Shown here piece by piece: positions 1 to 64,000 of a DNA stretch of 64,000 bases; within the stretch, counting starts at the first letter, position 1, and each line of letters begins with the position of its first letter. Both the position numbers and the translations under genes were made by a program. The notes under the pieces are model-generated. The model was not told the origin of the DNA, did no database searches, and saw only the letters and a program-made list of their open reading frames with translations. This DNA is from Rhizophagus irregularis. Its lineage: Eukaryota. The DNA is taken from NCBI RefSeq assembly GCF_026210795.1, contig NC_089435.1:1426001-1490000 (forward strand). Reading direction: 5' to 3'.

Positions 1-412
1 TACAGATTAAGAAAAGTGATATTTTCTTAAAAAATATAGGTAAGGCAAATCCACTGTTATTAATTAACAAAATATCATTGATTTTATTGATGAGCTGTTT
101 AGCACCACAAATTACTAATATGTTAATTCAGTTGGTTCGAACTGCCTTTGTTCATCACTACAACCGAAGGTAAAGATATTGATGTAATAAAAGGTCTCGA
201 TAATATAACCAAAGACTTATCTGTGTGGGAACAATATTGCTAATAATTCATTAATATAAATATCATTTTTATAATACATTAATAAAATTATGTATTAATT
301 ATTCATTTAATATATTATTCTTTATTAAGCGACTTAAAAATTTAAGTTCAATGTAGTAAAAACTTGACATAAATATCGTTACAATGTGTCCAAATTGCCC
401 TATTAAACTTAC

Positions 413-2250
413 TTAGATTTGTATAGTTAGAGGAAACAGTTCGTTAATGCAACTACCAAATTTTTCACATAATTCTATAAAAGTTTTCGCAATACTTATC
501 GTTTTAATATATTTTATCAAAGGTTTCATTTGGGAAATTTCTAATATAAATTTTTTAATTCGTGTTATAATATCAAATAAATCTTGTAAATGTAAATAAT
601 TTTTAATATTAAAAAAATCTTCTCTATCTTCACTATATTCTTTAAGACTTCGTATGGCTGATTCTGCAGCATGGACTTGTTTTTTTAATATGTCACAAAT
701 TTGTTTTCTATGTCTAGAAGCTCCTGCTACTAATTCGATGATTTCATTAAAAATATTTCCAATTTCATTAATTAAAGAAATAAATTTTGGAACTGGGGCA
801 TTGACAGCATTGACTAGTATAAAAATAATTAAATTATTAATAATAAAAATCGTTGTTATTAATCAATATAATTAATATTAAACTTACTTGGATTTGGATA
901 ATTAGAAGGAATAGATAAATCATCATTATCATTATTTTTTGAATTACTTTTGACATCAATATGATTGTGCACATTATGTTGCGGAGATTGTGCATCCTCA
1001 ATTTTTAAATGAATTAAAATTTCATGTACTTCTTCATTATTTTTTGAATTACTTTTGACATCAATATGATTGTGTACATTATGTTGCGGAGATTGTGCAT
1101 CCTCAATTTTTAAATGAATTAAAATTTCATGTACTTCTTCAATATCGGGTCTTAATTTTGGATCGTCATCCCAACATATTTGATAAAGTCTTTGATACTT
1201 TAGAGGTGTACCTTCAATTGGATTTTCTCTATTACCATCTTTAATATGATCGGTAAGTAACTTTTGTGGATAGCCAGAAAAAGGACGATGGCCACTTGAT
1301 ATTTCCCATAATAAAATACCTAAACTATAGATATCGGACTTCTTATCTTTTTTATAGTTGATAATTTTAAAACATTGTGGTTCAATATATTCAACCACCC
1401 CATATCTATTACCCACTGAATCAGTTGTAACTTCCGCCAACTTTTTAGATAATCCAAAGTCAGCAATTATTAAGTTTCCATTATTTACCAATATATTTTT
1501 TGAGTGCTACAAAATAATGACAGTATTAATTTAAATTATCGAAACCAAAATCACGAATGAAATACTATTAAGTAAATACTCCTTTACCAAGTCTCTATGG
1601 ATTATTTCTTTGAAATGTAAAAATTTCAGACCATCGGTAATATCCAATGCCATTCGAATTTTATCATTCCATTTCAAGGAAGCAAAATTTTTGTTCAAAT
1701 AACCTTTTAAATTTCCTTCGTTAGCATATTCCAACACCAAAATATTATACTTGGGATCTATTAATTATAAATATAAATAAGTTAGATTAAACTGTATAAA
1801 TAAATTATTATTAAAAAATAATCTTAACATAAACCTTTTGTTATTCCCAGACAACGATTGATGTTTGGATGATTACCAACTTCGTAAAGGAGTTTCAACT
1901 AAAAAAAAATATGATAAAAAACAAAATTTTAAATTTTATTTTTATATACTGTACAACATAAAAATTATGGTAAAAAACAAAATTAATTTTATTTATATAT
2001 ACTGTACAACATAAAAAATGATTTCTACCTCCTTTACAAACTCATCATTAAACTCATCATGTTCCTCCTCTGAATTTTCATTACAAATAATTTTTAATGC
2101 GACTAATCCCGTATTAGCCAAATCTGCTTTATTCACTATACCAAAACTTCCTCTACCAATTATAGTGATTTGACTAAATTTATCTAGTTCAAAATAACGG
2201 ATATATCCATTTTTAATCTTTTCTTTAACCCATTCTTTTACCGAAGTCAT
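413..2250 (-). CDS. Tyrosine-kinase-like protein kinase with a C-terminal MLKL/HeLo-like helical-bundle domain (5 exons, ~491 aa)
   Basis: Exons 2250-2029, 1898-1835, 1757-1588, 1506-888 and 813-413, all with GT-AG introns; total 1476 nt, in frame. Kinase motifs GRGSFG, VALK, HRDL|HSKN, DFG and SDIYSLG. The last exon reads INAVNAPVPKFISLINEIGNIFNEIIELVAGASRHRKQICDILKKQVHAAESAIRSL...ELCEKFGSCINELF. Without the last intron the ORF stops at 859. Confidence 0.8.
931..1140 (-). repeat. In-frame 105-bp tandem duplication (EEVHEILIHLKIEDAQSPQHNVHNHIDVKSNSKNN x2)
   Basis: 931-1035 and 1036-1140 are nearly identical (gtgcac vs gtgtac is the difference I see); the peptide appears twice in ORF 859..1491. 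Confidence 0.95.
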
Positions 2251-2619
2251 TTTATTATTTATGTTTATTTTGTGTTATCATATATTTTTTTTTTTTTAAA
2301 AAAAAAAAGAATTTCAGCGTTTCGCGCCGTTCTAAGAATTTTAAATGAGCCCATTGATACATGATTGCACAAATGATGCATTTGTGACTTAGTCTTTTGG
2401 CTACAACATATCATAATTGGAAAAAAAAAAATGAATAAATAGTAACTATGCAGTTGCATTGATCAGCTGTGTCTATATTTGTATAACTAAAGTGTAACAT
2501 GGAAACGCGTGATATGTCTGCGCCTGAACTATTCATTGTTCTAACGAAAAAAAAAGTTTTTAATCATATTTCATTTTGCAGCAGCGTATCGCAATTATCA
2601 CATCGCTGAAGCTTCCTAC

Positions 2620-3010
2620 CGGTTCTTATAGACTGAAATTTTTTTTTGAATTTTATTTTTTTAGTTTTTTTTTTTCAAACCGAAAAAATTTAATTATTTT
2701 TTTTATTTTTGGTTTTTTTATTCAATACCGAAAAAATTTTTTTTTATTTTTTTTTATTTTTTTCTTTCAAATTGAAAAAATTTTTTTAATTTATTTATTT
2801 TCAGTTTTTTAGTTCAATACCGAATATATATATATACTGTATATATTTTTTATCATTTTTTTTATTTATTTTTTTTTTTGGTGCAAGCTACAAAGTACGA
2901 AATTTTTTTTAATCAATTTTTTTTTATTTTTTTTTTTAGTTCAATATCGAAAAATAGATTTTTTTTAATCATTTTTTTTTTGGTTTGGTTTTAGTTCAAT
3001 AATTTTTTCA
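2620..3010. repeat. T-rich low-complexity block with recurring TTCAATACCGAAAAAA-type motifs; similar blocks at ~45450-45580 and, inverted, ~59060-59380
   Basis: Repeated ttcaa(a/t)accgaaaaaa / ttcaatatcgaaaaa motifs between poly-T runs; the ORFs over it are Phe-rich artefacts. Confidence 0.55.
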
Positions 3011-3689
3011 TCATTTACCTCGCTTATTTAATAAATCAATTGTGTAAATATCATAACCGATAATCACTAACTTTTTCCAAATAAAGAGTATTAACTGAAC
3101 TTCTGAATAATAAGAAGCTTATAATTAAATTAAAACTTTCTGATGCACTCGCCCAAAAATTTTTGAGAAATAAAATCGGGAAAAAATTCTCTACCACTCT
3201 TAATAAATATAGAAAAGCCATATTAGACGTGAAAAGTGTTTAGCGACATATTTTATAACGAAACAAGAACTTTTATTAACAAATTTTTTCGAAATATTGA
3301 AAGTTTATTATTAGTACGAGCGCTTGAAAGTAAAATAGAAAAAGTTTATGGTATAACTTCAAAGTCTCCTAAATTTTTCCAAAACATAAGTCGAGATACT
3401 AGGTTGAATATCGAAACAATAGAGAAGAATTGTATGTAAACTATATCGAAAAGATGTTGAAACTATAGAAAGACAAATTCAAGGCTCTGTGAGGCGCAGT
3501 AAAATGAAAGGATAATAACATATGACCTTGGCAGTTTCGTAGGACTGAAGTAATAATTATAAATTATAAAAATTTTTTTTTTTCTTGTAATTTGACTGCG
3601 CAATAAATAAAATGTAATTTTATAAAACTCGTTGCTTAGCATCGAGAACTTTTTTATATAAAACAATCTACTAAGTGTGACGGTATGAG

Positions 3690-4485
3690 TGAAAATTTGT
3701 AGTTACCGACAGGGTTAAATTATCGTCAATCAAATTTACCGACACAGATAGGTGGTTGGCACAGCAAAATTATCAAAAAAATTATTAAACACAAAACATA
3801 CAGTACTTCGCAACTACTATACATTTATTAATTTATTCTGTTTAATATTTATGAATTAACTGTTAATGCAGTAATGCTTTAATTGTGGCTAAAATTTATT
3901 ATAAATATATTAAATTATATTGTTCATATTGTATTATTATGTTGTATTTACATCATTGATTATTTTTTATCAAAGTCTAAAAAAAACAGTCAGCAATTTG
4001 ATTGTCGGTAATTGTTTGTCCCTTCGGTAATTTGACTGTCGATAATTTTATATATATCCAGACTCATTTTTTTTTTAACAAAAATTTTAAAATTTTGTCA
4101 TGGTTAACATCAAATCAATATTTGTTAACATATTTATAAAATTTTGCGATCAGTATTTTTTAACTCTAATATCCTAAATAATTATAAATTCGAAAATTAT
4201 ACCCACAAATAAACAAACAGCATTGAAAGCAACAATTTTCTGAATATCTATCAATCAATTTTTTTTTCTTTCCCTCCTTTATGCTTTTCAGATATGTTAA
4301 GCTATATTCTTTTAAGTTTTTGGCGTAAGATGATTTTTGTCATTTTTTTTTTTATATAATTTCTTTAAAAATTTAGCCTTTAAAAACAATATTTTTTTCT
4401 CAACATAAGAGTTTAATTATTGGGAATTGAGATGTCATTAATTTCATTGTCAGTAATTTAAATGTCGGTAATGTGACCGGGTCCC
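3690..4485. mobile_element. Degraded non-autonomous DNA-transposon relic with inverted TTACCGAC subterminal motifs
   Basis: aattatcgtcaatcaaatttaccga (~3719-3743) is inverted relative to tcggtaatttgactgtcgataatt (~4024-4047); more GTCGGTAA copies at ~4003 and ~4463, ending in a GC-rich gtgaccgggtccc end. Confidence 0.4.
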
Positions 4486-4589
4486 AAAAATTAATTTATG
4501 TAAATGAAAATTTTTTAATTTATTCATCATTCATACTCGTATTACGTGACTTTATAGAAAAAAATTATATAAAAACAAATTTTAATAAA

Positions 4590-4830
4590 TATAATTTTAA
4601 AAGGAACATAGTATGGTATGAGTATTTTTTTTCTGCCCTGCAATTTTACTTAAAGCGTCAAAGTTGGTTTTTAATGTCAATTTTGACTTATTTAACAGAT
4701 TTTGGTTTTCTTCTGTTTCACGCTAAAATTTAATTCTGCCCAACATTAAATGATCAGCATAGAAAATTATATTTTTTGGAAACCTGTGTACAAACACAGA
4801 TAGAAATCGTTCATTATAAATCTATTTTTA
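4590..4830 (+). repeat. Dispersed non-coding duplication, copy 1 (copy 2 at ~32255-32480)
   Basis: Shared blocks ttaaagcgtcaaagttggtttt, ttctgcccaacatta-atgatc, atagaaa..ttttttgga and aatcgtt occur in the same order in both copies. Confidence 0.75.
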
Positions 4831-5324
4831 ATGATTAATTTAAGTGATGTCAAATTTTTTTTATATATTATAGAATAAAAACTTATATTATTTTGCGTTT
4901 ATTTTCTCAACAACTAGTGATCAAGATTAAATTAAGATTAGAATTTATATATTCGTTATTAACGAATGATATTTTTAAGACTGTAACAAAAAAGAATTAT
5001 AAACTAACAATAATTTTATTTTATAAATATGTTAAATAGTAATTTAATGCATTTTATACATTCATTTTTGTAAGAAATGCAATTACTTCTTTTTATTTAA
5101 ATCACATGAACGGCAAATTTTATCATTACTTTTAAAGGAATTTCTCAACGCAGATCAGTGCATCGGAAAAATTATGGCCCGCAAATATTTTTTTATTGTA
5201 ACTTCTACTTTTGGTTATCAGTATTCCTTTTAAGTAACTCATTCATGAAAGTTTTCGTATAAAAAACATTTGTCTAGAAAAATAATAATTTTTTTAGTAA
5301 AACAAATTTCTAAAATAAAAACAA

Positions 5325-8300
5325 ATGGAAACCAAATTCAGTAAATCTAATACCTCAGTTACTGATATAGTAAATACCAAAAATTGTTTATATTGTAATA
5401 AACCCTTTACTGAAGAATTATGGTGTAAAGAATGTATTAATTCTTTAGAAAAATCAGCAGAAAATGGTAATAAAGTAGTGATGTTTAATTTAGCCAAAAG
5501 GTATTACAATGGGGAAGGAACAGAAAAGAATTTAGAAAAAGCCTTCTATTGGTATCAAAAAGCAGCAGAAAATGGGTTCACTGATTCAATGCATGATCTA
5601 GCCAATAGATATTATAGTGGAGAAGGAACAGAAAAGAATTTAGAAAAAGCCTTTAATTGGTATCAAAAAGCAGCAGAAAATGGTTTCACTAAAGCAATGC
5701 ATAATTTAGCAAGTAGATATTATAGTGGAGAAGGAACAGAAAAGAATTTAGAAAAAGCCTTTTATTGGTATCAAAAAGCAGCAGAAAATAGTTTCACTGA
5801 TTCAATGCATTATTTAGCCATGTGTTATGAAGATGGAGAAGGAACAGAAAAGAATTTAGAAAAAGCCTTTTATTGGTATCAAAAAGCAGCAGAAAATGGT
5901 TTCACTGGTTCAATGTATAATTTAGCAAATAGATATTATAGTGGAGAAGGAATAGAAAAGAATTTAGAAAAAGCCTTTTATTGGTTTCAAGAAGCAGCAG
6001 AAAATGGCTTAGCTTATGCAATGAATAATTTAGCTGTATGTTATGGAAATGGAGAAGGAACAGAAAAGAATTTAGAAAAAGCCTTTAATTGGTATCAAAA
6101 AGCAGCAGAAAATGGTTTCACTAAAGCAATGCATAATTTAGCAAGTAGATATTATAGTGGAGAAGGAACAGAAAAGAATTTAGAAAAAGCCTTTTATTGG
6201 TATCAAAAAGCAGCAGAAAATAGTTTCACTGATTCAATGCATTATTTAGCCATGTGTTATGAAGATGGAGAAGGAACAGAAAAGAATTTAGAAAAAGCCT
6301 TTTATTGGTATCATAAAGCAGCAGAAAAAGGTGCTAATGAATCAATGTTTAGTTTAGCCATGTATTATGAAAATGGAGAAGGAACGGAAAAGAATTTAGA
6401 AAAAGCACTTTATTGGCATCAAAAAGCAGCAGAAAATGGTTTCACTGATTCAATGCATAATTTGGCAATCAAATATTATAGTAAAGGAGGAGCAGAAAAG
6501 AATTTAGAAAAAGCCATTTATTGGTATCAAAAAGCAGCAGAAAATGGCTTCAATGGTTCAATGCATTATTTAGCAATGTGTTATGAAGATGTAGAAGGAA
6601 CAGAAAAGAATTTAGAAAAAGCCATTTATTGGTATCAAAAAGCAGCAGAAAATGGTTTCACTGATTCAATGCATAATTTAGCAAATAGATATTATAGTGG
6701 AGAAGGAACAGAAAAGAATTTAGAAAAAGCCATTTATTGGTATCAAAAAGCAGCAGAAGATTGTTTCACTAATTCAATGCACAATTTAGCCATGTGTTAT
6801 GAAAATGGAGAAGGAACAGAAAAGAATTTAGAAAAAGCCATTTATTGGTATCAAAAAGCAGCAGAAAATGGTTTCACTGATTCAATGCATAATTTAGCCA
6901 ATAGATATTATAGTGGAGAAGGAACAGAAAAGAATTTAGAAAAAGCCTTTTATTGGCGTCAAAAAGCAACAGAAAGTAACAAAATAGATTTTAAAAATGA
7001 AGATGAATTATGTAATATATGCAACCAACTATATACTAATTACCAGTGGTGTCAACAATGTAATGCTAAACAATTTCAACATGATTTTTCAAAGTGGACC
7101 AGTAAAAATGAATTTATTGATAAATTTATTCAAGATTCACAACTAAATGCCAAAAATAGTTATGAAGTTTTAGAATGGATAGCTTATGATAAATTGTCAA
7201 ATATTAATTATTATGATAAAGGAGGATTTAGTGAAATTCATAAAGCTATCTGGTTAGATGGACCTATTTTTAGTTGGAATTTTGACAAACAACAATGGAA
7301 TAGACAATTAAGCTATGAGGTTATTCTTAAAACACTTAATCATTCATCAAATTTAAATAGTAATTTTCTGGATGAGGTATATATATCATTTATATTTATT
7401 AGCAAATTTTTTTCATTTACAAAAATTAATTTTGTTTTATTATTTATACAGTGGAAATATCATTATAATTGTCAGAAAAAATCATTTTCAAAGTTTATTC
7501 AATTTTTTGGATTTACCCAGGATCCAAATAATTTAAATTATATAATAGTAATGAGTTATGCAAAAAAAGGATGTTTAAGAAAATGTTTATCTGATATAAT
7601 TAAATTTAAATGGCAAGAAAAGTTACAATTATTGAAAAAAATTGTATTAGGGCTCAAAGTAATTCATGAATCAAATTTAACTCATGGTGATTTTCATGAT
7701 GGTAATATTTTAATATCAGATAGCTATAATGAGTTATTTATTATTGATTTAGGATTATGTAAACCTGTAAATGATTTACAAGATTCTGACAATAAAATTA
7801 AAGAAATTTATGGAGTATTACCTTATATGGCACCTGAAACATTAAGACAAAAACCCTATACACCAGCAAGTGATATTTATAGTTTTTCAATGATAATGTG
7901 GGAATTTACATCAGGTATTCCTCCATTTAATCATGTAGCACATGATCATCACCTCATTTTGAGTGTCTGTGAAGGGAAACGCCCTGAAATTATTGAAAAT
8001 ACTCCAAAATGTTATATAGATTTAATGAAAAAATGTTGGGATTCAGATTCTTCCAATAGACCAACCATAACAATGCTTGAAGATATTATATCTGAGTGGG
8101 TTAGATGTATTAATAAATATTATACAATTAACAGGGATGGAAATTATAAATATGAAGTACCTAATATTGATAATAAATTAAAGGATGATATGATTGAATT
8201 TATAGAATCAAACAAAACTTTAGTACATAAGCAAGTAAATGCTTCTATTATACAATCTCATACACAAGCATACTATACAAGTCGTAAACTTACTGAAATC

Positions 8301-8348
8301 TTAGTTCATGAAAAGTCTGATTGTTTTGAATGTATAGTTAAAATTTAA
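5325..8348 (+). CDS. Sel1-repeat (14x) tyrosine-kinase-like kinase; one in-frame intron at 7377-7451 (~982 aa after splicing)
   Basis: ORF 5325..8348 with 36-aa Sel1 repeats GEGTEKNLEKAFYWYQKAAENG and kinase motifs KGGFS, VILK, HGDFHDGN, DLG, APE, SDIYSF. The 75-nt GTATAT...ATACAG segment after LDE sits where the related kinase at 21701-28508 has its intron. Confidence 0.93.
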   Translation: METKFSKSNTSVTDIVNTKNCLYCNKPFTEELWCKECINSLEKSAENGNKVVMFNLAKRYYNGEGTEKNLEKAFYWYQKAAENGFTDSMHDLANRYYSGEGTEKNLEKAFNWYQKAAENGFTKAMHNLASRYYSGEGTEKNLEKAFYWYQKAAENSFTDSMHYLAMCYEDGEGTEKNLEKAFYWYQKAAENGFTGSMYNLANRYYSGEGIEKNLEKAFYWFQEAAENGLAYAMNNLAVCYGNGEGTEKNLEKAFNWYQKAAENGFTKAMHNLASRYYSGEGTEKNLEKAFYWYQKAAENSFTDSMHYLAMCYEDGEGTEKNLEKAFYWYHKAAEKGANESMFSLAMYYENGEGTEKNLEKALYWHQKAAENGFTDSMHNLAIKYYSKGGAEKNLEKAIYWYQKAAENGFNGSMHYLAMCYEDVEGTEKNLEKAIYWYQKAAENGFTDSMHNLANRYYSGEGTEKNLEKAIYWYQKAAEDCFTNSMHNLAMCYENGEGTEKNLEKAIYWYQKAAENGFTDSMHNLANRYYSGEGTEKNLEKAFYWRQKATESNKIDFKNEDELCNICNQLYTNYQWCQQCNAKQFQHDFSKWTSKNEFIDKFIQDSQLNAKNSYEVLEWIAYDKLSNINYYDKGGFSEIHKAIWLDGPIFSWNFDKQQWNRQLSYEVILKTLNHSSNLNSNFLDEVYISFIFISKFFSFTKINFVLLFIQWKYHYNCQKKSFSKFIQFFGFTQDPNNLNYIIVMSYAKKGCLRKCLSDIIKFKWQEKLQLLKKIVLGLKVIHESNLTHGDFHDGNILISDSYNELFIIDLGLCKPVNDLQDSDNKIKEIYGVLPYMAPETLRQKPYTPASDIYSFSMIMWEFTSGIPPFNHVAHDHHLILSVCEGKRPEIIENTPKCYIDLMKKCWDSDSSNRPTITMLEDIISEWVRCINKYYTINRDGNYKYEVPNIDNKLKDDMIEFIESNKTLVHKQVNASIIQSHTQAYYTSRKLTEILVHEKSDCFECIVKI
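5469..6980 (+). repeat. Coding tandem array of 14 x 108-bp Sel1 units
   Basis: Counted in the translation; units 3-4 recur almost identically as units 7-8 (432-bp offset). Confidence 0.95.
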
Positions 8349-10009
8349 TAATTCTGTTATTTATTCTTTATTTGTTGTACTATTTGTCATTTTGTCAGTT
8401 ATTATATTGCAATTTTTACTATAAAGTAAATATTTTAAATATAGATATAATAATTATTGAAATAATCTTTATTTATAATTTTATTTTTGTTTGAAATTTT
8501 TCATGTTTAATATTTATATCCATGCTTTAAGATTAAGAATTTACCAGTATTATTTATTTGCCTTAAAATAATATTATAGTTATGTTTCATAGACTATGGA
8601 TTCTTAAAATACTATAATCATAAAATTCATTTATTGAAGTTGTATCATCGATGCCATCTTTTAGATTATTACTTATTTCTATTTCCTTTCTAATTAAGAT
8701 TGATAAACTATTTTTATTGTAAGCAAAAAGGTTAATATATAGTTACTTGGTGAAACTATATTTGGCTAATGTTAAAGTCTAAATTAAAACCACCTAAATT
8801 CTGAAAATTTTGACAGGTGTCTAAGCATCTAAATTTTGACATAACTATTTGACCAAATCAAAGTCAAAAATTTAGTTTATATGATTACTAATCTATTAAA
8901 AAAATACATTTAGTTTTAGTTTTTAAGTATAAACTAAGGGCTGAAATAGAAAAATAAATTAACAGTTACAAAAGAAATAAAGAAATATTAAACTAGTATA
9001 TGTGTAGTAAAATTCATAATTCTTATATTAAAACTATATAAGGTTTTAACACTGTTTAAGTTTCAAGCTTTTAAAAATAACATGTCAAAACATTTAAACA
9101 AGTTTGGACTTTCAATTTTGTCAAACTATCATGTAATTCTTAAATTCTAGTAGTTATACATATATAAATTCATATGTCACCAAAAACTAATATAATTAAA
9201 TATTAAAAGGCTGGTGAAATACTTCTGTAAAAAGATTAATTCCTTGATCCTTCAAATTATTTTTTGATTCATCTGATAAATGTAAAATTATTACTTTAAA
9301 TAAAATATTAAATGCGTTTTTTGGTTCGTGCTACCAAGTTCTATTAACAAAGAGACATTAATAAATAGTTTTATTGTCATCGTTTAATTCTTTTAATATC
9401 AAATAAATAACGTCTTTATTAAGTTCCGACGTTTTTCGTTTTTAAAGAAGAGGAAATTTTCCTACTGTATGAAGATTATTTAATATCCGATACGATATTA
9501 CATATGTATGAAGCGTATCGGATGATCAGATTTGTGTCAGGTGATAACTAACATAATCAAGAAATTGTTAATGCGGTTTCAAAACATTTAAGAATTTTCC
9601 TGCTTGACATAAAATAAATAAATAAATAAACATTTAAGAATTTTAAGAATTGATCTACAAATCACATTTTAGGAATCTTGCAAAAAAATTTTTTTTTTTT
9701 TTCGAAAAAAAAAAAGGAAAAAAAATAATTATAAAAAATTTCAATTAATTTCTTATAAATTTTCGTTTTTTTAATGTTATTTACATTTCAAAAAGGCATT
9801 TCAATAAATATGTTTGTTACATATATTGTTCAGAAATAAATATTGCTTTCTAAATAAAAAAAAATTACTGTATTCGCGAATTCTTTCTTACTTCCCACGG
9901 CTTTTGATCGTATAAATAGGTTCACCAACAGTTTTTGTTTCTTTACATGTTCATACAATTATATATACATATATATATATTTTTTTTTAAAAAAAAAAAT
10001 TATTTATTT

Positions 10010-10554
10010 TAAGGTTGGATTAGTCTTAGGACTGTTCTTCACGGTTTTCGGTCAGGATTTGGACTGGGACCAATTATATAAAATTTTCATCATGACAAAA
10101 TTTCATTTTGAAATATCAAAATTTTTTCATATTTTGATACTTTGTAATAATATATCATTCGATTTCTTATTGATGGTTTTAAAAAGTTAAAAGTACGAGA
10201 AATAATTTATTATGTGTTACATGATCGACATATTACCACAATAGTTTTATTAATATTTCAATAAATTGAATAGTACAGGTTTTTTTAAATTTTTATCAAA
10301 AATGGACTAGTATTTTTATTTTTTTAATCTCTGTCGAGTCATATTTAGATTACAATGAAAACAAAGGTAATAAAATAAATTAATGTTAAAATTTATAGTG
10401 CGACCATTGCCTTTGTTGATCAATCCAACTATATCATACCACCGTTAAAATTACAAAGACTCGTCTTGTAAACGGTCAAAAGACCGGTCCTGACTGAAAG
10501 ACCGGGTCTTTCGGAATGGAACTAGACCAGGCCGAACTTATTCAACCAACCTTA
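10010..10554. mobile_element. Probable non-autonomous DNA transposon (hAT-like termini), ~545 bp
   Basis: Ends TAAGGTTGG ... CCAACCTTA; GC-rich subterminal GGACTG / AGACCGG motifs at both ends of an AT-rich core; no clean TSD found. Confidence 0.5.
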
Positions 10555-10904
10555 TTTATATTAATTATGTATGAAATTTCATACATACGTGGTATCATGC
10601 ATTATTTGTCATATGATTTTAAGTAAACATTTTTTTTCTTTTTGAAGATAAATTTAGAAGTGCTGCGTAAGATATAAATAAATAAAGTATAAATCATGAA
10701 TGGTCAATTATAAGTTAATTTTTTACAGTATTGTTTATGAAAATTTTTACAGTATTGTTAATGCAAATCATTAATATTTCCATTTTCCTTTCATGATGAT
10801 TTGCATACTACATATGCAGGGCACATATTTGTTTGCATACTTTACGCCATCATCCGTCCTAAAAGTATAAATTAAAGTTACAAAGCCTAATTTTCTTTTT
10901 TTTT

Positions 10905-10935
<31 letters not shown>

Positions 10936-10936
<1 letters not shown>

Positions 10937-12363
10937 TGCCGGAACTTAATAAAGACGTAATTTTCTTAATATTAAAAGAATTACAACAAAATGATGTAAA
11001 ATCTCTTTATCCATATCTTTTGATTAATAAAACTTGGTGTGAAACTACAGTACCAATTCTATGGAAGAATCCTGTTAATCGTTATTACGAAATTAATAAA
11101 GTAAATAATAACTTATTTAATGTAATTATTTCACATATATCAGAAGAATCAAAAGAAAATTTGAAGAATCAAGGAATTGAAATTTTTACAAAAACTTATA
11201 AACGACCTTCATTTAATTATATTAGTTATTGGAGACATTTGGATTTATTATTTTTACAACTCATGATGGATTTTTTTTTAAAATATAAAAATATTGAAAG
11301 GTTCAAATTTTCTATTATAGGAAAAGAAATATTGAATCTATTCAATAAAAATACAAAATTTATTTTTTTGAATTTGATTAATTCTCAAAGGTTCAATACA
11401 TTCCATATTTCAGGGACTGAAAATTGTTTTTCAGAACTTGAAACTTTTCATTGTAATGATTTTATCAATTGTAATACTTTAAAAAGATTAGCTATTATAA
11501 ATACATCAATTAAAGAATTGAAATTTGAAATTGACAATAATATCGATAAACCTGGAATCGTTAGATTGATTGAAGTTCAAAAAAATCTAAAAAATGTTTA
11601 TTTAATTCTTAATTATACATATGTTGTTAATGAATCATATCACACAACAATAGAAAATTCGCTTATTAAATGTGCAAATACTGTTCAGTATTTGAGAATA
11701 GATTGGAAACCTTACACAAAATTTCTTTCATATTTTGTAAATTTATTAAGCTTAGAAATAAAAGCTCCTCATGACGCAAATTGGAGCCATTTAGAAGAAA
11801 TATCTTTACCTCTTTTAAAGTTTTTAAAAGCACATTCCATACCATCTAGAGTGTTGACAAGTTTAATTAATAATACAAAAGCGCATCTCATTGAAATTAG
11901 TATTTTTTATCAAGGTATTGATGATGGAAAACTTATCAAAACAATTTGTCAAAGTTGTCCGAATCTTAGCTATCTTAGATTATCAATGTATAATACTAAT
12001 GATATTTTGAAATTTGAAGATCTATTGATTAATTGTCTATCCTTAAATAGATTAGAAATTACCGGGATGAATGTTTCTAATGAATTTAATTGGGATATGC
12101 TATTCATAATATTGGCAAAGTTTTCACCAATTGGATTATTTAAGTTTAAATTTTCTTCTTATGGGAGTAAATTCAAATCAAGTTCTTTAAAATTATTTTT
12201 TGATAATTGGAAGAATAGATATCCTATGTTATTACAAATAATTTCAGCGGAACATATAAGCAATGATCGAAAGAAATTAGAAAATCTGGTACAAATATAT
12301 AAAGTAAATGGTATAGTTGAAAAATATAACATTGATGGTGATGATTTTGAAGGGTTTAAATAG
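10936..12363 (+). CDS. F-box / RNI-like LRR protein (475 aa), family A
   Basis: N-terminal LNKDVIFLILKEL...LYPYLLINKTWCETTVPILWKNP F-box-like motif, followed by LRR-like segments (CPNLSYLRLS); intronless. Confidence 0.88.
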
Positions 12364-13796
12364 ATTCATAAAAAAAAAAAACGTTGAATATGTATTTATT
12401 ATTTTTTATATTTTTATAGAATACGATATATGATAGAATGCTGATTGTGATGCACGAAACCAACATAAACTTATTTATTATTATAAATTAAAGAATTATC
12501 TATATAATAAAAAAATATTTTATTATGCACTTAAATATTTTTTCCCATTTGACAATCTAACGCCATCCCTCCTAAAATATAAATATATATTTAAATTTAT
12601 TAATTTTTTTTTTTTAACAGCACATTTTTTATGATAAATGAGATAAAATATCGGATTTATTTTAAATAGTAACTTAAAATCTACTCTATTCATAAATAAA
12701 GGGAATTTCTTTTTTTAATCAGATGTTTTATATATAAAGAGATTCACATGATGGAAAATGTCTGTTTTAACAAAATATTATTCAAAGTTGTTTCATATCA
12801 AAAAAATTATCTTAAAATGAAGGACAAATGTTTCTTGTAATTTTTTTGGTATGCATAAAAAAAATAGAAGAGTTATCACTTTATATCAGCTTCAAAAATA
12901 TTTAAGAAAAAAACATGAAGTAAATAAATAAATTATCCGTTATCAACTTTGTGATAAATAAATATAAATAAAGACCTTCTTTGTCTAGTTATCAACGTGC
13001 ATACTATTGGTACATATGTTGTTTTTTGAATGTTATCTTAATTAGATACTCATGGTATTTCGTTATTCTATGATGCTGGAATATTATAGATCATTACTAG
13101 AGGTGCTTACGGTTTCGCCCGTCAAAAAAGGCTAAACCAGTTTCGTAATAAATTTTTTATATGGTGAAATTGCGAAACTTAATATATAAATTGAGATAAT
13201 GTTATTTTGGTTCGTGGGAAGCTTTATCATCTGCGAAAATTTTTAGTGTTTTTTCAATATTTCTTATATTTGCATCATCCGTTTTATGAAGTGATAGGTT
13301 CAATTCTATTTGGTTACAAGTATTGTATGACTTACCATATGTGCTGATATTATAACCTGCGTCATTGTCAGACAAATATCAACAAAGTCCTTAAATATGT
13401 TTTGTATAAAAATTATGATATATCCCGTAAGCTGAAAGATAAAGCCTTTCATATCACAGTCTACATTTTTTTTTTTACCAAAAGACAAATTTCTGTAATT
13501 TAGTAAATTGTTAAAAATATGTATTGAACTTGTCTCAGTAGCACTGTCTCTGATCCTAATGCTGGACGTTACGTCGTTCCATGATAAATATGACTTATTT
13601 AATTGCATTACAAAATTGTGAATAACTTTTTGTCATAATAAATTTGAAAGGTGACAATTAAAATTCTTTTTACATTATAAATTTATAATGCTTCATTACT
13701 ATATACTATAATTTGTTACACAATTACGCACGCAACTTACGCAACCAATATTAAACATGAATAAAAGGTATTAAACACAGTTTTTATTTTTTAAAA

Positions 13797-15088
13797 ATGG
13801 AAAATAAAGACGTTATTTATTTAGTATTAAAAGATCTAAAATATGATAAAATATCTCTTTATTCATGTCTTCTTATTAACAGAACTTGATGTAAAATGAC
13901 GGTGCCAATTCTATGGAATATCCCTATTAAACTACTAGACCTTTTCCCAAAAGCACGCTTCTATAAACTTAATATTTTATTTAACGTAATATTTTTACAT
14001 TTAACAGAAGAATCAAGAAATAATTTGAAGAAGCAAGGAATTAATCTTTTCATAATTTACAGCTTTTTTTATCATGAATTCTAATAAATATAAATTCATA
14101 TGTTTCCAAAAACTAATATAATTAAATAAAAGTTGTTGTTAGTACGTAATTTTAAAGAGTCCAAAATCATTAATTTAGGAAAAGAAATATTGGATCTATT
14201 TAATAAGAATACAAAATTTGTTTCTCTTTATGTTCAAAATTCACATCATAACAATATTATAGAGGGTGAGCATTATTTTTCAGAACTTAAATACTTCAAT
14301 TGTAGTTCCGAGGTTATTATGAAACGCAAAGTTTCATTATAGAGATTAGCTATAATTAACAAATCAATTAAAAAATTAAAATATATTGAATTTGATGTCC
14401 GTAAATCTGGAATCAATAGATTGATTGAAGTTCAAAAAAATTTAAGAGAAGTCGATTTCACCTATTATCCAATTGATTCAAGTAATCCCGAAATAGTTGA
14501 AGAATCTCTAATTAAATGTTCAAATACTATTCAGTATTTGAAAATAAATTGGAAACCTTTCACAAATTTTCTTTCATATCTTGTAAATCATTGAGATTGA
14601 CATTTTTTATAAAGATACGATGATGGAAGTCTCCTCCAGGCAATTTATCAAAATTGTCCAAATCTTAGTTATCTTAAATTAACATTAAATGATAGGAATA
14701 TTTCGGAGTTGAAAATGTTTTGATTAATTGTCAATATTTAATGGGACTAGTAATTAGAGAATATTATGATTCTTATTATTCTAGTAAATTTAATTGGGAT
14801 AAATTGTTAAAAATATTGATCAGATCTTCGCCAATTAGTTTGTTTAGGTTGAAATTTCATTCTGAGAAGGTAAAGAATATATTAGAAGCCTTAACATCTT
14901 TCTTGGTAATTGAAAAGATAGACACTCTATATTATTACACGCATATTCAGCGAGGGGTGATCCGAAGAACCAGCAATTAAAAGATTTATTGCAATCATAT
15001 AAAGTAAAATGTATAATCAAAAAATATGAAACTTGTGGTGGATTTGAAGATTTTGAATGGATAAATAAATTGGGTACTATACTATAAA
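13797..15088 (+). pseudogene. F-box/LRR family A pseudogene
   Basis: MENKDVIYLVLKDLKYDKISLYSCLLINRT* (TGA at 13887 replaces the conserved Trp), then fragments in different frames, an internal deletion and a C-terminal GGFEDFEWI. Confidence 0.85.
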
Positions 15089-15103
15089 TAATTTGATTAT
15101 TAC

Positions 15104-15106
<3 letters not shown>

Positions 15107-15144
<38 letters not shown>
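15107..15144. repeat. (TA)n microsatellite
   Basis: Uninterrupted TA run. Confidence 0.95.
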
Positions 15145-15148
<4 letters not shown>

Positions 15149-15654
15149 TTGTAAAAATTATAAATATTCTATGAATCAAATTTAATAAACAATAAAGAGT
15201 TTTGAGTGAAGTAGCGATTTTAGGTTTTTAAGTCTAAAATGTTTAAAAGCTACTGTATTTTCTGTAGACTTCACTATTACATATCTTTCTCTTTAGGTTA
15301 ATGGATAATTAAGAAAATTATAAATTCTGGTACAATTAACTAACATTTTGTGATGAAATATATTTCATTTTTTTTTTATTTTTCACATCATATGTTTAAA
15401 CCATAATTTCAAGGAAAATATGAGAGAAAAAAAGCTAAGATTATACGCAATATTAACCCAAAGATAAGATTTTCTGGTAATTTTTATCTTTAAGTGGAAA
15501 AAATTTTAGTCGATCATCCCATTTTGACCAGATTTTCGCCAAAATTTTCCCATTCCATTTTTAAAAATCACCACCTGCACAGTTGCCGTGGATACGAAAA
15601 AAATTGCCTTTTTGGTAAAAAAGTCTCCAGTTAATCTTTATATTATTATGTACT

Positions 15655-15720
15655 TGTACATGTACATGAACATGAACATGAACATGAACATGAACATGTA
15701 CAGTACATGTACATGTACAG
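15655..15720. repeat. Hexamer microsatellite (CATGAA / CATGTA)n
   Basis: tgtacatgtacatgaacatgaacatgaacatgaacatgaacatgtacagtacatgtacatgtacag. Confidence 0.9.
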
Positions 15721-15857
15721 AGAAAGTGAACATTCACTATGGAAACTTTTTGCGCTGAGTTTAACTGTGCTGCTCAAAAAGAATGTTAACTTGACAGATC
15801 ATGAAATAGTATGTTGATCATTTTTTATTAAAATGTGAAAAAAAAAAAATTTTTTTT

Positions 15858-16720
15858 TTAATCAAAAACGTCAAAAATTTGACGTTTTTGTGATTGAAAA
15901 ATCAAAAAAAAATTAATTTTTTTTAATCAAAACATCAGACTTGACGTTTTTGTGATTGAAAAATCAAAAATAATTGATTTTTTTTAATCAAAAACGTCAA
16001 AATAATTGATTTTTTTAATCAACTTGACGTTTCTGTGATTAAAAAATCAAAAAAAAAATGATTTTTTTAATCAAAAACGTCAGACTTGACGTTTTTGTGA
16101 TTATAAAATCATTTTTTTTTGATTTTTATTAGCTAAGAACGTCAGACTTGACGTTTTTGTTATTAAAATCAAGGAAAAATGATTTTTATTAGCTAAAAAC
16201 GTCAGACTTGACGTTTTTGTTATTAAAAATCAAGGGAAAATGATTTTTATTAGCTAAAAACGTCAGACTTGACGTTTTTGTTATTAAAAATCAAGGGAAA
16301 ATGATTTTTATTAGCTAAAAACGTCAGACTTGACGTTTTTGTTATTAAAAATCAAGGGAAAATGATTTTTATTAGCTAAAAACGTCAGACTTGACGTTTT
16401 TGTTATTAAAAATCAAGGGAAAATGATTTTTATTAGCTAAAAACGTCAGACTTGACGTTTTTGTTATTAAAAATCAAGGGAAAATGATTTTTATTAGCTA
16501 AAAACGTCAGACTTGACGTTTTTGTTATTAAAAATCAAGGGAAAATGATTTTTATTAGCTAAAAACGTCAGACTTGACGTTTTTGTTATTAAAAATCAAG
16601 GGAAAATGATTTTTATTAGCTAAAAACGTCAGACTTGACGTTTTTGTTATTAAAAATCAAGGAAATTTGATTTTTATTAGCTAAAAACGTCATACTTGAC
16701 GTTTTTGTTAGCTAAAAATC
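15858..16720. repeat. 61-bp tandem array (~14 units) with the internal palindrome AAAAACGTCA-GACT-TGACGTTTTT
   Basis: gtcagacttgacg recurs at 16079, 16141, 16201, 16262, 16323, 16384, 16445, 16506, 16567 and 16628, with a variant at 16689; degenerate units from ~15860; central units identical. Confidence 0.95.
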
Positions 16721-16729
16721 AAAAAAAAA

Positions 16730-18213
16730 TAGTGTACTTTTGTAAAAGTATACTAATAAATTAATAAAAGATTTTTTTATAAACAATAGATTGTGTTTAG
16801 TGAGATTTATAAAAAAATTTAATGAGACTTTTTTTAATAATAGTTTGGTATAAAAAAATTTTCTAGGATTTTTTTTTTTAATAATATAATGGTATAGTAC
16901 AATAGATAGATATAATAAAATTTTCTGGGATTTATTTTAATAACAATAGGTATGATAACATTTTTGGTGATTTTTTTTTAATATTAAACAATAGATTGGT
17001 ATCATAGTACAATAGATTTATTTAATAAGATTTTTGTGATTTTTTTAATAACAATAAATTGGTAATAACAATCATTAACTTATTAAGTTAATAATTGTTT
17101 TTTAGTAAAATTTTTTCCAGTAATACTAATACTACTAATAGGTAATAGATAACTTAATAAACTTTTATAAAATAGATTAAGATATATAAAAAAAATTTGA
17201 GATTTTTTTAACAATAGATTGGTATAGTACAATGAATAGATATAAAAAAATTTTCTGAATTTTTTTTTTAATAATAGATTGATATAAATATATTTTCTGA
17301 ACTTTTTTTTTAACAATAGAGTCATTAGATCAATATAAAAAATTTTTTGATAACAACAGATTGGTATGTTATAACTTATAATGGATAGATATAAAGAATT
17401 TTCTAAGATTTTTTATTAATACAATAGATCAGTTTCTGGAATTTTTTATGACAAATTAATTGGTATAGTACAAAAGATACTAGGTATAAAATTTCTTGGG
17501 ATTTATTTTAACAACAATAGGTATAATAAAATTTTTGGTGACTTTTTTTTAATAACAATAGATTGGTAATAGACAATTATTACTGCGACTAGTAATTATT
17601 GAAAACCAATATGATTTGCCAATTCATTATCAGTTCAGTTTTTAATGTTTTTGCAACATTTTTTATTGTCTATTACCAATCTATTGTTATTAAAAAAAAA
17701 CACAAAAAATTTTATTAAATCAATCCATTGTACTATACCATCCATTGTACTATGATACCAATCTATTATTGTTATTAAAAAAAATATAATCACCAAAAAT
17801 TTAGCATACCTATTGTTATTAATATAAATCTCAGAAAATTTTATTATATCTATCTATTGTACTATACCATTAAAAAAATCTTGGAAAATTTTTTTATTAA
17901 CCTTATTAAATGTAATCTATTGTTTTATTTATATTACTTATCAGTAATATTAGTGTTACTGTGAACTATAAAAAAAATCTTACTAAAAACAATTATTAAC
18001 TTCAGTTAATAAGTTAATTGTTTATTACCAATATATTGTTATTAAAAAAAAATCATAGAAAATTTTTTTATACCAAACTATTATTAAAAAAAAATCTCAT
18101 TAAATTTTTTTATAAATCTCACTAACACAATCTATTGTTATAAAAAAATCTTTTATTAATTTATTAGTATACTTTCAAAAATAAACTCACTCACTATATC
18201 CAAAAGTACACTA
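16730..18213. repeat. ~1.5-kb imperfect foldback (long inverted repeat built from shuffled subrepeats)
   Basis: 16746-16880 is the near-perfect reverse complement of ~18045-18175; 16857-17013 pairs with 17745-17890; 17551-17577 pairs with 17665-17691 around an ~87-nt loop; outer tagtgtacttttg / caaaagtacacta. Confidence 0.9.
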
Positions 18214-21068
18214 GTTAGCTTATAAAATTTAGTGAGTAATGACTAATTCAATCCTAGCTCACTGACTTTTATAAGCTTATAAAAATCTTGTAATTTTATT
18301 AAAATAAATCACATATCATGATATTTGGAATTAATTTTTTTTATATAATATTTTTTTCTTTTTTTGTTTTATTCCACTCATATTTTAATCCCATATTTTA
18401 TTCTCATATTTTTTATTCTAATTTTTAATCAAATTTTAAATAGATATATGTGTATATTAATTGGAGAGAAAATTTTTTTTCTTTCATTTCTACCATTAAA
18501 TTCTTTTTATATTTTATCTTTTTTTTTTACATAATATTCTCAAAAAGTCATTCGGACCCATTATTTTTTATTGGTTAAAATTTTTTTTAAAATCAAAAAT
18601 ATCTGGTTTTCCACTATTCTTAAAATAGTAGCCTAAAATATCATTTCAATTATTTCATTTTAATTTCTTTAAAAATTTAAATAGTGAGTGCTAATATTAA
18701 AAATTTAAATACAGAAATAATAAATTAATAAATAATTTTAATATTTACCAGAATTATACGGTGCAGAACTGAATTCAGATTTCAAATACATAAATACTGT
18801 ACGTCTTGCAACAATACGAAAGATTTGCTTATGATATGTAAAAATTTTATTATTCATATATTTTTTTTTTTCTTAATAAATTAATCGAATATTTCAAAAC
18901 TTTCAAATTGTTGAGAATTGGGAAAATTTGAATATTATTAATTTAAACTTTTTAATTTATTTATCACAAAATTAAAAAAAAAAGTATCAGACTGATTAGT
19001 CTCAAATTCATGGAAATTAACTCATTCAAAATTAATTATAAATTACAAGTTTTTTCAAGTAAATTTACATAAATCAAATATATATAAAATCTTCATTCAT
19101 AAAAAAAGTGTTTTCTGAGAAAGACTTTATTGTGCGATACAGGTGAAGCGCGTCAGATTTCAATTAACATCTGAACATCTGATGCACGTCAATTATCAAC
19201 TGATGCAAATTGACATATGAGGTACAACTATTAACTTATTGAACTTATAGTTAAAATCAATCTTTAATTTAATACTCATTTACTCATTTTCAATTGTCTA
19301 ATAGATATGCAACCACATTGAATTCATTCCAGTTTTAATTTGCATCCAAATTTTTTATGACTTATTATTAATAATTTAATCCTGTGACCCTGGGCAAAAA
19401 ATCATTATTAAATGAACGATCATCTTTAAAATTAACTTAATCTTATTTTTTTTTACTCAGACAGCTAGTATTTTTTATTATTGAATAAAAGGAAAATTCA
19501 TTGTTCTTAACTCTTTAAGTCATTATTTAAATGAAAAATGTGGATAAATTTGTTTAAGATAACATTTAATATTTACAATAATTTATTTTGAAAATTGTAA
19601 TTGTTATTATTATTAATTCTGTTATATATAATATTTGCATATAATTTAAACTAACTAAATTCTTTATTTATAAAATTCCTTTGTAAATTGATGTAATATT
19701 AAAAAAAATTTTCTTCATTAGGTATTTATTGCTATTGGATTGAGAAAATTGCAAAATGCATATTTATCAGTCTGAAGGTAAGAACCAATTAGGAAGTGGA
19801 AAGTTAGAAAACCTGAAAGAGAATTAAATATTAAAATATTATAAGGAATAAAATAACCTAGGAAAAGAAGAGGAAAAACTAAGGCAAAGATGGAAAAATT
19901 AAAATGTACTATATAATTGTACTTTACTGTATATCACTGTTAGCTTCTCTATTTCACTATTAAAAGGAATATTATTATTATATAATCCATAAATTAAATA
20001 TTATTTTTAATATCATTTTGATATTGTGACGATATCATACTTATGTTGGCAACCAATAAATTTCTTCTTGACAATTGTCTTGCTATGATGGTACTGTTCA
20101 AGAGGAGTTTTAATGCGAATTTAATTTCTACCTTATTTAGGTATTTTTGAAGGCCAAATACTATATGAGTTATTATTAGATATTAATGCTGTTTTAAGTG
20201 AATATGTTTTTAATATTTTAAATAAAAAATTAGGCTTTAGTAATTAGAAATAAAGAATACATAATACGATGTTAAACTTCTTGATAAAAAAATTTGAGTT
20301 TGCATTATCAATTCTAACACTCTTTTCTGGAGGTTTTTTTTTGAAGTGTCTGGTAAAAACCTAAACATTAATTTGTTCCTATAATTTTTGTCATAATATA
20401 TATAATACTGAATACTAAAAAAATATCAAAAAATGCATTTATCAATAAATTTCGAATTGCACTATCATACATTCGGTATGGAATATATAAATTGTAGTAT
20501 TTACTATTATGTAAATTTACATCCCTCTTCTACTTCCTCTTAAATTTCTATCACCAGAATTGACCCAAAATTGACCTATATTCATGTCCTTATTATAAAC
20601 AGGAAATAACATAATATGATTATTATACTTACAAATGTTGTATAATTTATTTAGAAGTAATCTTTGATAGAAGCTATAAAATAAAAGAATAATGTCCGAT
20701 ATTCCATAGGATCATGTATAGTAAAATTTTATAGTTATCCGATAGTATTTTATATGCAATATCGAATATGAAATTTATTTTATTATTAATTATACATGCA
20801 ATAAAATATATCTATATACATTATCAATTATATAAGCTAATTAATGTGGAAAATTAAAAGTACAGTTATTAAATGTCATAATATATTTGCCCTTATTTAA
20901 TGTAGATTTATTTTTATTAAGGAGTTGCTTTTTGACTTTCATTATAAAGTTGTAAGAAAATAATGATAAGAAAAAAAATGGTAATGAAAGAAAGAAAAAA
21001 AGGTAAACTTTGTTAGACTATTTAGGCTATTGATAAACATGATCATAGAGGCCTCTCGGATATAAAAT

Positions 21069-21213
21069 TTATCCGATGGAAAATGATTACATTATTTTAC
21101 TTATTACAGGTAAATGATTGGCTGAATAAGCCACTTCGTGGCCTAATATTTTCAGCCAATCATTTACCCTCCATAAGTAAAAATAATGTTATTCACTCTT
21201 TTCCATCGGATAA
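21069..21213. other. 145-nt near-perfect hairpin (palindromic MITE core or hairpin-RNA precursor)
   Basis: TTATCCGATGGAAAA/TTTTCCATCGGATAA, CATTATTTTACTTAT/ATAAGTAAAAATAATG, GGTAAATGATTGGCTGAA/TTCAGCCAATCATTTACC, and a GCCAC-TTC-GTGGC apex. Confidence 0.85.
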
Positions 21214-21700
21214 CTATATAATATCTCAGTTGATTTATTTTTTTATTAAATATTGCTCATCTTACTTATTAAGTTTTAAGTTGCATAATAATAAGATTAC
21301 GCCAATAAAAGCCCAGTCTTTTCCTAAACCCAGTTCACATGAAATATTTTATTATTTTGATATGTTATGCTATTTTTGTTTAACATTTTTACAATATAAA
21401 AAGTAGAAAGTTTTATTTTGGAATATATTAAAATTTACACTTATAATTTATATGAAGAATTATTTTATTAAGTGTTAATATCACAAGCATAGCATATCAG
21501 AAAAAATATTATATTTAATATGTCCAATTACAAACTGACTTTATTATGTAAAAAAAAACGCTTACATACTAACTATAAACAGTGTTGGACAAAACTATAT
21601 ATTAATTATAAAATAGAAGTTATACAAATATATATAAGTAAATAAATTTTATTAAACAAAATTTTATAATCATATACTTTATTTGGATTTCATACTGGAG

Positions 21701-24700
21701 TTAGATCACATGGTCTAAACATTGAGAATGGTCATCATCATCATATTTTGGAAGATCTTTTGTAAAGGAATTAAGTAATCGAGATATATAAATAGCTTGT
21801 GGATGGGTAGTTATTTGATAATTTTTAGTGGATATAGAATTTGCTTCTCTATATTCTTCTGCTTTCTTGAATTGCATTCCAATTTCTTCCATGAAAAAAT
21901 CTTCTCTCTTGAATTGCACTTCAATTACTTCATTTTCTTCTATGAAAAAACCTTCTCTCTTAAATTGCATTTCAATTTCTTCATTTTCTACTATGAAAGT
22001 ATCTCTTTTATATGAAATATGAAATGATGTGATTAATTTATCTATCTCAAAAATATTTGGTCTGTTGTTTGGGATTGAATCCCAACACTTTTTCATTAAC
22101 TCGATATAACATTTTGGTGCTTCCGTTTCACTTATTTCAGGTCTGACTCCATTACAAATATCTAATGCAAGACAATGATCATGTGCACGATTGTAAAAGG
22201 GTTGTTTTCCAGTTGCTACAAAATACATTATCATACCAAAGCTATAGATATCTGCTGCTTGAGTATAAAGTTTTCCTCTTAATACTTCAGGAGAGACATA
22301 AGGCATGACTCCATAAATTTTAGTTTCATCTATATTATCAACCTCTCCACATAAGCCCATATCTGAAATCGATATACAATTACTAAAATCATTTATAATA
22401 TGCAATAATAATATATTTCCTGTATGAAAATCACGATGAACTAAATTTTTTTGATGAATTTCTTTAAGACCATTAATAATATTAAGCAATGCAGATAATT
22501 TATCTTCCCATCTAAAATATACACAATTTTCATTTATCCAATGATTAAAATTTCCATCTTTTGCATATTGGAGAACCATAACATATTCTTCTGTATCTAA
22601 ATTTTGAGATATTCCATATATATTAAGAATATTACTACTTTTATTTATTGAGTATTCCTTAACCTAGTAAAATTTATTTATAGTAAGTAATAATTACTAG
22701 TATATCATGTCTAAAAAATCATTTGCAATGGAAAATTCTTATAAATAATTAATTTAAAGAAATTTCATACCTCATTTAAAAATTTATCAGTAATATTTTG
22801 GGAATTATGTAAACATTTCAAGGCAATTACTCTATTTGGATTCCTATTATATAATTTTCTATCTACATTATATTCTAAGGGGCCATCCTTCCATTTTGCA
22901 GAATATACTGTAGAAAAGCCACCCTCACCTATTTTCTTAATATTACTAAACTGACTGTATGGTATCCATTCAAATACTATTTCATTATAGTCATTTATTT
23001 TTAATCGCATTTCTTGAATGCAATTATCAATTTTTTTATTTCCACTTGTACAATTAAGAACCAGAATATAATCTCCTGTATCTGGATTTTGAGATATTCC
23101 ATACAATACTTGAAATGCTTTGTATTTTGTTGGATATTTCTTAGCCTAAATACAAATAAAGAGATTGTAAATAAATAATTAAAAGTATTTAGATATTTAA
23201 TGAAATTTCATACTTCATTTATTAAAGAATCAATGGATTCTTGTGAATTGTGTAAACATTTTAAAGCAACTTCTTTATTTGTATTTCTTGTATATCCACA
23301 AGTCTCTCCATTATGATATAATGAACCATCCTTCCATATTGCTGAATATACTGTTATAAGGCTATTTTTGCCTTTCTCTTTAATTTCATTAAACTGATTG
23401 TATGGTATCCATTCAAGCACTACTTCATCATAGTCATAATCATTTATTATTAGTTGTCTTTCATGGATGAAATCATCAATTTTTTCATATCCACTAATCC
23501 ATGTATTATTTTTTTGAACTAAGATATAGTCTCCTGTATATGGATTTTGAGATATTCCATACAATGCTTGAAATTTTTTATGTTTTGTTGGATATTTTTT
23601 AGCCTAATTATAAATAAAAGAGATTGTAAATACATTAATCAAAAGTATATAAATAATTAAGGAAATTTTATACCTCATTTATTAAAAAATCAATGGATTC
23701 TTGTGAATTACATAAACATTTTAATGCAACTTTTTTATTTGAAGTTCTTGTATAATAACCCCGTATCCAATCATCCTTATAGCATAATGGACCATCCTTC
23801 CATATTGCTGAATATACTGTTATAAGGCCATTTTTACCTGTTTCTTTAATTTCATAAAATTGATCATATGGTATCCATTCAAGCACTATATCATCTTTAT
23901 TGTAATTAGGTTTTAATTGAACTTCTTGAATGAAATCATCAATTTTTTTATTTCCATTGATCCATATATGATTATTTTGAACCAAAATATAATCTTCTGT
24001 ATTTGGATTTTGAGATATTCCATACAATGCTTGAATTGCTTTATAATTGGTTGAATATTTTTTAGCCTAATTGTAAATAAAAGAGATTGTAAATATAATT
24101 AATAAAATATTTTTAAATATTTAAAGAAATTTCAAACCTCATTTATTAAAGAATCAATGGATTCTTGCGAATTATGTAAACATTTTAAAACAACTTCTTT
24201 ATTTGAACATCTTCTCCCTAGTCCTTGAAAGAAATTATGGTACAATGGACCATCCTTCCATATTGCTGAATATACTGTTATAAGGTCATTTTTGCCTTTC
24301 TCTTCAAATTCATTAAACTGATTATATGGTATCCATTCAAGCACAATATCATTATAATCCTCCATATTTAATTGTCTTTCTTGAATGAAATCATCAATTT
24401 TTTCATATCCACTGATCCATACATTATTTTTTTGAACTAAGATATAGTCTCCTGTATCTGGATTTTGAGATATTCCATACAATACTTGAAATGCTTTATA
24501 ATTTGTTGGATATTTTTTAGCCTAATTGTAAATAAAAGAAATTGTAAATATGTTAATCAAAAAAATATTTAAATATTTAAAGAAATTTCATACTTCATTT
24601 ATTAAAGAATCAATGGATCCTTGCGAATTATGTAAACATTTTAAAGAAACTTTCTTATTTAAATCTCTTGTACAATTACTCCAACTATGCTCCCTGTATA

Positions 24701-27700
24701 ATGGACCATCCTTCCATATTGCTGAATATACTGTTATATAGCTATTTTTACCTGTCTCTTTAATTTCATTAAACTGATTATATGGTATCCATTCAAGCAC
24801 GATATCATTATAATCCTCCATATTTAATTGTCTTTCTTGAATGAAATCATCAATTTTTTCATATCCACTGATCCATACATTATTTTTTTGAACTAAGATA
24901 TAGTCTCCTGTATCTGGATTTTGAGATATTCCATACAATACTTGAAATGCTTTATAATTTGTTGGATATTTTTTAGCCTAATTGTAAATAAAAGAAATTG
25001 TAAATATGTTAATCAAAAAAATATTTAAATATTTAAAGAAATTTCATACTTCATTTATTAAAGAATCAATGGATCCTTGCGAATTATGTAAACATTTTAA
25101 AGAAACTTTCTTATTTAAATCTCTTGTACAATTACTCCAACTATGCTCCTTGTATAATGGACCATCCTTCCATATTGCTGAATGTACTGTTATAAGGCTA
25201 TTTTTACCTATTTCTTTAATTTCATTAAACTGATTATAAGGTATCCATTCAAGTACTATGTTATCACAATACATTCTTTTTAATTGACTTTTTTGAATGA
25301 AATCATCAATTTTTTTATTTTCACTAGTCCATATATTTTGAACCAAAATATAATCTCCTGTATATGGATTTTGAGATATTCCATACAATACTTGAAATGC
25401 AATATGTTTATGTTTTGTTGGATATTTTTTAGCCTAATTGTAAATAAAAGTGATTATAAATATAATTAATAAAGTATTCAATTATTTAAAGAAAGTTTCA
25501 TACCTCATTTATTAAAGAATTAATAGATTCTTGCGAATTATGTAAACATATTAAAGCAACTTTTTCATTTGAATTTCTTGTATAATTACTCCAACTATAC
25601 TCCTTGTATAATGGACCATCCTTCCATACTGCTGAATATACTGTTATGAGACCACTTTTGCCTGTTTCTTTAATTTCATAAAATTGATCATATGGTATCC
25701 ATTCAAACACGATATCATTATAATCCTCTATTTCTAATTGTCTTTCTTGAATGAAATCATCAATTTTTTCATTTCCACTTGTCCAAATAAGAACCAAAAT
25801 ATAATTTCCTGTATTTGAATTTTGAGATATTCCATATAATGTTTGAAATGCATTATTTTTTGTTAGGTATTTTTTAGCCTGAATATAAATAAAAGAGATT
25901 GTAAATATATTAATCAAAAGTATAATAATTAAGGAAATTTTATACCTCATTAATTAAATAGTCAATGGATTCTTGTGAATTATATAAACATTTTAATACA
26001 ACTTTTTTATTTGAATCACTTGTATATTCTCTATTTTGTTTATTCCAATAAAATGGGCCATCCTTCCATATTGCTGAATATACTGTTACAAGACCATTTT
26101 TTCCTATCTCTTTAATTTCATAAAATTGATCATATGGTATCCATTCAAGCACTATATCATTAAAATGCGCTAATTTTAATCGTCTTTCTTGAATGATATC
26201 ATCAATTTTTTCATTTCCGCTTGTCCAAATAAGAACCAAAATATAATCTCCTGTACTTGGACTTTGAGATATTCCGCATAATACTTGAAATGTATTATGT
26301 TTTGTTGGGTATTTTTTAGCCTGAATATGAATAAAAGAGATTGTAAATATATTAATCAAAAGTATAATAATTAAGGAAATTTTATACCTCATTAATTAAA
26401 TAGTCAATGGATTCTTGTGAATTATATAAACATTTTAATGCAACTTTTTTATTTGAATCTCTCATATAATTACTCCATCCATACTCTAAGCATAATGGAC
26501 CATCCTTCCATATTGCTGAATATACTGTTACAAAACCATTTTTTCCTATCTCTTTAATTTCATAAAATTGATCATATGGTATCCATTCAAGCACTATATT
26601 ATTAAAATGCGCTATTTTTAATCGTCTTTCTTGAATGAAATCATCAATTTTTTCATTTCCACTGAACCATATATAACTATTTTGAACCAAAATATAATCT
26701 CCTGTACTTGGACTTTGAGATATTCCATATAATACTTGAAATGTATTATGTTTTGTTGGATATTTTTTAGTCTAAATATAAATAAAAGAGATTGTAAATA
26801 TATTAATCAAAAGTAAATAAATAGTTAAGGAAATTTTGTACCTCATTTATTAAAAAATCAATGGATTCTTGTGAATTATATAAACATATTAACGCAACTT
26901 TTTTATTTAAATCTCTTTTATAATCACTCCATTTATCCTTCATATATAATGGACCATCCTTCCATACTGCTGAATATACTGTTATAAGGCCATTTTTACC
27001 TGTTTCTTTAATTTTATAAAATTGATTATATGGTATCCATTCAAGCACGATATCATTATAATCCTCTATTTTTAATTGTCTTTCTTGAATGAAATCATCA
27101 ATTTTTTCATTTCCACTGAACCATATATGATTGTTTTGAACTAAAATAAAATCTCGTGTATTCGGATTTTGAGATATTCCGCATAATACTTGAAATGCAT
27201 TATGTTTTGTTGGATATTTTTTAGCCTAATTATAAATAAAGGAGATTGTGAATATATTAATCAATAGTATATAAATATCAAGAAAATTTTATACCTCATT
27301 TATTAAAAAATCAATGGATTCTTGTGAATTATATAAGCATTCTAAAGCAACTTTTTTATTTGAATCTCTTATATAATTACTCCATCCATACTCTAAGCAT
27401 AATGGACCATCCTTCCATATTGCTGAATATACTATTATAAGGTCATTTTTGCCTGTTTCTTTAATTTCATAAAATTGATCATATGGTATCCATTCAAGCA
27501 CTATATCACTATAATCTATTTCTAATTGTCTTTTCTGAATGAAATCATCAATTTTTTCATTTCCACTGAACCATATATAACTATTTTGAACCAAAATATA
27601 ATCTTTCGTATCTGGATTTTGAGATATTCCATACAATGCTTGAAATGCTTTATGTTTTGTTGGACATTTTTTAGCCTAATTTTAAATAAAAGAGATTGTA

Positions 27701-28508
27701 AATATAATTAATAAAGTATTTAAATATCATTTAAAGAAATTTCATACCTCATTTATTAAAGAATCAATAGATTCTTGCGAATTATGCAAACATTTTAAAG
27801 CAACACTTTTATTCGAACTTCTTCTCCATAGTCCTCCGTAATTACGGTACAATGGACCATCCTTCCATATTGCTGAATATACTGTTATAAGGTCATTTTT
27901 GTCTATCTCTTTAATTTCATCAAACTGATTGTATGGTATCCATTCAAGCACTGTATCTTTATAGGCATTTATTATTAATTGTCTTTTCTGAATGAAATCA
28001 TCAATTTTTTCATTTCCACTGAACCATATATAATTATTTTGAACCAAAATATAATCTTCCATATCCGGATTTTGAGATATTCCATACAATGCTTGAAATG
28101 CTTTATGTTTTGTTAGACATTTTTTAGCCTAATTGTAAATAAAGAGATTGTAAATATAATTAATAAAGTATTTAAATATTTAAAGAAATTTCATACCTCA
28201 TTTATTAAAGGATCAACGAATTCTTGTGAATAATGTAAACATTTTAAAATAACTTTTTCATTTGTTTTTCTTGTATAACTATTACACAAATCACGATATA
28301 ATAGACCTTCCTTCCATATTGCTGAATATACTGTTATATGGTCATTTTTGTCTATCTCTTTAATTTCATTAAACTGATTGTATGGTATCCATTCAAGCAC
28401 TATATTATCTTTATTATCATTGGTTTTTAATTGCCCTTCTTGAATGAAATCATCAATTTTTTCATTTCCACTGGTCCAATTTTCTAAAAATATGTTTTGA
28501 GAAAACAT
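21701..28508 (-). CDS. Giant tyrosine-kinase-like kinase with 12 tandem orphan kinase N-lobes (14 exons, ~1954 aa)
   Basis: Exons 28508-28197, 28128-27748, 27675-27295, 27225-26842, 26771-26388, 26320-25946, 25878-25504, 25433-25050, 24977-24594, 24521-24138, 24066-23674, 23603-23214, 23145-22771 and 22663-21701. All introns are GT-AG and phase 0, and every exon length is divisible by 3 (sum 5865). The final module has GEGGFS, IALK, HRDFHTGN, DMG, SPE and ADIYSFG. Confidence 0.88.
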
Positions 28509-28564
28509 TGTTTTCAAAAGCCCAAAATTTTTTCTAAACAAAAATCTTATTTATAGTAAATTAT

Positions 28565-28598
28565 GTAACGACTGTAACGTAACAAGTAACAGTAACAC
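28565..28598 (-). promoter_or_regulatory. Cluster of five GTTAC motifs ~60-90 nt upstream of the tandem-kinase ATG
   Basis: Plus strand gtaacgactgtaacgtaacaagtaacagtaacac; a regulatory role is inferred only from position. Confidence 0.4.
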
Positions 28599-31500
28599 AA
28601 AAATTTGCCTGAATCACTTATGTAATCATTATGTAATGAAGCTTAGTAATGTCGATCATGTGATCAGTCACAAATTATAATTTTTTTTCTTAATTTTTTA
28701 TGGCTTTATTCAAATTCTTTTTCAATTTAAGATAACAAACACACACTTTGCATCATTTACAGTATGTGTTTGTGAGTTAAAAAAAGATTTCTTTATTTGA
28801 ATTCACACTTGACTACTTGAGCCACGTTGAAATGTGTAGTGGCAAAATCACTACTCACTACATTAGAATCACAATAAATTACACTAACCGGAATTATTTC
28901 TGGCCATTTTGATTTGAGTCGATACATTGCATTTACATTATATGAAGTACCATATTATATTCCATTTATATTGATTTTTTTCATCAGTAATTATATATGT
29001 ATATCTTAGCCGTAGAAAATTAAATAAAATAGGAATTAATATATAAAGTTTGCTTATCTATTATTTTATAATATTATATGGTTTTATTTTATGAAATTTA
29101 TTTAATTAACTTACACTTTTTAGATCTTAAGCACAATAAAATTGATATTAAAAATAAGGAATTAAACGAATACAATTATAATAGCTTAAAAGTTAAAACA
29201 ATATTTTTGAATCTTTTATCAACTTGGTTTATCATTTACCATGTATATAACTTATTAAAATTTTATACAAATGATAAAAACGAGCGTGAATTCATAAAAA
29301 AAAATGGAGCATTTGATTGGTTAAATGTCTTATGATCGCTGATCGTTTGTGTATTTCCATTTCGATATTAGTCTCTCGGTTGGTATGAAATGACTAAAAT
29401 TGAAAAAAGAAAAACACTTTGTTAAATACTTAAATTCTTTTCAATACAACCATTAATTCTTTTTTTTTTAATAATAGGAAAGGGTTTTGCATAATCTGTT
29501 TATATGTTTATGAAATATTATCAACAATATTTATTTTATTTTTTATACTATTTATTATAAATATGTAAATATTTTGAATTTTATGGTATTATGGCTCGCG
29601 TTGAAGTATTGCTGTATTGATAGCAAATTCGCCAATATCGACTTTAAAGTTCAAACGTAATTTCAATGACCTATGTGCTATATTTCATTTTAAGAAGGGT
29701 TTTGTTTGATTATACTGTATCACTTTAATTATGTATTATTGGATGATTATAGTCTAATAGCAAGCACATTGTGCTTCATTAGACTATTATTTGGTTTCAA
29801 TTATCAAATAATAATATTATCGGTTTGATGGGACCGTTCATAAAATTTTTATAATAAACTCCCGTTACTATTCAATAATTTTATTAGGATAACTTATAGT
29901 AAGTTTGTCAGTTTTCATGTACTTATGGATAAATGTTATGCATTCTTTACAATTGTTTGGGCGTTTTATTTATTGTAAATTTATAACCATATTAGTAAAA
30001 GGATTTTTGGTTTCAGGTTATGTTGCGTTTCATGATTTTGTTTCACAAAATGATATTGAAAAAAATCACGAAACTTTTTATACTTTTTAGTTTTTTTTTC
30101 GTTGGTGTCTTTAACGAAATATTTTACTAGCCGTTTGATTTTCTTTTTTGTATTACTTACGGTCTACCTTTCACTATGTTGTGGATATAGTCATATGGAT
30201 GAGTTTCATTATTTTATAATAAAATGTTAATAACGTTTTGTTCTTTCGTATTCATTCCCATCTAACATAAAATTGTATAATTTTTTTTTTATAATAGAAA
30301 CACTACATTACTGGTTATAGTAGAAGTATATTTATCTTATTTTTGAAGCTTTATATTTTACCAAACATTATTATATAAGGAAAGTAGTAACAATATTTTG
30401 TGCAAGGAGAAAAAAAAGATTTATTATTGTTATCAGTTCATAGACGTTAAATATTTTGTTTGTATCATTTATCATCACTCCTGCTGAAAAGAAAACAATA
30501 TAGAAAATATTGAAAGCATTAAATTTAATTACCAAATTTTACATTGGCTATTATTATATTAACATCGTGCTCAATTTTTCCTCGATTGGGCACGCAGCAA
30601 TCGCAGGGTTTGTAAAACCAGAATTTCATATGAGAAATTGAGGATATGAGTCATTATTAATAAATTTCCTTGTAAAACACGTTTGTTTTTTATAAATGCA
30701 GTTTTTTCTCTTTGGTCCCTTTTTTACCTGATCTCTTTGGTCTTACTTCTTTCCTAACCACCTTGTTGTAGACAATCCAAAAGAGAAATTTTTTATTCAC
30801 GGGAATCTTTCAGTTTTCAAGACATAACTTGAAGGCTAGTTCTTGCATTAGGATCGCTAATAGTATGATGCCTCAATTTTTGATATCTTGGGAATAAGAA
30901 AATTTATTTGAAGTACAGTAGTTATATTTTTTTTCTTACCCGCAGTTATTCTAACTAAATTTAGAGTCATCCTATTGCCGAGGTGCAAGTAGACTATAAG
31001 CAGGGTTAATAACGTTGATAAATTATAACAGCTAATTTATCATTAAATCCCAGTATACATTACATACACTATATATATTGCTACATCAACATTAATAAAC
31101 TGTCTACTTTTTAGGAACTCGAAATTTAATTCAAGACCTATAACAATAAAGTTTATTATTAAATATTCCATGGATATGAAAAGTTCAAAATATGCTGAAT
31201 TTATTGATTTATTGATGTCATAAATGGTTAATTTAGTATCCTTTTATAGCTAGGATAATTGAAAATTACAATTTTTTTACGTTTTTTGACGTATCAACCG
31301 TATCATTTGTAGCGAAAGTTTTTTTCTTCTTTTTTTCTTGTAAGCATTAACAGCCTAAAGATGAGAATTTGACTGATCAATTTTTGCGTTACATCAAGTC
31401 GTACTCTTGTTTCATTAATAATATAATCAATTAACCACGATTTTTAGCAGGAATTTTGGACATATTTTGAGCGAAGGATAGTTTTAGTAGCTAAGATTGA

Positions 31501-32254
31501 AATATCTGAATATGGAATACTTACAATGTTTTATTGGTATACGATTTACTATGTCTTTTTCATTAAAATAAATTGTGTTTAAAAAAAGCATTCTGTTTTG
31601 TCTTATTATTATTTATTTTTTAAACTTTTGGAATCACTTCAAAGACTTGGATCTAATATAAAATACATATTTTATGCTGGTATAAGTTGAAACTAATAAA
31701 ATTGACCACGTTACCAATGTTTTTACATGCAATACTAATATTATTATAAATTGAAAATTAAAAAAAAGTTAACAAGCACTTATTTTTTTTATCAGAAGAT
31801 TTGTTATATTGATTAAAGCATTCCTTGAATTAATTGAAATTGCAACATAATAAAAAAATACTGATGAGAAATGATAGAAAAAATGGTGAAAAGAGTGAAA
31901 GGTTGGATGGTAAGAGACGACAAGAGTAGTAAAGGTGAAAGAGGGATGAATGAAAGTAAAAAAGTTTTGCGTAAATATAGTGCATAATCAGTATTTTTCA
32001 GTGAAATTATTAATCCGAAATTTTAATGCTGGCTAGTCGAGTCTATTATGTCCATTACGTCCATTACGTGTACAGTACATGAAACAATCTTGATTATTTT
32101 TTTAACGAACAAAAAATTTCAAAATTTTTTTATTTTTATTTCTAAAATCCACAGGGAAGACAATTGGTTTCATATGGTCACGTGGTCATGAAATTCTTTG
32201 TTCATATATCACGTGATTATATAACAAAATTTTGTAAAAAAAAAATTTTTAGTT

Positions 32255-32480
32255 ATATTTATTAAAAGAAACATATACAGTGAGTAATTTTAGTCTGTTC
32301 TGAAAGTTTAATTAAAGCGTCAAAGTTGGTTTTGGATTTCAATTTTGGTTTTATTTAAAACTTTGTTTGTTTTTTTTTTCGTTCTGCCCAACATTAATGA
32401 TCGATATAGAAATTTACTTTTTTTGGATATCTGTGTTTGAAACACTTCATGTACAAATAGGAATCGTTTTAATTATAATA
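32255..32480 (+). repeat. Dispersed non-coding duplication, copy 2 (copy 1 at ~4590-4830)
   Basis: Same ordered blocks as copy 1. Confidence 0.75.
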
Positions 32481-33039
32481 TTTAATTATAAAAAAAAAAA
32501 AGTAAAAATAGAAGAATATATATAGGACTGCTGGACCCGGACCTCGTCCTAGGACCAGTCTTTAGCTTGTTTAAACATATGTACAAATTTCATACCAAAA
32601 AAATTCACTTCCGGAATACGGGGCTGTGCCGCTGTGGCTGATCATGATATTCATGTGATATCGGCAATGATCATCATCAGCCGGGACTTGCCCACGCCTT
32701 TTGATTTAAAAAATATTCAAATTATAGAAAGGTAGAACAACTATAGATATAAAGTAGAGGACCAAGAATCACATAAGCTTTGATTAAAAATCAATTGGTT
32801 GTATAAGATTTGAGATTGAGTGTCACAAAAAACTTGCTTTTTTCACGACATTTTAATTGTTAATTGTTACATACAATAAATTATTTATTAAACATGAAGT
32901 AATTAAACTGCTAAAATAAATTTGAAAAATAAATAAATTAATGTTTTAATGTTTTAATTATTTTAATTAATATGTATAACTTATTAGAAAGTGTGAACAA
33001 AATGAATTAATTTAAAGGAGTTCTTAAAAAATTTTAAAA

Positions 33040-33159
33040 TTTTCGGTTAAATAATGACCGGTTAAATTAATGGGTTAATTTTCGTTTAAATTAACGGGTC
33101 AATATTCGGTTAAATTAAACAGGTTGATCAATTGCTTATTAATCAATTTCAATCTCTAG
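33040..33159. mobile_element. One end of a DNA-transposon relic (hAT-like TAGAGATTGAAA terminus with CGGTTAAATT subterminal repeats)
   Basis: Several cggttaaat / gggttaatt motifs ending in tttcaatctcta; no partner end found. Confidence 0.35.
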
Positions 33160-33469
33160 AACAGCATTAATAGCAACAGCAATAGTAACGGTAACAGACA
33201 TTAAATAACATTTTATTATATATACGTGTAAAAAGTAGTGGGCCAAATATGATTTTTTTTTTTCTAAGGGTATGAAAAATGGAGATATTAAATTATGAAA
33301 CATGAGCCGATAATTTCCGTTAATGATTTACACACTGCATAAATAATGTACTACTTCCAAAATAACTAACTTTGTTACACGTTGCACACTTTACGCCGTC
33401 CATCCTATATAATAGAGATAATAAAGGCTACCAGTTAATTTAATTTTTTTTTTTATTTATTTAAAAAAA

Positions 33470-34930
33470 ATGTTGAAGCTTAATAAAGACGTAATTTTTT
33501 TAATATTAGAAGAATTACAAGATGATAATAAGTCACTTTATTCATGCCTTTTAGTAAATAGAACTTGGTGTGAAACAACCGTTCCGATTTTATGGAAGAA
33601 TCCCGCTAGACAATATTATTCAACCAACAACGCTTATAATATTTTATTAAATGTAATACTTTTACATTTATCGGAAGAATCAAGAAATAATTTGAAATAT
33701 CAAGGAATAAACCTTTTTATGAAACCATATCAAAGACCTTTATTTAATTATATTAGTTTTTGGAGACATTTGGATTTATTTTTTTTAGAACATATGATAA
33801 ATGTTTTTGATACGTATACTGTAAAATCCAAAATTTTTATTATAGAAGATGAGATATTTAAATTATTTATTAATGGAAATACAAATTTTGTTTCTCTTTT
33901 TATTCCAAAATTACTTAATCCTCGTATATTCAATATTTTAGGGAATGAACATTGTTTTTCAGGACTTGAATACTTTTATTGTGATGATAATACCAACAGT
34001 AATATTTTAGAAAGATTGGCAAAGATAAGCACATCAATTGAAAAATTGAGAGTTGATATTAGATATAATGATGTTGATAATCCTGGAATCGTTGAATTAA
34101 TTGAAGGTCAAAAAAATTTAAGAGATGTCAAATTAATCTATAATAATTCATATCTTAATAATGAGTCATATCGAAAATCACTTGAAGAATCGTTGATTAA
34201 ATGTGCGGATACTATTCAATATTTGAGAATAGATTGGAATCCTGTTACAAATTTTCTTTCAACTCTCGTAAATTTAGTAAGTTTAGATTTGAATTTACGC
34301 CTCACACATTTATTACTTGAAACAAATTGTCATTTAGAAAAAGTTTCTTTACCCGTTTTAAAAATTTTAAGAGCACAGCAAGTCCCACCAAAGGTTTTAG
34401 CAAGTTTAATTGAAAGTACAAAAGGACATCTTATTGAAATAAGTATTTTACATCAAAGTGTTGATGATGGAAAACTTATCCGAACAATTTGTAAATATTG
34501 TCCAAATCTCTGTTATCTTAAATTATCAATATTTACCAAGAGTCTCACAGAATTTGAAAATTTATTAATTAGTTGTCAATTTTTAAATGAATTAGAAATT
34601 ATTGGTAGTTATAATAATATAAATAATTTTAATTTTAATGAATTATTTAATTGGGATAAATTATTTTCAATCTTAACAAAATCTTCACCAATTAGTTTAT
34701 TTAAATTTAAATTTTTTTCTGCTTGGAAAATCGAATCGGAATCTATAAGATTATTTCTTGATAATTGGAGGGATAGATATCCTATGTTATTACAACTTTT
34801 TTTAACAAAAAATAAGAATATGGAGCAATTACATCAGCAGCAACATCAGAAATTAGAAGATATAATAGAACATTATAAAAAAATTGGCGTAATTAAGAAA
34901 TATTACATTGATGAGGTTTTAATATTCTAA
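33470..34930 (+). CDS. F-box / RNI-like LRR protein (486 aa), family A
   Basis: MLKLNKDVIFLILEELQDDNKSLYSCLLVNRTWCETTVPILWKNP; collinear with 10936..12363. Confidence 0.9.
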   Translation: MLKLNKDVIFLILEELQDDNKSLYSCLLVNRTWCETTVPILWKNPARQYYSTNNAYNILLNVILLHLSEESRNNLKYQGINLFMKPYQRPLFNYISFWRHLDLFFLEHMINVFDTYTVKSKIFIIEDEIFKLFINGNTNFVSLFIPKLLNPRIFNILGNEHCFSGLEYFYCDDNTNSNILERLAKISTSIEKLRVDIRYNDVDNPGIVELIEGQKNLRDVKLIYNNSYLNNESYRKSLEESLIKCADTIQYLRIDWNPVTNFLSTLVNLVSLDLNLRLTHLLLETNCHLEKVSLPVLKILRAQQVPPKVLASLIESTKGHLIEISILHQSVDDGKLIRTICKYCPNLCYLKLSIFTKSLTEFENLLISCQFLNELEIIGSYNNINNFNFNELFNWDKLFSILTKSSPISLFKFKFFSAWKIESESIRLFLDNWRDRYPMLLQLFLTKNKNMEQLHQQQHQKLEDIIEHYKKIGVIKKYYIDEVLIF

Positions 34931-36611
34931 TAGTATTATATATAATATATATATATATTTTTTTGACATTTTTGACTAATATAAAGAACATTTTGTATTT
35001 ATGATATTTAGTCAAGTATATTTACTTTTCATATAGTCAAATAGAAATTTTTTTTTATATATAAGGTATGAAAAATGTAGGAAAGTTATGTAAATAAAAT
35101 CTTTTCTTCAACATCCTTAACGTTGAGCATATTATTAAAAAAAATTTTATTATATGTTTTTTATGTATGTTCTACGGATATAATTTTTGATATCTGTTGA
35201 TTTTATTTTGTGTCCGACACATTTTGTTATTAGTTATACACACTTTATGCTGTCTTGAATTGCCGTGTCGATTTTATTGAAGCGCTAAACAATATTATTC
35301 AAAACCATAACGCATAAAATTTTATTTAATGCAATACTTTTAGTTTGTCAAAAAAATCAAGAGATGATTTGAAGAGTTAAGGAATTGATAATTCTATTAT
35401 TTCATTCGAATTTTTTTTTTTTTATAACTCAACGAACGATTTTTCCTATAACAGATAGTAAAAGTATTAAAATATCATGTCGTAGGAAATGAGATATCGA
35501 GACTCGAGTTTATTTATTAATGAATGTGATTTGATGATATTGTATCTCTTTCATCGCAATATTATCTAAATTTCAATTGTATCGTATCTCATCCGGAAGC
35601 TTATATATTGATCACGTGATTTGAGGCGAAAGAAAATATGTATATAATAAAAAGAAAAAATTTGACGTTTAAAAGAAACGTAACTTTTTCAACTTTCATC
35701 ATCAACGACCTTTGGAATTTCAGATAAAGACCAAGAATTCCTTTCAAGAACAGGCGTATTTTTAAGACGAACACCTCCTCCAGACAATTCTTCAGAAGCA
35801 ACAAGTCCATCTCTTCACGTGCGGAGACGATCTATCCCGCTAACAATTAATAATGAAATTTTTTTACAAACAATACCGGACTTTTAAATGCCTGTACCAT
35901 TCTGTAGGCGACAATATTTACGTACAGCATCGTTGGATGAAAGAGTAATACGCACCGAATTTCTTACACCTATTATCCAAAGGTTGATCAATAGTTCAGA
36001 CGGCACTTCATTTTGGGGGATTGCATAAGTTATGGAAACAAGTTTATTTTTTTCTTTTGGCAGATTAATTTCCTTTATTCAAATTTACTATGTTTTCCGA
36101 TTATAAATTGATGTCGTGATGCATATGTAGTCATGTACCGTATTTTGGCCACATGTATAATACCTTGCAAAAAACAACTCTCATTTTCTAACAACCTTAT
36201 TATCTAAATAATTTAAATAATATACTGTAATAAACATTCTAGGTGTTGCAAGTATAAAACTTCAATTATTATACAAGTTTTTAACGTCTTCCATTAATAA
36301 TAAAAATTCGCACAATAGAGGGAGTAAAAGGGTCAATCCTCCTAAATAATGAGTTTACGAGAAAATCAATGAGTAAAGGAGAGACAAATATAATAATGTC
36401 TTTTATTAATGTTGCGCAAGTAAAGTAATACAAAGTACAGTATTTAATATAAATAATATAAATATCAGTACTCCACGTGGCTTATCTTCTTTAGGCCTTT
36501 TTTGCTCTAGTTGCTAGGGCGGGTAAGATTTGTATCATACTCGGGGTACTATGGCCCGCAAAAAAAATACGGTAATATTTGTTACACAAAAAACGCCTTT
36601 AAAAAAAAAAA

Positions 36612-37940
36612 ATGGTGCGGCTTAACAACGATGTACTTTTCCTAATATTTGAAGAATTAATAAATAAAAATCCTCTATTCATTAGAGCTTGGTGTATAGT
36701 AACGGTGCCGATTTTATGAAAAATCCTGAGCAATTTATTCAATCTAAAGAATCAGTGACTAGACTGTTTAACGTAATACTTTTACATTTATCAAAAGAAT
36801 CAAGAGATATTTTGAAGAATAAGGAAATTAATAACCTTATTTTAGAAACATCTCAACGCCCTTTATTTAATTATATTAATTTTTGGAAATATTTAAATTT
36901 ACATTTTTTTAGAGAGTAATTTCTTCATAATGGATCGTGCCTAATGTAATTTAAAGTTATAATATAAGCTTTATTCATTTTTCTATTCAACAAAATTGTC
37001 AATCATACATATCATATTTCAGGAGATGATCATTACTAGAATCTTTTCATTGCAAATCAAGGTATTTTAAAAGGATTGGCTAGAATATGCAAATCAATTA
37101 AAAAATTCTGGTTTTGATGCTAAATATATTTCTGGGTTCATTAAATTATTTGTAGTACAAAAAAATCTTAATGACGTTAGTTTCATTAATATACCAAGAT
37201 TAAATAAGTCATTTACAAATCACCTGAAGGATTAATAATTAAAAATGCAGATACAATCCAATATTTGGAAATTTGTTGGGAGCCTATTACGAGATTTTTT
37301 CATATTTTGTAAATTTAGTTAGAGTGCCTTAGCACGCGTACAATAATGAGAGTTTATCATTACCTAATTTGAAAATTCTAAAAGCTTATCAAGTTGTATC
37401 TGACGTTTCAGTGAACTTAAATTAAAAATACAGTAGGAAATCTTTCTGAAATTAGCATACTTTGTGATGATGCTAATAATAAAAGACTTATACAAGTAAT
37501 TTATCAAAATTGTCCAAATCTTAGATTTCTTAAACTTTAATTGGTTAGCAACATTAATATACTTATCTCAGAATTTGAGAATATACTAATTAATTGTCAA
37601 CTTTAAATAGATTAACTATCAACACACTACGTGATGATAATGAAATTAGTTGGGTTAAATTATTTCAGATCATCACCGGTTGGTTTATTTAAATTTATAT
37701 TTTCTTCTCAAAAGTTAATTAAATTGGAAGATATAAAATTTTTCTTTGATAATTGGGAAGATAGGAATCCTTTATTGTTAAAAATAGGTTGCTCTTATTA
37801 TTTTTTTAAAATGGAGACGAAGCGACAATTAAAAGATTTATTCGAAAATATAAAACGAAAGGAATAATTAAAAAATATTTCATTGGTGATGGTTGTTTCT
37901 ATGCGTATTCTTATGATGATATAGATTTTGGAATTTTTGA
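36612..37940 (+). pseudogene. F-box/LRR family A pseudogene
   Basis: MVRLNNDVLFLIFEELINKNPLFIRAWCIVTVPIL* (TGA at 36717), then frameshifted fragments LFNVILLHLSKESRDIL, IYQNCPNLRFL and FFFDNWEDRNPLLL. Confidence 0.85.
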
Positions 37941-38937
37941 TTAAATTATTACATTATCTCATTTTCCGTGAAGTTTGATAATTTGAGCATACGGAACTTC
38001 AAATAACGACAAAAAACATTCTTTAATAAAGTATAATTTTTACATTTAATTTGCCCATGAATAATTTTGTTATGTCTAGTGTTTTATTTCAACGTGCTTT
38101 ATAAGGTTCCAGTTTCTTTATTTGGATTGAGCGGGATTCCTTTATTAATTTTGATTCACGTACAGCATGAATATATTTTATATATATATATACATTTAAA
38201 TTCTATATACTTTTACTGTATGTATTTTAAAATTTTTCTTTTATTTCAATTTAAAAGATTATTGAATATATATGATATTGTTTTATATACCTCATAGTTT
38301 ACAAGACACAGTATTATGCGCTTATATTGTTTATTGTTGTTCAGATATGGTTTATTATTGTTCTACATGTATAGTGTCACATATTATTTTATATTACAAA
38401 AGCTTATTCAGTTATCCCGTATATGTGTAACCTTATTTTAAAACAAAAAGGGAAATTATAATCAAACATATAGACGATCATTCATCATTGATGTATCTAT
38501 TGTAAGATATTATTCTTACTTTTATTTATGGTTTAAAGAAATAGAATAATATCAAAAGTTTCAAAGTTATGATACTAGCAAGATATAAAGGCAGTAAAGA
38601 ACGTATTAAATTTATTTTCATTTTGAACCACATAATTTTTTAAATGTTTATATATTTTTTTTTTTTAGAAAATAAAAAAAGCCTATCGATCAACCATGTG
38701 ATCGTCAAAGCATGTGATTCTCGTAAATCTCCATGCAGGTAAGATCGTAACCAATCAGAAATTTTTGGAAAAAGCTCATTTTGTTACTAAAACAAAAATT
38801 CATTGAACGCAGATCTGTTGTGTATTTATTACACCAAATACGCCAACTATATTAAATATAAATAAAAAAGTTATTGATTTTTTAATAGCTTGGCAAACCC
38901 TTTTTTGTCTTTTTTTAAGAAAAAAAAAGAAAAAAAA

Positions 38938-40446
38938 ATGTCAACACTAGTTGAAGACGTACTTCGATTAATATTAGAAGAACTAAAATATGATAGAATA
39001 TCACTTCATTCATGTATTTTAGTTAATAAAACTTGGTGTAAGATGACGGTACCAATTTTATGGAAAAATCCTGGACAAAATCTTTTAAATGATAATTCAA
39101 AGAATTTATTATTCAATATAATAATTTTACATTTATCAAATGAATCAAGAAATTTTTTAAAGAAACAAGAAATCGATCTTTTTAAAGATATAATTGAATC
39201 ATATAAACATCCTTTATTATTTAATTATATAAGTTATTGGAGATATTTAAATATACATCTTTTAAAAAGTATGATAGTTTCAATAAAAAATATTAAAAAT
39301 TTTGATAAAACTGAAATACCTATTATAAGAAATGAAATATTTAATTTATTTATTAATAATAATAGAAATACAAAATTTTTACGTCTTTGTTTTCCTCAAC
39401 AATTTGATTATCAATTACATCGTATTTCAGGGGCTGAACATTGTTTTTCAAAACTTGAATCATTTCGTTGTTATGCAAATACCAATAAATATATTTTAGA
39501 AGGTTTAGCAGGGATAAGTAAATCTATTAAAAAATTAATATTTGATATTATGTATAGTATTAATTCTGGAATAATTAAATTAATTGAAGCACAAAATAAT
39601 TTAAAGGAAGTTCATTTTATTGATCATACAATAAATTTAAGAGATGAATCTTTTAGTAGACCACTTGAAGAATCATTAATTAAACATGCTAATACTATAC
39701 AATATTTAAGAATTGATTGGAAACCTAATACAGAAATTCTTTCATATCTTGTAAATTTAATAAGTTTAGATATAAATTTAAGTTTAGTGAGAGATATAAA
39801 TTGGAATCATTTAGAAAAATTATCTTTACCATTATTAAAATTTTTAAGAACTCAAAAAGTTCCATCTAGAATTTTATCAAATATAATTGAAAATACAAAA
39901 GGTTACCTTACTGAAATTAGTATACTTTATGAAGGTATTAATGATAAAAAACTTATTCCAACAATTTATCATAATTGTCCAAATCTTAAATATCTTAAAT
40001 TATCATTATCTGTTAGAAATATTATAGAATTTGAAAATTTATTAAATAATTGTCAACTTTTAAATGGATTAGTTGTTGATATATATGATCATATTATTAA
40101 ATTTGATTGGGATAAATTATTTAAAATATTATCAAAATCTTCACCAATTAGTTTAATTAAATTTAAATTTTCTTCTAATAGAATAATTTCTTTGGAAACT
40201 TTAAAATTATTTTTTGATAATTGGAAAAATAGAAATCCAATGTTTTTACATATTATTCCAATGTATTGTTTTACAAGAGCTGAACAACGAAAACAAAAAC
40301 AACAAGAATTACAACAATTAGAAAATTTAATTAAAGAATATAAAGTGAAAGAAATGATTAAAAGATATTATGTTGATTCACATGGTTCTGCATTTGAAGA
40401 TTTTGAGTGGATTCAAAGAAGATCTGATGCTTACATTGAATTTTAG
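38938..40446 (+). CDS. F-box / RNI-like LRR protein (502 aa), family A
   Basis: The ATG at 38938 (MSTLVEDVLRLILEELKYDRISLHSCILVNKTWC) aligns with paralog starts; intact to stop. Confidence 0.9.
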   Translation: MSTLVEDVLRLILEELKYDRISLHSCILVNKTWCKMTVPILWKNPGQNLLNDNSKNLLFNIIILHLSNESRNFLKKQEIDLFKDIIESYKHPLLFNYISYWRYLNIHLLKSMIVSIKNIKNFDKTEIPIIRNEIFNLFINNNRNTKFLRLCFPQQFDYQLHRISGAEHCFSKLESFRCYANTNKYILEGLAGISKSIKKLIFDIMYSINSGIIKLIEAQNNLKEVHFIDHTINLRDESFSRPLEESLIKHANTIQYLRIDWKPNTEILSYLVNLISLDINLSLVRDINWNHLEKLSLPLLKFLRTQKVPSRILSNIIENTKGYLTEISILYEGINDKKLIPTIYHNCPNLKYLKLSLSVRNIIEFENLLNNCQLLNGLVVDIYDHIIKFDWDKLFKILSKSSPISLIKFKFSSNRIISLETLKLFFDNWKNRNPMFLHIIPMYCFTRAEQRKQKQQELQQLENLIKEYKVKEMIKRYYVDSHGSAFEDFEWIQRRSDAYIEF

Positions 40447-41297
40447 AAATAATTATTAAATGATGAATATAATCATACATTCAATTTGTGTTTTGATGTG
40501 ATAAGCGGGATAATTAGTTTAAATATATAATTATTTTATGAACAGAAAATTTATTTAGGAAATAATTTTAATATATTTATGTATGTATGATATTTTCTTT
40601 ATTAAATAAAACAAAATAGTATTAATAATTATGATAAATATCTTACCCTAAATATGCTACGCTTTATGGAATTATAACGTGTAAAACTATCTATCAGACC
40701 ATAATATTGGTGCTATAAAACTAAGTTTTTTTCACATGAAATTTTTACGTATTAAACTTATATAGAAATTCCATCAATAATAGCTGCTGAAATTATCCTA
40801 TAAAATTTGAGTTCTTTAGGTGTGATGCAATGTTCGAAAATTGACTTGTTTGTCAGCACTGTAATTCTTACCTATTTTATTTATTCATCTATTTATTTTT
40901 TTTTTGTATTATAAAAAATCGTTTAACCGTTAACTCTTTTCTATATATCAAAAATTATAATTTTATTTTTTAATGTTACGCAAGTTACACAAGTTACGCA
41001 AGTTTATTGCAGTGAAACAATTTAATAAAATTAAATTTCGAATAATCATTGTTTGTTTCATTAAAATAATTAGCGCAACATAAAAAGTTAGAGTACAAAA
41101 AGTCGTGTTTACGGTAAACTGATTGGTTACCTATGCCAATTATTAACGTGATCATTCAAAAAAAAGTGACCAATCGGAATAATACCAATTGATCAGCGCA
41201 TGCAGAAATTGTTATACAAATCGCCAAAGTGCGCAAGCGCGCTAAATATAAATTTACGAAGGCTTATTACTTTCCATTGTCTTTTTTTTTAAAAAAA

Positions 41298-41345
41298 ATG
41301 TTGAAGCTTAACAGAAACTAATATTTGAAAATTTAAAATATAAAA
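41298..41345 (+). pseudogene. 5' stub of a family A F-box gene
   Basis: atgttgaagcttaac matches the start of the 33470 gene (atgttgaagcttaat) and has the same promoter layout; stops after 7 codons. Confidence 0.55.
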
Positions 41346-44065
41346 ATCTTAAGTGATATCCATAAGGAACTTCAGAGAATCTTTTTTTTTAAAATTGGAA
41401 ATGTAAAAAATGTAAAAAGAGATTTCCAATTAAATTTAGATGAAGTTGTTTATTCATGAATGAAAATTGCATTATTTATTCTATATATATAATTTTTTTT
41501 AAAAAAAGAATCTTTGAATATGAAAAAAAAATAAAAAAAGATGAAAAATATAACATATATAAATCACAAAGATAAAAAAATTACTCAATTGTGAATATGA
41601 TATATATTCAAGCCAACTCCCTTTATTGGGGTATCTGTAATAGGCGAATTAAATTCGTCAAATGATTGTCTTGTAATAGGGTATCATTTTTTTATGAGTT
41701 AGTGGATAAATACAAAGGATTATTTCAACATAAAAGTTTATTTCTTAATATTATACTATTTTATTATTTGTTATATGAAATTATTTCATTATATATTATA
41801 TATTATATATGTTTTCTATTATGTTTTCTATTCTGTTTTATAATATGTTTTATAATATGTTTTATAATCTGATTTGCAATTTTTTTTTGTGAATAAAGGT
41901 TGTTTATATACGTGCGGATTTTACTATTTAATTAAAAAAATATTAAATAATAATAAATTTTATTATTTAATTAATTTATGATTATTAATAAATTATTAGT
42001 AGTATAATATAAATAAAAAAAACAAAACAATAATTATATTTTCATTATTATTTAGTTGATTAATAATAAAAATAAATAATAAAAAAATGTATAATCTGTT
42101 TTTGGAAATTAAGCTAATTTTGGATGATGAAAATTCTAGTGATATACTATGTTTTTATTTAAATAATAAATAAAATAATAAAAGATTGTTTTGTAATAAA
42201 TAAAATGATCAACCCGGATTAATAAATTGGTACAATATGATTATTAATTATTAAATTAAATTAATATTAATATTTTCTTACTATTTTTTTTTATTTAATA
42301 TGATTAAAAAAAAAAGTACTTTAGTTAAATCACTATTTAAATATTTAAATATTATTTATTATTAATGGGTGCAAATTATTTTGTTTTATTTTGCGATATA
42401 TTGATTTTTATTTTGATTTCTATTTTGATGTTAATTATAATATATTTTACTTAAACATATAATTATTAAATAATTAAGATTTAGGAGAGAAATGAATTTT
42501 TACTTTACAAATAAATGTTGTTTTAATACATAACTGTAGATTTACTATATTTTTTTCTAATCATTGTTATTTAATAATAATTATTATAATTAATAATATA
42601 ATAAATTTCATTATACTAGCTCAAATAGCAAGGTTGAATGGGCAATTCTGTGATAATAGTAATTTTTAATTGTTAGTTTATATTTATTTTTTAAAAAACA
42701 CTAATTATTACTATATATCTGATTATTACTAAAAAAAATCGATAGAACTATTACTTAATAATATTAGAATGACGCCAGTTACCAGGAAGCAAAAGAAAGA
42801 AAAGTAAATTTTTTTTTATAACCGGGAACTAACTATTACTAATTAATATTAGTAAATGTCAATTACCAAACATAAAGAAAGGACAAAGTCTGATTGGACT
42901 CTGATCAGTAAGTTTCGAAAGCTCTGAAAATTGTTTTTATTTATTTTTTAAAAAATATTTTAATTGATTTTTTTTCTTTTTTTCTTATCTATTGTTGGAA
43001 AAAAAATTTCTAAATTGAAAAAAAATCCTAAAAAAAAAATAAAAAAAAAATAAAAACTTCTATTAAAATAAATGAAAATTACTAAATGATTCTGTTGTTA
43101 AAAAAAAAATAATAAAATAACTAAACGATCTATTAAAAAAAATAATAAAAAGTTACTAATAAAAAAAAATAAAAAAAAATTATTAAATGATCTATAGTTA
43201 AAAAAAAATAAATTGTTTAAAAAATAAAAAATACTAATCGTAAAAGAAGAGTGATATTAATTTTAAAAATTTTACAATTTATTAACTTAATAAGTTAATT
43301 GTCTATTACTTATTAATATTAACAAAACTTCAATTACCGGAAATTAAAAAATAATTTAAAATATTAGTAAGCAACATGAATACGAATAGTTCAAGCGCAG
43401 ACAAATCATGTGCTAGACATTAGGTAATTTTTTTAGTATATTATAGATTTTGATAAAATATTTTAATTAACTAAAACACGGGCATCATATGAAACAATAT
43501 TCAATATTTAAACATTTTAAAGCCATTGATTCATTTAATTGTATATCTTTATGATCAATTAATTTTTGAATTAATCTTTATTATCGCTGGTCCAGTTTGT
43601 ATAATTTCATTCAAATAACTTTTTTACATTATTTATATTCTGTATTTACTTATCTATTAACATATTTATCACAAATAATTTTAAAAATTGATTTAAATCA
43701 AAGACTATAATATAATCAATATTATAAAAAATATTTAAAATTAAATTTATAGAAAACTTATATATCTTGTTCACTTCATCCAAAAAATTACTCATTCAAA
43801 TTTCTTATAAGTATTAACGAAACAATATTAATAAATAGTAAATACAAATTTGACGTTCAATTAAAAATTTAAAAGTATTAAAACATATTGTTATTTTTCA
43901 AAATTCATAAAATCAAATATTTAAACATTAAATTCTGACGTAAAGCAAAAAAAAAAAGATAATAAAATGTAAAATTAATTATATGTGCTTATAAACAAAA
44001 AATACCATCAGATTTTATGTTCAAGAAAGAAAAAATATTATAAATCGATTTATGCATCGGTAATA

Positions 44066-45200
44066 AGACGTAAAGAAAGGGGTCTAAAAGAAAAAGACCT
44101 AATAAAGAGAAGACCTAGACAGAGAGAAGATAGACCTAAAAAAAGAAGACGAAAAAAATAAGTTAAAATACCATAACACACACACACTCCACCACTCACA
44201 CACTCCCAACCCACATACCTAAAGAGAGATGTAAAGAAAAGGGCCTAAAAGAAGATCTAATAAAGAGAAGTTCTAGACGGAAGAAGATAAACCTAAAAAA
44301 AAGATGACGAAAAAAAAAATAAAATGAAACACCACATACACAAACCCACACACAAACCCACACTCCCACACTCCCAACCCGCACTCCCACTCCCACCCAA
44401 CCCACACTCCCACACTCCCAACCCGCACTCCCACTCCCACCCACCAACACTCCCAACCCACACTCCCACACTTTCACACTCCCAACCCACACGCACTCCT
44501 AACCCACACTTTCACACTCCCAAACCACACGCACTCCCAACCCACACTCCCACACTCCCAATCCGCACTCCCAACCCACACTCCCATACTCCCAACCCAC
44601 ATACCTAAAAGAGAGATGTAAAAAAAAGGGCCTAAAAGAAGATCTAATAAAGAAGTTCTAGACGGAAGAAGATAAACCTAAAAAAAAGATGACAAAAAAA
44701 AAATGAAATGAAACACCACATACACAAACCAACACTCCCACACTCCCACACACAAACCCACACTCACTCAACCCACATACCTAAGGAAGAAGTGAAGAAA
44801 AGGGCCAAAAGAAAACCTAATAAAGAGAAGACCTAAACAGAGAGAAGATAGACCTAAAAAAAGAGATGAAAAAAAAAAATGACGAAAAAAAAGATGACGA
44901 AACGAAAGAAAAAAGATGACAAAGCGAAAAAAAAGATGATAAAGCAAAAAAAAAGATGACGAAGTGAAAAAAAAGATGATGAAACGAAAAAAAGGGGTCT
45001 AAAAAAAGACCTAGACAGAGAGAAGATAGACCTAAAAAAAAGACGAAAAAAAGATTATAAAAACACCACACATAAACCCAACCCACACTCCCACACTCTA
45101 AAGGAAGACGTAAAGAAAAGGTCCTAATAGATAGAAGACCTAATAAAGAGAAGCCTAGGCAGAGAAAAGATAGACCTCGAAAAAAGAAGACGAAAAAAGT
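44066..45200. repeat. Composite repeat: about five AGACCTA / purine-rich blocks alternating with C/A-rich CCCACACT / CCCAA tracts
   Basis: aagacctaataaagagaag(acc/ttc)tagac recurs at ~44095, 44255, 44640, 44815 and 45137; CCC-tract array at 44345-44600. Confidence 0.85.
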
Positions 45201-45910
45201 ATATATTGTGTATATACAATATTGTTAATTGACTAAAAAAAAGACGATGAAAAAAAAAGAGGGGTATTGAGGGTATATAAATACTTTTTCGAATACACAG
45301 TGACTAATAATAAGATAGTTAGTATCTTGCATAATACAATTGTTTGACAATACAATTGTTTGACTCGGATTTTTTTTTTTTCATTATGATACTAATTGTT
45401 TATTCCCCAAGGATGATGCGATCAGCTACAGTATATCAACTATATCATGTTGCCGGTTACCTTTTTTTTTATTTTTTTTTATTTTCAGTTTTTTTTTTAA
45501 AACTCAGAAAATTTTTTTTTTCTATTTTTGGTCCTCTTTTTCAAACCCGAAAAAATAAATTTTTTTCATTTATTTATATAATTTATATCTTGTGTATTAG
45601 ATAAAAATCTTACGCTATAGTGTAAACTTTTATTGATAAAATGTACTACAATAATGTATGTGTGGCACAGAATGCAAGAAAGATAAAAAGAAAAATTATT
45701 TTATCATTTTTATTATATAAACCATCATTTTTTCATATCAAATAAATTAATTGTGAAATAAAAAAAAGTTATTTCAACACATAGTCGTTGTTTATATTTT
45801 TTTCACGAATATGATCTATATGTTCATTATAAATTATAATAGTATTTTTTATTACGTAAATTAAGAAAATTACTGCGAAGTAATTCGTCACCAGTATAGC
45901 GTGATAATAG

Positions 45911-47169
45911 TCTCGTATGTTACACGTTGATTATCAATTGATTACTTCGTTGAATAAATTTATATTATCTTCTGGATCTTCTGGGTGGTGTTTATTTAAA
46001 AAGATGGGTAAAAAGTCTATAAATACTGGAATAAAAAGTCTATCATCATTAGTCAAAATAAATATATTAACGAGCATGGTACAGATACCGTGAGATAAAT
46101 TATTTGCTGCGTATATAATACTAATCAGATGATATCTGATATCATATTGATCACAGACTACTGGTAACGAACACCAATGGTTATGAATAGCAAACTTCTA
46201 AATTTAATTATGTATATTGATTAAAAGATAATAATCCTGCGGTTACTACTAGTTGGAAATAAATAGGCACCCTATTATTTTACTCATTATAATGAACATG
46301 AACATATAATCATAAAAGTCGGTGGTAAAAGAATAAAAGTGTATTATCTTAGGCTATGTCATTCACCTTTGATTTTAAAGCTGGCTAGTTAACATACCAA
46401 AAAGCTTTTTACGCAGAAGTGCGATTTTGCCATATAACGATAATAAATGTCAACCAATGTATGAAATTCAATGAATTCATATGTATTGAATTAACGATTT
46501 ATATTTAAATTTTATTATGATTATTATTGTTATATTTTATATTTCTTTGGATAAAGTCCTCATATCACCAAAAAGATTTAATATCGTAGTTTTTGTAATA
46601 ATGCATCGTGGCAGAGCTTTATTTATATAAAAATATATTACATTAAATTATTCAAAAAAAAATTACATATAGTGATATTATTAATTTTAGGGCGCAGTAT
46701 AATGTTTAATTTAGGTGTATAAAATTTTACTCTACTACACTTGGAGTCTTGGATGGGAGAACAAAAACAGTTATCAATAACATTTCATCTATCCATGTGT
46801 ACCGTTCAGAACATGTGACAGATTATCGGCGTAATTAGCCGTTCCCTAGATTCCTTATAATATTCACTAATACTGGGATTCATTCCTAAAAAAAATGACC
46901 GCATGGATTAACATTCATACTTACAATTGATTGTTATAAACAATGAACGAATAAGAAGCGTGGTTGAGAGAGCGTGGTTGAGAAGTAAGACGTTCACTGG
47001 AGATATTAGGTACATCTTCCTAAGTAATAATGTACGACCCTGTTATTGATATTAAACAAACATTTATATGTTATTATAATTACCAGGCGTTGTTGAGACT
47101 TTAGTCCAAAGGGTGGCAAGAGTGTAACTGAGCGAAGCTCACATTCAGGGCAAAGCCCACTATTATACA
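45911..47169. mobile_element. Possible solo LTR or LTR-like element (~1.26 kb)
   Basis: Non-coding and more GC-rich; ends ...cccactattatACA; AATAG occurs at 45906-45910 and 47170-47174 (possible 5-bp TSD, but the 5' end reads TC, not TG); shares gggcgcagtat with the element at 63985. Confidence 0.4.
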
Positions 47170-48729
47170 AATAGGACAAAAATGAGGGGACTTTAGAGCA
47201 ATCTTTATACTATACAGTGTAATTCTTAATTACGTTAACCGTTACCATAAGACTTAAAACTATTACGCGTCTCTTCAAGTTCTTCCGGAGTATCTCTTTC
47301 AGGTAAACTATCCTCTGGGTATGAAGCAGAGGTTTCGGTATATTATCCTGGGTCTCGGACTCGTACTAGGCGGGCATTTGTACTGCAAGTGCGGACACGT
47401 CACAAAACTCCTTATAATTCGTGAGGTACACGCAACTTTAATGGAAATTACAACCGTTCTTACAAAAATCCCATTTTTTGGATAACTGAACTCTCCCCTA
47501 TTTTTCGGTTTGTCTTATCTATGCCATCGTTTGCCATTTCATAAATCTGCAGTAAATAATCATTCAGTAAGGTAGTTACGATGAAATCAGATGTTTATGG
47601 CTTGAGAGATTTGGGAGTTATGTTCTATTCAAAACAAACGGCATTCGTGGTCCACTACTTATGGAACTGAAATAAAACGAAAGCATTCCACTCACATAGA
47701 TGATAGAAAATAATGCTTGAGACATACAATGAAAAATTTTCAGGGTGCTTGGTATTCTGGTGTTTTTATAACAATCTGTTTCAAGTACTGACACCGGTAA
47801 AGCCATTGATACTGTTGATGACTACAGAACTTTGGCTCAAACTAATTGTACTCCTCTGGAACGTATTTCATGCTTCGTTGATGTATACCTTTGCCTCTTT
47901 GTTAAACGTCGGGTTTTTCCTTTGTGTTGACCTAAGGTATCACTTTGCAACGTATTGGTGGAACATTCATGTGCATGCAGTTAACTTGTTTGGTATCACT
48001 GTCTATAGAACGGTTGGAAAAAAATAGTATGTATTTTTGGCAACTAAATTTTTTATTACGATTCTATTTTTTCGTTTGTCAAGTAGTAGCAACTTTGCTC
48101 GAATTGTATGTCGATACATTGATGATGTGGTGAAGATGATAACGAAGTAAAAGAGAGCAACAATTCAAAGACACTTATGTAAGTAAAGTAAATAAATTTT
48201 TTATACTCACTTTATTCACTCATTATTTACGCATGCAATAAATAGTAGTATCTATAGTTTTTCATGCCAACAATTTTATAACGTTTTTTTGTTTTAAACT
48301 AAAATAGGAAAATATACTAAAGCTGATAATTCGGTTGATGAATGTTGTTGAATATAATTGAGCTTATTAAATTTGTATCAGCAGGAATTAACAAAATAAA
48401 AGAGAATATATTACTAGTACCTCATTTTGCGCTCTGTAATATTTGTATTTACCTATAATTATTATTAAGATAATTTATTGCAACGATTCCTTTTAAATAA
48501 TTTATCCTTGTGATCGACTTTTTTCGATGATTAATTTCACGTTAACTTTTCTGTCATGATAGGGAACTGGTAATTTGTACTACTATAAATACACAATGTT
48601 TGTTTTGTGTATAAATTTAGAATGAAAGGTGTCGCTTACTTTATCAACAAAAAAAAACTCGAAGTTTTTAATTTTCCGCATTAAATACTGCATATGTTGC
48701 CAGAGGTAGCGTAATCATGAGTTACTAAC

Positions 48730-50050
48730 TTTCATTTTCTTTCTTTTTCTTTAGATGGTTCTTTCAGATTTCTCTGGATGATTTCATTTTTTTCTTCCTT
48801 ACTGCGCCTTTTAACGAACTGTTACTAACAGTTTTTTTTAGGTGATTCTCGAACATAGATTCGATGAGTGGTATTTACTTTTATTTTAAATTAACTCTTT
48901 CAACGAAACGTTAGAAAACGTTTCAGTTTTTTTTCTTAGGTGGTTTTTTCAATTTCTTTTGCCGGAAGATTCTCCCTTTTTTTTCTTGAATTTTTTTTTA
49001 TTTTAATGAATAGTTTCTAATTGCTTAATATTTTTTAGGCGTTTCTTTGGCTGTTTGTGTGTGGGATTTTGGTGAGCATATTATTTATTTAAATTCTTTA
49101 TTTCCGTCTTAAAATGGTTACTAAATTTTTTACTTTCTCCTTTTTTTAGATGGTATGGACACGTAGGATCTCGGTGAGAAATCGGCCTCAATTTTTCTTA
49201 TTTTTAGATGAGTCTAGGCGTTTGGAACAGACAAGTTTTGAAAAGGAATTAAACTTTTTATAAAAGTTTCTTTTATTTTTTTTCGCCATTTTTATAGGGA
49301 AATCAGCTCAGGAAATCTGGACACCATATTCCCATTTGAGAGTTTCGAAAAAAGAATTTGAACTTTAATAAAGCATTTTTTTAATCTTTCTTTTCCTTTT
49401 TTTTGTAGGAAAATCGATTTCGGACTTGGAACCAGATCCAATCTATCGGATAGTCATAGAATTCGTGTATGTCAAAACGTATAAGTTTCAAAAAAATGAA
49501 TTCAAATCCTTAAAAATTGAAACCAGTTTTTAATCTTTTTCCTACTTTATAGGGGATCCTAGATGTTTCGAAAAAAAAATATTCGAAACTTGGTTTTTGT
49601 AGGGAATTCGGTAGCAACAGATTCTCAAGTGACTGAGTTTCAGAAAAAAAAAATTCAAAATAATTTTTATTCTTTTTTTGATTTTCTTTTGTATCATTGG
49701 ACTCCTGACTTCGGAACCCTTATGAAAAGACGTTAATTATAGTAACATCTTTTATCTTCTCCTCTGACTTCATTATCTCTCGGTATGATAATGGATTTTA
49801 TGTTGTACAAGTGCGAAATTAGTAGATTGAAAGTAAATTTTTGGAATGAACCAAGCTAAAAACGTTTTTATTATCGTTTTTTGAGACGGTTTCTACTACT
49901 TGAATGGATTGGATGGCAAGTTGGAATTTTTTGAAACTTTTTTTTTATTGGGAAACTTTATTAATGCTTCCTTCTTTCTTTTTTTGTAGGAACGGGTTTC
50001 TGATTCTTGGCTAGATTAAATGGTAAAGTCAAAAAGGTTCCGAAAATAAA
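48730..50050 (+). repeat. Array of homologous intron-like units separated by short unique segments
   Basis: About 11 polypyrimidine-TAG junctions; a recurring AGTTTCRAAAAAA..AATTYRAA...TTTT.TAGG unit at ~49233, 49340, 49483, 49564, 49635 and 49918. Confidence 0.55.
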
Positions 50051-50289
50051 ACATTAAAACTGTTTTATTATCATTATTTAAAGTTTATTAATAGGTAATC
50101 AATTTCAATATATTGTAATAGCACTTTAGCAATAGATTGTACAATAAGTTTTTTACAATGATACATTTTAACAATTTATATTACAATATGTATTATAAAG
50201 CTATGGTACAATGTTCCTACAAGACCAATAACGAGAATCTTAACATGGTTTGTATATAATGCACTGTAATATTAATTTTAAATACATTT

Positions 50290-50990
50290 AAAAATTTTAA
50301 GTTGTTAGCAAAGTATCCATAACTATTAGAAGTATTACTGCAGTAATCACAAAATTTGTTTTGGCTTGGTGGATTAAGTCCACATTCTTTTTTGTATATG
50401 GATGTGATTTTTTGGATGTGAAAGACTGTGCAAATTCATTATCATTCCAAAGATAATCAATAAAAATTGCATCAGGTCCCCGAAATATATATACAGAGGT
50501 AAGGTGGCGGCCAAAAAAAAATTACTATTAGCTGTACGCATTTTTTCAGGGCCGGAATTATGAAGGTAATACCTTTCCACCAGGAATTATCTATAAAAAA
50601 AGATTTTCATATTTTTTTTTTGCTGATTTGCACGCAAACTTGAACCTGTATTTCTGGGTCCTATTGCATCCCGCCTTAACCATTCTCCAGCTGTTACTCT
50701 TCCAGATGTATTCCCTCAAACTAAACTGTGTTTTCAACAGGATATTCATCAAACATTTGCAATTGAGATTTAAGAGTATTGACGATAGGGTGTTGAATAG
50801 TTATCCAATATTGAATATCAGATATAAAGGCAAACATTACTTTGTCATAATTTTTTCGTCCAAACATTCTCATTACTGTCCATAAGTCAAATATTATTTC
50901 AACATATTGATCAAAATTATTTCCTCTAAATAATATAGAATATACATCCAATGTAACAGAAACTAAATTATCTAACAATCTATGAATGTG
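50290..50990 (-). pseudogene. Decayed fragment of a transposase-like gene
   Basis: LDNLVSVTLDVYSILFRGNNFDQYVE...RKNYDKVMFAFISDIQYW...FDEYPVEN, then NTSGRVTAGEWLRRDAI|FIDYLWNDNEFAQSFTSKKSHPYTKKNVDL and NPPSQNKFCDYC in shifting frames. The DEYPVEN motif resembles the third-acidic-residue region of DDE transposases (inference). Confidence 0.5.
50474..50662. mobile_element. 189-bp MITE with 14-bp imperfect TIRs and an 8-bp TSD
   Basis: ATTGCATC at 50466-50473 and 50663-50670; ends AGGTCCCCGAAATA and TATTTCTGGGTCCT; removing it restores RRDAIFIDY in the host frame. Confidence 0.88.
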
Positions 50991-51502
50991 TGATATCCAA
51001 AACCCTTGATTGTCAAATCGTGCTACAATATCTTGATATAAGACGCTTTACATGAAGACTCTTGAAGTCAAAAGTTCTTCATATATAATGCAATTTTTAT
51101 ATTACTGTCTTGTTATAAAATCATCAGAGTATTTATTTAAAAAAAAATTCTATTATTGTAATATTGTATATTAAAGATGGATACATAGTAGTTTATGAAA
51201 TACAAACAGTTAAACCAAAAAAAGAAACTTATATTCCTTACAATTGGTAAATTCTTTTTAATGGATAAGCAAAATGGTTAAATAAATTTTAATTAATCTA
51301 AGATTATTCTATTATTTAAAAAATATTGCATGAATATTTGGCGATTTGGTTAGTATCTTAAATTAAATGCATGTTCAGTTTTAATTTTATTTATTTATCA
51401 AGCCTTTAAAAATGGAAAAAACACGTCTATTTTTGCATTTTTGTAACTTCGAAAATCTAATTGCTTGAACGTTGTTATGACAAAAATTATATATTGTTCA
51501 GG

Positions 51503-54500
51503 TCAAACTAAATTAACAAAATATTTAAAAATATTAGTTCAATATCAATCCTTAATAAGCAAAGAATTATAAACTTACTCTGTAAATTTAAAGAGATTTG
51601 AGTAGACTCAATTTGAATAGACTCGGCACTAGCTTGCAATTCTGAAGTTAAATTGTCACTACCTTTAATAAACAGTTTTATTTTATCTTCATCAATATAT
51701 TAGTAATAAAAATAAATATATGGATGTGAATAATAAATAAATACCTTTGACTAACTTGTTAGTAACAATATTTACAAAACCCATTCTTTCAAATTCATCC
51801 AATATTTCATTAATAGTTGGTCTTTGTTCAGGTTCTTGGTTCCAACAATTTTTATAGAGTTTTTCATATTCTTTAGGGGTACCTAGAATTGTAACCTCAC
51901 GAGCACCATTACTAATAGAAACAGCAAGTGCAACTTTATTATCATTATCTTTAAATGGAGGATATCCACTAGAAATTTCCCACATCAATACACCAAAACT
52001 ATAGACGTCTGAAGATTTAGTATATGGAAAATTTGGATCTACAAAACGTCTTGGTTCCATATAAGCAACAACACCAAAATTACCAACATATGCTGTTGAA
52101 GTTTGATTATTTTGATTTTTTGAAATACCGAAGTCCATAATTTTAGCATTATTTTCATGAATAGCTATATTCTTAGAATGCTAAAATAAAGTAAACTATA
52201 TAAATACATTTAGTACTATAATGATATTAGGTAAAAATACTAATACTTACAAGATCTCTATGTAAAATATTTTCATTATGCAAATAATTTAATCCATCTG
52301 CAATTTGAAATGCTAATTTTTTCTTATCATTCCATGTCAAATCCTTAAAATTATTTTTGAGATAATTTTGAAGATCTCCGTCATTGGCATATTGCATAAT
52401 AAGAAGATATTCATTTGTTTTTGGATCTAAAGAAAAAATTTATAAGAAATCTTTAAAAAAAATAAAAAATAAAAATGCAATGTAGATAAATATTTCAAAT
52501 TACCTGAACTAATACCAAAACAACGTATAATTCTGTCACTATAATTAAGGTGCATATGCATTTTTAGTTCATGAATAAATGCATCTAATAAATCATTCTT
52601 AATATAAGTTGTATTAGTTAATTTTTTACAAATAACATAATTATTAGTTTTAGTCCAAATTGCCTTTGATATTGTTCCAAATCCTCCCGCATAAAGTCGT
52701 TCTGTATTTTTTAGTTCTTTATAAGATATAAATTTAACTTTTTCATATTTTAGAGCATTTTCAATCCATTTATTTGCACTTAAACATTCTTTTTCTGCAT
52801 TTTTAGACCAATTAACGTGCTTTTCTAATACCTTTTTCACTTTACCAATTCTATAAAGAAATCTAGGTCTATACTGAACATTACTAATTCCTTGCTGAGC
52901 TGCTTTTTGATACCAGTAAGAGGCTTCTTCTAAATTCTTTTCTGTTCCATTTCCATTTTCATAGCATATTGCTAAATTATTCATTGCAACTTCATTGCCA
53001 TTTTCCGCTGCTTTTTGATACCAATAAAAGGCTTTTTCTAAATTCTTTTCTGTTCCTTCTCCATTTTCATAGCATATTGCTAAACTATTCATTGCAACTT
53101 CATTGCCATTTTCCGCTGCTCTTTGATACCAATAAAAGGCTTTTTCTAAATTTTTTTCTGTTCCTTCTCCATTTTTATAACATATGGCTAAATTATTCAT
53201 TGAAACTTCATTATCATTTTCAGCTGCTTTTTGATACCAATAAAAAGCTTTTTTTAAATTCTTTTCAGTTCCTTTTCCATTTTCATAACATATGGCTAAA
53301 CTATTCATTGCAACTTTATTACCATTTTCTGCTGCTTTTTGATACCAATAAAAGGCTTTTTCTAAATTCCTTTTTGTTCCTTCTCCATTTTTATAGCATA
53401 TGGCTAAACTATCCATTGCAACTTCATTACCATTTTCTGCTGCTTTTTGATACCAATAAAAGGATTTTCCTAAACTCTTTTTTGTTCCTTCTCCTTTTTT
53501 ATAACATAAGGCTAAATTATTCATTGCAACTTCATTACCATTTTCTGCTGCTTTTTGATACCAATAGAAAGCCTTAGCTTCATTATTTTCAATACCAATT
53601 CCTTCCTCATAACATAAGGCTAAATTAAACATGGCAGCTTTATTACCATTTTCTGCTGCTTTTAGATACCAATAAAAGGCTTTAACTTCATCCCTTTCAA
53701 TACCAATTCCTTTCTCATAACATAAGGCTAAATTAAACATTGCAGCTTTATTACCATTTTCTGCTGCTTTTTGACACCAATAAAAGGCTTTGACTTCATC
53801 TTTTTCAATACCAATTCCTTCTCCATAACATAAGGCTAAATTAGACATGGCATCTTTATTACCATTTTTAGCTGCTTTTTGATACCAATAAAAAGCTTTT
53901 TCGAAATTCTTTTCTGTTCCTTCTCCATTTTCGTAACATACTGCTAAACTATTCATTGCTTTAGTATAATTTTTTTCTGCTGCTTTTTGAAACCAATAAA
54001 AAGCTTTTTCTAAATTCATTTCTGTTCCTTCTCCATCTATATAACATAATGCTAAACTATTCATTGCTTTAACATAATTTTTTTTTGCTGCTTTTTGATA
54101 CCAATAAAAGGCTTTTTCTAAATCCTTTTCTGTTCCTTTTCCATTTTCAAAACATAAAGCTAAATTAAGCATTGCAGTTTCATTGTCATTTTCTGCTGCT
54201 TTTTGATAAAAATAAAAGGCTTTTTCTGAATTTTTTTTTGTTCCCTTTCCATTTTCATAACATATGGCTAAATTAAGCATTGCAACTTCATTGTCATTTT
54301 CTGCTGCTTTTTGATACCAATAAAAGGCTTTAACTTCATCCTTTTCAATACTAATTCCAAATTGGAAACAATAACCTAATTTAAATTGTGCATTTTTATC
54401 CTTATTTTCTGCTGCTTTATGATACCAAAGAAAAGCTTTTTCTAAATTCTTTTCTGTCCCAATTCCATTTTCATAACATAAGGCTAAATTATTCATTGCA

Positions 54501-55114
54501 ACTTCATTGCCATTTTCTGCTGCTTTTTGATACCAATAATAGGATTTTTCTAAATTCTTTTCTGTTCCTTTTCCATTTTCATAACATAAGGCCAAACTAT
54601 TCATTGCAACTTCATTACCATTTTCTGCTACTTTTTGATACCAATAATAGGCTTTTTCTAAATTCTTTTCTGTTCCTTTTCCATTTTCATAACATAAGGC
54701 TAAACTATTCATTGCAACTTCATTATCATTTTCTGCTGCTTTTTGATACCAATAAAAAGCTTTTTTAAAATTCTTTTCTATTCCTTTTCCATTTTTATAA
54801 CATATGGCTATATTGTTCATTGCAACTTCATTACCATTTTCTGCTGCTTTTTGATACCAATAAAAGGCTTTTTCTAAATTCTTTTCTATTCCTTCTCCAT
54901 TTTCATAACATATGGCTAAATTATTCATTGCATATTCATTACCATTCTCTGCTGCTTGTTGATACCAATAAAAGGCTTTTTCTAGATTCTTTTCTGTTCC
55001 TTCTCCATTTACATAACATATTGCTAAATTAAACATTGCAACTTTATCACCAATTTCTGCTGCTATTTGATACTGGTAAAATAATTTATTTTCATTGTTT
55101 TCAAAATCAGACAT
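51503..55114 (-). CDS. Sel1-repeat (20x) tyrosine-kinase-like kinase (5 exons, ~1103 aa; last two exons tentative)
   Basis: Exons 55114-52504, 52426-52251, 52180-51745, 51662-51579 and 51507-51503 (sum 3312). Motifs AGGFG, VICK, HRDL|HSKN, DFG and SDVYSFG; two intron positions shared with the 413-2250 kinase. Confidence 0.88.
52889..55048 (-). repeat. Coding tandem array of 20 x 108-bp Sel1 units (plus one degenerate unit)
   Basis: Counted in the translation of ORF 52427..55114. Confidence 0.95.
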
Positions 55115-56419
55115 CTTTTAATAAAGTTGAAACTTAAAACAATTATTTTTAACTAAGATAGGTTAAAGTTGTAACGATCAACAGTTGGTGTAATAGAAGT
55201 GTTTTTCCGAAAAATTAATGTCACACAGGAAACACACATTCACTAATTTCATCACGGGTTACGCAAGCACGTAATGATTGACACTTATCATCCGCAGCAA
55301 ACCACAAATCACGTGTATACTCCTAATGTGATTCTGGCTGACCAATCAGGAATGGACAAACCAGATTATGTATAGTTTTCGCCTAGGTTCCCATTGGATC
55401 CGATGTGAAATTGGCTCGGATTCCATGAATGACTACAGAAGATATGGGTCCGGATGATTACAAATGATCACAAATCAAAAATTGATCAATCGGACTCGGT
55501 TCACCAGCCAGAATCAATGTAACTAGGGGCTAGCCATTATGTATAAGATGAATAAATAAATTCATAGTACTTAATATGTTGTTTTAAATAATATTTGTTC
55601 GAGAATGTGTAAATTAATTGGATAAATCTCATTAAAACTACCATAACAAATAAAATTTATAGCAATCAATTAAAGCATTTTCCCTTTTTACTTATTTAAT
55701 TTATTAGTAATTAGATTTTATACTGTATGTGTAACTGTAAAATAAAAAAAAATGAGTTTGATACTAGCGAAAATTCAATAAAATTAAATATTTCCGTTAT
55801 ATACGTAATAGAGTGACTTGAAATATCATTTTATTGCTTTAAAGAGGTCTGAGAACACTTTATTCAGTGTGGCTTTGATTCATGTGTGGTTTCAAGTGTT
55901 TAAATACCAGTTTATTTTTTAAGCTTTCAGTATCTTAGCACAAAGTGTATTATCGACTCAACCCGATAAATCATTTCTGACACTCATTACCCCGAGTCCC
56001 GACACTATTATCTTTTTTTTTTAATTTTTTTTTAGACGCAATAACCGAGACTATTTATCCAAAAAAAATATCCAAATAGCAAATTTCTTATATATATATA
56101 TATATATATATATTGTATTTTCTGAGCCTATATTGCTACAACAAACAATTATTATTTTAAATTGATGAATGGCATAGTTATATAATCTTTATAGAAATTC
56201 TATCTATCACATGCGGATCAGCAATTTTTTACGTTACAATTGTTACTATTAATTGACATGAATTGTACGACTATTATCGGGAAAATATATAAATAGGTAA
56301 CAAGAGATCAGCACATATTATCTCTTCAAAGCACAGAATTACGTAATGGTCGCCTGGAATTATCCAAAAAAAGAAGGATCTACACATTATTTTCATTCTA
56401 TAGTACGATTGTTACCTTT

Positions 56420-58060
56420 TTATTCTGGGAAAACCCATTTTCAAATCCTACAAGAATTATGACTTTATTGAAATTTATTTACATAATTTAAATGGAGCTT
56501 TAAAAACAAAATTAAATGAATATGGAATTGAAGGATAATTTATTACCTTCAAATACACTTTTCAATTATCCTAGTTTTATAAAATATTTGAATACATTAA
56601 GATTAATAATTCTATTTTTGCGTGGTCTATAGATGCTTTTAAAACTTTGAAATTGAAACCTGAAACAAGATATTTAATTAAGTTTGATCATTTTGAAAGA
56701 TTAATTCGAAGGTTATTATCTAGGCAAATTTACATACTTTTGATATTGAGCTCTATCATTGGGATTTTCATTTTGATAATATTTTAAAATTAATTATACG
56801 AAATCCAAATTTTATTCACAATATTAAAAATTTAAACCTTTATATTTGTAGTCATTATTATGGTTGTGATGAATATATTACAACTAAATATTATATATTA
56901 ATAAAATTAATTAATTTACATCAAAATCTTAAAAAAAAAAATTTCTTTAAATGCTATTGACTTTCTTTTATATCAATCATTATTATTAATAAAAGATTAT
57001 AATTGTTAAACACTTTAACTATTATCACATTAAGTTGCGTTGATTTTAAAGATATAATGAATTTAAATAAAATATTTGATCAATTTAAAGTTTTAGAATC
57101 TGTTCATCTCTTACATTGCCCTATAAAAAATATTGTCCAAACACTGTTCGGTTTTTTGTTCGGAAAACCGACCCCGTTCCGAACATTTACTTGACATTTA
57201 TTGGACATTCATCATGATATTGTACGTTTTTTATGTGGTTAAAAATTCTCAATCTCCGCATCTTGTACTAAATTGTAACAAATATTTTGTATAATAGCGT
57301 GCGAGTGTACGGAAAATTGACCCCATTCCGAATATTTATTGGACAAACATTTTTTATAGGGTTGTTATTCCTTAAATACTAGTTTTATTCAACAAATTAT
57401 TAATTTAAATAGACCATTTAAATTAAAAACTTTAATTATAAATGAGATCACAAATTGATGAATCATATCAATTATTATTACAAAAATGTGGTGGATATTT
57501 CGAGAATTTTTGGTGTTACTTTGGAGTTCAAAATGAACTATTATTTGAATCAGTTATAAAATATTGTAAAAATATTAAATCATTTTGATTAAAAATTTGA
57601 AAATCAGATTATTTATTTATCATTCGATCTGATTGAAAATTTGAAACAAAGTCTTAATTATCTTATAATCAAGATAACAAATAGGGAAAATAATATTGAA
57701 TGTAGTTCAATTGTATTACAAAATTTAGGACAAATCCTTCCTTTTAGATTAGAATATTTAGATTTGTGCCTTCACATTAAAATGAGTGATTTGAAGTATT
57801 CTTGAAAAATTCTTAAGATACTTTTATTAAGAAATTGTTGATCAAAAATATAGAAGGACAAGGTATTTTATCTTGTATAAAAAAATAGATTATGAAAAAG
57901 AAAAGAGTGAAGTATTTGGCTACTAGAAATTCTGAAAACTATGTGGAATTAGTTTTATATAAAGATGAAGTGGAGGAATTTAAGTTGTATGATATTAAAG
58001 TGCAAAGTTATGAAAGCTCAACAGTAAGTTTCATAAATTTTCTCGGAATTAATTATAAAG
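56420..58060 (+). pseudogene. F-box/LRR family B pseudogene interrupted by a MITE
   Basis: Fragments WENPFSNPT, YDFIEIYLHNLN, LLPSNTLFNYPSFIKYLNT, FDQFKVLESVHLLHC|YSLNTSFIQQIINLNRPFKLKTL, SSIVLQNLGQILPFRLEYLDL and KRVKYLA...KDEVEEFKLYDIKVQSY, with stops and frameshifts. Confidence 0.82.
57119..57361. mobile_element. 243-bp MITE with CCCTATAAAAAAT termini and a 3-bp TSD (TTG)
   Basis: Left end CCCTATAAAAAATATTGTCCAA, right end TTGGACAAACATTTTTTATAGGG; TTG at 57116-57118 and 57362-57364; removal restores LHCYSLNTSF. Confidence 0.9.
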
Positions 58061-58604
58061 TGGAGTGGTAATTTTAAAATATCAGATAGGAATGGTATAT
58101 TAAATATAATTGCTTACACATTTATCATAGCGAAAGAAAATTTACTAATGAAACTTATCTATGAAAATTCTGAGGAGGTTGATATATAGTAAGTCAAAAA
58201 GGTAAAAATAGCCCTACAAAATGGGTCATTATTCAATAGTACTGATATTTGCTCTTTACAAATAAATGAAATATATGATGAAAATTTTCGCCTATAATAA
58301 TTTTTAAGATCTTGTTACCTTCTGAAAACTGTATGTCTGTACGATTTTAATAATCGTCAATAATTTATGCTAATATTACAAATTACAATTTATCAAGTAA
58401 ATAATTTAGCATTGGATGTTAAAAAAATTATTTTTCAGATTCTTTATAAAGCTTTGAAAAAACGGATAAAATAACTAACCTTTCCTAAAAAGAATGTAAC
58501 TAGAAGTTATCAATAAAATTAATTTTTTAGAAGTATTTTCGAAAAAACTTTAGCATTATGAAAATACTACAGTACAAATATTTTTATAAATTTTATAATT
58601 ATTT

Positions 58605-58950
58605 CTTATTATTTTATATTACGTCAATTTTAAAACTTATAACTTAGGAAAAAAAAATATTTGAACAATTAAATGTATTAGAATCTGTTCATTTCATTTA
58701 TTATTATTCTTTTGATACTCATTTTACTTGATAAATTATTAATTTAACTAAACCATTCGAATTAATAAAAATCTGATGATTATTTAGAGAATTTTGGATA
58801 TGGATTTGGTTATAATAATCTATTATTAAATCAACAATTTCTTCAATTAATTAATTATAAAATATTATAAAAATATGATTTTTATGAATTTGAAAATCAA
58901 ACTATTTATCCAGCGTTCAATTTAATTGAAAAAATTTTGATCATCTTCTA
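58605..58950 (+). pseudogene. Second family B F-box/LRR remnant
   Basis: Fragments IFEQLNVLESVH, IINLTKPFEL and DYLENFGYGFGYNNLLLNQQ parallel the 56420-58060 copy. Confidence 0.65.
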
Positions 58951-59514
58951 TCAACGTCGATTAATTTTCCTACATGTTATATTGATTTTTTTTTAAAAAA
59001 AAATAATACTTCTGTAAATATATTTGATATAATATTTTATTTCTTTATTTAAAAATAAAAAAAAATTTAAAAAAAATTTGGGGAAAGAAAAAGGATAAAG
59101 AAAGAAATCAGTTTAAAAAACTAAGGGAAATTTCCGGAAAAAAAGAAATCCGAAAAAAAAAAAATAAATAAATACCAAAAAAATTCTGAAAAAAAGACAA
59201 TAATTTGGTCCAAAAAAGTGAAAAAAAAAAATTTTTTTTAAAAAAAAAAATCGAAAAAAATTATATAAAAAAAAATCGGTCTTAGAAGACCGAAACAATA
59301 GGATTATTTAATAAAAAAAAAATTCAGTTTTGGAAAAAAAAATGAAAAATTTTTTAAAAAAAAGAACCAAAAAATAATGGCAAGTCAGAGCATCGCATGA
59401 AACAAGTGAATTTCCATCATTTTTTTGCATATTTTGCACTGTTCTATAAACACTACAATTATATCTATTTTGTTATTGTGAATTGTGACATTTTATTATA
59501 TACCAAAAATAGAA

Positions 59515-60948
59515 TTAGACCCATTCAAAATTTTCATAACCACTAACACCAAAACCTATGGAATATTTTTCAACTATTCCTCTCATTTTATATTCATTGA
59601 TAAATTCATTCATTTGCTCGCTCTGAATATAATTATCAACACCTACTCTTATTAATATGGGATTCCTATCTTTCCAATTATCAAAAAATAATACCATGCC
59701 ACCGAATAATTTAATTATCGTGCTAGAAAAAAATTTAAACTTAAACAAACTAATCGGTGATGATTTAGCTAATATTAATAATAAATTGTCCCAACTAAAT
59801 TTATTATAATATTCATCATATACGTTAATAACTAATCCACTTAAAAATTGACAAGAAATTAATAAATTCTCAAATTCTGAGATAAGTGAATTACTATTAT
59901 TAATAAGTGACAGATGAAAATATTTTAGATTTGGACAATTTTGATAAATTGCTTGAATAAACATTTCACTATTATCATAACGATCACTATAAAGTACACT
60001 AATTTCAGTAAGATTTCCTTTTGTATTTTCAATTAAATTTGCCAAAACTTTAGGTGTGACTCTTCGTGTTCTTAGAGTCTTTAAATTAGGCAATGATATA
60101 TTTTCTAATTGATTAATATCAATAATGTTATAAGGTAAGTAAATTTCTAAATTTAATAGATTTACAAAATATGAAAGAAATCTCGTAATAGGTTTCCATT
60201 CAATTCTCAAATATTGGATAGTATTAGCATGTTTAATTAAAGATTCTTCAAGAGATTTATTAAATGATTCTTTTCTTTTCTTTAGTCTACCACGATGGAT
60301 GAGATTAACGATGTTTAAGTTTTTTTGTACTTCAATTAATTTAAAAATTCCAAAATTATTAGAATTAATACCAACACTTAAACTTTTAATCGATTTGCAT
60401 ACTTTAGCCAATCCTTCTATAACATTTTGATCAATATTACCTCGACAATAAAAGGATTCTAGTTCTGAAAAGCAATGTTCAAAACCAGTAATATGATGTA
60501 ATTGACAATCAAATTTATCTGGGATAGAAATATGTATATATTTCTTATCACCATTAATAAATAATTTCAATATCTCATTTCTTATAATGGACATTTTTGA
60601 TTTTTCAAAATTTTTTGAAGAAATTTCGTTTTCCAAAAAAAATAAACTCAAATATTTACAGAAATAAATATAATTAAATAAAGGTCGCTGATATGTTTCT
60701 GTAATGAGATTATTAATTCCTTGATTTTTCAAAATATCTCTTGACTCCTTTGATAAATGTGAAATTATTACATTAAATAGTAAAATCTTTGACTTTATGG
60801 TAACGTACTTCCAAGGATTTTTCCATAAAAGTGGAGCTGCTGTTACACACCAGGTTCTGTTAACTAAAAGGCATGAATGAAGCGTTTTTTTGTCATTTTT
60901 TATTTCTTCAAATATTAGGTAAAGTATATCTTTGTCGAGATACCACAT
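59515..60948 (-). CDS. F-box / RNI-like LRR protein (477 aa), family A
   Basis: MWYLDKDILYLIFEEIKNDKKTLHSCLLVNRTWCVTAAPLLWKNP ... YENFEWV; intact. Confidence 0.9.
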   Translation of the reverse strand: MWYLDKDILYLIFEEIKNDKKTLHSCLLVNRTWCVTAAPLLWKNPWKYVTIKSKILLFNVIISHLSKESRDILKNQGINNLITETYQRPLFNYIYFCKYLSLFFLENEISSKNFEKSKMSIIRNEILKLFINGDKKYIHISIPDKFDCQLHHITGFEHCFSELESFYCRGNIDQNVIEGLAKVCKSIKSLSVGINSNNFGIFKLIEVQKNLNIVNLIHRGRLKKRKESFNKSLEESLIKHANTIQYLRIEWKPITRFLSYFVNLLNLEIYLPYNIIDINQLENISLPNLKTLRTRRVTPKVLANLIENTKGNLTEISVLYSDRYDNSEMFIQAIYQNCPNLKYFHLSLINNSNSLISEFENLLISCQFLSGLVINVYDEYYNKFSWDNLLLILAKSSPISLFKFKFFSSTIIKLFGGMVLFFDNWKDRNPILIRVGVDNYIQSEQMNEFINEYKMRGIVEKYSIGFGVSGYENFEWV

Positions 60949-61439
60949 TTTTTAAAATTAAAAAAAAATTAAAAAAAATGACGTGAGAAATTTTCCTTTT
61001 TTATTTATACTTAATGAAGTTTGTGTACTTTGTGTAATAAATATTAACATAATGTGTCAATTGTGTCATGATGGTACGTGAAGATCCATGCGTCCATTCA
61101 CATGATTGTTAACCAATAAATCACAAATTTATCATTTTTCAAAAATGATAATAAGAGCCAATTCGTGAGAAATTAGCATTATTCTAACAATAAATTTTGG
61201 GGAATATTTCTATAACCCTAACATCTAGTGATCACGGAAGTATCCAAATATAGCACATTATATTTATCTCATTGAGTTGAATTGAATAATGAGAAATTAA
61301 TCTCTCTAAAACTGATGGATTGCAACATATCATATAATATTTTAAGAATTGATTTTTTTGAACTTATAAAAGGGTGTCTTTCATTTTTCATTTCCCCCAA
61401 AAAAATTCTTAAAATTTACCAAGAGATACCTAATTGGTA

Positions 61440-61967
61440 TACTGCAAATTTCTAAACTCGACAAATTTACAAAGGTGTGACAGAAATCCAGTAATAGGAG
61501 TCCAGTCAATTTTCAAATATTGGATAGTACCTGCATATGATACATCATTTATTCTGTCACGTAAACTCTAATAAATACCGATTGAAACCAACGTCATTTA
61601 GGTTTTTTATACTTCAATTAACTTAATGATTCCAGAATTATCAGCACAGTAATATACATAAACTTTAAGTGTTTTGATTGATTTGCATATACTAGTTAAA
61701 TCTTTTAAAACATTTTGAGGAATCATATCAGCATTACAATGAAGAAATTCAAGTTTTGAAAGCAACGTTCAGCTTCTGTAATGAGATGTAATTGATAATT
61801 AATATATCGTGGAATATAAAGATGAATGAACGTCGCATTACTATTACTAAATAATTTTAATATCTCATTTCTTATAATAAACTGTTGAAACTCTTCTATT
61901 TTAAACGAAGAAATTGTTTTGTTCAAGGAATATAAATCCAAATATTTTTAAGAAATCAATATAGCTT
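61440..61967 (-). pseudogene. Internal fragment of a family A F-box gene, cut on its 5' side by an insertion
   Basis: YIDFLKYLDLYSL...IIRNEILKLF...YQLHLITEAERCF, DNSGIIKLIEV and HAGTIQYLKIDWTPITGFLS; homology ends at 61967. Confidence 0.8.
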
Positions 61968-64000
61968 TGTGCCGGAATATAATCACGTGATAAGACTAGA
62001 GCATGTGACTGATATATCTATTATCTAATAGTTAATATATTTTACATAGTTAATATATTTTACCTCCCAATGCCGACTCCCCAATATTTCTTTTAAAGGA
62101 TCAACTATTTTCTTCCCGTCATCAACCAAAAGTGAAGCGATGGGTTTCTTGATTGCGTTAATAGTCTCTCCTTTCAACCGCAAGATTACTATCTATACCG
62201 ATTCGGCCAACTGTATAACAACTTATTACCATCGACTACACTCTCCCGTCGTTAGTCCACGACGCAAATTGAAACAAAATAATTTTTTGATATGGGATTT
62301 AATTTTTTACCTTATAGAGTCAAAGAACTTACATGTCTTCTTACAAAAGTCAAAGGACATAGTAATAATTTTTTTAACGATCAAGCTGATGAACTAGCTA
62401 ATGCGGGGACGCACGCATATCAAAGATCCTATAATTATCAACCACAAATTTTTCCACAATACGAGCTTAGATCTCTTTAAATGGAACAACAATTACGTTA
62501 TAGATCGAAACGTGAGAAAATGGAGTAACAACACGATTGACCCTTTAATTTTCTCTTTCGCCTGCTGTCAAAGAACAAATCACCAACGGCGACATTGATT
62601 GGACTTTCACTAAAGAATGGATCAATTATAACCCTTAGATTCTGTTACTGACTTTAAGTTATCAAAGATGCAAGGATCTAAACTTAAGAAATATAACTTT
62701 CTTTATCATACCGCAGGCATTCAGCAAAGAAACTACCCTAGATTGTACCCAACTAGTGCCATCCCCTGCGTGCAATGTAATAGTCACTTGGATAATAACA
62801 AACACGTCGGACTTTGTTCCGCACACAAAGACATTTGTATAGGTATACTAAAATGTCATTCGACGACTCTTTTTGATATCATTAAAGATTACGCCAAAAG
62901 TTTAACTTATGGATTATTGGAAACCATACAATCCTCCCCATTGATCAACACCTCCTTTGATTGAAGCAACACCCGCTTTACCTTTTGATACACCATTTGC
63001 TGATCTTACTATGATTTTTTACAATTATTTACCAAAGAAAACACGATTCCAGACATTCTTGACTTTTATGGATAATATAATGCCCGACATTAACTCGCTT
63101 ATTTGAAACAAGCGAAGTACATTGTTTAAAGAATGGGTGCTTTTTTAAACATTACAAAGAAGAAAAAAAATTTTATTACAAAAAACATCGTACACAAATT
63201 AGGCGTGCAACTGAGGATGCACTTTCTGCTTCGACACACACACAATATCGAGAATGACAAAGATTTACTCATAATTTCAACCCCATTGATTCCATATGGC
63301 CATATTGGTGGTTTTTACGATGCTACGGCGCATATTCGATGGACTTCAAGTAACTTCTTACATTAGGGTTCTTGGGAATCCCATAGAGATAACATTTTGT
63401 TCAATAATATAGATTTATTCTCTTTTTATAATTATCACGTTTTATTCAAGTCATATAATTAATTTTTTATAATCACTCATTTCTTTTTCTTTCCTCGGCT
63501 TGCGAGTCCCGGTAGTGCTCTTGGAGCTCTCCCATTGCTCGTTTTTATTTCCAAGGCCAAGGTATCATCGTCTCCTTCGGGTTTCGATTTGGTTGTTAGT
63601 GTTAGAATTATTTTAAACTTTTTTTTAACTGTCTGTATAGTTCGTACTATGGCTTTGTGTACTTTGCGACATAAAAAAAAACCATAGCTGATAGTTAATA
63701 TATTTTATATAGTTAATATACTTTACAATATTTATATAGTGCATATACTATGGCATATATTTAATATGTTGTAATTAGTATAGAATTTATTATAAAAAGA
63801 GTCAATGTTAAGATCATCGACGGTTAAGATATTCAATAAAGTTTGATTTTTATCCTTTTACACTCTAGTCACTCTATCCTTATTTATTAGTATAAATCCT
63901 TTATTTACGTCTGATCGTATAGGCTTATTGGGAAGCTATACTATTGTAATGGCGTAGTATACCTAGTAAATTTATTAATTGTGGGGCGCAGTATTATATT
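61968..64000 (+). mobile_element. LTR-like element (starts with TG, runs off the window) hosting a nested LINE
   Basis: Begins TGTGCCGGAATATAATCACGTG exactly where F-box homology stops; after the LINE it continues with TATAAAA (~63791), AATAAA (63835) and gggcgcagtat shared with 46690. Confidence 0.45.
62064..63681 (+). mobile_element. 5'-truncated, frameshifted non-LTR retrotransposon (RNase H + CCHC + 3' UTR + poly-A)
   Basis: SSTKSE, IYTDS and KVKGHSNNFFNDQADELA RNase H motifs; CVQCNSHLDNNKHVGLC zinc knuckle; A-tail at ~63673-63681; flanked by copies of ATAGTTAATATATTTTAC. Confidence 0.88.

What the first reader, a model, noticed from the sequence alone, without database searches (positions are those of the whole stretch)
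413..887. Hidden last exon adds an MLKL/HeLo-like bundle after the kinase (reversed order)
Seen: a GTAAGT donor at 887 and a TACTAG acceptor at 814 (74-nt phase-1 intron) join the kinase tail in frame to a stop-free ~133-codon exon that the ORF track lacks: PVPKFISLINEIGNIFNEIIELVAGASRHRKQICDILKKQVHAAESAIRSL...YLHLQDLFDIITRIKKFILEISQMKPLIKYIKTISIAKTFIELCEKFGSCINEL. By eye the amphipathic helices and the K-x-x-C-x-x-L-x-x-x-V pattern match the MLKL-N / RPW8 / HeLo-like four-helix bundles that in fungi normally sit N-terminal to kinases. Known: such bundles execute membrane-disrupting cell death and generally need a free N-terminus. Inference: a C-terminal position suggests release by cleavage, a dominant-negative or decoy role, or a recent gene fusion.
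Basis: partly seen in the sequence, partly recalled or inferred. Interest (0 to 1): 0.78.

Follow-up and report, generated by a model that had tools for sequence, protein, structure and literature searches.

The report
Fungal kinase with tail-end MLKL bundle
In a mycorrhizal fungus, a kinase gene is spliced to a last exon that encodes a shortened relative of the four-helix bundle of MLKL-like cell-death proteins; the bundle is likely disarmed, and such back-to-front fusions likely arose several times in these fungi.

Summary
Observation confirmed. The 888/813 splice (74 nt, GT-AG) stands in transcript contigs of 4 of 4 runs laid. The exon is not hidden: the whole 491-aa protein is already a Rhizophagus irregularis gene model (P0001). 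The exon is an MLKL_N homologue: 58-63% identical to fungal MLKL_N proteins, and MLKL ranks 1, 2 and 5 of 48,161 chains by structure. The usual carriers are bundle-brace-pseudokinase proteins. Here the bundle follows a kinase with intact catalytic motifs, lacks the brace, and has lost 11 of 42 donor-conserved positions. It was likely pasted in at DNA level: host-kinase sequence flanks it on both sides. The reversed order is not unique. A second locus, shared with R. diaphanus, has a kinase that is not this one's sister, and kinase-bundle-pseudokinase genes occur in other mycorrhizal fungi. Best reading: an expressed, dispensable domain-shuffling chimera with a non-lytic bundle under relaxed constraint (0.45). 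The main rival is a fast-evolving bait or address domain (0.27). Release by cleavage has no support. Nine paper searches found no description of this order. The scan's earlier notes held nothing related.

The parts
2029..2250 (-). Exon 1: ATG at 2250, kinase N-lobe with Gly-rich loop and VALK lysine
   Evidence: joint 1898/2029 in 4 of 4 runs
1835..1898 (-). Exon 2 of the kinase
   Evidence: joints 1757/1835 and 1898/2029
1588..1757 (-). Exon 3 of the kinase, ending at HRDL
   Evidence: joint 1506/1588 in raw reads at 90% likeness and a 12-nt loose end in X5 matching exon 4
888..1506 (-). Exon 4: kinase C-lobe (DFG) and linker
   Evidence: Pfam PF07714 E 5.6e-21; linker pLDDT under 50 at residues 292-365
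929..1145 (.). 105-nt (35-aa) tandem repeat in the linker, 2.1 copies; 1 to 3 copies in other models
814..887 (-). Intron 4, 74 nt, phase 1, GT-AG
   Evidence: spliced out in 4 of 4 runs
413..813 (-). Exon 5: a few host-kinase-like codons (I-N/D-A-V-N), then the MLKL_N-like four-helix bundle, no brace, stop at 415-413
876..914 (-). Copy 1 of a 39-nt direct repeat: end of exon 4 plus the intron-4 donor
401..439 (-). Copy 2 of the repeat (33 of 39 identical): the last codons of the bundle exon, the stop, and a donor-like GTAAGT at 412
334..412 (-). 3' untranslated sequence (at least this far)
   Evidence: one X4 contig covers 334-563 without a gap

Best explanation
This is a spliced, transcribed five-exon gene whose last exon puts a brace-less MLKL_N-like bundle behind a kinase with intact catalytic motifs; the bundle was likely captured from an MLKL-like pseudokinase gene by DNA rearrangement and likely no longer kills, riding as a loosely constrained passenger on a likely dispensable kinase. 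Shown: the splice, the exon structure, the homology, the missing brace and the flanking repeat. Inferred: a P0161-like kinase gene received about 370 bp of an MLKL_N exon a few codons after its exon-5 acceptor. The insert ends in a second copy of the host's exon-4 end, which supplies the stop. The host's splice sites were reused, so no new intron was needed. The kinase is predicted active and the bundle predicted folded but tethered by a disordered linker of about 75 residues. Loss of killing is inferred from the missing brace, the blocked and altered first helix, and the decay of the family's AEHN motif.
For: Splice in 4 of 4 runs. The sister kinase P0161/P0163 (82% identical, support 100/99) has the same IDAVN after the same linker end but goes on into a second kinase. 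The 39-nt repeat matches 33 of 39; the next best place in the window scores 25, 65 other GTAAG sites at most 22, and 200 shuffles of 5 kb at most 26. The window allele lost 11 of 42 positions conserved in 32 donors, which lost 0 to 8; A32S and N35R hit 2 of 8 near-invariant columns. Window against P0006: 8 of 132 differences in the bundle, 5 of 284 in the kinase, Fisher p 0.03. Of 11 R. irregularis models of this locus, 7 skip or scramble part of the kinase and 1 more (P0274) has a scrambled activation segment; only P0001, P0002 and P0006 are whole. Kinase-then-bundle needs 7 changes among 98 active-type kinases, as expected of repeated shuffling in a high-copy family (PMC8647823, passages).
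Against: The bundle frame is open in every allele seen and in an 87%-identical relative (P0011), and the two indels in it are whole codons. That suggests selection, though a protein search finds only intact copies. At the second locus the bundle is more polymorphic than its neighbouring linker, brace and tail (15 of 124 against 2 of 167, p 1.4e-4), which plain neutrality does not predict well. The damaged kinases are read from gene models, not DNA. The last seven residues also resemble donor sequence (P0012), so the 3' breakpoint is not fixed. No function was tested.
Confidence: 0.45

Rival explanations
1. The bundle is a selected, non-lytic bait or address domain, as in plant kinase fusion proteins. 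It would bind a microbial effector aimed at the fungus's MLKL-like proteins, or bring the active kinase to MLKL-like pseudokinases, and would diversify under selection.
For: The bundle diverges about 5 times faster than the kinase at both fusion loci (log-identity ratios 5.1 and 4.75) against 0.9 to 1.7 in most bundle-pseudokinase pairs. It is more polymorphic than flanking regions at locus 2. Active-type kinases join the bundle repeatedly and in both orders (9 and 11 of 98 rows). Donor kinases mostly lack the DFG aspartate (38 of 58 domains), so an outside kinase is plausible. Kinase-bundle-pseudokinase-Sel1 genes exist (L008).
Against: The ratios compare pairs at different depths of divergence, and three donor-type pairs groups reach 1.8 to 2.7 (with P0099). 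No DNA of alleles, so no dN/dS. The brace is absent at this locus. The kinase looks damaged in most strain models. At locus 1 the excess over the linker is small (13 of 132 against 1 of 40).
Confidence: 0.27
2. The bundle folds back on its own kinase and keeps it off until a signal arrives, as proposed for wheat Pm13 (MLKL-K), where the kinase and not the bundle triggers death.
For: In Pm13 the bundle alone or with brace caused no cell death, and the authors propose self-inhibition (PMC11297308, passages). The kinase here keeps HRD and DFG.
Against: The order is reversed, the brace that Pm13's activity needs is missing, the linker is predicted disordered and varies by 35-aa units, and fast change of the bundle does not suit a fixed internal interface.
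Confidence: 0.12
3. The bundle is still a membrane-disrupting executioner, released by cleavage in the linker or acting while tethered.
For: The predicted fold covers the whole MLKL bundle from its first residue (model residue 11 aligns with MLKL residue 1). Family members tolerate N-terminal extensions. The long disordered linker would be open to proteases.
Against: No brace or pseudokinase switch, the most eroded allele of 37 compared, and the conserved F-L-P-L start is changed here and lost at locus 2. HeLo-type killing depends on the N-terminal helix (PMC10197012, passages; PMC12881547, section 18). Killing has not been shown for any Glomeromycota bundle in what I read.
Confidence: 0.08

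Closest known systems
Glomeromycota MLKL-like proteins (MLKL_N-brace-pseudokinase-Sel1; e.g. P0007, P0008, P0009; noted as expanded in Glomeromycotina in PMC8778642, passages)
   Same: The bundle is 58-63% identical to theirs and nests among them in the tree.
   Different: Here it is C-terminal, lacks brace, pseudokinase and Sel1 repeats, and follows a kinase with HRD and DFG intact.
Mammalian MLKL and Arabidopsis AtMLKL3
   Same: Predicted fold matches their four-helix bundle: 6ux8 Z 12.3, rmsd 2.5, 118 aligned; 4btf Z 12.0; 6ka4 Z 10.8.
   Different: 12-16% identity, reversed order, no brace, no pseudokinase; Z is under the 13 that the tool advises for helical bundles.
Wheat Pm13 / MLKL-K kinase fusion protein (PMC11297308 and PMC10951266, passages)
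   Same: A recent fusion of a catalytically intact kinase with an MLKL_NTD; such fusions arose at least three times in grasses, and the bundle did not kill on its own.
   Different: Pm13 has the bundle first and a brace, and a proven immune role; this gene is fungal, bundle-last and untested.
Second Rhizophagus kinase-then-bundle locus (P0165 in R. irregularis, P0023 in R. diaphanus)
   Same: Same kinase subfamily (70% identical), same order, junction at the same linker end, fast-changing bundle.
   Different: Kinases rejected as one clade (p-AU 6.7e-5); it keeps the first brace helix and a conserved tail of about 110 aa.

Membership tests
Pfam MLKL_N (PF22215) | Score at or above the gathering cut-off (27 bits) | tested here: not met
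   No hit for the window exon. Allele P0005 E 0.057, P0011 19.8 bits, donors P0007 31.9 and P0008 28.4 bits. Homology is by way of these relatives: 24 of 31 members hit at E up to 0.01.
MLKL-type four-helix bundle (fold) | Four long helices superposable on the MLKL N-terminal domain | tested here: met
   AlphaFold2 mean pLDDT 88.6; MLKL entries rank 1, 2 and 5 of 48,161. Foldseek gave no E under 0.001 (MLKL rank 11). A predicted model, built with an alignment of relatives.
MLKL proteins | Bundle at the N-terminus | tested here: not met
   Bundle at residues 360-491 of 491.
MLKL proteins | Brace helices after the bundle | tested here: not met
   The protein stops where donors begin the ADELEQLK brace.
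MLKL proteins | C-terminal pseudokinase | tested here: not met
   The only kinase is N-terminal and keeps the Gly-rich loop, VALK, HRD and DFG.
MLKL proteins | Oligomerisation and membrane disruption | not testable with these tools
   Needs expression and membrane assays.
RPW8 / HeLo domains | Profile or structural match better than to MLKL_N | tested here: inconclusive
   RPW8 and HeLo each hit 1 of 31 members; NRG1.1 CC-R Z 8.9, rank 19.
Tyrosine-kinase-like kinases (PF07714) | Profile match over the whole domain with catalytic motifs | tested here: met
   P0001 177 bits, residues 29-281; motifs. Activity itself not tested.
Kinase fusion proteins with integrated domains (plant immunity) | Intact kinase fused to an unrelated domain by a recent event | tested here: met
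Kinase fusion proteins with integrated domains (plant immunity) | The integrated domain senses an effector and starts a defence response | not testable with these tools
   No functional data; works-like comparison only.

The most novel reading that the evidence does not exclude
Arbuscular mycorrhizal fungi carry a RIPK3/MLKL-like pathway of their own. An expanded clade of active kinases phosphorylates bundle-brace-pseudokinase-Sel1 executioners, as suggested by repeated kinase-bundle-pseudokinase fusions. Truncated kinase-bundle genes such as this one are integrated-decoy sensors whose bundle diversifies to catch effectors aimed at the executioners: a fungal counterpart of plant kinase fusion proteins.
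Probability: 0.17. Interest if true: 0.82.

Novelty: new variant of a known kind. Interest (0 to 1): 0.47.

Why it matters
It shows, with transcript support, that MLKL-type bundles are not confined to N-termini, and it records a domain capture whose breakpoints can still be read. More widely, these symbiotic fungi hold MLKL-like pseudokinases and fuse them repeatedly to active kinases. A 2025 review names the extent of necroptosis-like death in fungi as open (PMC12881547, section 18); these fusions offer candidate kinase-substrate pairs to test. If this gene is only a decaying chimera, its interest is as an example of kinase-domain shuffling.

Tried and rejected
No whole genome is held for the window, so copy number and the true donor gene were not examined. 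Raw RNA reads X22-X24 (about a quarter of each run, 90% likeness) listed no 813/888 joint; depth there was near 1 and most reads were paralogue-like, so this is uninformative. No contig covered intron 4 in X2, X4, X5, X6, but contigs drop rare forms, so retention to the 859 stop is not excluded. No listed piece spans kinase to bundle; the 105-nt repeat likely breaks the contigs. A further exon through the GTAAGT at 412 was considered: X4 reads through it, and the P0161 tail found no match in 1-412. The exon alone gave no MLKL_N hit; a profile search of PDB sequences gave 2 weak unrelated hits; Foldseek gave none under E 0.001. The first metagenome scan found 182 pattern matches and 0 relatives. 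One origin for the two Rhizophagus fusions: not rejected by the bundle tree (p-AU 0.55), rejected by the kinase tree (one search had left allele P0004 out of the tested group and is superseded). A MACPF-like look of some tails (my recall, by eye) got no Pfam support. Look-ups in the scan's own findings returned two unrelated notes and then none.

Full report
Observation. The minus strand carries a five-exon gene from ATG 2250 to TAA 413. Intron 4 (887-814) is 74 nt, phase 1, GT-AG. The exons sum to 491 codons plus stop, and the exon peptide is 100% identical to the end of P0001, a Rhizophagus irregularis model of 491 aa (OCT59_027122). The species is inferred from that identity. So gene callers had found the exon. 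Five more models among the 9 hits have the same order.

Transcript evidence. Contigs of X2, X4, X5 and X6 (2 studies) each join 888 to 813 with 71 nt on the short side, and each also skips introns 1 and 2. These were 4 of the 24 runs listed, chosen for their share of words. Their type is guessed, but intron skipping shows spliced RNA. X1 holds the unspliced stretch. One X4 contig runs from 563 to 334 without a gap, so the stop at 413 is followed by untranslated sequence in that run. Raw reads of three other runs were too thin here to tell.

What the domain is. The exon alone misses Pfam MLKL_N. Its nearest non-allelic relatives (58-63% identical) hit it at E 1e-7 to 1e-4, and 24 of 31 aligned members hit it. 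A search of 1.84 billion representatives gave 194 hits at E up to 0.001, of which 150 were listed. The model has four long helices (pLDDT 88.6). Among 48,161 solved chains, two MLKL entries rank first and second and AtMLKL3 fifth (Z 12.3, 12.0, 10.8). Unrelated bundles reach Z 11.2, so the fold match alone is not decisive, but it agrees with the profile evidence. Foldseek was not significant.

The donors. Among 158 proteins, 47 were bundle-kinase, 77 bundle only (many are likely exon fragments), 10 kinase-bundle (7 of them alleles of this locus) and 5 kinase-bundle-kinase. Of 58 kinase domains lying after a bundle, 38 have Asn for the DFG aspartate, 13 have Asp and 7 were not parsed. Of 23 lying before a bundle, 17 have Asp. 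So the common fungal form is bundle-brace-pseudokinase, often with Sel1 repeats, like MLKL; its expansion in Glomeromycotina is noted in PMC8778642 (passages). The window kinase keeps HRD and DFG and is predicted active.

How the gene arose (inferred). The sister kinase P0161/P0163 shares the linker end and the IDAVN that opens exon 5, then continues into a second kinase. The bundle therefore begins inside a host exon. At its other end, 439-401 repeats 914-876, the host's exon-4 end and donor, at 33 of 39 positions; controls reach at most 26. Random 39-mers of the window often have closer copies, because the window is rich in repeats, so the argument rests on which sequence is repeated and where. 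The copy is one base out of frame and provides the stop just before the donors' brace. The last seven residues also resemble donor sequence, so short chance similarity may have guided the junction. Paralogues of this kinase carry other modules after the same linker (AIG1 GTPase, Sel1, second kinases; Pfam columns).

Recurrence. A second locus (P0165, P0171, P0226 in R. irregularis; P0023 in R. diaphanus) has the same order. The two bundles may be one clade (p-AU 0.55), but the two kinases are not (p-AU 6.7e-5, 26 rows), and the junctions differ. Among 98 kinases with active-type motifs, kinase-then-bundle (9 rows) needs 7 changes; these are gene models and some may be merged genes. On DNA, 7 of 12 metagenome loci (about 4 distinct genes) have the kinase's last subdomain in the same open frame as the bundle. 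L008 holds an active-type kinase, bundle, brace, pseudokinase and Sel1-like end in order.

Selection. The window allele has lost 11 of 42 donor-conserved positions, 2 of them by truncation; 32 donors lost 0 to 8. P0006 and P0011 lost 9. Position 35 reads N, S and R in different alleles. The bundle differs more than the kinase between alleles (8 of 132 against 5 of 284, p 0.03) and at locus 2 (15 of 124 against 10 of 284, p 0.003). Most strain models lack part of the kinase while the bundle exon is whole in all. These are protein-level counts; relaxed and diversifying selection cannot be told apart without DNA.

Mechanism. I favour an expressed chimera with a folded but disarmed bundle under relaxed constraint (0.45). 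The bait or address reading (0.27) is close behind, mainly because the bundle at locus 2 varies more than its own linker and tail. Pm13 shows that a bundle fused to an active kinase need not kill (PMC11297308, passages). An executioner role is least likely (0.08).

Literature. Nine full-text searches found no description of kinase-then-MLKL_N genes in these fungi. I saw passages of PMC8778642, 10.1101/2022.03.16.484565, PMC10951266, PMC11297308, PMC10197012, PMC8647823, PMC6123716 and PMC12881547, plus section 18 of the last; no whole text and no supplements. Supplementary architecture tables, notably of the bioRxiv NLR-effector survey, could list such proteins. The library lacks most subscription papers.

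Verdict. A real, spliced and apparently undescribed architecture, but one of several products of kinase-domain shuffling in these fungi, already present as an unnamed gene model. New variant of a known kind; interest 0.47.

Noticed in passing
L008:81-3839 (also L003, L004, L007, L009, L010, L012): Active-type kinase, MLKL_N bundle, brace, pseudokinase and Sel1-like end in one locus, with the kinase end in the same frame as the bundle: a RIPK3-plus-MLKL-like fusion. Similar gene models in R. clarus, Funneliformis and Diversispora (P0029, P0045, P0138, P0051).
   Followed up: partly
P0165 and P0023 (not in the window): Second kinase-then-bundle locus; its tail of about 110 aa has no Pfam hit and is almost invariant within R. 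irregularis (1 of 107 sites) while the bundle varies at 15 of 124.
   Followed up: partly
P0184, P0188, P0189, P0190, P0193 (not in the window): Proteins with three tandem MLKL_N bundles before an active-type kinase related to the window's kinase.
   Followed up: no
window 929-1145: 105-nt coding tandem repeat in the linker, with 1, 2 or 3 copies in different models.
   Followed up: partly
window 439-413 against P0011: P0011 ends L-I-T-Q-I where the window has L-T-I-Q-I. If single-base changes are assumed, both would be silent in the host kinase's frame. Inferred without P0011's DNA; unexplained.
   Followed up: no
window 21701-28550, minus strand: About 13 tandem exons of roughly 130 codons each, resembling kinase N-lobe pieces and matching the P0161 tail by tblastn, ahead of a kinase C-lobe at 21701-22663.
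   Followed up: no
window 5319-8348 (+) and 51692-55117 (-): Sel1-repeat kinases; the first has 14 Sel1 stretches before a kinase (Pfam), the second looks alike by eye.
   Followed up: partly
window 10891-12363, 33425-34930, 38878-40446, 59515-60951: Four related long ORFs of about 480-520 codons that look like F-box/LRR-type genes (label recalled, not tested).
   Followed up: no
P0007 residues 72-138 (not in the window): Pfam hit to the Tse2 ADP-ribosyltransferase family upstream of an MLKL_N-pseudokinase-Sel1 protein; may be a merged gene model.
   Followed up: no
L012:317-813: An MLKL_N copy after a kinase end whose frame is broken midway by stops, showing that such copies do decay.
   Followed up: no

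What the first reader, a model, noticed from the sequence alone, without database searches (positions are those of the whole stretch)
21701..28508. Kinase receptor candidate built from 12 tandem orphan kinase N-lobes on symmetric phase-0 exons
Seen: the small ORFs at 22.7-28.5 kb are exons of one gene. Each ~375-393-nt exon carries beta4-beta5 of one N-lobe (AKKYPTKHKAFQxLYGISQNPDTGDYILV), then the pre-kinase helix, beta1-beta3 and alphaC of the next (WxSGNEKIDDFIQ...EWIPY...VALKCLHNSQESIDSLINE). Only the last module has a Gly-rich loop (GEGGFS) and a C-lobe; the other 12 have GKNG/GKND-type loops, and three have lost the beta3 Lys (VALE in exon 3, VALI in exons 4 and 7). I saw no stops or frameshifts in any copy. 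Known: tandem kinase-pseudokinase proteins (Rpg1, Yr15/WTK1) are plant immune receptors, and TKL kinases are greatly expanded in Glomeromycota. Inference: the half-kinase has been co-opted as a repeat sensor or decoy unit, taking the place held by Sel1 repeats in the neighbouring kinases.
Basis: partly seen in the sequence, partly recalled or inferred. Interest (0 to 1): 0.88.

Follow-up and report, generated by a model that had tools for sequence, protein, structure and literature searches.

The report
Kinase with twelve orphan half-kinase repeats
A gene of a symbiotic root fungus is predicted to make a protein with twelve copies of the front half of a protein kinase ahead of one complete kinase; hundreds of similar protein records exist in these fungi, and the copies, with a constant core and a highly variable loop, likely form a recognition array that controls the enzyme.

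Summary
Observation confirmed. A minus-strand gene (28508 to 21701) of 14 exons, with GT-AG phase-0 introns, splices in silico to 1,954 aa with no internal stop: 12 orphan kinase N-lobes, then one kinase with all three catalytic residues. Two public Rhizophagus irregularis protein records match 13 exons each, letter for letter. A three-unit model folds confidently (pLDDT 90, pTM 0.79); its units match kinase N-lobes (best RIPK2, Z 10.0). The core is under purifying selection (omega 0.27). A beta2-beta3 hairpin is hypervariable and, in orphan units, rich in aromatic residues; positive selection there is not significant. The architecture is a family (up to 19 lobes) in three Glomeromycota orders, often with CxxC spacers. 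Corrections: the protein has no membrane segment, and the symmetric exons are a by-product of an older intron, not exon shuffling. Best reading (0.5): an intracellular variable binding or decoy array. The nearest precedent is the single partial-kinase duplication of wheat RWT4. No RNA evidence or ligand was obtained. Ten paper searches found no such array. An earlier scan note (e1-9917726) reports tandem kinase front ends in another fungal genome, read there as non-coding.

The parts
21701..28508 (-). Whole gene, 14 exons, predicted 1,954-aa protein: 12 orphan N-lobe units plus one complete kinase and a C-terminal tail
28197..28508 (-). Exon 1 (coding part): start codon, leading helix, beta1-beta3 and alphaC of unit 1
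   Evidence: identical in P0002 and P0264
27748..28128 (-). Exon 2: beta4-beta5 of unit 1, then helix to alphaC of unit 2
27295..27675 (-). Exon 3 (unit 3 has beta3 Lys replaced by Glu)
26842..27225 (-). Exon 4 (unit 4 has beta3 Lys replaced by Ile)
26388..26771 (-). Exon 5
25946..26320 (-). Exon 6; present in record P0002, absent from record P0264
25504..25878 (-). Exon 7 (unit 7 has beta3 Lys replaced by Ile)
25050..25433 (-). Exon 8
24594..24977 (-). Exon 9 (query for the homology searches)
24138..24521 (-). Exon 10
23674..24066 (-). Exon 11
23214..23603 (-). Exon 12 (helix to alphaC of the last orphan unit)
22771..23145 (-). Exon 13: beta4-beta5 of unit 12, then the catalytic N-lobe with Gly-rich loop GEGGFS (22929-22912), beta3 Lys and alphaC Glu
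21701..22663 (-). Exon 14: beta4-beta5, hinge and C-lobe with HRDFHTGN (22438-22415) and DMG (22363-22355), then the tail
   Evidence: (PF07714 112 bits)
22088..22522 (-). In-frame 435-nt GT..AG stretch that record P0002 treats as an intron (it would remove HRD and DMG) and record P0264 keeps as coding; unresolved
24346..25149 (.). 348-bp exact direct repeat (24346-24693 = 24802-25149, lag 456): recent duplication or gene conversion across exons 8-10; introns 8 and 9 are identical
28129..28196 (-). Intron 1, type of the 12 homologous 67-72-nt phase-0 introns placed just after the alphaC Glu codon
22664..22770 (-). Intron 13 (107 nt), the same position inside the catalytic N-lobe

Best explanation
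The gene is predicted to encode a soluble intracellular kinase whose twelve upstream half-kinase units are predicted to fold and pack into an ordered array that likely works as a variable binding or decoy surface and likely regulates the one complete kinase at the end. Shown in sequence: each ~128-aa unit is a leading helix plus beta1-beta3, alphaC and beta4-beta5, without a C-lobe or Gly-rich loop, so it cannot form a catalytic site by itself. The core is conserved and a hairpin between beta2 and beta3 differs from unit to unit. Predicted: the units fold as N-lobes with a defined orientation to each other. Inferred: the hairpin tips, and perhaps the two other variable loops, bind foreign or non-self proteins, or trap proteins that target the fungus's many related kinases. 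Binding would switch the terminal kinase on by clustering or by release of inhibition. Inferred origin: an in-frame duplication of a segment with exonic breakpoints and one old intron, followed by unequal crossing-over and gene conversion that add, lose and remix units.
For: Fold: three-unit model pLDDT 90.3, pTM 0.79; units 2 and 3 align to N-lobes of RIPK2 (Z 10.0, 2.3 A, 87 residues) and MLKL (Z 9.6, 2.4 A, 84), unit 1 to Csk (Z 9.2, 2.4 A, 81). Constraint: core omega 0.27, likelihood ratio against omega=1 of 56.7. 8 of 8 exon gaps are multiples of 3, against 3 of 8 intron gaps. 16.6 stops were expected and none seen; 0 of 20,000 simulations gave zero. Specialisation: GxGG[FY] in 56 of 62 terminal lobes but 5 of 779 orphan units, 4 of those 5 being the last unit of their protein. 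Spacer-less orphan units form their own clade, apart from terminal lobes (27 of 27 rows, SH-aLRT 99). Variability: hairpin columns reach 3.8 bits; 446 distinct tips in 611 units; W/Y/F make up 17% of orphan tip residues against 2% in terminal lobes, and Trp occurs in 27% of 446 distinct orphan tips against 0 of 35. Turnover: a 348-bp identical tract, units grouping largely by gene, 21 of 120 listed proteins on one 4.9-Mb contig (hand count), and no listed relative outside the gene's own cluster above 73% identity among rows covering at least 95% of the kinase region (120 of 249 rows seen). Precedent: RWT4's partial kinase duplication is needed for effector binding (10.1101/2024.04.30.591956, passages).
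Against: No ligand, expression or activity data. Hairpin omega 2.6 is not significantly above 1 (likelihood ratio 3.1), the NG86 interval is 0.54-2.2, and I chose the region after seeing the alignment; recombination between units also breaks the tree model. The hairpin is nearly as variable in catalytic lobes (p-distance 0.675 against 0.723); the orphan excess appears only among close pairs (0.62 vs 0.41, 0.69 vs 0.49) and vanishes at core distance 0.25-0.35. The aromatic bias may be inherited once, since these units are one clade, and it is weaker in spacer-type arrays (10% vs 5%). The Gly loop and alphaC-beta4 loop also vary more in orphans, which is what relaxed constraint predicts. Introns diverge no more than nonsynonymous sites (0.14 vs 0.14). 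The six-lobe model of P0056 has pTM only 0.50. 88 of 295 multi-unit records have no C-lobe piece, and 3 of 18 metagenome loci show a frame change inside a unit. Kinase genes of this fungus are enriched for CG methylation (PMC8647823, passages).
Confidence: 0.5

Rival explanations
1. The array is a structural or regulatory rod: a rigid spacer, an oligomerisation surface or a multi-copy scaffold for the fungus's own N-lobe-binding partners (chaperones, activators, related kinases). The variable loops are merely tolerant surface loops.
For: High pTM for three units (0.79). Strong conservation of the leading helix, EWIPY and YGISQNP motifs, and retention of both beta3 Lys and alphaC Glu in 481 of 611 spacer-less orphan units. 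The hairpin also varies in catalytic lobes.
Against: Array length runs from a few to 19 lobes and units are remixed, which is odd for a fixed-length spacer. Trp-rich tips occur only in orphans.
Confidence: 0.22
2. Near-neutral expansion: unequal crossing-over amplifies an in-frame segment. Selection only keeps the frame open and the extra lobes folded so that the downstream kinase is still made; the array has no function of its own.
For: Any upstream stop would destroy the kinase, so the lack of stops is expected without a repeat function. Symmetric exons are a by-product of an older intron. Hairpin omega is not distinguishable from 1. Many records are fragments. An unchecked scan note (e1-9917726) describes about 19 tandem kinase front ends in a non-coding fungal locus.
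Against: Deleting units would also keep the frame, yet arrays persist in three orders. Spacer-less orphans are a distinct clade shared by R. irregularis and R. clarus with fixed differences from catalytic lobes. Core omega is 0.27.
Confidence: 0.2
3. The long protein is not made: the locus is silenced, only the last exons are transcribed, the C-lobe is spliced out, or the array length is an assembly error.
For: No RNA data seen. P0002 skips 145 aa of the C-lobe and P0264 lacks exon 6. One 348-bp exact repeat could confuse assembly. Kinase genes are often methylated.
Against: All 13 introns keep GT-AG and all exons keep frame. Units are only 79-91% identical in DNA. Two separate records give exons 8, 9 and 10 in the same order. 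Purifying selection needs translation at least until recently.
Confidence: 0.08

Closest known systems
Wheat RWT4/WTK3 integrated partial kinase duplication (KDup); 10.1101/2024.04.30.591956, passages read
   Same: A partial copy of the protein's own kinase front end, modelled as a short helix plus beta-sheet, placed N-terminal to an active kinase; proposed there as an integrated effector-binding domain, with residues needed for AvrPWT4 binding.
   Different: RWT4 has one KDup that stops before the catalytic Lys, plus a full pseudokinase. Here there are 12 complete N-lobes (to beta5) in tandem, no second full kinase fold, in a fungus, with a hypervariable beta2-beta3 hairpin. No homology between the two was tested; convergence is assumed.
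Plant tandem kinase proteins (Rpg1, Yr15/WTK1, Sr62TK); 10.1101/2024.08.30.610287, passages read
   Same: A catalytic module plus a non-catalytic kinase-derived module in one intracellular chain. Sr62TK is predicted to bind its effector through a variable beta-finger that extends from an N-lobe.
   Different: These have two whole kinase folds; 0 of 367 fetched proteins have two C-lobes. The Sr62 finger extends the last two N-lobe strands, whereas this hairpin lies between beta2 and beta3.
Expanded Glomeromycota PF07714 kinases with Sel1 repeats (PMC6123716, PMC8647823; passages read)
   Same: Same kinase type, leading helix and intron position as the Sel1 kinase at window 5319-8348; an N-terminal repeat array ahead of a C-terminal kinase; high-copy, accessory-type genes.
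   Different: The repeat is a 128-aa half-kinase with no Pfam model (3 of 3 orphan exons gave no family at E<=1), not a 36-aa Sel1 repeat. The passages read do not mention it.
Fungal NLR sensor repeats, HNWD WD40 arrays of Podospora (PMC12881547, passages read)
   Same: Internally conserved repeats that evolve in concert, are exchanged between copies and vary in number; there, specificity lies in the repeats.
   Different: No NACHT or NB-ARC module here; the output is a kinase, and the repeat is an enzyme fragment. Diversifying selection and a role in non-self recognition are not shown here.
RIPK2, RIPK3 and MLKL kinase-domain N-lobes (PDB 4c8b, 4m66, 6vbz)
   Same: Best structural matches of single units (Z 8.7-10.0, 2.3-2.4 A over 81-87 residues).
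   Different: Solved N-lobes come with their C-lobe; no listed chain matched a packed multi-unit array at low rmsd. The scores are nearly tied with other kinases, so no special kinship to necroptosis kinases is implied.

Membership tests
Hanks-type protein kinase, PF07714 (terminal domain) | Whole kinase domain above the Pfam cut-off | tested here: met
   P0264 residues 1453-1717, 169 bits against a cut-off of 23.1; exon 14 alone 112 bits
Hanks-type protein kinase, PF07714 (terminal domain) | beta3 Lys, catalytic-loop Asp and Mg-binding Asp present (three-residue definition in PMC13519141, passages) | tested here: met
   IALK 1616, HRDFHTGN 1710, DMG 1735 in place of DFG, plus GEGGFS and alphaC Glu
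Hanks-type protein kinase, PF07714 (terminal domain) | Phosphotransfer activity | not testable with these tools
   needs an assay
TKL group | Placement with reference TKL kinases in a kinome tree | not tested
   Only indirect: PF07714 scores above PF00069 and fold neighbours are TK/TKL kinases. The TKL label is recalled.
Kinase N-lobe fold (orphan units) | Five-stranded sheet plus alphaC superposable on solved N-lobes | tested here: met
   based on a predicted model of units 9-11 only (3 of 12)
Pseudokinase domain (orphan units) | Whole two-lobed kinase fold lacking catalytic residues | tested here: not met
   No C-lobe between units; the next unit starts directly after beta5
Plant tandem kinase proteins (TKP/WTK) | Two complete kinase-fold domains in one chain | tested here: not met
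   One C-lobe in the model; 0 of 367 fetched proteins have two
Plant tandem kinase proteins (TKP/WTK) | Recognition of a pathogen effector that triggers defence | not testable with these tools
   no ligand known
RWT4-type integrated partial kinase duplication | N-terminal partial copy of the protein's own kinase front end | tested here: met
   Orphan units are 46-53% identical to the catalytic lobe and share its intron
RWT4-type integrated partial kinase duplication | The duplicated part is needed to bind a foreign protein | not testable with these tools
   needs binding assays
Fungal NLR (HNWD-like) | Central NACHT or NB-ARC domain | tested here: not met
   No such Pfam hit on P0264; the length is taken up by N-lobe units, the kinase and a 107-aa tail
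Fungal NLR (HNWD-like) | Repeats under concerted evolution | tested here: met
   348-bp identical tract, identical introns 8 and 9, units grouping largely by gene
Fungal NLR (HNWD-like) | Positive selection at binding positions of the repeats | tested here: inconclusive
   hairpin omega 2.6, likelihood ratio 3.1 against omega=1
Membrane receptor kinase | Signal peptide and transmembrane helix | tested here: not met
   Highest 19-residue Kyte-Doolittle mean is 1.16; the N-terminus is hydrophilic. No dedicated predictor was run.

The most novel reading that the evidence does not exclude
Arbuscular mycorrhizal fungi have turned the kinase N-lobe into a new class of tandem-repeat binding module: a constant half-kinase scaffold showing an antibody-loop-like hairpin, remixed by recombination (and possibly by in-frame exon skipping, which rebuilds a complete chimeric lobe) into a repertoire of intracellular non-self or effector receptors, each wired to its own kinase.
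Probability: 0.4. Interest if true: 0.92.

Novelty: new variant of a known kind. Interest (0 to 1): 0.76.

Why it matters
The kinase N-lobe is normally treated as half of an enzyme that depends on its C-lobe (general knowledge). An array of 12 to 18 free N-lobes kept under purifying selection would be a repeat type with no Pfam model and no solved counterpart among those listed. It also gives a concrete, testable handle on an open question: what the hugely expanded, isolate-variable kinase families of arbuscular mycorrhizal fungi perceive. If the hairpins are binding loops, the family is a fungal parallel to the single partial-kinase decoy of wheat RWT4, multiplied into a repertoire. If the neutral rival holds, it is still an unusual case of half-domain amplification that automatic annotation hides under names such as Ste20p or 'uncharacterized'.

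Tried and rejected
Sequence search of PDB with one orphan exon: only 3 chance-level hits, none a kinase. Pfam on orphan exons: no family. BCS1_N, DUF4168 and similar Pfam hits on whole proteins have 0 passing stretches and are summed repeat noise. No whole genome was held, so paralogues in the window's own assembly could not be counted. No RNA evidence was obtained, so splicing and expression stay open. Complex prediction of the last orphan unit with the kinase of P0056: no answer, score 0.00, alignment not used; not used as evidence. Exon shuffling as the origin: rejected, because the same phase-0 intron lies after the alphaC Glu in the single-lobe Sel1 kinase (7377-7451) and in metagenome loci, and the repeat junction lies inside the exons. 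Repeated independent origins of arrays: the best trees group Acaulospora and Ambispora orphans with their own catalytic lobes, but one origin of all orphans is not rejected (p-AU 0.093), so I do not claim it. Positive selection on the hairpin: not significant. The first stop-codon simulation used a per-base reference that held a stop; it was redone with a codon-majority reference and gave the same result. Stop counts in metagenome loci are uninformative because the matches run into introns. MG-model and 'loop' codon fits stayed at their start values and were not used. No listed PDB chain matched a packed multi-unit array; this absence does not show a new fold. ESM Atlas: first hit 0.92 is probably the family's own cluster, the named rows are Mucoromycota except one low row. 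Weak Foldseek rows for unrelated proteins were ignored. Paper searches with no relevant hit: 0 papers; listings only, none describing N-lobe arrays by title or abstract start.
Full report
Observation. The region holds one minus-strand gene from ATG 28508 to stop 21701. It has 14 exons; all 13 introns are GT..AG and phase 0, twelve of 67-72 nt and one of 107 nt. The in-silico spliced frame is 1,954 aa with no internal stop. Cut at the WxSGN helix, it gives 13 units of about 128 aa. Units 1-12 are 63-87% identical to each other and 46-53% to unit 13. Only unit 13 has GEGGFS and is followed by a C-lobe with HRDFHTGN and DMG. The beta3 Lys is replaced in units 3, 4 and 7. Strand and helix names (beta1-beta5, alphaC) are my assignment from the model's secondary structure and recalled kinase convention.

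Independent support for the gene model. Record P0002, named Rhizophagus irregularis by its source, joins exons 1-13 exactly as I do with 0 mismatches, but treats an in-frame 435-nt GT..AG stretch of the C-lobe (22088-22522) as an intron. Record P0264 has 13 of 14 exons including the whole C-lobe and lacks exon 6. These are annotations, not transcripts; no RNA reads were examined. The highest 19-residue hydropathy mean is 1.16 and the N-terminus is hydrophilic, so the protein is predicted to be soluble and intracellular.

Fold. Orphan exons hit no Pfam family (3 of 3) and no kinase in PDB by sequence. A model of units 9-11 (P0002 1027-1413, 82-row alignment) has mean pLDDT 90.3 and pTM 0.79. 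Each unit shows a leading helix, a long beta1-beta2 hairpin, an extra hairpin (strands 59-61 and 68-70), beta3, alphaC and beta4-beta5. Against 48,161 PDB representatives the top rows are kinase N-lobes: RIPK2 Z 10.0, 2.3 A over 87 residues; MLKL Z 9.6, 2.4 A over 84; Csk Z 9.2, 2.4 A over 81. The 50 rows shown all carry kinase or kinase-containing entries and their scores are close together; Foldseek agrees. The high pTM suggests a set orientation between neighbours, but I saw no coordinates or error map. The six-lobe relative P0056 gave pLDDT 76 and pTM 0.50.

Family. A search of longer proteins with exon 9 gave 448 hits at E<=1e-10; all 120 listed are Rhizophagus or Glomus records made of N-lobe arrays, with or without a C-lobe. 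A full HMMER scan of 1.84 billion representatives gave 1,267 at E<=1e-10. I looked up 19 of the 142 unnamed ones, chosen as divergent multi-unit proteins: 13 Rhizophagus, 5 Acaulospora morrowiae, 1 Ambispora leptoticha, covering three orders of Glomeromycota. Of all 367 proteins fetched, 295 have three or more full units, 150 of these a full C-lobe, 97 also the HxD and Gly motifs, and 88 no C-lobe piece; the longest has 19 lobes; none has two C-lobes. These records span several isolates and annotations, so they are not gene counts. Many arrays carry a ~30-aa CxxC...CxxC spacer before each unit, a probable zinc ribbon (inferred from the motif); the window's subfamily lacks it. By hand count, 29 of the 120 rows share one locus-tag prefix and 21 lie on one 4.9-Mb contig. 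Among the 120 of 249 rows shown, none outside the gene's own cluster exceeds 73% identity with at least 95% coverage of the kinase region; shorter alleles were outside that search.

Origin. The intron sits just after the alphaC Glu codon. The single-lobe Sel1 kinase at 5319-8348 has a 75-nt phase-0 intron at the same place (7377-7451), and so do matches in all 18 metagenome loci, by donor site. The repeat junction, beta5 to the next helix, lies inside the exons. So the first event was an in-frame duplication with exonic breakpoints, and the symmetric exons are its by-product. One consequence remains interesting: skipping any exon would rebuild a complete chimeric lobe (inference). Turnover continues: a 348-bp exact repeat spans exons 8-10, introns 8 and 9 are identical, and units group largely by gene (165 units from 22 proteins, matches under 95 aa dropped). 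In an 80-row tree the spacer-less orphans form one clade (27 of 27, support 99), and Acaulospora orphans group with their own catalytic lobes (14 of 14, support 99), but one origin of all orphans is not rejected (p-AU 0.093).

Selection. On exons 2-12 (11 rows; exons 1 and 13 left out), the core of 107 codons has omega 0.27, with a likelihood ratio of 56.7 against omega=1; NG86 with only the hairpin removed gives 0.53 (0.39-0.75). All 8 exon gaps are multiples of 3, against 3 of 8 intron gaps. Placing the 203 observed substitution alleles at random gives 16.6 stops on average and zero stops in 0 of 20,000 runs. The 18-codon hairpin evolves about eight times faster (tree length 16.7 vs 2.2) with omega 2.6, which is not significantly above 1 (ratio 3.1). 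The region was chosen after inspection, its alignment is uncertain, and recombination violates the tree. Against a simple reading, introns differ at 0.14 of sites, no more than nonsynonymous sites overall; short AT-rich introns with splice signals are a poor neutral standard.

Specialisation. Among 841 units spanning at least 105 profile positions (shorter matches dropped), GxGG[FY] is in 56 of 62 terminal lobes and 5 of 779 orphans; the beta3 Lys is kept in all terminal lobes and 85-89% of orphans. Variation concentrates in the hairpin tip, the loop after the leading helix and the alphaC-beta4 loop. In spacer-less genes there are 446 distinct tips among 611 units, and on average 92% of hairpins within a gene differ (67 genes with four or more). 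W/Y/F are 17% of tip residues against 2% in terminal lobes; Trp is in 27% of 446 against 0 of 35. The control weakens this: terminal-lobe hairpins are nearly as divergent overall (0.675 vs 0.723), the excess shows only among close pairs, the bias is smaller in spacer-type arrays (10% vs 5%), and one clade can inherit one bias.

Mechanism. Shown: architecture, open frame, constraint on the core, loss of the ATP-binding loop, variable hairpin, turnover. Predicted: N-lobe fold and ordered packing. Inferred: the array binds or traps foreign or non-self proteins and controls the terminal kinase (0.5). Rivals: a scaffold or regulatory rod (0.22), near-neutral amplification tolerated upstream of a working kinase (0.2), and no long protein (0.08).

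Comparison with print. Passages read: 10.1101/2024.04.30.591956 describes one partial kinase duplication in wheat RWT4, needed for effector binding, and says no other resistance TKP has one. 10.1101/2024.08.30.610287 predicts effector binding by a variable N-lobe beta-finger in Sr62TK. PMC13519141 gives the pseudokinase definition. PMC6123716 and PMC8647823 report the expansion, and the second also the methylation, of kinase and Sel1 genes in R. irregularis, without this architecture in the passages seen. PMC12881547 covers concerted evolution of NLR repeats. No paper was read in full and no supplement was opened; supplements of genome papers could hold a domain description. Ten searches found no description of tandem N-lobe arrays; the library lacks most subscription journals. 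Scan notes: none by sequence or place; e1-9917726 reports about 19 kinase front ends in a non-coding fungal locus and e1-9859958 a hypervariable domain array before a protist kinase; neither was checked here.

Verdict. A real, conserved and apparently undescribed repeat architecture. It works most plausibly like an integrated-decoy or repeat-sensor kinase, but it is not a member of the tandem kinase or NLR families. New variant of a known kind; interest 0.76.

Noticed in passing
window 5319-8348 (+): Sel1-repeat kinase (14 Sel1 stretches) with a CxxC-x-CxxC motif, the same leading helix and one N-lobe of the same type as the array units (67 bits). Its 75-nt intron at 7377-7451 has no stop, so the whole gene reads as one ORF.
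   Followed up: partly
window 51692-55117 (-): Second Sel1-repeat kinase (20 Sel1 stretches; C-lobe exon at 51692-52180). Its N-lobe does not match the unit profile, so it is another kinase subfamily.
   Followed up: partly
window 10891-12363 (+), 33425-34930 (+), 38878-40446 (+), 59515-60951 (-): Four related single-exon ORFs of 478-522 aa that look like F-box/leucine-rich-repeat proteins (recalled resemblance); no Pfam hit at E<=0.001.
   Followed up: partly
window 413-1506 (-): A kinase C-lobe exon (859-1506; PF07714) followed by an ORF (413-862) that resembles the helical N-terminal domain of MLKL/HeLo-like fungal kinases (recalled resemblance; no Pfam hit).
   Followed up: partly
window 22088-22522 (-): Two public records disagree on whether this in-frame stretch of the C-lobe is an intron. 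If ever spliced out, it would give a kinase-dead isoform that keeps the array.
   Followed up: partly
window about 21890-22010 (-): The tail after the kinase holds about three short imperfect repeats of the type F-x-x-E-N-E-E-I-E-x-Q-F-K-R-E, where relatives shown have one.
   Followed up: no
P0158, P0188, P0191, P0230, P0249, P0245: Acaulospora and Ambispora arrays with a CxxC spacer before most units; in several the beta3 Lys is replaced throughout the orphan units, a further step from the enzyme.
   Followed up: partly
P0044 residues about 25-280: The first two units of this relative are nearly identical, a very recent unit duplication.
   Followed up: no
L001 about 405-420; L013 about 641-644; L015 about 1532-1535: Frame changes inside a unit in 3 of 18 metagenome loci: broken family members or assembly errors.
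   Followed up: partly
window 44196-45224: Low-complexity His/Pro/Thr-rich simple-repeat region with strong strand skew.
   Followed up: no
window 50721-51047 (-) and 62050-62964 (+): Short ORFs that look like transposon or retroelement fragments (recalled resemblance; no Pfam hit).
   Followed up: partly
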